A stretch of DNA of 48,734 nucleotides from Rhizaria sp. SCN 62-66. Lineage: Eukaryota. The translations under genes were made by a program, and so were the position numbers. The stretch spans positions 1-48,734 of the forward strand of contig MEDY01000219.1 in NCBI GenBank assembly GCA_001724265.1. Reading direction: 5' to 3'. Positions within the stretch are counted from its first letter, which is position 1. Each line of letters opens with the position of its first letter. Below are positions 1 to 48,734 of this stretch, piece by piece. The notes under the pieces were generated by a model that was not told where the DNA came from, made no database searches, and saw nothing but the letters and a program-made list of their open reading frames with translations.

Positions 1-2332
1 CTGACGGGCCGCGCGCGCCGCCCGCCGCGCCGCCGCTCGCGCTCGCCGCCGCGGCCGCGGCCGCGGCCGCCGCGCCGCCCGAGAAGCCCTGCTTGCGGCG
101 GCCCTGCGGCTTGCCGACAAGGTGCCGGTGCGCGGCGTCTGGGTCCGCGTGCAGTTTCGCCAGCTTGCGCGCGCGCCGCCGCGCCTCGGTGCGCAGCGCC
201 TCCTGCGCCAGCGGGCTCAGGCCCTCGAACACAGAGCCAGAGCCAGACTCGGCAGCGGACCCACTGGCAGCAGCGTCGCTGTCGCCATTGCTTCCCTCAG
301 CGGCAGCGTTGTCGGTAAGGTCGTGGCGCAGGTGCCTGAACGCGCGGCGCGCCTTGGCGAACTCGACTGGGAATAGCGTGCGACTGACGTTCTGCACCGC
401 GCGCTCAAGCTCCCTGCCGGCGAGGCGGTCGATCTTGGTGAGAACGACCTGGTGCGGGATCTGAGCCACCTCGAGGAAGTCCAGGAACTCGAGGTCCTGC
501 GCAGTCACGCCCGTGCGCGCGTCCACCAGCGCGAGCACCAGCCGCAGGTTGGAGCCGTGGCCCGCGGGCGTGAGCAGCGGCGGCGCAAATACGGCCGTCG
601 ACGCGGACAGGCGCGCCAGCACAGCGGCTGACGCGGCCTCCACGGCGGCCGACTGCGCGGCGGACTGCGCTGCCGACTGCGACTGCGCCTGTACGTCTGA
701 CTGTGGCTGTGGCGACTGTGAGTCCTCTGTTGACTGCGGCTGCGACAGCGAGGCGGGGGCAAGCGCGGCCCAGAGCGAGGAGGCCTTGGCGAGCTCGGCG
801 ACGGGCGTGGGCCTGTAGCCGTTGCCGCGGCCGCGCGGGAGCAGCCGCGACGGGTGCAGGTGGGCGATGATGCTGCTACTGTTGTTGTTGTGATGGTCAC
901 CGTTGCTAGCATTGTTGTGATGAGTGCTGCTAATAAAGTGCGCGTGGAACGCGTTGAGTGAGCGCGCCGCGGTGGTGTTGACAGTCGTCGTCGTCCGCGG
1001 CAGCGCCATCCACGCCTTGTGCGCGCCATTCACACCGCCAGCAGCCGCGCCGGCACGTGCTGTCTTGCCACTGCTGCCCATGTGGAGCGACTCCGCAGCG
1101 TCCGCGCCCTCGTCTGACTCGGGGTCGAGCAGCGGGAAGCGCGAGGGCGAGCGCGCGCGGAGATACGTGCCAATGAGCTGGTTCCACCCGTCGACGCTGC
1201 TACGGAGCTTTTTCGCGAACCCGTACCCGGGCACGTCAACGATGATGAGGCCGGGTGAGGCGCCCAGTCGCGCGTAGGCATCGGTCAGCGTGCGCAGCTG
1301 CGTGCGCGAGCCACGCGAGTCCATGCCGTGGCGCGTGAGCCCCATGAAGGTTGCCTCGCGGTGCAGGTCCACGGGCGTCGCGGCGGCCAGCGCGCGGTAG
1401 CGGCCCGTGCGCGCCGCGAGCGCCGTTGCGGGCAGGACGTAGAAGTTGGCCGACTGCGTCTTGCCGGGCACGGCGGAGGACTGCGCCAGGTCCGTGCCCA
1501 GCAGCGCGTTGAGCAGCGCGGACTTGCCGACGTTAGAGCGGCCCGCAAAGACGACCTCGCAGTCGCGGATGTTGGCGCGCAGTGGGGGTACTTGCGCGAA
1601 CGAGTAGGCACACACGGCCAGCGTGGGGTCAGACAGAGACGCCGTCTCCGCTGCGGTCACCGGCAGGTACGTAAACGGGTCACGTTGCCACGCGGGCTCG
1701 ATCAGCGGCGGCAGCGCGGATGCGGTGGCGCGGTCGCGGTTGTTGTCAGAGTCATCGTTCATGTCGTTGCTGTCGCTGTTGCTGTTTTTGTTCGAGCTGT
1801 GCGGGAGGGCGAGAGTGCCGGAGGGCGCGGCGGCGTCAAAGGGCGAAAAGGGCAGCGTAGATAGATATGCCGCATCCTCTTCCTCCGTTGTCTTTGACCC
1901 GCCCGCTGCTGTGCTGTTTTGCGCAGCCGTGCCGTCCTTGGCGCGGTACGAAGCGGCGAGGCGGGCTAGCGCCTGCTTGCGCCAGACGAGTCCCGTGACC
2001 GCGGCGTCGGCAACAAGCGCGCGCACAGCTTCGGGAACCGTGGTGGGCACGTTAACAAGCCCAGCGACTGGGGTCATAAACCAGTGGTACAGCGCGCGCT
2101 GCGGTGTCATTGTTGCAGCGATCGCAGACGACACACGGTCAGTCGTCGGCAGCAGCGCCGCGCGCGAGGGCCGGTAGGGGGACTTGGGCGCTGTAAACGC
2201 AATGCGGATGTCCTTTTGCGGCACCGCACGACGGCCGCGGCGCGCAGTTGATGAGAATGAGAGCGAGGGCGTCGACAACAGTCGCGCGGAACCGCCGCTC
2301 CTGTGGAATGTTGAGTGGGCGGCTGAAAACAT
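1..2332 (-). CDS. engB: EngB/YihA/YsxC-family ribosome-biogenesis GTPase (GTPBP8-like), probably mitochondrial; 3' end runs off the window edge
   Basis: Not in the ORF track because the frame has no stop before base 1. Manual translation from ATG 2332 gives [35 protein letters not shown] (Ser/Arg-rich, no acidic residues, presequence-like). All G motifs are in the same frame: G1 [20 protein letters not shown] (GRSNVGKS at 1543-1520), G2 [11 protein letters not shown]3 [11 protein letters not shown] (D at 1237), then [12 protein letters not shown] (550) and G4 VVLTKID (~440-428). Confidence 0.93.
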
Positions 2333-2933
2333 TCGAGCGCGCTATATAGACTTTAGTGACTTTTCTAAGGCTTCTAAAAAACAAAAAATATACGTCTTAG
2401 TGAGTTTTGTGCGGCAAGCAAAGTAAAGACCTATTGACGACGTTTTTAATGCACCGCATCTTCCCGGGTTTTCATCAGCACTCGCACTTGCCACGCAGCC
2501 TTGGACCTGCTTGTTGTAACGTGCGAAAAGTGGCCCACGATGGTATATTTCAATGAATATCTGCCAATATCCGTTCTCAAAATAAGACAAATGCAATACT
2601 ACAGTATAGTGCATAACTTGAAACACTAGATTACACAATTATGTTTGTATTATCTGGCCATATTTTTGATTATACAGTCGAAGGTAGAGTTAATGGGCGA
2701 AAATATCAAGATAATGGTTGTCTACATTGTAACCGGTACTAGTAAATTGCGCTCGGCTTCCACAGCCAAGCAACTTGAAAAAAAGTACAAACACTTCTGT
2801 TAAGGCCATCATATTGTCACATCAAACGCGAAAAATATTTCCATCAATAAAATACTAGAAATAATAGATTCGAAACCATCCGTTGTCATGCCTTCAGATA
2901 TCTTTAGTCTCTCTGTTTTTCTCCAGAGCAACT

Positions 2934-5900
2934 TCAATCGTCGTCGTCATCATGGCCGCGCTTCTGCTGATGGCTCGACGACGCGCGCGCCGCGCGGCTT
3001 GACTTCCGCGCACCTGGCGTCGGCGCAGCGGGCGTCACAGCCGCTGCGACCGCACTTGTGCGTGCGCTGCGCCTGCGGGTCGTACTGCCGATAACTGCGT
3101 CATCATCGTTCTCGCCCGTCGCACCGTAAGTGTCGGACATATCTACTGCAGCGCGCTTGCTCCGAGCCGACGCCGCGCGCTTTGCGCTGCCCGCCGCAGC
3201 CGGGGTCTTGGCGCCCGCCCTGCGCGGAGTCGCCGCCGCGGCAGCGACAGCGTCATCATTGTCACCCTCGTCGTGATCGTCGGCATCAGCGTTGGCGTCA
3301 GCGTCGGTGGGGGCGTAGCTGATGTAGCTGATGTCGCCCACAGCGGCGGTAGGGCTTTGGCGCGCGCCGCGGCCGCCGGACTTCGCGCCCGTGTTGGCGC
3401 CCTGCTTGCTGCCCGCCGCAGCGGCGCCGCGCGCGGGAGTTGCACTGCTCATGTTCACATCGTCATGGTCATCGTCGACGTTGGCGTAGTGGCCCGCAGC
3501 AGCCTTGCCTTCCTTGCTGCTCTTGCGCGCGCCCGCGGCGGCGCCGACGTTGGCGCGCAGGAAGCGCGGCGAGAGCTCGACGGTGAGCGACATGGGCGTG
3601 CCCAGTCCGTCGCCGACACTGCTCGCGGCGCCCGTGCTGTCACGGCGGGGGCCCGTGGCGCCGGAGCCGCCCAGGCTGGCGCGGGGCGTGAAGCGGATAG
3701 CGCCGTTGTCGCTGTAGACGCTGTCGCCAATGACGACGCTGCCGTCCTCGGTGCCGAGCTCAGCGCCCACGCCCGCGGCCGCGGTGAGGGCCGCGGCAAA
3801 GCGCGCCGCGTCGGCAGCGGCGGCAGCCGCGGCGGCCGACACAGCGACGGGGCTGTAGACGTAGCGGCCGCGTGTGGGCGACGCTGCAGCAGCAGCGCCG
3901 CCGCGGGGGCTGCGCGTGTGCACGGGCGAGTAGTTGTACCGGCGGCTGCTCGCGCGCGCCGCGCCGGTGACCACGGGCGCAGGCGCAAGCTCAGGGGTGC
4001 TAAGCTCGGCGGGCTGGGCGCTTGAGTCGCCGTCAGCGGCGGCAGCGGCGGCAGCAGCAACGCTGCTGCGGCGACCGGCTCTGGCGACGCGGTAGCGCGG
4101 GGACGTGCCGGCGGGGCCGAAGTGCAGGCGCAGGCCCTGTGGCAGCAGCGGCAGCGCGGCGGCCTCCTCCTCGGCCTCCTCGGCCTCCACGACGGCGGCA
4201 GCGGCAGAGGCGGCAACGGCCGCAGCAGTGTTGCCGCTGTCTTCGCTGTAGCGGGCCATACCGGGGCGCATGATCGTGGGGAAACTGCTGGTGGTGAAGC
4301 CGTCGTCATACTCATTCTCGAGCTTCGCAAGCGCGTCAAACGGACGCAGCGGCACAGAGGCGGCCCCCACGTCAGCGCTCTCGCCAGCACTGCTGTCCCC
4401 CGCGCTCTTGGTGAAAGTGTAGCGCGACGAGGGTGAGGCGATAATCGCGGACACGCGTTTCACCGCAGCTTCCGCAGAGATCGTGCTCTCAGCGGACTGT
4501 GCGGGCAAGTCAGAGGTTGCGACGCGCTGAGGAGAGCGCATGACACTCACGTCGCCGTTGTTATCAGCGTCACCAGCTGCCTCGGCATCGTCGCCGTCGT
4601 CCTCAGTCTCAGTTTCGGCCCCGGACTCATCGCTAGCATCATCAGTTGCAGCAGTGACAGCAGCCACGGCCGCAGCCTCGCTCTCACCGTCGTCCATGGC
4701 GATTGGAGCCACAGCGGGCACGCCGCTACTGCTGCTCACTGCGTTAGCGGGCATCCAGCCCTCAGCAGCAGCAGCGCCAGAGTCGTCGCCGGCGGCGTCC
4801 TCGTGCGCGCCCGGCTTGACCATCACGTGCACGAGCGTGGCGAAAAGCCGGCGGCGCACCTCCTCCTCCTGCGCCGCCGCGGCCTCGGCGCTGCGGAACA
4901 CAGCGCCGCTGGCGGGGCTCGCGCGCGGGCGCACTCCGCTGCGGGGGGCCGCGGAGCCCAGTCGGCTGCGCGCGCTGTCAGCGGCGGGCGTGCTGCCGAG
5001 GCGCGGGTTCGAGGCGGGCACTGTTGAGCCGAACGCGAAGGCTCTGCGCGCCGCCGTGTCGCCGGTCGCGAGGGCGTGGCTGGCGGCGGAGCTCTTCTTC
5101 TTGCGCGCCGACTGCTGATGCAGCGACTGCGCGAGCGAGGCCGCGTACGTCGCCGCGCGCAGCGACGCCGAGACGACGAGCTCTTTGCGCACCGGCGTCG
5201 GCAGCGCGCGCGCGCCGCCGCGCACCGCGCTGGCTGCAGTGCGCGCCGCGGCCACGACGGAGCGCGGCGTCTTGACCAGGCCGGCCACGCGCGGCAGCGC
5301 CACCGCGCCGCGGCTCGGCGTCACGGCGCCGTGGCCGCCGCCGAGGGGCTTGGCGAGCACCGGCGCGCGCGTGGGCGTGCCAAGCATGCGCCGGCGCACC
5401 GGAGTCGTGCCAGTTGCACCACTAGCACTCGCGCTTGGGTTGGCGCCAGCGGCCGTGGGCGTGACGCGGTTGAACAACGAGCGGATCTGCGAGCGCAGCG
5501 GCGTCGGCGCCACGGGCAGCAGCCCGCGGCCCACGACGCCGGCGTGGTCGCCCGCGTTGGCCGCGGCCGCCGCGGCGGGGCCGTAGCGCGCGGCAGAGGT
5601 GTTCGCGGCGAGCGCGACGTCAAAGCGAGAGCGCCCGCCGCCCGCGCTGACGGGCGTGGAGCCGGCGCGCGCACCGGTGCCAGAGACGCGCGAGGCGGAG
5701 CCCTTGGCCGCGGAGCCCGGGGCCGCGGAAGTGGCGGCCAGGTAGCTGCGGCGCAGCGCGGAGCGCCGCGGGGTCGCGGGGCCTGCGTTAGCCGCACGGA
5801 CAGGGGTGCCCATGGCAGTCGTAGTCGCGGTTTCAGTCGCGGCAGTAGTGTTGTCGGGCTTGTTGAGTCCGAACGCGGCAGCAATGGCGGCGTCTGCCAC

Positions 5901-8900
5901 GGAAGTCGCGGCCGCGGGCGTCGTAATCATGACAGCGGCCGCGGCAGGGTGGAAGTACGGCATCGCGGGGGCCCGAGCCACGTTCTCGCTGTTGTCTGCG
6001 GGCTCAGCAGCCTCACTGACACTGTCCATGACTGCCACGCCCGAAGTAGCGGCGGGTTTGGCGCTCTGCACCGCGCTGCCGTGCGCGGGCTTCGTCTTGC
6101 GCTGGTACGGGGTCAGCATCAACATGCCGCCGAGCCGCCCCGGCGTGGCCACCAACGTGCTGCTGCGGCCAGCCGCTCTAGCGCCAGCAGCAGCAACAGC
6201 GGCAGTTGTAGCACCGGTGTCGGCGAAAGTGAGCGTGCCGACGACGGGGCACGCAGAGCCCGCAACGCTGCGGCGCGACGAGCGCGGGCGTGCGGCCATA
6301 GGAGCAGCGGCAGCAGCGGCCGGAGCGAAGCCAAAAGCGGTCGGGAACGCGGGCGCGCGCAGCGGCGTGGGAATGCTGGCGACGTTGACGACACGAGCGC
6401 TCTGGTCAGCGGTGACCTCAGCAGCGGCGTCGGCGGCACCGTGGGCGTCAGTGGTGGCGGCGTTGGTCAGGGCAGCGGATGAGGCATGCGCGCCGCCGGC
6501 CTTGGCGGCCTTGGCCGAGAGTAGCGAGAACACGGATGAGCGCCGGCGGCGACGTGCGCTCGCACTGCCGCTCTCGGCGTTCTCAGCGGCGGCGTCAGCA
6601 GCGGCGGTCGCGTCGTCGGTGTTGACGGAGGGCTCCTCGGCCGGCGTGCTGAGCGCAATGTTGGCGAGGGCGGTGAAACCGTCGAGCAGCGACGCGCCAA
6701 ACGGCAGCCCTGCGCTCTCATTCTCATCCTCGCTCTCGCTCTCGCCGTCCTCCTCCTCTGCCCCAGCGGCAGCGGTCTCGGCCGCAGACTCGGCGGCGGC
6801 GTCGGCCAGGTCGTTGTCAAAGCGGCTGGCGCTGGCGGGCGCAAAGCCAGCGTCGGCGGAGTCGTTCATGGCGCTGCAGCCGTCGCCGCCGCTGATGCTG
6901 TCGCGGCCGCCGTTGTACACCTGTGCGGGGCTGGCGCGCGGGCGGCGCTTGGTGACCGACGACGGCAGCGCAGCCATCGAAATCAAGCCGCCCCCACCCG
7001 CAACCGCGCCCTGCGGCGAGCTCGCGCCGCTGCCGGTGAAGGCGTAGGCCTTGGAGATCACGTCATCGTAGTCCTCCTCGTCGTCAGCGCCGCCGCTGGT
7101 GCTCTGCCGCGCGCTCTTGCGCGCGCTCTTGCCGGCACTCTTGCGGCTGCGCGCAGACCCGGCGGGCGACGCAGACGCAGAGATGGAAAGCAGCGGCACG
7201 TGCTGGAACTGGTCCAGCAGCGCGGCGCGCGCGGCGGCCTCCTGGCGCGAGAGCGCGCGCGCGGGCGTGGCGACGAGGTGCAGCAGCGAGTCCAGCAACG
7301 CGTCGCGGTCGACGGCGCGCTCGGCCGCGGCCACGGACGCGTCGAGGTCGACGACGTCGCACTCTTCGCTCTGCGCAGCTGCAACGTTGTCTGCGACATC
7401 GGAGGCAAAGGCGGCAGCGTCGGGCTCAGTCTTAATCTCGTCCTTGACTGCGCTGTCATCGCTGCCGTGGACGCTCTTGCCCGCACCCGCCGCGGCCGCC
7501 GAAGCAGCAGCGCTGCCAGCCGAGGTGGCGACGACAGGCACGGTAACCGTGACAGCTGCAGTCTCCGCGATGGTGCACAACGCGTCGACAATGCCGTCGA
7601 CGGCCACGGCCTTGGAGTGTTGCAGCGCGGCGACGACGTCCATCACGCGCACGCCGGGGCCGAGCGCCACAGCGCCTTCTTCCTCGTCCTCCTGCTCGCT
7701 CTCGCTCTCGCCGTCGTCAGCGACGCGCTCGATGGCGGCGTCGGCGTCGGTCATGGCAGTGGCGGCGGCGGCGGCAGTTGCAGCTGCGGCCGCGGCGTCC
7801 TCCGCGTCGGCCGCGGCGACGGCGGCGTCGGCGTCGGTGACAATCGCGGGCACACGCACCGGCGACAGTAGCAGTGCGGTCAGCGTGTGCACGAGCGCGC
7901 CGCGCGACGTCGCCGCAGCCACCGCGGCCGCCTCCGTCTCCGCTGCAAGCGCCTCGTTCTCAGCCTCAGCCTCAGCCTGAGCCTCGGCCTCAGCATCAGC
8001 GGCAGCCTCAGCGGCGTCGGTCTTGGTCGACACAGCGGCGTCGACAGTCTCCGTCTTAACTTCAGCATTCTCCGCAGCAACGTTGGCATCAGTGGCCGCA
8101 CTGTCAGCGTAATCATCCACATCAGCATCAGCGTCGTTGGTGTCCGTGAGTCCGATGCCCGCGACGACGGCGGGCGCCTCGAACAGACTCGACACAACGA
8201 CGGTGCGGCGGCGCGGCTTGCGTTCGGAGCGGATCAGCGCGTTGAGCTCGCTCGCGGACATGAACACTCGGCGGCTCCCCGTGCCCGTGCCCGGGGCCGC
8301 GGGAGTCAGCGGGCCGCCGCGCGCGGGGGACGCGGGCGCGCGGCGGGACGGCGTGCCGCGGCGGCTGACGGCGGCCACGGCGGGCGTGAGCAGCGTCGCC
8401 GGGTAGTGGCTCGCACTCGTGATCACGGGGCCCATGGCGCCGGGCAGCGCGCTCACTGCGTCCGCGACGGAGTCATCCGCCTCAGCTTCAGCCTCGGCCT
8501 CAGCAGCATCACCAGCGGCAGCGGCTTGGGCGTGAGCGGCCGCGCGAGACGCGTTGAGATCGCCGGCGCCGGCGTTATTACTGGCACCGTCGTTGTCGGC
8601 AGCGGCGTCAAAGAGGCCCGACAGGCGTGCGGGCGCGACGAGCGAGTCCTCGAACTCGTTGGCGTCGTCGTCGTACTGGTCGTCCGCGGCGGCGGATGCA
8701 CCAGCGTCGTTCTCGCCGTAGCTGTCGTAGTACTGCTCCTGTTCCTGCTCCTGTTGGTGCTGCGGCATCGCAACCGGGACTGATACAGCGGGGGCGTGCG
8801 CGTGCGCGGGAGCGAGCGAAGGGACGGGTCCAGGCGCGGGAGCGAGCGAAGGGACGGGTCCAGGCGCGGGAGCAAGCGAAGGGACGGGCCCAGGCGCGGG

Positions 8901-10436
8901 GCGCGCGAGGCCGGCACCCGCCGAGAGCGAGTGAGAGCGCGCGCGGCCGCGGCTCAGCTTGGAAACAGCGTCTTCTTCCTCTTCCTCCTCCTCGTCGTCA
9001 TTGTCGTCGTCGCCGTAGCCGTTGTTCGTGTTGCGGGCATTCCTGCCATGAGCGGGCTTTTGCGCAGCAGTCTTAGCAGCAGCCGCAGCCTCAGCAGCAG
9101 CCGCAGCCGCAGCACGTGCAGGCGCCACAGCAGGCGCAGCAACTGCAGGACGTGCGACAGCACTGCTGCCGTGCTTGCGATCGTCGACTGCGACCGTAGT
9201 CACTGGTGCAGCAGCCTGGGGCGCCCGGGCGCTCTCGGTGTGTTTGTGCGCCACAGCGGCCTTGGCGGGCCGGGGGACCATGACGGGCTGCGCGGTGCCC
9301 TCCAGGTGCGCCTCGGCGCGCTCGCGGAAGCGCGCGATGTTCTTGCGTGTGTTAGGCGTGATCGTCAGAGCCTTGTCGTCGCCGGCCTTGGCGGCGGCCA
9401 CGGCCGCGCCCGCCGCGCGCAACAGCTCCAGCTGCATCGCGCGCGTCGGCCGCTTCGCACGCGGCTTCCCAGCGGCCCTACCTGCCGCGCCGCCCGCGCC
9501 GTAGTCACCGTTGTCGACGGCGAGCAGCTTCTCGGCCAGCTCCTGCGTCTGCGAGAGGAAGAGCGCGTCGGCCGTCAGCGCCAGCGGCGGGCCGCGGAGC
9601 AGAGGCGGGTGGAAGCGCGCGCGATATCCCGGCGGCGGCTTCACGGCCGCCTCCTGCGTCGCAGGGTCGTAGATGTACGCAAACTGCGGGGCTCCGTTCG
9701 CCACGGTGACGAACGAGGGTGCCACGGCGGCCGCGATGGCGGGCGGCGGCGGCTGCGGGCGGTTCGGCCGTCCCACAATTGACGCAGCGGCCGCAGCGGC
9801 AACGGCGGCTGCGGATGCGGCTGCGGCCGCAGCAGCTGCGACACCGCTCTGACCTTTGCTGTTGCCCGCGGTCGCGCGCTTGTCGGCAAGCGCGTTTGCG
9901 CCGTCGTTACCGGCGTTGGCGACGGAGCTCGGGTGCATTGCGCGGGCGATCATGTGGGGCGGGTACTCGAGCAGGAACGAGCGCGGACCGATGTCAATCA
10001 CGGAGCGATGGTGCACGGGGGCTTCGTCGCCGCGGTGCAGCGGGTACGCGTCGACGCAGACGCGGCCCGAGGTGCAGGAGCGCAGCACGAAGAGGCCTGT
10101 GCGGCGCGACAGCAGCAGCTCGGCGTGCAGACGCGAGACTGTCGGGTCCGACATCGCGACCACGCACGAGCTGCCGCGACCCAGTGTGCAAGTGCGCATG
10201 TTCAGCTCCAGAGGAGCGCCCAGGGAGTTGTCAGCCTTGACCACGCGGAGGAACGCGTAGATTGTGCAGCCGTCATCAGCGGCATCCTCTTCAGCGGTGT
10301 AAAACTCGTCGCTGTTGCCGTCATCGTCACTATGATCCGTCGCGGGATCAGGGACCGAGGAAAACACGTCACCCGCAGAGGGAAACGTCCCACGGGGCGC
10401 CATTGCAAAGGCGCCGGTAGCTGGACGAGAGGACAT
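2934..10436 (-). CDS. ~2500-aa protein with an N-terminal FHA domain (Ki-67-like) followed by a very long disordered Ala/acidic/TP-rich region
   Basis: Single open frame; first ATG at 10436 (MSSRPATG), stop TGA at 2936-2934. FHA at ~10259-9960: LRVVKADNSLGAPLELNMRTCTLGRGSSCVVAMSDPTVSRLHAEL...VIDIGPRSFLLEY, with the GR and SxxH phospho-Thr-binding motifs. An acceptor-like site at 10473-10474 leaves an upstream exon possible. Confidence 0.85.
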   Translation of the reverse strand: MSSRPATGAFAMAPRGTFPSAGDVFSSVPDPATDHSDDDGNSDEFYTAEEDAADDGCTIYAFLRVVKADNSLGAPLELNMRTCTLGRGSSCVVAMSDPTVSRLHAELLLSRRTGLFVLRSCTSGRVCVDAYPLHRGDEAPVHHRSVIDIGPRSFLLEYPPHMIARAMHPSSVANAGNDGANALADKRATAGNSKGQSGVAAAAAAAASAAAVAAAAAASIVGRPNRPQPPPPAIAAAVAPSFVTVANGAPQFAYIYDPATQEAAVKPPPGYRARFHPPLLRGPPLALTADALFLSQTQELAEKLLAVDNGDYGAGGAAGRAAGKPRAKRPTRAMQLELLRAAGAAVAAAKAGDDKALTITPNTRKNIARFRERAEAHLEGTAQPVMVPRPAKAAVAHKHTESARAPQAAAPVTTVAVDDRKHGSSAVARPAVAAPAVAPARAAAAAAAEAAAAAKTAAQKPAHGRNARNTNNGYGDDDNDDEEEEEEEDAVSKLSRGRARSHSLSAGAGLARPAPGPVPSLAPAPGPVPSLAPAPGPVPSLAPAHAHAPAVSVPVAMPQHQQEQEQEQYYDSYGENDAGASAAADDQYDDDANEFEDSLVAPARLSGLFDAAADNDGASNNAGAGDLNASRAAAHAQAAAAGDAAEAEAEAEADDSVADAVSALPGAMGPVITSASHYPATLLTPAVAAVSRRGTPSRRAPASPARGGPLTPAAPGTGTGSRRVFMSASELNALIRSERKPRRRTVVVSSLFEAPAVVAGIGLTDTNDADADVDDYADSAATDANVAAENAEVKTETVDAAVSTKTDAAEAAADAEAEAQAEAEAENEALAAETEAAAVAAATSRGALVHTLTALLLSPVRVPAIVTDADAAVAAADAEDAAAAAATAAAAATAMTDADAAIERVADDGESESEQEDEEEGAVALGPGVRVMDVVAALQHSKAVAVDGIVDALCTIAETAAVTVTVPVVATSAGSAAASAAAAGAGKSVHGSDDSAVKDEIKTEPDAAAFASDVADNVAAAQSEECDVVDLDASVAAAERAVDRDALLDSLLHLVATPARALSRQEAAARAALLDQFQHVPLLSISASASPAGSARSRKSAGKSARKSARQSTSGGADDEEDYDDVISKAYAFTGSGASSPQGAVAGGGGLISMAALPSSVTKRRPRASPAQVYNGGRDSISGGDGCSAMNDSADAGFAPASASRFDNDLADAAAESAAETAAAGAEEEDGESESEDENESAGLPFGASLLDGFTALANIALSTPAEEPSVNTDDATAAADAAAENAESGSASARRRRRSSVFSLLSAKAAKAGGAHASSAALTNAATTDAHGAADAAAEVTADQSARVVNVASIPTPLRAPAFPTAFGFAPAAAAAAPMAARPRSSRRSVAGSACPVVGTLTFADTGATTAAVAAAGARAAGRSSTLVATPGRLGGMLMLTPYQRKTKPAHGSAVQSAKPAATSGVAVMDSVSEAAEPADNSENVARAPAMPYFHPAAAAVMITTPAAATSVADAAIAAAFGLNKPDNTTAATETATTTAMGTPVRAANAGPATPRRSALRRSYLAATSAAPGSAAKGSASRVSGTGARAGSTPVSAGGGRSRFDVALAANTSAARYGPAAAAAANAGDHAGVVGRGLLPVAPTPLRSQIRSLFNRVTPTAAGANPSASASGATGTTPVRRRMLGTPTRAPVLAKPLGGGHGAVTPSRGAVALPRVAGLVKTPRSVVAAARTAASAVRGGARALPTPVRKELVVSASLRAATYAASLAQSLHQQSARKKKSSAASHALATGDTAARRAFAFGSTVPASNPRLGSTPAADSARSRLGSAAPRSGVRPRASPASGAVFRSAEAAAAQEEEVRRRLFATLVHVMVKPGAHEDAAGDDSGAAAAEGWMPANAVSSSSGVPAVAPIAMDDGESEAAAVAAVTAATDDASDESGAETETEDDGDDAEAAGDADNNGDVSVMRSPQRVATSDLPAQSAESTISAEAAVKRVSAIIASPSSRYTFTKSAGDSSAGESADVGAASVPLRPFDALAKLENEYDDGFTTSSFPTIMRPGMARYSEDSGNTAAAVAASAAAAVVEAEEAEEEAAALPLLPQGLRLHFGPAGTSPRYRVARAGRRSSVAAAAAAAADGDSSAQPAELSTPELAPAPVVTGAARASSRRYNYSPVHTRSPRGGAAAAASPTRGRYVYSPVAVSAAAAAAAADAARFAAALTAAAGVGAELGTEDGSVVIGDSVYSDNGAIRFTPRASLGGSGATGPRRDSTGAASSVGDGLGTPMSLTVELSPRFLRANVGAAAGARKSSKEGKAAAGHYANVDDDHDDVNMSSATPARGAAAAGSKQGANTGAKSGGRGARQSPTAAVGDISYISYAPTDADANADADDHDEGDNDDAVAAAAATPRRAGAKTPAAAGSAKRAASARSKRAAVDMSDTYGATGENDDDAVIGSTTRRRSARTSAVAAAVTPAAPTPGARKSSRAARASSSHQQKRGHDDDDD
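8811..8900. repeat. Three tandem copies of a 30-nt unit encoding PAPGPVPSLA in the FHA protein
   Basis: agcgagcgaagggacgggtccaggcgcggg at 8811 and 8841 (identical) and at 8871 (2 mismatches). Confidence 0.95.
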
Positions 10437-10874
10437 GTGGATTGTGTTGGTCGGTTGGTTCTGTTTGTCGCGCTGAAAAAACAAGTATGAGAAAGTACAC
10501 TGTAAAGGCGAGAGATTTTGGAGGTGAGTTTTGAATATCTTTTAGAATATCACATATAGTGTTGTGTCATTCTATTTTTATTTTAAACGACGATTGAATA
10601 CGAGTAGAATATGATCATTCATTATAGCCACTTCTCGGTCATTCCAACGGCTATTTTTCCGAGACTGTCAGTTGTGACACAACTTTTGCGCATTTTATGA
10701 GGTCCACACAGGAGTACTGTCATTGATGGTTAAGATTTAAACTCCGTAAGCTTAGATGCACATTAGACAAGACAAATTTAACTTTATTATTTCATCAATA
10801 CACCAGAAGCCACTCATATCTGGCCATTTCAGCGTGACAATTGCCGCGACGTAGCAGTGCGCACAACGACTTGC

Positions 10875-12745
10875 TCACTTAGCAGCATTCTTAACGGCGC
10901 TCTTAGCCTCATGCTGCACAAAGAGGTTAATAATCTCATTGTTTCCGACCAGCTCCGCGCACTCGCGCGCAGTCAGGCCCACATCATCGCCCTCGGCAGC
11001 GTTGCCGCTCTTGCTGCGCAACTCGGCCTCGCTGCCAACAACGCCGGCCTTGACCAGGCCGCGCGCAAACGCGCTTCCAGGCGGCATCCGCGGCTCGAAG
11101 TAGCCGCCAGCTGGAGCAGCGCCCTCAGCGCCAGCAGCGTCGTCAGCTGCAGGAGCGCTCTTGTCGTCCTTGTTGCCGGTGTCATCATCGTCGTCGTCGC
11201 TGAAGATGGCGAGCAGCAGCGCGACGGCCTCGGCGCTCTCGCCCCACACGGCGTACATGAGCGCGGTAACGCCGTCAATGTCCGCCGCGGTCACGTCCGC
11301 CCACCAGCCCTTGCTCTCGCCGTCGGTCACCGCGATGTTCCGCTTGGGGAAGCGCTTGAGGGCGGCCGCGACGGCCTCGAGCACGTCCGTGTCGCCCGCG
11401 TCGGCCGCCACATGCAGCACGCCGCGTCCGTGGCGGTCCACGGCGTTGACGGCCCCGCGCAGCGTCGCCGCGGCCGCGCGCTCCGCGGCGGGCTCCGCGC
11501 CGGCCTCGGCCACGGCGGTGGTATAGGCCGCGGCGGCGTCATCGAGGTACGCAGACACGGCCTCGGCGCCAGAGTCGACCAGGTCGGGCGAGTCCACCGT
11601 AGCCGGCTCGTAGAACGGGCAGTGCGACGCGAACGACGATGGCGCAGCAGCAGCAGCAGACTTCGCAGCGGCCTTGGGCTCAGTGGCGTCAGCGTCCTCC
11701 TTGTTGTTGCTCTTGGCGCTCTCGTCAGGCGCGTCGGCGTCCTCGCATCCATTGTTGTCGGCAGCCTCCTTGGGCTTGTTGTCGTCAAAGGCAAAGTCAT
11801 CATCGCAGTTGAACGAGTTGCTGGCAACGGGGCCCATGCGCTTCTTGCCGCCGGCATCGTCGCCGTCATCGCCCTGGCCCTGGCTCTTGCCCTCGCCCTT
11901 CTTGGGGGGCTTGGCGCCAGTGCCATCTGGGTCACTGGAGTATGCAGACGCGCGCGCGGCTTCAAGCGCGCGCGCCTCGGCTTCCGCGGCGGCCAGCACG
12001 TCCTCCTCCTCGGCCTCGGACTCCTCCAGCGCGTTATCAGCGGCGTCGTCGCCGTCCGCGTCGGTGTCGTCGCCCGGCGCGGGCGCGGACGGGTTCTCTT
12101 CCAGATCAGCGGCGGTGGCAGGCCCGCCGAAGCGGCGGCCAAGAAAGCGCACGCGTGCGAGACGCTGCCAGCGCGGGAGCAGCACAGTAAGTGCCTCCAA
12201 ATAGCAACGCTGCGCCTCCTCGCGCGGCATCTCGCGCAGGTTGTTCCACGCGTCCCACATAGCTGCGCGCTCGAAGTTGAACGACGACGGACGCTCGACG
12301 TTGCACTTGCCCACGGTGCCAGCCTTGTACAGCGCGTACAGCTCAAGCAGATCAAGCTCCTCAGCCGTCAGCGGGTGTGCGCGCACGTGAGCTGACGCAG
12401 CGTCGAAGGCAGCAGCGAGCGTCACGTTCTCGCGAGGAGCGCGGGCGCGGCCGCGAGCGGCAGCTGACGAGGGGTCAGACGCGTCGTCAACGGGCTTCTT
12501 CGTCTTCTGGCGAGACGTCTTCATGTAGAAGCACACGCCGCGACGCACAAGAAGGCAAACCGCGCTAACAGCGGCAACGGTGAGAACTGCCGTGCCGAGG
12601 CGGAAGGTCTTTAGATGCAGGATATTGGGGGAGGAAGCGCAATTATCAAGATGACGGTGAGAAGGAGTCAGCGACGGAAAGAGCTATTATAGACGTGGAT
12701 TAATCGTAAAACAGGATGTGTTTAATAGAAACGTACCAAAGACAT
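10875..12745 (-). CDS. Acyl-CoA-binding domain + ankyrin-repeat protein with an N-terminal hydrophobic anchor; exons 12745-12737 and 12608-10875 (~580 aa)
   Basis: ACB domain AFDAASAHVR...LLELYALYKAGTVGKCNVERPSSFNFERAAMWDAWNNLREMPREEAQRCYLEAL. Ankyrin repeats VNAVDRHGRGVLHVAA, DVTAADIDGVTALMYAV and GLTARECAELVGNNEIINLF. A 9-nt first exon ATG TCT TTG|GTACGT splices in phase 0 to ctaaag|ACC TTC CGC, giving MSLTFRLGTAVLTVAAVSAVCLLVRR. Stop TGA. Confidence 0.88.
12609..12736 (-). other. Spliceosomal intron (128 nt), phase 0
   Basis: GTACGT donor and ...ctgcatctaaAG acceptor; AT-richer than the exons; its removal joins an ATG micro-exon in frame to the hydrophobic segment. Confidence 0.8.
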
Positions 12746-13355
12746 GTTTTTAAATCACAAAAAATAGCAGAGAATGCGTTTACTGCTGTTTAAGTCCGTT
12801 ATTTCACGTCAAAAGTCGGTGCTGCGTCAGACTTTTGCCGTGACAGCGACGGCACACAAAACCGTTTGTGGTTAGCTTAATCAAAACAAAGATCTCTCAT
12901 TGTTATCAAAGTCTCTCAGCATAGGGACTTGATATAAGGTTTTCAGAGTGCGGTGATGTAGGAAAATCTTAATATTATTCGTTAGAGTATTATATTAGAA
13001 CCTAATTTTGAATAAAACAAACGATCCCCACGCTGGCTGACGAGCGCCCCAGCAAACGGGTGTTGATTGATGACCGTTACCGAATTCGAAAGTCGAATGC
13101 ATGCCATAATTTCATCGTAGTTTAGTGAGATGACACTTTTCAGCGATTTTCGTTGATTGAAATTATCTGATGCTTTATTTAATCTTTTGTGACTTGCGCT
13201 TTACCCTTACTATGCATCTTTGTAGGACCGAGTCAGTTGTGTCAGTTTCTCTTACTGGTCAGCAATAGTTTCTTCTGCTTTCGAGATCTAATACGGCAGC
13301 ATCGCATCTATTTTGACATTGCTGAGTGATTTACGCTGTTTTTCGAAAGTGAGCA
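12746..13355. promoter_or_regulatory. AT-rich spacer between divergently oriented genes (ACB-ankyrin and kinesin-like); presumed bidirectional promoter region
   Basis: Inferred only from gene orientation and base composition; no specific element was recognised. Confidence 0.4.
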
Positions 13356-16300
13356 ATGTCGTCTCGCCCCACATCAGCGCTTAGGCCATCAGGAGCCCAC
13401 GCTGGCGCCGGAGCCTCGCCTGCTACTCAAGTTTCAGCCCCTGTCTCCTCCGCGATAAGCTGTGCGTCCGTATGCGGGCCCGACGCAGTGTCATACCACC
13501 TGCGTCTGCGTCCTTTCTGCGGGACTGCCGCAGAGGCTGCGATCTCTGCCGTCTCGACATCTTCGAGCAACAACTTTCAACATCTTATCTCGCTCCCTCC
13601 TGTCACTCACAACATGACCAGTGGCTTGCGGCCCACGTCAGCGGTCACGGCCCGCGGTCAACCCGCGTTTGGACCCGTAGCTGCGGAAGCCGTTTAGCTT
13701 GTTTCCCCCGCGCTTGCCGCCGCATTGCCCGCGGCGTCCATCGACGCTGTGGCTCGGATGCGCGTCAGCAGCTGCAGCGACAACGGCGACGACGATGACG
13801 GCGACGGCGACGATGGTTGGCATCTCACAGCACACGCGCCCGCAGCCGCGCATGCTGGCCTCTTTGCTTCGGCCGTGGCGCCTTTGCTTGACGCCACGGT
13901 TGCCGGCCACAGCACCGCGCTGCTGACGTACGCCGTGCCGTAGTCCGCCAGAACTGCGCCACCCGCTCCCGCACCAACCGTATCCACGGCATCAGGAGAC
14001 GTTGAGATCAATCACAGAGGCGAATGTGGTGTGAGCGCAGATGTTACTGTCTCCTCAGAGCACTGCGCATATCCGACGTCGGACGCCACGTACACAGTGC
14101 TTGGCGCACCTCCGCCGCCGCCCGCGTCTTCGCTCCCACCATCACAGTCACAATCGGTGTCGGCGCAATCGGCGGTGGCGTGTTTCCCGCTGCCTGCGCC
14201 TGCGCACACGTCGGCCACGCAGCTGCACTTACAGTCGCAGTCCCAGCAGCCGCAGTTACGGTCACAGTCGTTCGCGTTCTCCTACGAGAAGCACGGCCTG
14301 CTATACGCTGCTGCTGACGCGCTGCTGCGTCTGGCTGCGCTGCGCGTCCCTGCCTCTGTTCCCACTATCGCGACTGCTACTGCTTCTGATGAGAGCAGCA
14401 AGAACAGTGTTGATGTTGGCGCGCGTGTGTTTCTGTCAATTCTTGAAGTGCGCTTCGACAGCAGCAATAACAACAACAACAACAGCACCACTCGTGCTAC
14501 GACGACGTCCAGCAGCAGCCGCACCGCGACTGGCAGTGACGACAGCTCAAGCACTGTTTTCGACGTCACAATGGCTACAATTGCTCCGCACAGCACCTTT
14601 GTTAGTCACAGCAATGACGCCGTCAGAAACAGCAGCAGCAGCAGTGCTGACGGCGCTGTGAACAACGGCGTGCCGCTCGAGTGGGTCCGCGATGGTGCCT
14701 CGCTCTCCTGGTCTCCGTTGACTTCGCACCTGAGCGCCCCCGTGCCGCGCCCGCAATCCGCAAGCTTGCGCCGTCCGCTCTCCGCGAAGTCGGGCGCAAG
14801 CGCAAGCTCGTCCGCCGCGCTGCCTGGCTTCCAGCGCGTCGAGCTGCGGTCGCTCTCACAGGTCGCCAACATTGCTGCGGCCGTGTCGGACCGCCGTCAC
14901 CGCCGCGCCGAGGCAGGGCTTGCTGCTTGCGCGAGCACGATGTTTGTGTTTACTGTTGAGACTGTGGTCGCTGCTGGCAGTCGCATTGCTGCCGTCGATG
15001 TCAAGCCAGGCGCCGTGGTGACCAAGGGCACGTTTACGCTCGTGGAATGCCCTCTGCCCACCAGCAATAACAGCGCTAGTGATGCGAACACTGACGCAGT
15101 GGCTTCGTTTCCTGCGCCACTTGCTGGCGTGCTCACCGTCGCTGCTGCGGTCTCCGCGCTCGCACACAAGCGCCGTGCACTTGCCCGTGCCCCGCACACC
15201 CGCGTCGCCGCCGCCCTTGCACACAGTGAAGCCGCCGTTGCCGCAGCCGCACAGCGCGCAGCTGACGAGGCCGCTGTGGCCACAGTTGCCGCTGCAGCCG
15301 CTGAGGACAACGTGTACGAGAAGATGAGCCGCATGGCGCGCGGGCCCGCGCCGCCGCCTGCAAGCCCGCTGGCGCCCGCCGCGCTGTCAGCGCTGCTGGC
15401 GCCGCCCGCAGCCGCCGTGGCGCAGCTGCACGGCGCGCTGGCTGCCGCGGGCGCGCGCGCAGTGGCCGCAGCGGGGCTGCCGGCGCTGGCGCGGCTGGGC
15501 CGCGACACGCTGCCGACCATCGCCGCGGTCGCTGCCGTGCGCCACGCCGCCGCTGCCGCGCTCGCGGGCGCGACTGAGGCCGCCGCAGTTGCTGCAGCGG
15601 GAGTCTTTGTCTTGCCAACGCCAGCGCACTCGGAGGCGGGCAGCCACAGGGCGGGCGTGGTGGTGGAGAGCGGTTTTGCAGTGCTACCGCGACTGTGTGC
15701 GCTGCTGAAGCGGGCCGAGCGCGCCACTGCGCAGCTTGAGCGACAACTCGCAAGTGCGAACACGCAATCCGATAATGGCAACGACAACAATATTATCAAC
15801 AATAAGCGTTATAATGCCAGCGGTCACAAGGCTGAGGTGATTGACGGCGCGACGCAGCAGTGGTTGCGCGCAATTGTGTTTGCTCGGGCTGCACTGACGG
15901 GCTTTGCACAAGCCAACCGCGCTTTTATCCCAGTTTCTGTGAGTGTTGCGACAGCAGTTGCTGCGAGCATCCGCACGAACGCACATGCTGACGCGAGCAC
16001 TCACCCAAATGTAAGTGATGATGTGTTTGTGGGCAGGGGCAGCCGGAGCGGTGGTTTCTCAGCCTCGCGCTCCTTGTGGGCGTCTGTGCCGAAGTTAGGC
16101 AGGCTGATATCCGCAACCAGTGTAACAGTCAGCAACGACGCAATGGGCCCAAATGGCAATATTGCCAAGTCGGAGCCGCTGTTGACGCCGTTCTCCCCGT
16201 TTGACGCCATGCTCATGCTATCCCGACTTTCGCCCGCCAGCGCGCACGTTAACAGCAGCGGCGTGGACTGTGTGGCGCTGTTGCGGCTGTGGGCTGCTGT

Positions 16301-19300
16301 ACTGCAATCCCCTGCGCTCGCTGCAATTGCCAGCACGCTCACCCTTTATTTCAACAATAACAACAACAACGGCGTTAGCGCCACCCAGATTGATGCAGTT
16401 GCTCACAGTGTCGTTGCGACCGTGGCGGCTGCTTTCCGCGCTGCGCTCTCGCTACTTTTGCGCAGTGGCGACCGTGAGCTGAACGGTGACGGTGAGGACC
16501 TTGATGCGCCTCTGGAGCCCCAGTTTGATGCCGCAAGCCCTGCATGGGCGCTTTCGCTCCTGCGCGCGCATCCGGCGCAGTCGCCCTTCCCATCCGTTGC
16601 ATCGCTGCTGCCCGCCGACGCCGCCTACAACCACAGCCGCAGCGGCGGCAACGGTAGCGACGACACTGCGCACAGCTGCGGTGGCGCAGTGAGCGCGCAG
16701 CGGTTGGCGGTACTGGGGCACGTCACGGCCACGGCGCCGCGCTTTGGCGCGGACTTACGGCCCTGGGCGCGCTTTGACCGCCAGCTAGCTGCTGTGGCAC
16801 CTCTCGCCACGGCGCGTGCCGCCGCCGCTCTTGCGACGACGAGCGCCGCCGCAGCGGGGAGCAGCAGCGGCCCGCTTGTCGCCGTGCTGTTGGGTGCTGC
16901 GCCCGGCGCTGCGGACAGCAATTCCGCTGGCACCGCGGCTGCAAACTCTGGTTCTGCCTCTAACTCTCGGCCTGCCTCTGCGCTGCTGGCTGCGAACGCT
17001 GACGCTAGTGCTGGCGCGGCGCGACCGCTATCAGCAACTGCGTCAGCGGCGGCGTTGGCTCTGCTGAGGGAGAGCTCGGCGCAGTCGCGGGTGCAAAGCG
17101 CTACCGTGCGCACTGCATCAGCGCGCCGCATGGGCTCTGCGCGGCGTGCTGCGGCCGACTCTCGGCCTGGGAGCGCCATTAGGCCTCTCAGCGGCGGTGG
17201 GATTGGCGATTGCTCAGGCGGCGGCATGGTTATCCGTGATATTGCCAGTGACGAAGACGACGAGGGCGACTACTATGAGGACGACGATGAGGTCTACAGC
17301 GTGACTAATGATGCCGAGGCTGCGGTCAACAACGACACTGACCCTCTTGATCTTGCATCATGGCAGCAGCACAACAGTGGCACCATTGGCAGCGTGTCAG
17401 CGTTTGCAGAGGCGCTGATCGACGTGCTGGCGGAGCTGGAGCAGGCCAAGACCGCGCTGAGCGCTGAACGTGGCGCGCGCGCTGCCGCTGAGGACGCTGC
17501 ACGACACGCTAAGTCCGTGCTTGGCCGCCATCTCGGCGTCTTTGGCTCCACGTCTTCGGCTACACCCGCCGTCACAGTTCCCGGGTCCGGCTTGGCGGCA
17601 ATCGGCGAAGATGGCGCGGCAGTGGCGGGCACCGGAGGAGGCGCAATGGGGGCGTACGGCAAGCACAATGTCGCCGCCAACACTGCTAAGGTTGCAGCCG
17701 GACAGAGCACTGCCGCGCGCAGTCGCAGCGGCCGCTTTAGGCCCACGTCCGCGCCGCCCGTCTCCGCTACGTCTGCCACTGCTGCTGGTGCTGCTGCTGC
17801 TGTTGATAAGGAGTCTGAGCGGCTTCTGCCTCGCACTGCCGTGCCGTCGGCCGCCGCAGCCGCTGCCCGCGCAGCCGCGGCCGAGTTTCTCGCGCGCGGC
17901 ACTGTCTCACAGCAGCTTGCACTCGCGCTCACTGGCGGCAGCGCCGCGGCGGCCGCGGCCTCTGACCGGCGCAAGGGTGCCGCGCGCCGCAGCGCGTTCC
18001 CCGGTCGCAATTCTGTTGCCAGCGACGCCAGCGCCGGCGCAGCGGAGGGCGGGCTGTTCGTGTCGCTCATGTCGCCCGACGCGGGGCCCGGCGCGGGCTC
18101 TGCCACGGGCGCGGCGGTGGCTGCGGCCGTGGCCCGCGCGCGCCGCCCCGCGTCTGCCGCGACCGCGCGCATAGGCTCCGCGAACAACGCGACTGCGGCA
18201 GCCGCCGCCGGTGCTGCCTGTGGCGGCGAGCGGATGTTGGGCGAGGCCGAGCGGCATGGCGCGCGCGCTGTGACGCAGGGCGCTTTTACCGTCGGCGCTG
18301 CCACGCAGGTTGTTGCAATCGAGTCTGGGTCCGCGCACGTTGACGCTGATGCTGATGCCGACGCTGATGCCCGCGCTGGCGCTGACGGTGCTGTTGAGGC
18401 GGGCGCAGTGACGGTGGTCGACGCTAGCGGGTTTGCGCTCACGGTCAACGCGCCCGGGGACACGCGGTCCTTCCCGCCGCCGCAGCAGACTGCGACGGTT
18501 GCGGCCACAGCTGCCGCTGCGACAGCGACTGGGTCGGCGACCGCGGCAGCGACGACTGTGGCTGCGGCGAGTGCGGGCGCAACGGCTGCGGCGCTGGCTG
18601 CGGTTGCGGGCAGCGGCAAGGCCGTCTCTGCGGCTGCTTCGGCGCACTTGGCCCTGCAGCTTCAGTCGGCGCTGGCGACCGTTTCCGCGCTGCGCTGCCA
18701 CAACGCGGCGCTGTCTGCGGACCTAACCGCCGCGCGCGCCGCCGCCGCGTCCTCATCGACTGCAGCTGCTGTGTCAGCATCGGCAGCTGCGGGTTCCGAG
18801 GCCCGCGCGCGCGCTGCAACCGCGGCCGCGCGCGCGGCGGGCGAATGGGGCTGCGCGCGCGCGGGCGAGGCCGCCGGGGCGCTGGCGCTGGCACGCGACA
18901 CCGGCGCGGGCGTCGTCGCCTCAGGCTTGGGCGCCGTCGCTGCAGGCGTGGACCGCGACATGCAGCGGCTGCGCGCGGCGACGGCGCGTCTCGACGACGC
19001 GCTGCACAGCACGCGCACCGGGCACGCCCCGCCCCACGGCCGCGGCGCTGCTGAGGACGCCGAAACAGCCTCTCTGCCCTTTGCGGGGGGCCCGTCCGCG
19101 GTGCGCCCGACCGCGGCCGCGACCGCTGCAACGGCGGCAGCCGCTGCGGCGTCCGAGGCCGCACTCCGCGAGGAGCTCGCGACTGCGCGCGCCGCAGCAG
19201 CGTCTGCCTCAGCCGCGGCGGCGTCGCTGGCGGCTGAGCGAGCGGAGCTGCTGCAGTACGCGGCTCAGACAACCGCGCTGCTGGATGCCGTGGACCGTGG

Positions 19301-19937
19301 CGCGTTCCCCGTCACCGAGGCCCACGGCGTGCGCCGCGTGACGGTGCCACGCGCGGCCAAGTTTGCGCTCGCGCTGCCGGCCCCGCTCAAGGCGAGTCTC
19401 GCCGCCGCAGCCGCCACGGCCGCTGCGGCCGTCGCCTCGGTCGCTCCGGGCTCCGGCGCCGCAGAGCAGCAACAGTTCGCGGACGGCGGTGGCGAAAGCG
19501 GGTACGTGGACGCGCTCAGGGGCGAGAACGCGGCGCTGCAGCTCGAGGTGCAGCGGCTGCGGCGGCGCGAGCAGCAGCGTCTGGCGGTACTGCGCGCTGC
19601 CAACTCGGCCGCCGCCGCCGCAGTGCTCACCGCGCAGGAGCCCGGCGTGAACGTTCACGGCGGCGGCAGCAGGAGCAGGCCTGCGACTGCGACAACGCAG
19701 GCGGCGCTGCCTCTTTCCATGGCCCAGACACAAGCTCAAGCTCAGCAGCTGCAGCGGCAGCGGCCCTCGACAGCCCACAGTGGCCACAACCCCAATGCGA
19801 TAACAGCAGGAGCTCCCCAGACCGGGGACGCGGGGGTGCACGGCTTCACGCTGGGCCGCAACCGCGGCGGCGCGGCCTCAGGACGGCCAGTCAGCGCGGG
19901 ACTTGACCGGCCTGTGGTTGCGCTGCCTGGCCGTTAA
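13356..19937 (+). CDS. Degenerate kinesin-motor-like protein with C-terminal coiled coils (~2193 aa when two in-frame TAGs at 13695 and 13941 are read as sense)
   Basis: ORF-track pieces 13356-13697, 13725-13943 and 14031-19937 share one frame and are separated only by TAG. Kinesin-fold landmarks appear in order across the TAGs: YHLRLRP, LFASAVAPLLDATVAGHSTALLTYA, HGLLYAAADALL, VFLSILEV, LPGFQRVELRSLSQV, STMFVFTVET, KGTFTLVEC. Stop TAA 19935-19937. Confidence 0.72.
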
Positions 19938-21003
19938 GTCAGTGATTTAAAGCATGTGTTTTTCGAGTGACAAAGATATTTTTCGGCGGTGACGCGACTT
20001 AAGGGGACTTCTCAAAGAGCTCGCAAGCTGATGGTATGTATTTGAGACATATTCTATTACATTTAAACTTGTACATTTATAATTTTAACTTCATTTGAGT
20101 ATTGATACACAATTTCTTTGATTCTGCGCAGCAGCGTTACGTTACTCTTGCAGCATCCAATGATACTAGTCACCAGAACAAGTTATGTTTGCGCTCACTA
20201 GTAACAATTGAAGGCAAATTGCACATACACTGTTGCAGCACACCCTTCTTATTTAAATTTACTGATGTAGCAAGTCACAACATGAGGTAGGGTCTTCAGT
20301 TACAGTTTCTTCGAGTCGTTTGTAGTTTGTGGTCGAGCAAAGAACTTCGTATCCCAGCGCTGTATAACTTCTGACTGTGCAAAAATACTTATCTATGGTA
20401 AAAAAACAAGTAAGTTCTCGCATGCACCGTTGAGGTGAGCTCCTAAGCCCTTATGCATATTAATATATCATTGAACGAACGAAAATCATCTGTTGAAGCG
20501 GCTACGGGGTCGGCGACGTGCGATGGCAGACTGAGGCTAATTTTTCGAATTATCTCAATCTATAAACGTTCCTTCCGCATGCAGTTTACTGTTCATTTAC
20601 AATACTGATTATAGTATTTGGTGCTGTAATTACGTTGCTACTGACGTTTAAATCCTTTAGTTATCGTCATTTTGAATTGTTGTTCTTGGCACGATTCGGA
20701 CACTGCATCGTCCTCCTTGTTGACCTATCTTTGCACGCTACTAAATCTGGCATTTTCTCACTGCAAGGACTAATATTTACTGCACGTTAATTTTTCTTTT
20801 TGCACCCGGTCGCGTTATTGCACTTCTGCTTCAGAGCGTGCACTACGCATCTTTTATCTTATCATCGGCCTTCGCCCGCGCCTTCCTCGCAACTCTTGTC
20901 AGACTGACTGAGGACCGAGCCCTTCTCTGTTTGCTCCCGCACGCGTGCGCCCCCGTCTCCGCAACCGTTTCGCTTGTTTGCGACGCGCCTGCCCGCTCCG
21001 CCG

Positions 21004-21445
21004 ATGCAGCACGGCCTCGGTGACATCCCCGTCACGCTCCGCTTCCCCGCGTCCACACAGGCGCCAACTCCTCGACACCAGCAGCGCCCGCAGCAGTCGC
21101 AGTCTCAGCCCCAGTCTGCGGCCGCGCGCAGCGATGCGGTCGACGCCTCTGTGGACCTGTTCGGCGAGTCCGAGCTCGTTCCGCTGCCGCCGCCATCACC
21201 TGCCCGCGCGTCCTCGTCCTCCTCGGCTACTGCAGCCTCTGCTGCAAGTGCTGCAGTGAACACAACGAGTTCCTCGAGCGCGAGCGCGAGCGCGAGCGCG
21301 GGCGCGGGCGCGGGGCTGGGCATGAGCGTGGGCGCGACGGCGACGGCGATGACGCACACGCGCCCGTTCGCGTACCACATCCCTGGCCCGCTGCCCGCCG
21401 AGATCGCGCTTCGCGACTACCCCCGTTCTTTCAATAGCTACACTA

Positions 21446-21476
<31 letters not shown>

Positions 21477-24400
21477 TGGCAGTAGTCACAGCGCTGCGGC
21501 GAGCGCGGCGCCGACCCCAGACCGCCGGCGCTCCCGCGGCGGGCCCTCCGCCACCCCGCACGCCTCCTCCGCCTCTGCCTCAGCATCAGCCTCGGCCTCT
21601 GCCTCGGCCGCCGCTGGCGCTGGCGCTGGCGTGGGCGCGACGGTGGCGGTCGCGCCGACTCTGGAGTTGACGGCGTACTCGTCCTCGCTGGGGCCGCTGT
21701 CCGCGCTGGCCGGCGCGCTGTCGGCGAAGCTCGCCGCCGCGGCCGCGGCCCGCGACGCGCGCGCGGCACAGTGGGTGGCCGCCCGCGCCGCCGCGCTGCT
21801 GCAGCGGCTGCAAGCGCTCGCGCCCGCGGAGGAAAAGGACGCGCTCTTCAACCCTAACCCGCACCTTACCACGCCCGCCGCCGTCGCCGCTGCCGCTGCG
21901 GACGCCGCCGCCGAGGCCGCCGCGGCGCAACAGCAGTAGCAGGTGGCGACGCCCGCGCTGGGCCCGCGCGGCGCGCCGCTGGGCTCGGCTGCCGGCACAC
22001 CCTTGCACGGCCACGGCTACGGCCACGGCCACGGTCACGGTGGCGCGGGCGCTATGTCGGCTGCCGCGCTGCTGCTGTCGAGCCCCGCCGGCGGTGGCAG
22101 CGGCTACGGCGGCAGCAGCGGCGGCCTCGGCGGCAGATCAGGGCTCACGGTGCGCGTGGGGGGCTCGCCCGCGGGCGCCGGCGCGGGCAGTGCGCCGCGG
22201 CGGGGCTCGGAGAAGAAGGCCAAGGTGCTGGCGCTGTTTTCCCCCGTCTCCGCGAATAGCAGCAACGTCAAGGTGAACAGCAACGTGCTGAGCATCAACA
22301 ACAACAGCCCCGCGAGCGCCACACCCGTCGTCGTGAGCAACCCGAAGCTCCAGCTCCAGCAGCAGAAGCAGCAGCAGCAACAGTGGCAGAAGCGGACGAG
22401 CAGCAACAACGACGACAACGACGGCGACACGGACGAAAGCTCCGACTCCGACTCTGACACCGCGGCCGCCGCTGCCGCCGAGGCCGAAGCGGAGGCCCGT
22501 CGCCGCGCGGCCGCGGTTGCCGCGTTGCACGCCGAGCTGGAGGCGCTGCCGCAGAGCGTGCCCGCGGCCGTGACGGCGGACCCCGACGCCGCGGCGCTGG
22601 CGGCCGACGCCGCGCTGCTGCGCCACGTGTCGTGGCTGCTCTCGGTCACCGCGGCGCGCGCGCAAATCTTGGCCGGCGGGTCGCTGCCCGCGCCGTTTGG
22701 CCCCGCCGCGCCGCCGCCGATGCAGCAGTACGCGCAGCAGCTCGCGCTCGCCTCCAACAGCAGCAGCGACAGCGACAGCGACGACGACAACGAGGACGAC
22801 GAGGACGATGACGGCAAAGCTGAAAACGAAGACGAGGACGAGGATGATGAGGAGGCCGCAGCGCGCGCACAGGGCGCGGCCGAGGGCCGTGAGTGGGGCC
22901 GCCGGTTGCAGCAGTGGCAGCGCGCTCTGCGGACGCAGTCGCGGCTGCAGCAGCGTCAGCACGCGCGTCTGCAGACGACCGAGACGGAGCCGGAGCCTGC
23001 GCACGTGCTGCCGCAGGGCGCCGCTGCCGCGACCACCGCGCCTGCTCCGGAGTCCGAGTCTGAGTCCCAGTCCAAGGGCCTTGTGGCCGATTCTAAGGGG
23101 CTCGAGCCCGAGACTAAGTGGGACGCCGCGGACTCCAAGTCCGACCCATCCGTCCCGGCGCTCGATCTGCCCAGCGCCCACGGCTCCGACGCGACCGCCA
23201 CTACGGGCCTCGAGAGCAGTAGTGGCAGCGGCCACAGCTCCAGTTACGGTGACTCCGGGCGCCGCGCGTCGACGGCGTCGGCGTCGTCGCTGTCGGCGTT
23301 CGCGAGCTGGCCGCTGAGCCACCAGGACACGCTGCTGGCCACGCCGGCCGACTGCCTGGCCTGTCTCTCGCACGCGCTCGCCGGCTGCACCCACCACCAC
23401 AAGCACCGCGCCGTCTCCACCCCCGCGCCCGCTTGCAGTGCCGCCCACTGCAGCGTTGGGCACGGCCGCGGCAGCGTTTACGGCGGCGCCAACGGCGGCG
23501 GCGCTGCGGTGGCGGCTGCGCTGGTGTCGCCCGTGGGGCTGGTGTCATCATTCCCCCCCGCGACGGACGCGGCGGGCGACGCGCTCTACGGCTCGCCGCT
23601 CGCTCTCCCGCCCTCGAACCGCGGCGGCCACCACGGCAGCAACTACAGCAGCTACTGCAGCAACAGCAGCAGCAACGGCGGCAGCGGCGCCGTGCTGAGC
23701 CCCGCGCAGCAGGCCGCGGCAGCAGAAGCGGCGCGCGTCGCGGCCGTGGCGCCCTACCTGCCGCCCGCGCACGGCGGCGGCTGGCGCATCCCGCCCCACG
23801 CGCTGCCGCCGCCGCTGCTGCTCGCCAAGCGCCCGCGCGCGCACGTGCTGCCCTTTGCGCTCGCGCGCGACACCGCGCTGGCCAGCTCTGTTCTCGAGCT
23901 TCCGCAACTGCAGTCGCACTCGGCACGGCGGTCGATTTCGCTGGCTGAACTCGACGGCGACGGCGCGCAGCAGCGCGAGGTGCTGTCCGCGCTGTGTCTG
24001 TCCGCGGCGCCGCCCGTGGCGACGGCGCGCGTGGTGCGTACTGCGACGGCGCACACGGTCACCACGCCGCTGCTCACCGACGTCGCGCAGTGCGCCGACG
24101 ACATCAACAACTACAAGAACGCGCAGCACAACACTGGCGCCGCGGGTCCCGGCTCGGCGGGCGCGGGCTCGGCTGCGGGCGCTGGCGGAGACGTGTTCAG
24201 CGCGTACCTGACGCGGCACTTCCGGCAGCTCTTCAGCACCCCGTCGCACCCGCTGGGGCTCGCCGTGTGCCTCTTCGTGTGGGGCGTGCGCGAGCGCGCG
24301 CTGCGCGTGCCGGACCTGGGGCTCGACCTCTCCATCTCCTCGCAGTCGCCCTACTCGCCCTACGTCGCGCCGCCGGCCGGCGCGGGCACCGGCGGCGGCG

Positions 24401-27400
24401 GCTACGGCGGTGCCAACCCGCTCGACTCGCCCCGCGGCGCTGGCAGCGGCACGGCGACGCCGCAGCCCGCGGGCGGCAGCCGGAGCCGCCAGTCGCGCCG
24501 GTCCACCATGGGCGGCGGTGGCTCGGGCAGCGCGCAAAGCAGCCGGCCCGGGTCGCCGCGCCAGTCGAGCGGCGGCGGCAACGGCGGCAACGGCGGTGCC
24601 GCCGGTGCTAGCGGCGCTGGCGGCGCTGGAGCTGGCGGCGCTGGCGCTGGCGCTGGCAGCATGACTTCGCCGTCGGGGCTCGCGTTCCACGCCTCACCGT
24701 TCATCTCGCGACCCTCGTCCTTTGTCCCCAGCAACAGCCATAACAGCAGCAGTGCGATTGGCGCCGCCGCTGCTGCTGCTGCTTCGGCTTCCAGCGCTAG
24801 CAAGTCAGCCAGCGGCGGCGTGACGACCAGCCAGAGCGACGCGGCCGCTGCGGCTCCCGCTGCTGCAGCTGCTGCGACAACTGCGTCGGCTGCCGCGAGT
24901 GCGGGAACTGCGACTGTGCCGATGCCGTCGCCGACCGTCACCGCGACGGCCTCCGCGACGGCGGCGCGCCCGCTGCCGATGAACAACAGCGCGCGCGCTC
25001 TCTCCCTGTCCACGGGTCCCAACGATAGCGCGAGCGGCGGGCTCGTGGTCGGCAGTCTGGGCAGCGTCGGCTCCCCCGCTCCCTACTCCATCGGCTCACG
25101 CTTCTCCTTTGCGGACCAGGTCACGGGCGCGTCCGTCGCCGCCGCAGCAACAGCCGTGGCGGCCGCCGATGCCGCTGCCGCCGCCGCTGTGGCCGCCGCG
25201 ACCCCGCCTCGCCGCGCGCGCCCCTCGGCGCCGAGCTCGCCCTCGATGCACCGCACCAGCTCCTCCACTGGCGGCAACGGGAACGGGAACGGCAGCAGCA
25301 GCGGCAGCGGCAGCGGCTACGGGCGGCAGAGCAACGCGATGTGGCTGGCGCTGCCGGTGACCGCGCCGCCCGGGCTGCCCTCGCCGCCGCCGTTCCCGCC
25401 GCGGCCAGTGGCGCACTCGCACGACCCATACGTGACCGCGCTGGACCTGGCGGACCACCTCCCGCTCGCAGCGTACCTCCCCGCACAGGCGCTCTGCCCA
25501 CAAAGCTGCAGCGCGCAGCAAGTGCAGCCGTTGCAGCAGCAGCAGCGGCGGCTGCAGGGCGGCAAGGCGGGCGCGGTGGCGACCGCGGCTGCGCTCAAGG
25601 CCATCGCCGCGGCCACCGCGAGCGCCCATATCAGTGCCTACGGCGACGGCGACGGTGATGACGACAGCGGCAGCGGCAGCGGCAGCGGCAGCGGCAGCGG
25701 CAGCGGCAGCGGTGAGTTCTACTACCGCGCGCCGCGCAGCCGCGGCGGCGGCGTGGTCGTCAGCGGCGGGCGCGCGAGCACGGGCTACTACCTGCCCTCC
25801 ACGGAGGGCCTGCTGCAGTCAGCGCACGGCCCGCTGATCGGCGGAGAGGCCGGCCGCGCCGTCGCCGCGCTGGCGTCGGCGCGCGCGCGGCAGATCGCGC
25901 GCTACATGAACGCGTCCGCGCGCGCCAAGCAGCGCCAGCACGCGCGCCGCCTCCAAGGCCTCCTTGTCGACACGAGCAGCAACTGGAACGGCGTCGATTT
26001 CGACGACGAGGACGACGACGAAGACGAGGAGGAGGAGGAGGATGAAGGCGATGTCTTCGTTGTCGGTTTCTCGCCGTTTGGCGGCCCCATCACGGCCCCG
26101 CGCCGCACGTTGCTGCTGCTTGCACAGCGCTCCCTCGCACAAACGCTGCGCATGCTCACGCTATCACAGGCCGGCACCGTGCCCTTCGCCGCCGCAGCCG
26201 CCGCGGCGAACCTGTTCCCATTCGTCAACGGTAACGACGCTCTCGTTCCCGTTGGCGCCGTGCTGCTGCCGCGTCTGCCCGCGCTGTCGCTGCCGCTGCT
26301 GCCCGCGCCGCTGCTGCCGCCGCCGCTGCCTGTGGCGCCGCTTCTCTCCCCGGCCGAGCTGGCGGCGGAGACGGCGGCGATCCAGGCTTTCATTGCGCAC
26401 CACCACCAGGCAACGCTGGCGTTGTACCCCGCGCTGACGGCCTCGCCGGCGTGCGCCGTGGTCGCCGACCTGGCGCGCGCCGCGCTGGCGGACGTGGTGC
26501 ACACGGCGCTGCTCGACGTGCTGCACCTGCTGTACAAGCTGGCGTGCTGCCACGACGACGCCGCGCTACTCACGGCCGCGCGCAGGCTCGCTATGCTGTC
26601 GCCGGAGCAGGTCGGCGTCGCGCCTGTCTTCGCGCTCAGCAACCGCTTTCCGGGCAAGGACGCTGGCGAGCTCTCCGCGCGCTACAAGCGCCATGCGCGC
26701 GCCGTTGACGCCGCGCTCGAACAGCACCGCCGCGCCTGGGCTGCCTGGACGCTCGCACGCACTGCCACAACGTCGGTGACGGCGATGAGCGCGGTTACCG
26801 AGAGTACGAGCGGAAAGAGCGCACGCAAGAGTCAGAAGGGCAAGAAGGGCAAGAAGAACGCGAGCGAGAGTGAAGGTGCTGCTACAGTTGCTCCAGCGCT
26901 GTCCGCGGCTGCCCTGGCCGCTGCGGGCGTGCCGCGCGCGTTGCTGTCGCTGCCGCCGCCGCCGCTGCTGCTGCCACACCCGCCGATCGAGCGCCTGTCC
27001 GTGGCGCCGTATTACCGCGCGACCATGAAGCTGCGGCTGCTGCCCGCGCTGCCGACGCTGGGCGAGCGCCTCGACTGCCTGTCCTCGGTGCTGAGCTCCA
27101 TCGCAGACTCAGTCAAGAAGTACTACGACGCCCGCCCTGCGCAGCGGCCCGCGGACGCGTCGCGGCTGCTGATGTGTGCCGATGATACGATCGCCATCGT
27201 CGCGTTCTGTCTGATCCAGGCGCAAGTGCCGTGTTTGCTGTCGACGGTGCAGATGATGTGCGACTTGGTGGACCCCTCGGAGGCGCTGGGCGAGAAGGGC
27301 TTTTGTCTCGCCACCATCTCCGCCGCCGCCATGTACATCATCACGCTCGCCGACCAGCAGGCTGAGGAGGAGGCTGAGGCTGAGGCCGAGACCGCCGGTG

Positions 27401-29854
27401 ATGCCTCCGCCACGTCGGAGGCTGGTGTTGAGCGCCGCCGCAAGGGTGGGTTCGAGGAGCCTGACTGGAACAAGGTTTATGAGGACTATTTCGAGCTCGA
27501 GAAGCGTCTGCTTGCGCTTTCTGCCGACCACAGCACCACTGCTGTTGCGGGTCCTCTGGCTGTATCCGGTACGTCTCCGCAGACCGATAGTGCGGCCACA
27601 ACCACAAATGGCAAGTCGGGCTCCGGCTCCAAGACAAAGCGTGTCACTTCTGACACGAATACACCTGCGACTACTGCTGCGTCTACTGCTGCGTCGTGTG
27701 TTCGCGTGCTGCAGTTTGAGGGCAACGAGTCAGCTTCGAGCAGTGCGCAAACTAGCGCCAGCGACGCGCATGCTGCGCAGTCCCCGCCGCAGTCCCAGTC
27801 GCAGTCGCACATTGGCGCGTTGGCTGCCGGCGTAAAGGGCAAGGGCACTGGCACTGGCAAGGATGAGGATGAGAGCGAGAACGATGACAGCGAGGATCTT
27901 TTGCCGCTAGGACTCAAGCGCACGGCCTCCAAGTCCATCACCTTTGCTACCAACCACGGCTCGCCATTCGCCGCGCTCAGCAGCACCAGCAACACGGCAG
28001 GCACCGACGGTGACAACGCACGCGTGCCAGCGACTGCAACTGCGACGGGGACTGGGACTGGGAGTACCACGCTGTCCGCGTCTTCCTCCGCGTCGTCGCC
28101 GCGCCGCGCGGGCACGCCGCTGCTGCCGCCGCCGTCGCTGGTGCTGGCCGCGTCGCCGCGCTCGCCGCTGGCGTCGGTTCTGTCCTTCGCGCTGGCGGCC
28201 GCCTCGCCCGCCGGCGGCGCGGGCGGCGCGGGCGACGACGCCGACGCCGACGGCCGCGCCTACAACCCCGCGCACGACGCCGGCAGCGGGCTCGGCGCGC
28301 AGCTCCTGTCGCGCCACCTGCACTCGCAGCAGCAGCAGAAGGCCGCCGCTGCCGCAGCCGCCGCAGCGGCGGCGGGCGGTCTTAGAAGCTCGCGCAGCGG
28401 TGTTACCGCCAATCCTACGGGGCTCCGGCGCAGTGCTAGCGCTAGCGTGGCCGGCAGCAGCGGCAGCGGCAGCGGCAGCGGCAGCGGCCTTGGCTCCGCG
28501 CCCGGCTCCGCGCAGGGCGCCGCGGCCGGCGCGTCGGGCGCGCGCGCTGGTGTCCGCACTGGCCCTGTCGGCCCCAGCGGGCTCGCGCGATCTCTCTTCA
28601 CAGCCGGTGGCGGCGGCAGCAACAACACATCGCCCACCGCGACCAGCAGCTCTATCGAAGTCCGCGCCGCGCTGCCCGAGGACGAGACCCAGGCCGCGAC
28701 CGCGACTGCCCCGACAGTGCTCACAGTCACCCCGCCCACGCCGCTGGCGCCCACTGCGGCGTCCGGCACGGCCACGACGGCGGCCGCTGACCTTACCCCG
28801 ACGCAGTCGCCCTCGCACGCCGCCGCCGCCGCCGCCGCCGCTGGCTCGACGGCGGTGGTCGCACATGACCACGCGACCGACAACTACTTCGTGCGCATGG
28901 CGCGCACGGCCGTGCTGGGGCTGCTAGCGGCCGCCGACCTTACGCCCAACGGCTTCCCCATCCCGCTCTCGCAGTCGGCCACGGCGGTCGCGCGCACGCC
29001 GCTGCGCCCCGGCTCCAGCTCGAGCTCGGCCGGGAGCAGTGGTGGCGGGTGGACGCTGCTGTCGGAGAAGGACGGAATCAAGACGTTCTCGCGCTCGCTC
29101 CCGGGCTCCGCGCTGCCACAAGTCAAGGCCACGGCCGTGTTCGCCATCACGCCCTCGGTGCTCTTCTCGCTGCTCTCGGATCCCTTCCGTCGGCCTGAGT
29201 ACGACGCACTCTGCCACAAGGTCACGCCCTTCGGCGACCTGGCGCGCGACGTCGGCCCCGTCACGTGCCCGGACCTTAACCCCGACTCGCTGGCGCTCAC
29301 GCACCTGCACTACCTCGCCAAACACTGGCTGCAGCGGTCATACCGCGACGCCGCTACGGTCCACGGCACGGCCTCGCTGCCCACGGGCGCGTACATCTCA
29401 GCCTGGCGCTCCGTCTCGCACTCCGGCTGCCCGCCCGCGGCGCCCTACCACCGCGTCGACGTCATGCTCGGCGGCTGGGTTGTACGTCAAACTATCTATA
29501 CTGTGATGTTCATTTTCTCGTTTTATCCTCAAGATATTCGCGACATTTGTTTGATTCGACGAGTCCCATCTCATATTTTTTTTTCTTTTTGTTCTTCTTG
29601 ATTTAGATTTTGCCTTGGCGCCCGCCGACGCGCCGGCCGCTCGCTGCGTCCGTGGCCGCTGCCACTGGCGGCGCGCTGCGACCGCCGCAGTCACCCTCGC
29701 TGTCGCCCGCGATGTCGTTCGCCGCGCCTCCCGCGGCCAACACGCCCTCAAATCGTTACGCGAGCAGCAACGCTGCTGGCGCGGCGCAGCGCGGCGGACT
29801 GCCCCCGCGGCCGCAGCAGACGCCCACCGCAGCCGCTGCCGCTGCTGCGCAACA

Positions 29855-29896
<42 letters not shown>

Positions 29897-30410
29897 GTCG
29901 AGAGAGCCGCCGCTGTCGCCGCTGTCGCAGCTGCCGCCGATCCCGTCCCCGGCCGTGAGCCACGCGTCGCCGCTGGCCGCCGCCGCGGCGCCCGGCAGCG
30001 GCCACGCGGGCAGCTCGCCGCTGCCGTCGCCGCTGATGACAAGCGCTCCTCACGGCGCCGGCAGTCACGCGGGCACAGTCTTCCCGCCCGCGCTCTCACT
30101 CGACAACCCCAGCAGCCTGTCCGCGCCGACTGGCGGCAGCGGCAGCGGGAGCTGGAGCAGCGGGAGCGGTGCGCCGCGTCGGCCGCCGCAGCCAGTGTAC
30201 TCGCTCGTGTCCTGGGTGTCCGACATCGACCTGGGCGCGCGCGGCGGGCCGGAGTGGCTGGCGGCCGCGCTCACCGCCGAGCAGGGCGCGGTCATGCTCG
30301 GCGGACTCCGGGACTGGGTTGCTCGCATCAAGGACGAGTGGGGCCCGCTTGAGCAGCGCGCCAGGGCCGCGCTCGCGGCGGGGCCGTCGGTGAGCAGCAG
30401 CAGCAAGTAA
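21004..30410 (+). CDS. VPS9 (Rab5-family GEF) + START lipid-binding domain protein; exons 21004-29481 and 29607-30410; one in-frame TAG at 21937 (~3093 aa)
   Basis: VPS9 at ~27005-27350: PYYRATMKLRLLPALPTLGERLDCL...LMCADDTIAIVAFCLIQAQVPCLLSTVQMM...GEKGFCLATISAAAMYI. START from ~29045: GWTLLSEKDGIKTFSR...RRPEYD...SVSHSGCPPAAPYHRV..GGWV|ILP, completed by YSLVSWVSDIDLG...PEWL. ORFs 20974-21939 and 21943-29601 are one frame joined by TAG. Stop TAA. The start is uncertain because the frame is open back to ~20908. Confidence 0.85.
25669..25710 (+). repeat. (GGCAGC)n microsatellite encoding a Gly-Ser run
   Basis: About 7 tandem GGCAGC units within the VPS9/START CDS. Confidence 0.9.
29482..29606 (+). 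other. Spliceosomal intron (125 nt), phase 0
   Basis: GTT|GTACGT donor, long poly-T tract, atttAG|ATT acceptor; its removal restores the START motif GGWVILP. Confidence 0.9.
29851..29897 (+). repeat. CAG/CAA trinucleotide repeat (poly-Gln) in the insertion that splits the START domain
   Basis: Direct reading of the caa/cag run, which translates to ~16 Gln. Confidence 0.9.
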
Positions 30411-31002
30411 CATGAGTCTGAGGTGCGTGCAACACGATTGCTGTGATGTTGTCAACAGCGTGATGCGTGTATGATACTTAATGATTCTTATTCTTTGTGA
30501 TTTGAGTGATTAACTTGTATTAGTAGATAGATTTCTGTGTCTATAGACTTGTAACGACGCGAAGAGCGTGCTTGCCGCACGTGAGTTACCTCGGCAGTTT
30601 TTGTGTTCGCGATATGACTTTGTGACACAGCGCTGCGGATTTAATACATTATGTCACTGTTTTATGTTTCTTCAACTCTATTATATATGAATATGCGCAT
30701 ATTTACGGAGTCTCCCATGACTGTCTTTCTGATAAGTGTTACACTTACTCTCTTATTGCTGATAGAAAAGTTGTGGCGCGGAAGCCCTTCGTTGCCCTGC
30801 TAGGGATTTACAAAAAACAAGATATGTTGCTTTTATGCGTAAGATAATTGGCTGTATCTTGAATGAACTGATAAGAGTTTGTGCTTTTCACCTTGGATTA
30901 CTGCTCCCATTTCTAACAACGGATACTGCACGCTTTTATTTTACTCTAAAGACATCGGAGTCGTTTCTGCACTCGACTTGGTGACTTTTCGTTTCTCGCC
31001 CC

Positions 31003-34000
31003 ATGGCTAGCCCTGCTCGCAGCCTCGTCGGCTCTCTACCTGCTTCCTAGATGCCTGCGGTTTCGGGCGATGTTGCGGCTCCGGATTTTATGCCAATCTC
31101 ATCGCTGTCAGCCTTCACACCCGTCGCGCCCTCGAGCCTCTTCCCTGAGCTTCCTGTAGCGAGTTTTTCCGAAGCAGTTGCTCCTGCTCCCGCGGCCGCG
31201 CCTGGGACTCCTTCACCTCCGACTCTGTCACCATCGTGCTCGCCGCGCCTTGCACCACGTGCTGTAATCTCGCGCGGCGCGCAGGACCCTCTCTCAGCAC
31301 TGCGCGCGCGCTACCCGAACCAGCCGCCCCCTTCCCAGCCGTCGTCATCGCAGCTCGCGCTCGACGCTGCCGGCTCACACTTCCCTCCACAGCCGCTTTC
31401 AACCGCTTTTGCCGACGCTTCCGAGCCGGCCACGCCCATGAGCACGGCGGCAGCGACGGCCGCAGCTGCTGCGGGCTACAGGCTCGGCGCTGCGACGCGC
31501 CTCTCACTCGCTATTGCACATGCACAAGCCACCGAAGCCGCACAGGTACGTGTTCACGGCCTCAGATATCTCAAACGGCTATCGTCACTAAAATGTACTG
31601 CACGCTATCTCCACTATATTCTCTTTTCGTTTTGTTATACTCACTGAACATCCCCCCATCTTGCCGTTTGCTTCATCTCAACCAGGAGAACCCCCACGGC
31701 GCCGCGTTGGCGCAAGCGCACGCGCTGGTCCAGGCGCAGCAGGCCGCCGCCAACGCGCCTTTCAAGGTCGCCAACCGCATCCTTGCCGAGACCGAGTCCG
31801 CCACCGCCGCTGCCGCCGCAGCCGCCGCCGCCGCTGCTGAGGCCGCCTCTCTGTCTGACTGCGCTCTCGCCGCCTCCGCTGGCGACGCGGAGGGAAAACA
31901 GGCTGACGCGTTCGCTTCGCCGGTGTCGCCGTCGCAACTGCAGCCGCAACCGACCGGCGCGGCTGCCGAGACTAAGCCCGAGCCCTCACCTGCTTCCGCA
32001 CTCTCATCAGCGGCTGACTCAGCGAGCGCTGGGATGATCTCAGGCGCAGACAACGCTGCCCCCGAAGACGACTCGTTCGCCGCGGCGCAGCTGCCGCCAC
32101 AGTCGCGCTCGCGGTCACGGTCTCCGCACCGCTCGCAGTCGCGGTCGCCTCACCGCTTGCACAACGCCATCCAGCAGCACCACCAGCCCTTGCATCCGCC
32201 ACACTACAGCCACAGCTACGGCCGCTTCTACACCCCGATGCCTCGCTCCACGTCGCCCTCACACAAATCCACCGCCGCCGCCGCCGCTGCTGCTGCCATT
32301 GCGGGCGACGTGACTTCAGTCAGCTCCGACAGCAAGGCCGCCCTCGCCGAGGCCACGAGCATCGGCACCGCGACCGTGCCGGTCACCGCAGGCGCAGGGT
32401 CGCCGCACTTCGCGCTGCCGCAGTCGGCCGCGGCGTCGGCGCTGGCTTACGCGCGCGCGCGCCACCGCCACAACCCGCTGGTGGCGTACCTCGACGCCCG
32501 CGCCGCGCGCGGGTACGGGCAGCCCGCCGCGCTCTCCGCAACCCCCGCTGCCGCCGCTGCCGCCGCCGCCGCCGCTGCCGACAACGCCGGTGTCAGCGCG
32601 AGTCTGAAGGTGAATGTGAATGCCAGTGCTGGTACCAGTGCACGTGGCGCCGGTGCGAACGGGGGCAACGTGGGTCCGCTCACGCTTTACACGTCTGCGC
32701 CCGCGCCGCCACCGCCGTCCCCGCTTGCGAGTGCGCCCCCGGTCTCCAGCAGCGCCCGGACTGCAGGCGGCCGCACTGCTGCTGTTGCTGGCAAGGCCCC
32801 GAGCAAGGTCCACGAGAGCGCCCCCGATAGTGCGTCTGCTGCTGCCACTGGTGTTGTTTTTGCCGGTGCTTTGACTGCTGATGCAGCTGCGGAGGACGCG
32901 GCGAACATGGGCGCGCTAGCACGTGTCATGTCTTCCGCCGCTGCCGCTGCCGCTGCTGCGGACGATGACAGCGACAGCCACACATTCGCCGACAGCGACC
33001 GCGGCGCGGTGTCCGCGTCCGTCTTGGCCTGGTTTCCCGCGCCGTTGCGCTCGCCCCCGCCTACGCCGCCCTCCGGCGACCGCGTCAGCAGTGACGCCGG
33101 CCCCGACAGCGCTCGGGGCCGGGCGCGCGCGGCCAAGACCATCGGCAGCACGGCGGCCAAGACCAGCGCGCAGTACTCCAACACCGCGTCGCAGGCTCGG
33201 GGCGCCGGCAGCCACAGCAGCAGCCGCCGCGGGAGCCTCAGCGGCGGCGGCGGCGTGGTGCTGCCCGCCTTCATCGCCAACGCGCCGCAGCTGCCATACC
33301 AGTACACGCCCTCAAGCGCGCTGCGGACCACCGCCGCGCTGTCGGCCGCCAGCCCCGTGCTCGCGACGTCTGCGGCCGCGAGCCTCGCCGTGTCCACTCC
33401 CGGGAGCGTTCCCCCCGCGCCCGCGCCCGCGCTTGCGCTCGCGGCTGCGACAGCGGCTGCCGCTGCGCCGGTGGCGGTGACGGCGACGGCGCCAAGTCTG
33501 GCGTCCGAGTCCGCGGCGGCCGCGGCGGCGCGGCTGCCTTCGCGCTCGGCGACAAACCTAGCGCTGGGCTCGCGGTTTAACCCTCTGGCGTGCGTGTCTG
33601 CGCTCGCGCCCGGTTCGCTCGCCAGGCTTGTCGCCGCGGAGCAACAGCATCTCAAACAGCAGCAACAGCAGCAGCAACAGCAACTGCAACAGCAGAATGC
33701 CGTTGGCGCGGGTGAGGCTACGGACGGCGAGGATGCAGAGCTGCACAGCCAGCGTGATAACGCTGTTGCTATCCAGCGCGTGCAGTCAGTTTCACAGCTA
33801 CATCAGCAGCAACCCCAGCAGCAGTCTCAGGCCCAGCCCCAGGCGCAGTCGATGTCTCTGTCCCCACGGCGCCCGACTGCGGCGGCCGAGGCGCTGGCGC
33901 TCTCGTTCCTGTCCTCTGCGCTGCTCTCAGACTCGGGCACGCTGCCGCTAGACGTCACTACTGCGTCCATCCCCACTCTGGCGACCGCCGCATCGGCTGC

Positions 34001-36605
34001 TACGGCTGCAGGGCCGGCTAACAGCGCCTCTGCTGCGCTCTCCGCTACCGTGACGAGCGCTGCGGCGGCGGCGAGACCTGCAGCCGCGGTTGCGCCAGGG
34101 GCCCTGGCGGCGGGCGCCGGCGGCGAGAGTGGGAACTTCCTCGGCCAGAGCTCCGCGGAGACGGCCTCACAGTTTAATTGGCGCCAGAAGCAAAGCGTGC
34201 TCGCGCGCCAGCAGTACGTGCAGGCGCTCAACTCGACCAACGCCGGCCCCGGCGCTGGCGGCGTCGCCAGTGGTGCTCCCGCAGGCGTGGGCGCGGCGCT
34301 AACGCTGGACGCTGTCCCCAAGCGTTTCGGAGCGCTGGGCACCGCGCCGACGCCGACGTCGCACCCGTGGGTGTCGCCCGCAGCCGTGCTCGCGCTGGGC
34401 CTTGCGCCGCGCGCCGCGGACGGCGTCGTGCGCGACGCCGCTAGCCGCAGCAACGCCGCGCGTTGGCCCGGTGTCGCCGCCACGGCCAACGGACTCTCTA
34501 ACCCAACGCCTTACACCGGCTCGCCAGGGTCCCCGGCCCCCGGAATGCAGGGTGGCCTAACTACTTGCCCCGCCGCGGTGCCCTGCTCACTAACGCACGC
34601 GCTGCCGCGTGGGCTCTGCACCCCTTCGCCGCAGCAGCAGCAGATGCAGCCAGCACTCGCCACGCTGACTCTGTCGAACCCCAACAGCAACGGCAGCGGC
34701 AGCTTCAGCGGCAGTCTGAGCAACGGCAACAGCGGCGGCACGCCTGCGTCGGGTTTGACCACTCCGGGCGGCTACCCCGCGCAGCCCGCGTCGCAGGTGC
34801 AGTCTTAGGCACAGGCGCAGCTGCAGGCGCAGCCCGCGGCGTCGCTCTGGCCATCAGTGCCCGCGCGCCGCCTGCTGCAACACTTCCTCGTGCTGCACCA
34901 GCAGCTGCCCACGGGCTCCGCCGACGGGCTCGTGGCGGCCTCGTCGCGCCCGCACCGCGCCACGCTCGCTGCCGCCGCCGCGCGCCTGCCCGCGCAGCTT
35001 CAGGCGTTGGCCCGCGTCCCCGCGCGCGCAATGGCGCTGCCGCGCGGCGGGCTCGGCGCGCGCGCGGGCGCCGTGCCGCCGCTGCCCGCCATCGTGCCCG
35101 GCTCGCATGGGGCGCACAGCGGCGGCGGCAACCACGGGCTCGGCTACGGCTACGGGCTGGGCAGCAGCAGGGCCGCGGTGGCTGCGGCGGCGGCGGCGGC
35201 CGGCGTGGCGGTTAACGGCATCGGCTCGCGCGAGGTGTCGCTGCTGGGCGGCGCGGGCGGGCTCGGCGGCGGCGGCATGGGGCTCGGCCTCGGGCTCGGG
35301 CTCGGCGCAGGCGGTCCGCTGCCGCACGAGCAGGCGCGCATGCTGAGGCACCTGCGCGCGAGAGGTGAGGTCTCCACAGAGTCGGCGGCGTCGGTCGCCG
35401 CGATCACGGGCACGGACCACGCGCACCGGCGTGCAGTGCTCGCGATGCACAACGCACATGATAAAGCGCGTGGTGCCGAGGCGCGCAGTAGTGCGTTGGC
35501 GGGGGTGGACGAGGCGGACTCGGAGCAGGCGCGGCTTGACTTCGAGAGCCGGCTCAAGGTGTTGGGCGACATCGCTCAGGACATGGATCTGCCCGACTCT
35601 ATGCCCGACAGTAACCACGTCAGCGTCTCCGGGAACACGGAAGCAGATGCAGCGGGCACCGAGACGGCGCAGACTGACGCCGACACGATCGCCGAGGAAG
35701 ATGCTGACGCCCACGATGACGCCGACGCAGACGCCGACGCGGACGCTGACGCGCAGTACGACTCCGGTTTGTTCAACGCCATCGCCGCCCACGCCGCCTC
35801 CGGTCACCTGCAGCCGCACTCGTCCGGGCCGTCGCATGGGCCCGGCGCGGTGGTGGGTGGTGGGGGAACGCGCCTCACGGGCCGCACAGTGCGCGCGATG
35901 GCGCGCCACGTCGCGCGGCAGGGCGCGCGCGGGCTGCCTGGCGTGGTGTTGTCTACCACGCTCTCCGCCCCCGCGGACGCGGTGCGCGAGCCGCTGCTGG
36001 CCGGCGACGTGCCGCTATTCCTCTCACAGTCGCAGTCTCAATCCCAGATGCAGGCGCAGTCGCAGGCGGCGGTGGCCGCGGTGCCCGCGAAGGTGTTTGC
36101 CACCGGCACGAGCTCACAGCAGCACCACCACTACACGCAGGGCCACAGCAGCAGGAACAGCTCGGGCGTGGCGGCTTACCAGGGCTACGGCCCCGCTGCC
36201 GCCGCGGCCGCGACGGGCGAGCCTGGCGCTATGATGGTGACGCGTTCGGGCACGCTGCCCACCAACGCGCTCTACCCTTCGCTGCCCACCCACAGCCGCT
36301 CGGCCTCGCACGGCGGCTCTCACGGCCAGCTGAGTGCGCGCGGCGACCCCGCGCAGTCGCCGCTGACTGCGCAGATGTCCGCGACCATGTCCGCGTCGAT
36401 GTCGACATCGATGGCGGCGCCGCTGTCCGCACGCACGCAGCAGTCGGGGTTCGGTATGAGCGCGGGCACGCGCAGGCTCACGGCCGCGCTGTCCGCAGCG
36501 AAGGCCTCGCTGGCCGCGTCGTCGACAGCGTCGCCGACCGCAGCTATAACAACAACCGCGACTGCACCGCAGACTGGGGGCGCCTCTGAGCAGCTACAGC
36601 AACAA

Positions 36606-36651
<46 letters not shown>

Positions 36652-37340
36652 CTGTGGGCGGCGCTGGCGGCGTCGCCATCGGGTCCGCGGGCGCAAGCGT
36701 GACCGTGACGGCGGTGGGCGCGCGCGGCGCTGCCGACCCGTGGCTACTGCGCGTTGATCCATACACGCCACTGCCGCCCCTTGGCGCAACAGCAACTGCT
36801 ACTGGCACAGCGCCGGCCACCGCGCCAGCCGCTGCAACGCCTGCAAAGGGAAGCAAGTCCGGTGTCGCTGGCGCTCACCGTGCACACAGTCACTCTGCCC
36901 ACTCTGCTCACGGTCGCCCTGCTCACGGTCACTCTGCTCACGGTCACGCGGCGCCCAACCACGTCCCTCTGCCGGTGAACCCGCTGTTGTTCTCCGTCGC
37001 GGTCGCCACGGCCGCTCGCACTGCCAACTCCTCTGCAATGCCTGCTGATGCGGATACGAGCTCAGCCCGCGCGCAACAACAGAGCGACGCCGGCGGTGAT
37101 GGCTCGCTTAAAGCGAAGCCGCGCGCTATGGGGCTGGTTTACGACGCTCTGCGCGAGCAGCAGCAGCACGAGCAGTTACAGCTGCAGATGCAGTACCGCC
37201 ATCCTCAACACCAGCAGCAGCAACAGCACGGACTGGGCCGCAGTCGCCACGTGCGCGGCGTGACCGGACGCGCGGGCGCAGGCGCTGTAGACGTAAATGC
37301 GAACGATATTGCACTGACTGCGCTCGTTTTCTCGCCCTAA
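31003..37340 (+). CDS. Large low-complexity (Ala/Ser/Gln/Gly) protein of unknown function; exons 31003-31545 and 31686-37340; in-frame TAGs at 31048 and 34806 (~2065 aa)
   Basis: ATG 31003 (MASPARSLVGSLPAS*MPAV) is in frame with ORF 31051. A phase-0 intron joins ...EAAQ to ENPHG.... ORFs 31236-34808 and 34857-37340 are one frame joined by TAG in SQVQS*AQAQLQAQ. Stop TAA 37338-37340, followed by an abrupt drop in GC. No recognisable domain. If the first TAG were a stop, the start would be ATG 31051. Confidence 0.72.
31546..31685 (+). other. Spliceosomal intron (140 nt), phase 0
   Basis: CAG|GTACGT donor, AT-rich body, ...ctcaaccAG|GAG acceptor; explains the frame change between ORFs 31051 and 31236. 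Confidence 0.88.
36597..36650 (+). repeat. CAG/CAA trinucleotide repeat encoding 18 Gln
   Basis: cag caa caa caa followed by a pure (cag)n run. Confidence 0.93.
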
Positions 37341-38347
37341 ACGCAAGAGAATGCGGTGATTTATAAGCTTTATTACATAGCCATCCCAGTTACGTTAGTT
37401 TGCAAGCAATCTTCTCCAGATGCTTGATTAATACATACAATATCATCCCTTGATAAAAGCATTCGTAAGATTACATGACACAACGGTAAAGCGTGATGCA
37501 GCCGATAGACATAACAGTTGGTGTGATACGATTACAGAGAGAAAATGGAGTAAGTGATGTCATTTCAGATGAGAGCTAAGGGGGGTTTGTTGTTTGAATA
37601 CAAGATTGACAAGACCTTTTATTAGATTACCCTATAAAACTTCTGAATCCTCCTTCCTTTTCCTATTATTATCTATCATCATGATTAATAATAAATCATG
37701 AAAACACCCTTGTTGATACCTAGATATTCACGGCAAGGTAAAGTTGTCGTTTGCCTGTCGCTTTAAAGCATGCGCCCCGGCTCGACAAAAGCACAGATGA
37801 CTGCACAAACAAAAACGCGTGCGCTATCTGCATGCATGTCCGTCTCACACGCATCGCAACTGTAGCTCAGATTCATTCATCACACAATGGAGTTCCTAGA
37901 TACAACTTTTGCAACTCGTTACATCTGACTTACAAGACTTCCGTGAACCGCGTTTTCATGAGCACACACAATCGTGGAAAGCAACACACAAACAGACCGG
38001 CAATGGTCCGCAAGGGGCAAATCACGAGCAGTGAGAGCTGAGAATTTGGTTCGACAGTAGCTCGAACAAGTCAGGAACAAAGGAGATTGATCGAAGAAAA
38101 ACATTGCGAAAAGAAAACGAAAGCTCGCAGAAACGAGATAAAGAGAAAGACACGCAAAGCGAAATAACACAGCGGACTGCAGCACAGCTCAAAACAGCGC
38201 CGCCGAGTGGGCGTGACGCGCACAGAGAGCGACCGACATTAAGTTGCAAGTTGACACACAGTGGTTAAGTTATGTGCGCCCACCTACAGCAACTATCTCA
38301 TACTCTCAAAGAGAGAGTATAGCGTGTTGTTGCGATGTAGGGCAAAC

Positions 38348-40696
38348 TTACATCTTGCGGGCCTTCTTGACGAAGAGGTCGAGCTCCTTCATCTTGGAGT
38401 TGAGGGCATCGATGGTGAGGGAGGCCTCCTCGGCCTCAGCCCAGGCGGACACCTCCTGAACCTTGTTCATGAGCAGGTCAGCGGCCTCCTGAGACTTGGG
38501 CGCAATGTTCTGCGCGATGTTCTGGATGCCGTAGAGCTTCTGCTCAAGCTGGTTGCGGGCCTCGGCAGTCTTGGCGGAGTTCTCGTCCTCCTGGCGGTAC
38601 TGCTCGGCATCGGCGGTCATCTGAGCGATCTCGTCCTCGGTGGCGCGGGAGCCACGGGCGATCTCGATGTCGGCCTTGGCGCCGGTGGTCTGGTCGACGG
38701 CGGTGACGGTAAGGATACCGTTGGAGTCGATGGCGAAGGAGACATCGATCTTGGGCTCACCACGCTTGGCCTTCTCAATGCCGGAGATGTTGAACTCGCC
38801 GAGGAGGTGGTTGTCGGTGGTCTTGGCACGCTCACCCTCGTAGACGGAGACGTCGACGGCGGTCTGGTAGTTCTCCTCGGTGGTGTAGATCTCAGTGCGG
38901 ACGCAGGGGATGGGGGTGTTGCGGGGGATGACGACGGACATCACGCGGCCGACAGTCTCGATACCGAGGGAGAGGGGGGTGACGTCGAGCAGGAGCAGGT
39001 CGCGGGTCTCGGAAGAGCGCTGGCCAGAGAGGATAGCACCCTGGACGGCAGCACCGAAGGCGACAGCCTCATCGGGGTTAAGGGTCTTGCAGAGCTGCTT
39101 GCCGCCGAAGAAGGCAGAGAGCTCGGTCTGGATCTTGGGGACACGGGTAGAGCCACCGACGAGGACGATGTCATCGATGTCCTCGGGGGACATAGCGGCG
39201 TCCTTAAGGACGGTCTTGACGGTCTCGAGGCAGCGCGCGATAAGGGCCTTGGTGGTCTTGTCGAAGAACTCACGGGTGAAGGTGAAGGTGAAGTCCTTGG
39301 CGGCAGTGGTGCCCTCACGGGGGATCAGGGCCTCGATGACAATCTCGGTCGACTCGACGGAAGAGAGCTCACGCTTAGCCTTCTCGATGGCGGCCATGAT
39401 GCGCTTGACGTTGCGGGCCTCGGCGACGCACTCCTCGTTGAAACCCTGGGCAAGGAGAGCCTCCTTGAGGGCGTCGAAGACGGTGTGGTCGATATCCTCA
39501 CCACCGAGACGGGTGTCACCGCCGGTAGCCTTGACCTCGAAGATGCCCTTCTCGATGACGAGAACGGAAACGTCGAAGGTACCACCACCGAGGTCGAAGA
39601 TGAGCACGCGCTCAGCGCCCTCAGTCTCCTCGACGGCAACGTTGTTGCGGGCGTTGAGGGACTTCTTGTCGAGGCCGTAGGCGAGGGCGGCGGCGGTGGG
39701 CTCGTTGATGATGCGGAGCACCTCGAGGCCGGCGATCTGGCCAGCGGACTTGGTGGCAGCACGCTGCGAGTCGTTGAAGTAGGCGGGGACGGTGATGACA
39801 GCCTTGGTGACGGGGACACCGAGGTGCTTCTCAGCGCACTTCTTGAGGTAGGCGAGGACGAAGGCCGAGATCTCCTCGGGGGCGAAGACCTTGAACTGGC
39901 CAGCACCGACCTCGACGCGGACGCCGGGCTTGGTGGAGCCGGCCTCACGGGGCACGACGGAGTAGGGGTAGCGCTTGAGGTCCTCAGTGACACCGGAGTC
40001 CTCGAGGGAGTGGCCGATGAAACGCTTGACGTCGAAGACGGTGTTCTTGGGGTGGCGGGAGGCCTCGAGCTTGGCCTCAGAGCCGACAAGACGCTTGCCG
40101 TTCTTGAGGAAGGAGACGTACGAGGGGGTGGTCATCTCACCGTGGTCGTTGGGGATGACGACGACGCCGCCGTCCTTCCAGTAGGACATGCAGGAGTAGG
40201 TGGTACCGAGGTCGATACCGAGGACAACCTCCTTGGGCTCGGAGTCCTCCTCACCCTTCTTCTGGTTCTTCTTCTTCTTCTTGGCCTGCATGGCGGCGAT
40301 CTGCTTGGTGATCGAGTCGAGACCATCGTGGAGAGTCTTGTCGATGGGGTCGATGTCGAGACCGGCCTCGTAGGCGCTCTTAGCCTCGGCGAACTTCTTC
40401 AGGGCGAAGAAGGCGGAAGCCTTGCGCTGGTAAGCCTTGAGGAACTCCTTGTTCATGGCGATGGACGCATCAGCATCGTCGACGGCCTTGAAAAGAGCAT
40501 CGCGGGCCTCGTTCTCGGACTGGGCGTTCTTGGCCAGGGAGGTGTAAGCAGCAGCACGGTTGCAGTACGTCTCGGTGGTCTTCTTGAGCTCGAGGGACTG
40601 GGAGAAGTACTCAACAGCACCCTTGAAATCGTTGTTGGTGAAGCACTTCTTGCCGGCCTCAGAGAGAGCCTCAGGGGTCTTGTCAACCGCTTGCAT
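38348..40696 (-). CDS. hsp70: TPR-domain-Hsp70 fusion (~782 aa), cytosolic type without C-terminal EEVD
   Basis: Hsp70 signatures GIDLGTTYS, AVITVPAYFNDSQR, RIINEPTAAALAYG, IFDLGGGTFDVS, IVLVGGSTRVPK, NPDEAVAFGAAVQ and LLLLDVTPLSLGIET. The N-terminal ~130 aa are three TPR-like repeats (ALSEAGKKCF, TYCNRAAAY, FLKAYQRKASAF). First ATG 40696; stop TAA; ends LDLFVKKARKM. Confidence 0.95.
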   Translation of the reverse strand: MQAVDKTPEALSEAGKKCFTNNDFKGAVEYFSQSLELKKTTETYCNRAAAYTSLAKNAQSENEARDALFKAVDDADASIAMNKEFLKAYQRKASAFFALKKFAEAKSAYEAGLDIDPIDKTLHDGLDSITKQIAAMQAKKKKKNQKKGEEDSEPKEVVLGIDLGTTYSCMSYWKDGGVVVIPNDHGEMTTPSYVSFLKNGKRLVGSEAKLEASRHPKNTVFDVKRFIGHSLEDSGVTEDLKRYPYSVVPREAGSTKPGVRVEVGAGQFKVFAPEEISAFVLAYLKKCAEKHLGVPVTKAVITVPAYFNDSQRAATKSAGQIAGLEVLRIINEPTAAALAYGLDKKSLNARNNVAVEETEGAERVLIFDLGGGTFDVSVLVIEKGIFEVKATGGDTRLGGEDIDHTVFDALKEALLAQGFNEECVAEARNVKRIMAAIEKAKRELSSVESTEIVIEALIPREGTTAAKDFTFTFTREFFDKTTKALIARCLETVKTVLKDAAMSPEDIDDIVLVGGSTRVPKIQTELSAFFGGKQLCKTLNPDEAVAFGAAVQGAILSGQRSSETRDLLLLDVTPLSLGIETVGRVMSVVIPRNTPIPCVRTEIYTTEENYQTAVDVSVYEGERAKTTDNHLLGEFNISGIEKAKRGEPKIDVSFAIDSNGILTVTAVDQTTGAKADIEIARGSRATEDEIAQMTADAEQYRQEDENSAKTAEARNQLEQKLYGIQNIAQNIAPKSQEAADLLMNKVQEVSAWAEAEEASLTIDALNSKMKELDLFVKKARKM

Positions 40697-41787
40697 TCTT
40701 GAGAGATGAGAGCAAGAAAGCAAAGAACGAGAAGAAACAAGCAAAGAGAGCGTGCGCAATGCGGGAAGTGAGCGGCGAGTTGCGTGGGTAAAATTCGCAT
40801 GGAAAGTCAAGCGTAACCGATGAAAAAAAGATTGACTGGTTTTAACTAATAGCTAAACAAGGCTATAAAGCAATTCTTAAGCGCAATATGCACAGGATTC
40901 GACATGAAAGCGGGCGAAACTGAATCGGTCCCCAAGACCCGATGATGAGGCCCGATCGCGACTTTTGTTGCGCCCGCAATCTGCGGTTTACCCTCTTCCG
41001 TAAGCAAAAGCAAATTTAAAAGCTGATTCACAAGCCCGTTGCCAATGCAATGATACACCACCGAACGCAAAAGGGTCTTTACAGAGTCCAATATGGGGGC
41101 GGCTCAAATCACGGCAAAGCTTTCTCCGCACCAGCCCCTCAGTCGCTCGACGGACCGGGGGTCGCTCCCCAACGTGCGAAGCTAAGCCGCCGTAATTTTT
41201 CGGCCCTTGCCTGGCCATGGAGAGTGTCCGATTTTCTCTCCTTCTTTCACATACACCGCTCTCTTACCAACTAGTTTGCTAATAATACTGATTTGGCTTT
41301 GTATAAGCGCTTTTAACAAAGCATCTTGTGTTATTATCTTTTGCTTTGAATACTTATGCGATGATTTAATTGCATTTGCCGAAAGATTCAGGACGTCGCT
41401 GTTGACAGCAAAAGAGTGACTTTTACCTTAGTAGAGCACATGAGCGGGGACAGAATACGAGTTCATGACAAAGGAGAAAAAAATATAATGGGTTCTATTA
41501 GGTTTGCTTTGTAAACGTGACTTATACCGCGCCTGCCGCGCCATTTCCCCCTTCCTGCCTTGGAGTTCTGACTGAGCTCATGAACAAACTGGACGTCCAC
41601 GTTAACACACACACATAGTAGACAACCGACGAACAGATATAGGCATATGCTAGATACCATAAACCAATTATCGACCTAGTTAGCGTCCATCCATCTCTTC
41701 TTCGTTCTGTTCCACTGCGTTCCATGAAGTTACGGTGTCTGTTGTGATAAGTTTGAGTTTGTTTCATGTGAGCGGAGTGATGAGTAC

Positions 41788-43590
41788 TTAGAACGACTCC
41801 TCCTCCGCCTCGGTCTCGGCGTCAACATCGGCCTCAAACTCGACGTCAGCCTCGCCCTCAGCGTCAGCGTCAGCATCGGCGTCGGCCTCGCCCTCCTCGT
41901 CGGCGTCCGCGTCCACATCCGCCTCTTCGTCAACCTCGTACTCGGCGTCCGTCTCCATCAGAGTCGCCTTGGGCGCGCCGCCCGCCGCCGCGCCGCCGGC
42001 AGCAGCGCCGCCGGATGCGCCGGGTTGCGTGCCGATGGTGAGGCCGTAGTCCTGGAACGTGGCGTTGAAGTCCTCCTTGAGTGCGCGCGGCAGAGAGTCA
42101 TACGCGACGTAGTTGGGGCACTTCTTGGCGTCGTCGCAGCCCACGCATGCGCAGGCGACCTTGGTGAACTTGGCCTCCCACTCCGAGGCCTTCTCCTCGA
42201 TCTGCTTCTGCAGCTCCTCGCAGCGCTCCTTGAAGGACCGGTGCTTGGGAGTCTCGCTCTCGGCCTCCATGCCGGCGCGCTTGAACGCCTCGCCGGCGCC
42301 AGGGTAGTCAGTCGGCTCCATAGGCTTGACGAACTTGTCGCACGCGCCCTTGATCGGCACAACCTTGATCTCGATGTTGCCCTGAGAGAGCGAAAGACAA
42401 AAGAAAAAAGCAGCAGAATACAAAAGAGTTTAAAGTATGGGTGAGAAAAGTGTTTAGGGTGTTGAACAAGGAGAACATTAAGAGAAATCATGCGAACATC
42501 GACGTGTTTGATCACGTTGTCTCTGTGCTCACATGGTATACACTTTGATTCGCCACGAAGATGAGACACTAAACGTGGGACGAGTAAGGGGTAAGACTTC
42601 ACAAGGTTGTTTGTAAGTGCGGCGTACCTGGCACTTAGCGAGGGCCTTAGCCTTGTCTTCCTCGCCGCGGCACTCAGTGACGGCCGCGGGGTGGGGGAAG
42701 TTGCCCTGGAAGACGTGGCGCTCCAGCCAGTTGGTCATGCGGTCGCCCTTCTCGCAGCAGCTGAACAGGTCCTGAGAAGAGAAAGCGAGAAGAAACATCA
42801 AAAAAAGGGATATGACGAGGTTAGCAAACGCATAGAGAGACAAAAATATGCCACAATATAATATATAATTCACATTGTCGTATAAAGCCACTCGATGCCA
42901 ACTCCATAGTGTCGCACGAGAGATCATCATGCATATTATTTTTTTTCACTTTGCGACACGTACCTGGCAGCCGTGGGTCATGAGGTAGCCCTCGAGCGCG
43001 CGGGGCACAACGCCCTCGCTGAGCTCCTTCTTGAACGCCGCGGAGCCGCCGATGGGGCGGACCTTGACCTCCCAGAGCAGGCGCAGACACAGCGGCGCGC
43101 AGAAGAGGCGCTTGCATGTCTGCATCCACTGCGGGCACTGCGGCAGCTGCGGCTCCTGGTTGTAGCACGGGTTGCACATGTCGAGTCCCGGGCACGGCTC
43201 GGGCTTCTCCTCCGCGGCCTTGTCGCCGCCGGCGGGCGCGCCCTCGCCCTCGCCCTCGCCTTCGCCGCGGGCCGCGGCGTACTGGCGTGCCGCGATGGCG
43301 AGGAACGATGAGTGCGAGTCGGCGGGCGTCGAGAGCGGCATGGAGCTCAGGGCAGGGATGCCGCTAAAGCGCTCTAGCAGCGCAAAGAGCGAGTCCCACT
43401 CGGCCTGCGTCGCGGGGCTCATCGGGGTCGACTGCGACGCCTCGGTGGCGAGCGCAGCGTCCGCCGACAGGTGCAGCTGCTGGTTCGTGGAGCCAGCGAT
43501 GTTGATGGCGGCAGCGATAGACGCCAGGGCACACAGCGCGGCAAGAATAGCCGCAACCTGGCGGGAAGAAACCGCAAGGAGACGAGCCAT
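41788..43590 (-). CDS. Secreted cysteine-rich protein with an acidic Asp/Glu/Ala C-terminal tail; exons 43590-42964, 42771-42628 and 42381-41788 (~454 aa)
   Basis: Signal peptide MARLLAVSSRQVAAILAALCALASIAAA. Cys-rich core (CPGLDMCNPCY...QCPQWMQTCKRLFCAPLC, SCCEK, ACACVGCDDAKKC). Tail ETDAEYEVDEEADVDADADEEGEADADADADAE. Two phase-0 introns link three GC-rich ORF segments; stop TAA. Confidence 0.82.
42382..42627 (-). other. Spliceosomal intron (246 nt), phase 0
   Basis: CAG|GTACGC donor; ...ctttcgctctctcAG|GGC acceptor. Confidence 0.85.
42772..42963 (-). other. Spliceosomal intron (192 nt), phase 0
   Basis: CAG|GTACGT donor; ...ttctcttctcAG|GAC acceptor. Confidence 0.87.
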
Positions 43591-44170
43591 TACACTCTAA
43601 AAAAGCGATAGGCGTAATAGGACATGCACAGAGAGGGGTGAGAGTGAGGCGAGAAGTGCATGGACAACAGAGCAAAAGGGGGAGCAGTTGGAGGTCAGCA
43701 GAGCGGCTGAATGACTCATTAGCGGAATTTCAATAAATACAATGACATGTTTACACTATGGAAAACTCTGAAAAGATACGAGATAACCCATTTGTCGGCG
43801 ATGGGAGGTACAACGAGAGGCAAACAAGGAGACATTGAGTTCTCGCCAGGTCCGAGTGCTCTCGTCTGACGTGGTTCGTAAAAATGGTCAGGCAAAGTTG
43901 AGGAAACTCGCCTCACTTTACGCGAATCAAGCTTCGTCTAAGTCTGTCAATTTTAAATCTCACTGATAGAGATAGAGCGATTGACTCGATTTCAACTCTG
44001 TCACGTTTTTGCATTTTCAGTGGTTACTGGGATAGAGCACTGCAGACACTCAGTTTCATGCTTCGTTTCCCGCCTAGCACGCCTGCCTCGCGTGCTTCTC
44101 TATCTTCCCGCTCACCGTATTCCCTGACTCAATCGCCTTCTTTTGCTGCTTTCCACAGACTTGGTCTTGC
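43591..44170. promoter_or_regulatory. Spacer between divergently oriented genes (secreted Cys-rich protein and Pro/Gln-rich protein); presumed promoter region
   Basis: Inferred only from gene orientation and base composition. Confidence 0.35.
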
Positions 44171-47100
44171 ATGGACTCGTCCATCGACGTCTCGTACGGC
44201 GAAGATAAGTTCGAGGACACGAACGCTCGTCCCGCGCCTCCGCGCGGCGCTTCATCGCTTGGCCCCGCACCGCCGCCGCCGCTGTCGTCCTACCCGCCCG
44301 CGCCGGTGTCCCCGCGCGCCACCGTCGAGAACGCCGGCCCCGACGGCGTGACGCCCATGGCTGGCGGCGCCGGTCCGAGCAACTTCCGTTCCGTCAGCTT
44401 CCACGGTAGAAACACCACCCTGAACAACAACATGAACGGCGCCAACAGCTTCGGCGCGACTAACAGCTACGCGCTCGACGGCTCCATGGCTGAGTCCGCG
44501 CCGCCCTCGGCGCCCGTGCCGTCCTCCGTGCCCCCGCTGCCGCTCGCGGGCCTTACACACCCCCAGCAGCAGCCGCCGCCGCAGCCCCACCACCACCACC
44601 TGCAACCTCCGCACCAGCAGCTGCCTCCCCAGCCGCCGCTTCAGCAGCAGCAAAGCTACCCACAGACGCCCCCGCGCTCGGCCACGCGCCCACAGTCCCC
44701 GGCCGCGCGCCCGCAGTCGCCCGCGCGCCTGCTCGCGCCCGCTCCCGCGCTGCCGCTGCCGCTGCCGATGCCAGCCCCCGCGCCCGCGCACTCGAGCTAT
44801 AACTATAACCCCGTCAATAACCCCATCACCAGCAGTAGCAGCAGCGGTGGCAATGGGCTGTCCCCGCGCTCGCACTACCACGCGCACTCCGTCGCCCCCA
44901 CCAACGGCTCGGGCGCCACAGGTACTGTCACAGGTACTGACGCGCCGGCGCCGCAGCACTTGCGCCACGTGCCGTTGCTGCCCAACTCGCCGCGGCCGGC
45001 CGCGTACCCCGCCGCGCCGACAGAGCCGCGGCCCGCTAATGCCGTCGCGCTGCCCACCACCGCGCAGCAGCTCCAGCACCAGCAGCAGCACTATGGTCAG
45101 TACCCGCAGCAGCAGCCGCAGCCTCAATATCAGCGGCCCCCGCAGTCGCAGTATGGACAGTCTTCGTATGCCCCGGCCTCGTCGTCGTCGTATTATGCGC
45201 CGCCGCCGCCGTCCTCGTCTCTGTCGTCGTCGTCGTCGTACATGCCCGCTTTGACCTCATCCTACTCAAGCAGCCTCGGCGGCCTCGGCGGCGTCGGGAG
45301 TTTGCCTGCGGGCGCACCTCAGCAGACGCCGCTGTCTCCGCGGTCTGCGCTCGCTCCTCTGTACCAGTCGCTCCAGCGCCAGCCCCCGATCACCGCCGCG
45401 GCCGCCGCGCCCTCGTACTACAACTCCAACCCTGCTCCAACAATCACTTCTAGCAGCATCAGCAGCAGCTACTTCGTGCCGTCCGCTGAGCCCGCTGCCG
45501 TGGACGCAATGCTCCGGCGGCCCGCGTCGCCGATCCCACCGCTCACCTCGACGCTGCGCCCGCCGCCGCTGGCGTCCCTGGCCGCGACCACGAGCTTCCA
45601 GCCCAGACTCTCCGGCCTCCCCGCCTCGGCCCCGCACAGCGGCAGCGGCGGCAGCGGCAGCGGTGGCGGCGGCGACGTGGCGCGGCTCGCGGAGGGGCTG
45701 CCGATGGACTCGGCCCTGCGCGCGCTGCTCGCCACCGGCGGCCCCGCGCCTGCGGGCTGTAGCAGCGGCGGCGGTGCACAGCAAGTGCTTTCCCCCGCGG
45801 CCGCCGAGGCCTTCACGCGGCTGCCCGCCGAGCTGCGCGCTCTGCTCACCCCCGCCGCGGCCGACGCCGTGTACAGCTCGTCTTACGCGTCGCTGCCCGC
45901 GCAGTCCGCGTTCGGCGCGCGGCAGGGGCCCGTGAGCTCGGCTGTCGGGGCCTGGGGTTCGCTACCCTTCGCGGCCACCGCGTCGGCGCCTTCCTCTGGC
46001 TACAACAGCAATAATATCGGCGGCGGTAGCGTCGGTGTTGGTGGCGCGACGAGGGAGGACGAGATCTCGGCTGCGCTGAGCGCGCTTACTCAGGCGCTTG
46101 CGAACAGCGCGGGCGACGGCAAGAGCGGCCTCCACAGTAGCATTGGCGGCTACAGCAACACCAACTCCGCCAGCGCCAGCGCCAGCGGCCCCAGAACGTC
46201 TGGCGCGGCACTGTACTCGCAGCCCGCCGACGCGCGCCCGCTGTCGCCGCGGTCCCCGCAGGCGCAATCGCTCTCCGCCGCGCTCGCCGCGCTGCTGAAG
46301 CAGAACCCGCTCGGCGGCCCCGCGCCCGCGGACTCGGCCGTGCTGAGCGGCTACAGCGGTGCAATCGGCCCCGGTCTCGGTGGCAGCGGTAGCTTTGGCG
46401 GCGGCAATGGGAGCGGCAACGGGAGCGGCGTCAGCGCGATTGCGGGCGACCCGTTCGGCCAGGAGTTCAACCTGCGCCCCGACCCGGCCGTGGTGGCGGC
46501 CTGGGCGCGCTGGATCAAGCAGTACCAAGCCAACGTCGCGTCGCACGGCTACCACACGCGTTTCAGGTCCGTCCAGTTCTTCAAGTTGTAATGCTCACAT
46601 TCTACAATTTTTTGACTTGCTTATTTTTCATTTTTCTCACTTGGATGTTTCATTCTGGTTTATTATCTAATGTTTTTCGCTTCTTTAGTGAGCTTTCGGC
46701 ACGGACCCCTCTGACTGTGCCCCACTGCCCTGTGACCCGCTTTGACGCGCTCCCGGCTCTGTCTTCGGACTTCAACGCCGCACGCGCCGCTTTTGCAGCG
46801 TCTGACGTGGCCGCGGACCTGCCGATCTGGTGCCCGCAGTGCTACCCGCTCACTGAGAACGAGGTTAAGAGCTTTTTCTCCCTTCCCGACCGCTTCCGGT
46901 ACGTCTCATCACCACGCCAGACTCTTGACTCAATACTTTTCGTAAAATTGTTTGGGAATGAGGCCATACTATTATTGTTGATTTATGTTTGATATCATAT
47001 TATTGTTCTCTGTGTTTGAGATAGCATTTCTCACTACACACTCTTCTTTCTTTGCCACCTGCGTCTTCTCTCCACACAGTTCTCTGCTTGCCCTGCCGTG

Positions 47101-48322
47101 GTCCGCGCACCCGTGGGAGCACATCTACCGCCATTTCTATCCTTCCGCGCAGTTCTTGCCGACGCTCAACTGCCCCGGCTGCGCGCAACCGCTGAACGCG
47201 TGCACGTGCGCCGCGGCGTGCGCGCATGACGACTGCGGCTTCTACACCTGCGAGCAGGAGTGCTACGCCGACGTCGGCGGCGCGCGCGCGCGGCAGCGCC
47301 TGGGCGCGGCGCTCGCGCGGCACCGCGACACGGGTATCGTGACCAACGCGGACCTCATGGCGCATCGCCAGCGGCTCGAGAAGGAGCGCCGCGCGCGTCT
47401 GCCGCGCTGCGCGCGCGAGCAGCGGCCTTCCCCCGCCGCGTTACTACGACTCGCCGCGCACGTCCGCGCGCGCGCGCACCCGGCGCTTTCATGCGAACAC
47501 ATGCCCACTGCGGGCTCGCTGCCTGCGCACCGGCTCGCGGCCCCACACGCCGCACCGGAGCCCGGTGCCGCCGCGGCCGCCGCTGCGGGGAGCAGGTTCG
47601 CGACGCAGATCGTGGCCGTGCCGCGCGGGCGCGGGAACGTGACGGTGGGCGTGGTGCTCGACAGCAAGCCGGCGCCCGCGGCCGCGGTGCCCTACGGCGC
47701 GCCGCCCCATGCACAGGCGCAGCCCTACACTCCCGCTGCCGCCGCCGCCGCCGCAGTTGCCGCGGACGCGTACGTGCGCGCTGCGGCCCGTGGCGCCGCG
47801 CGGCCGGCGTCGGCCCCCGCGGCCCGCGCCCCACAGCTGCAGCAGCAGCACCCGCAGGGCCAGTGGTTGCAGGTGGCGGCGGCGCAGACGCGCGCGATGG
47901 CCGCCGGCCACGGCGCCGCGCCTAAGGCCTTCGTCGGCCACCACCAGTCGCAGCAGCAGCGGCCGCAGCGCTGGGGCTGGGACGACGTCCCCGTCACCTT
48001 CCCCAAGCAGTCCCAACTTCAATCGCAACAACAGGTTAAGCAGGTGCGGTTCACTTCGGCGACCGCGAGCGGGCGACCGGCTCCCTGGGCGCCCCCGCAG
48101 CCGCTGGGCGTGTCAGTGGTGCCGCAGTCCAACTCCAACCCCGTCCACAGCCACCAGGCCCACAGGCAGCAGCATCAGCAGCAGCCGCGTGTGATGATGG
48201 CACAGCGCGCGTATGCGCCGGTGCCACAGGCGCTGCGGCCGTCGCAGGGCGGCGCGAGTGCGCTGGAGCGCACGCTGCCTTCGGGCGGTGTCGCGCAGCT
48301 CATGTACCAGGCACGTGGCTGA
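44171..48322 (+). CDS. Pro/Gln/Ser-rich protein of unknown function with a central Trp/Cys-rich region; exons 44171-46566, 46689-46898 and 47080-48322 (~1282 aa)
   Basis: Three GC-rich ORF segments (44171, 46591, 46985 frames) are joined by two phase-2 introns: ...HTRFS|ELSART...PDRFR|SLLALPW. The exon lengths sum to a multiple of 3. Stop TGA 48320-48322. Confidence 0.78.
46567..46688 (+). other. Spliceosomal intron (122 nt), phase 2
   Basis: CAG|GTCCGT donor, T-rich body, ttctttAG|T acceptor; frame-consistent. Confidence 0.8.
46899..47079 (+). other. Spliceosomal intron (181 nt), phase 2
   Basis: CG|GTACGT donor; ...ctctccacacAG|T acceptor; frame-consistent. Confidence 0.85.
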
Positions 48323-48734
48323 ATCCAATGTCCAATCCAGGACTTGCTAACCCATGTGAGCAAGAATCTGTGCGCCCTTTGTGAGTGTTGAGTCTGATTG
48401 CAGTTGCGATGTATATTTGTCATTCCTATTTTGTTTTTGTTTTTGTTGTCGTCCTAACCACGAATGCTCTGCACGATGTGTGATTTTATGAATGCGCGCG
48501 AGTGTTGGTGTGAGTTTTTTTTTGGTGTCGAGTACAAACAGTCCATGTTCGATATGTCACAACCGACATTTAGCATAAAACACCAAGTCTCACAGGCTCA
48601 CACTGGGACAAACACCACCCATGGTCGTTTCGGGCGGGTATATAAAGGTGGCGTTTCCTGTGTACACAGACTTCTCTTTTCTGTGAAAACAACAATAACA
48701 ATTTATAATATCAGAAACACAGTATATAATTCGA

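Follow-up and report, generated by a model that had tools for sequence, protein, structure and literature searches.

Nuclear genetic codes that separate UAG from UAA are rare. In the available portions of the published reports, UAG is read as Leu or Gln where UAA remains a stop codon, or as Glu where UAA has also been recoded, and the cases in which only UAG has changed are Leu, Gln and one Ser case in Scotinosphaera (excerpts of PMC11687900). Non-canonical codes have also been described in Heterolobosea (Panek et al. 2025, as cited in PMC12574857 and PMC12328842). In the literature searched, part of it in excerpt, there was no report of a nuclear code in which UAG is Glu and both UAA and UGA are stops; supplements of ciliate surveys may list more codes.

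Here we describe a eukaryotic genome in which UAG is, with near certainty, a sense codon and UAA and UGA still terminate translation. Although a sequence-only reading of part of this genome had treated TAG as a synonym of CAG, UAG most likely specifies glutamate, as judged from a cognate tRNA and from conserved alignment columns. The window, by which we mean the whole stretch of DNA analyzed (48,734 nucleotides), lies on a contig of a 34.9 Mb eukaryotic assembly with 714 contigs; the sequencing runs that carry it are bioreactor and wastewater metagenomes.

The TAG that drew attention to the window interrupts a poly-Gln tract in a gene with VPS9 and START-like segments (Table 1). The codons described there, GCG GCG CAA CAG CAG TAG CAG GTG GCG, are present at 21922-21948. 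They are preceded by 311 open codons (about 310 had been estimated) and followed by 2,553 codons to an apparent TGA at 29599 (about 2500 had been estimated), 2,514 of these in exon 1, and the gene continues across the TAG in one frame of ~3,090 codons, as proposed. Of the two domains said to be intact downstream, VPS9 holds up in a Pfam search. A Pfam search for START in this gene gave no match, and the START-like domain, suggested by a PDB match, is interrupted by a probable intron and a low-complexity insert.

Table 1. Features of the window, with in-frame TAGs and the parts of the VPS9/START-like gene
Feature	Position	Strand	Evidence or comment
In-frame TAG, frame 13353-19937	13695..13697	+	
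In-frame TAG, frame 13353-19937	13941..13943	+	
Exon 1 of gene of ~3,090 codons, ATG 21004	21004..29481	+	Mostly low-complexity
CAA CAG CAG TAG CAG run (Q-Q-Q-X-Q)	21928..21942	+	
In-frame TAG, codon 312 of VPS9/START-like gene	21937..21939	+	Read as sense, most likely Glu
VPS9 domain	27013..27348	+	Pfam PF02204, E 1.3e-10, residues 1692-1803 of ORF from 21940
Possible START-like segment, weakly supported	29044..29481	+	PDB 3qsz (START protein), E 0.0021; runs on into exon 2
Probable 125-nt GT..AG intron holding apparent TGA 29599	29482..29606	+	GTACG..TAG ends, GC 0.33
Exon 2, 267 codons	29607..30410	+	Ends at TAA 30408-30410
In-frame TAG, frame 31149-37340	34806..34808	+	Gln-rich context

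The claim that no intron or AT-rich gap surrounds this TAG was borne out. GC content is 0.74-0.81 on either side of it, as compared with 0.42-0.44 in flanking intergenic DNA and 0.33-0.40 in introns of this region; thus, the site resembles neither the edge of a gene nor an intron. Four GT..TAG candidates within 300 nt of the TAG preserve the frame, and all four have a GC content of 0.77-0.81; GC content and donor motifs together rule out an intron or a pair of genes. An assembly error is also excluded, since TAG is present in DNA contigs from two other studies, both distinct from the possible source study: a contig of run X5 is identical over 21894-22052 (0 differences), and a run X3 contig has a single difference across 21488-22562, none being listed at 21937-21939. 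CAG in the read consensus, an outcome named in advance as counting against recoding, was not seen. RNA run X6 has pieces listed at 20700-20867 and 21036-21193, none covering the TAG.

For the genome-wide counts, a codon model was trained on 88 loci (731,900 bases), 11 of which had been picked for the eRF1 region and for kinases that bear a TAG. Stops with a coding-like frame on both sides numbered 20 for TAG, 1 for TGA and 0 for TAA across these bases, and 15 of the 20 TAGs were not among the sites chosen beforehand. Beyond stops that end a coding-like segment, the frame remains coding for 19 of 24 TAGs, as compared with 1 of 51 TAAs and 1 of 42 TGAs. The converse holds at gene ends: of 74 transitions from coding to noncoding sequence, 35 are at TAA, 35 at TGA and 4 at TAG. 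None of the four is clean: in one case a TAA comes directly after (TAG-TAA), in another an intron donor precedes the TAG, and in the remaining two the frame stays open for 212 and 334 codons. UAA as a sense codon was not encountered, either among the strict internal stops or in its share of gene ends. Looser filters lose specificity, yielding 83 TAG, 93 TGA and 93 TAA in one case and 33, 8 and 12 under another rule. The TAG rate is roughly one per 6,000-9,000 codons (~0.015%), in coding sequence of ~70% GC.

Conserved genes with an in-frame TAG include eRF1, Suv3, UBE2J1 and kinases. Among 142 kinase matches, nine contain TAG as the only internal stop, five of them truly internal and four at intron ends. 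Splice sites account for many family-level candidates: the TAGs of eIF4A, a kinesin, two dyneins, a helicase, a Rab, a SNF2 and four kinases turned out to be intron ends and were dropped (in eIF4A, the exon upstream encodes as CAG the invariant Gln for which the TAG had been a candidate). Of the non-kinase sites fetched, 7 of 10 are 3′ splice sites. Family searches revealed no TAG inside ABC, WD40, AAA, DHC_N2 or tRNA-synt_1c matches. One practical consequence is that gene calling under the standard code cuts such proteins short; the predicted protein P0252, for one, stops right at a TAG.

A single eRF1 gene was found; it has an in-frame TAG in mid-exon, within the N domain, and ends in TAA, and a second match in the eRF1 search is presumably Pelota. 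The GTS motif of eRF1 reads GSS (T32S) and the protein also carries G57S, although T32 and G57 are each invariant across the 117 homologues compared, after 3 long rows had been set aside from 120. A further change, T58K, is common only to the 84%-identical relative P0004, which retains T32 and G57, so the code change may be confined to this lineage. T32 has been tied to recognition of the G of UAG and is replaced by Gly in Iotanema spirale (excerpts of PMC5304391), whose standard-code relatives have an intact GTS as far as described (PMC9161772). As T32A is reported to be lethal in yeast (PMC4381064), Ser at this position may be a viable compromise.

How might UAG be read? A genome-wide pattern for a CUA anticodon and T-arm gave 23 matches, of which ARAGORN called one a CUA tRNA. 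This gene is intact and single-copy (G000:C84:76008-76080), is followed by a T-run and lies on a contig with host-like genes. Its folding energy is unremarkable (z -1.5). ARAGORN labels it "Pyl", although its cloverleaf is canonical, with G18G19, an ordinary T-loop and an anticodon stem of 5 bp, which may set it apart from tRNA-Pyl. The closest of the host's own tRNAs is tRNA-Glu(CUC), at 47/73 identical positions, followed by the next isotype at 40/73; identity is 39/73 to tRNA-Asp, 33/73 to tRNA-Gln(CUG) and 29/73 to tRNA-Gln(UUG). tRNA(CUA) agrees with tRNA-Glu in acceptor pairs one to five and throughout the T-stem. It also has U11-A24, U13-G22, A46 and no base 47, all determinants of Glu identity in E. 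coli (PMC9976931, in excerpt), whereas the host's tRNA-Gln has U46. Among the 19 rows of a blastn search of a phage collection that cover at least 77% of tRNA(CUA), 10 are annotated as tRNA-Glu, 9 are unannotated and none is Gln, at weak E values of 0.2-7. In a search for relatives, most of 35 metagenome matches look like tRNA-Arg(UCU) or CUA tRNAs of unrelated type (the best aligns with a score of 51/72), and tight patterns found none in prokaryote genomes or viral contigs.

The anticodon loop contains C32, A37 and A38, where the host's tRNA-Glu has C38. In a human tRNA-Glu(CUA), changing C38 to A increased UAG suppression more than 20-fold (excerpts of PMC12204705). Other features count against a Glu assignment, namely G73 (the host's tRNA-Glu has A73), a diverged anticodon stem with U31-A39 and the ability of amber anticodons to attract GlnRS in E. 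coli (excerpts of PMC9976931). Because U31-A39 is reported to have reduced suppression in the human tRNA study (PMC12204705), tRNA(CUA) may be a weak decoder.

To assign an amino acid from conservation, we scored four well-aligned internal TAG sites, a small number that itself weighs against firm assignment to Glu; internal TAGs in variable columns (four kinases, one UCH and PLA2G12) were left out. The TAG column contains E109, D10 and V1 of 120 rows in eRF1, E144 and Q1 of 145 at the hinge of a TKL kinase, D93, E8 and Q1 of 120 in Suv3, and D32, N32, H17, S15, T15 and E7 of 120 in UBE2J1. Log-odds summed over the four sites are +4.99 for Glu, +4.14 for Asp, -1.44 for Gln and -7.39 for Leu. 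The earlier equation of TAG with CAG was right in taking TAG as sense but, judging by the ~6.4 nats by which Glu exceeds Gln and by the Glu-derived tRNA(CUA), probably wrong as to Gln. Columns that are at least 80% acidic hold 3 of 4 TAGs, as compared with 18 of 27 host Glu and 0 of 18 host Gln residues (Fisher P 0.0026 against Gln), and Gln columns hold 0 of 4 TAGs versus 10 of 18 host Gln residues (P 0.096 in this small sample). On the columns alone Asp scores nearly as high as Glu, which counts against the latter; we set Asp aside because tRNA(CUA) is of Glu type. Also counting against Glu, the closest eRF1 relative has Val in the TAG column, and in five paralogue pairs TAG stands opposite CAG twice (a Sel1 kinase and a ubiquitin fusion), Asp twice and Lys once.

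Sequence context did not discriminate. Gln-rich contexts surround 4 of 33 TAGs, above the rate for Glu codons (2.6%, P 0.01) and below that for Gln codons (31%, P 0.01), in a set with a false-positive background (8 TGA and 12 TAA also pass this rule). Neighbor likelihoods tie (Q -3.9, E -4.3), and we rejected this test as non-diagnostic. Glu codons do interrupt Gln-rich tracts in this genome, as 167 Gln-flanked codons are GAG or GAA. Since CAG becomes TAG by a single C-to-T change, Glu codons occur in Gln tracts and the likelihoods are equal, a poly-Gln setting cannot separate Gln from Glu. The TAG at 21937, presented at first as the clearest single site for UAG as Gln, therefore says little about which amino acid is inserted. 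It probably arose from CAG by this one transition and would most likely put Glu in place of Gln, a change tolerated in a poly-Gln linker that is disordered (QQQEQ). More generally, mixed contexts would be expected if TAG arises from CAG, GAG, AAG or TCG by single changes that are tolerated in disordered regions.

It is conceivable, although unlikely, that decoding is ambiguous and UAG yields a mixture of Glu and Gln, either through double charging of the Glu-body tRNA(CUA), by GluRS as well as GlnRS, or through its competition with near-cognate tRNA-Gln(CUG). Contexts that fall between Gln-like and Glu-like, paralogue pairs split among Gln, Asp and Lys, and the great rarity of TAG, as if it were costly, would all be consistent with a mixture. 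However, mutational origin from CAG accounts for the contexts without ambiguity, and the optimized human tRNA-Glu(CUA) inserted ~95% Glu, with Gln unlisted in the available excerpt (PMC12204705).

Similarly unlikely is that UAG simply encodes Gln (NCBI table 15), either through a tRNA-Gln(CUA) that escaped detection or because GlnRS charges the tRNA with the Glu body. Where UAG has been reassigned it most often means Gln, according to excerpts of PMC11687900, several TAGs, including those at 21937 and 34806, lie in poly-Gln runs, two of the five paralogue pairs place CAG opposite TAG, and tRNA(CUA) has U35 and G73. Yet tRNA(CUA) has neither its acceptor nor its T-stem in common with tRNA-Gln, and a genome pattern able to fit an intronless Gln-type CUA tRNA found none, in an inventory that scored 63 of 506 tRNA candidates and that an intron-bearing or collapsed tRNA-Gln(CUA) could escape. 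TAG also follows Glu, and not Gln, in its distribution over acidic and Gln columns, and Gln would demand Glu-to-Gln replacement in eRF1 and at a near-invariant kinase hinge.

That TAG is still a stop, with the in-frame cases representing nonsense mutations, pseudogenes, assembly errors or cryptic intron ends and at most leaky readthrough, is very hard to sustain: although many family-level TAGs are 3′ splice sites (4 of the 9 TAG-only kinase matches and 7 of the 10 other sites), a loose filter gives no TAG excess and no X6 RNA piece spans 21937, the TAGs of Suv3, UBE2J1, intact kinases and the single eRF1 gene detected are all mid-exon, the strict counts are 20 to 1 to 0 with TAG avoided at gene ends, a cognate tRNA(CUA) exists, and the base at 21937 is confirmed in two other studies with no AT-rich intron around it.

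If UAG is Glu, as we favor, how could the change have come about? A copy of tRNA-Glu may have acquired a CUA anticodon in place of CUC, and A in place of C at position 38, while still being charged by GluRS. The resulting tRNA-Glu(CUA) would then outcompete an eRF1 in which T32S weakens recognition of the third-position G, and TAG would stay rare, arising from whichever neighboring codon mutates. As a tentative possibility, the genome may represent an early stage of this code, in which a single weak tRNA-Glu(CUA) is set against an eRF1 partly blinded by T32S, UAG remains at its present low frequency, UAA and UGA stop, and the UAG in the eRF1 N domain provides negative feedback, more eRF1 termination at UAG leading to less full-length eRF1. 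Because a TAG would be found in eRF1 with a chance of ~7% at the observed rate, we offer the feedback loop as a hypothesis only. Plant eRF1 is said to be autoregulated through readthrough (PMC5397192).

As to the host, its genes contain GT-AG introns and include 14 dynein candidates, which indicate a flagellate, an uncultured one. In a quick Suv3 tree of 42 rows, in which its own row is 15% filled, it belongs to a clade with SH-aLRT 100 inside a 16-row group with Amorphochlora (93, unstarred), a weak hint that the host may be rhizarian. There is one 18S gene; AT-rich and interrupted by four group I introns, it looks heterolobosean and may come from an organism other than the host. A polyubiquitin junction was not seen, and Hsp70 gave no PDB match at a strict cut-off.

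If UAG is indeed Glu here and both other stops are kept, the genome would add one more independent variant to the known codes, this time outside the ciliates, and its richness in GC does not fit the AT-pressure route proposed for Blastocrithidia. A single genome holds both the tRNA and the eRF1 changes, and a near relative has T32 unchanged; together, these parts would allow a direct test of what T32 contributes to reading the third-position G and of how far GluRS tolerates A36. A natural tRNA also bears the C32-A38 change that engineers needed for a therapeutic Glu suppressor (excerpts of PMC12204705). Finally, the window holds a warning: a poly-Gln context does not reveal the amino acid of a recoded codon.

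Several known codes can be compared with the one described here. Like Iotanema spirale, Hartmannula sinica and Trochilia petrani, in which UAG is reported as Gln with UAA and UGA as stops (PMC5304391, PMC11687900), this genome has reassigned UAG only, and as in Iotanema the threonine of the eRF1 GTS motif has changed (T32G there, T32S here; PMC5304391). It differs from Iotanema and the phyllopharyngeans in its Glu-type tRNA(CUA) and acidic columns, and the host has no sign of a fornicate or ciliate. The rhizarian exLh and the TARA phyllopharyngean MAGs, in which UAG is Leu and UAA and UGA are stops, are likewise UAG-only, and the host here may itself be rhizarian; however, Leu scores -7.4 at the conserved sites, and the tRNA lacks a long variable arm. 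As to the amino acid, Oligohymenophorea sp. PL0344 (UAG as Glu, UAA as Lys, UGA as stop, as far as described in PMC10553269) reads UAG as Glu, as is probable here, with tRNA(CUA) genes nearest to tRNA-Glu, whereas here UAA is a stop (35 of 74 ends), there is one tRNA(CUA) gene as compared with ten, and TAG is very rare. Peritrich ciliates and Blastocrithidia, in which UAR is reported as Glu (PMC11687900, PMC12153298), insert Glu at UAG, again the probable reading here, Blastocrithidia via a tRNA-Glu(CUA). Both also recode UAA, and Blastocrithidia recodes UGA as well and uses UAG at 1.4-1.7% per codon; in the present genome UAA and UGA serve as normal stops and TAG makes up ~0.015% of codons at a coding GC of ~70%. 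The engineered human tRNA-GluV13(CUA), as excerpted in PMC12204705, shares with the tRNA described here a Glu body, a CUA anticodon and a C32-A38 pair for efficient reading of UAG, but the predicted natural decoder has A30-U40 and U31-A39, not G30-C40.

The 3′ splice acceptor is often TAG in the host genome, and where such acceptors fall at domain edges they look like in-frame stops (loci L184-L188, L225-L231, L100, L107 and L108). Introns must be masked in any survey of the genetic code of this genome. One internal TGA, at position 4330 (+) of locus L145, has a coding-like frame on either side, with 108 codons open downstream; it is a possible site of readthrough or selenocysteine insertion, or else may have arisen by chance.

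In a family of paralogues that combine a kinase with Sel1 repeats (L105, L106 and L107) and have lower GC, each gene contains several in-frame TAGs, a higher number than in housekeeping genes. The public predicted protein P0252, which is identical to the kinase of locus L189, terminates exactly before a TAG, and thus gene calling under the standard code truncates the protein. Within the window (see table), the GTPase, FHA and ACBP-ankyrin genes contain no internal TAG and, wherever the end is visible, terminate in TGA or TAA. To the eye, the N terminus of the long window frame resembles a degenerate kinesin, in which one of the TAGs occupies the P-loop position; a Pfam search of this frame returned no match. 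An open frame antisense to the TPR-Hsp70 gene matches the NAD-GH family, and we take it to be a shadow ORF.

Features of the window and of other loci (L) of the assembly that contains it (G000; C, contig)
Feature	Location	Strand	Remarks
Ribosome-binding GTPase	window 2-2341	-	
FHA protein	window 2934-10541	-	2,500 aa
ACBP-ankyrin protein	window 10875-12683	-	
Long frame	window 13353-19937	+	two in-frame TAGs
TPR-Hsp70 fusion protein	window 38348-40852	-	Pfam HSP70, E 6e-200, plus TPR
Divergent 18S rRNA gene	L065 (G000:C706:4459-8903)		four group I introns
Ubiquitin-peptidase S74 (endosialidase chaperone) domain fusion	L140:1501-2085 (G000:C681)		

Host ubiquitin (L138, L141 and L142) is divergent, with two additional residues at its start and, where the end is visible, a three-residue tail; its repeats look collapsed in the assembly. 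A TAG in the ubiquitin-S74 fusion aligns with a CAG of host ubiquitin, and the fusion possibly originated in a virus or mobile element. The 18S rRNA gene, which may come from another protist, has a GC content of 0.41, in contrast to host coding DNA, and one of its introns contains a frame resembling a His-Cys-box homing endonuclease.

How might the tRNA(CUA) (L045:1489-1561, minus strand) have arisen? It may derive from a putative tRNA-Glu(UUC), or may be in part foreign. Its D-arm is unlike that of the host's own tRNA-Glu(CUC) and is matched by bacterial and phage tRNA-like sequences, with up to 77% over 96% of its length for one in an actinobacterial plasmid.
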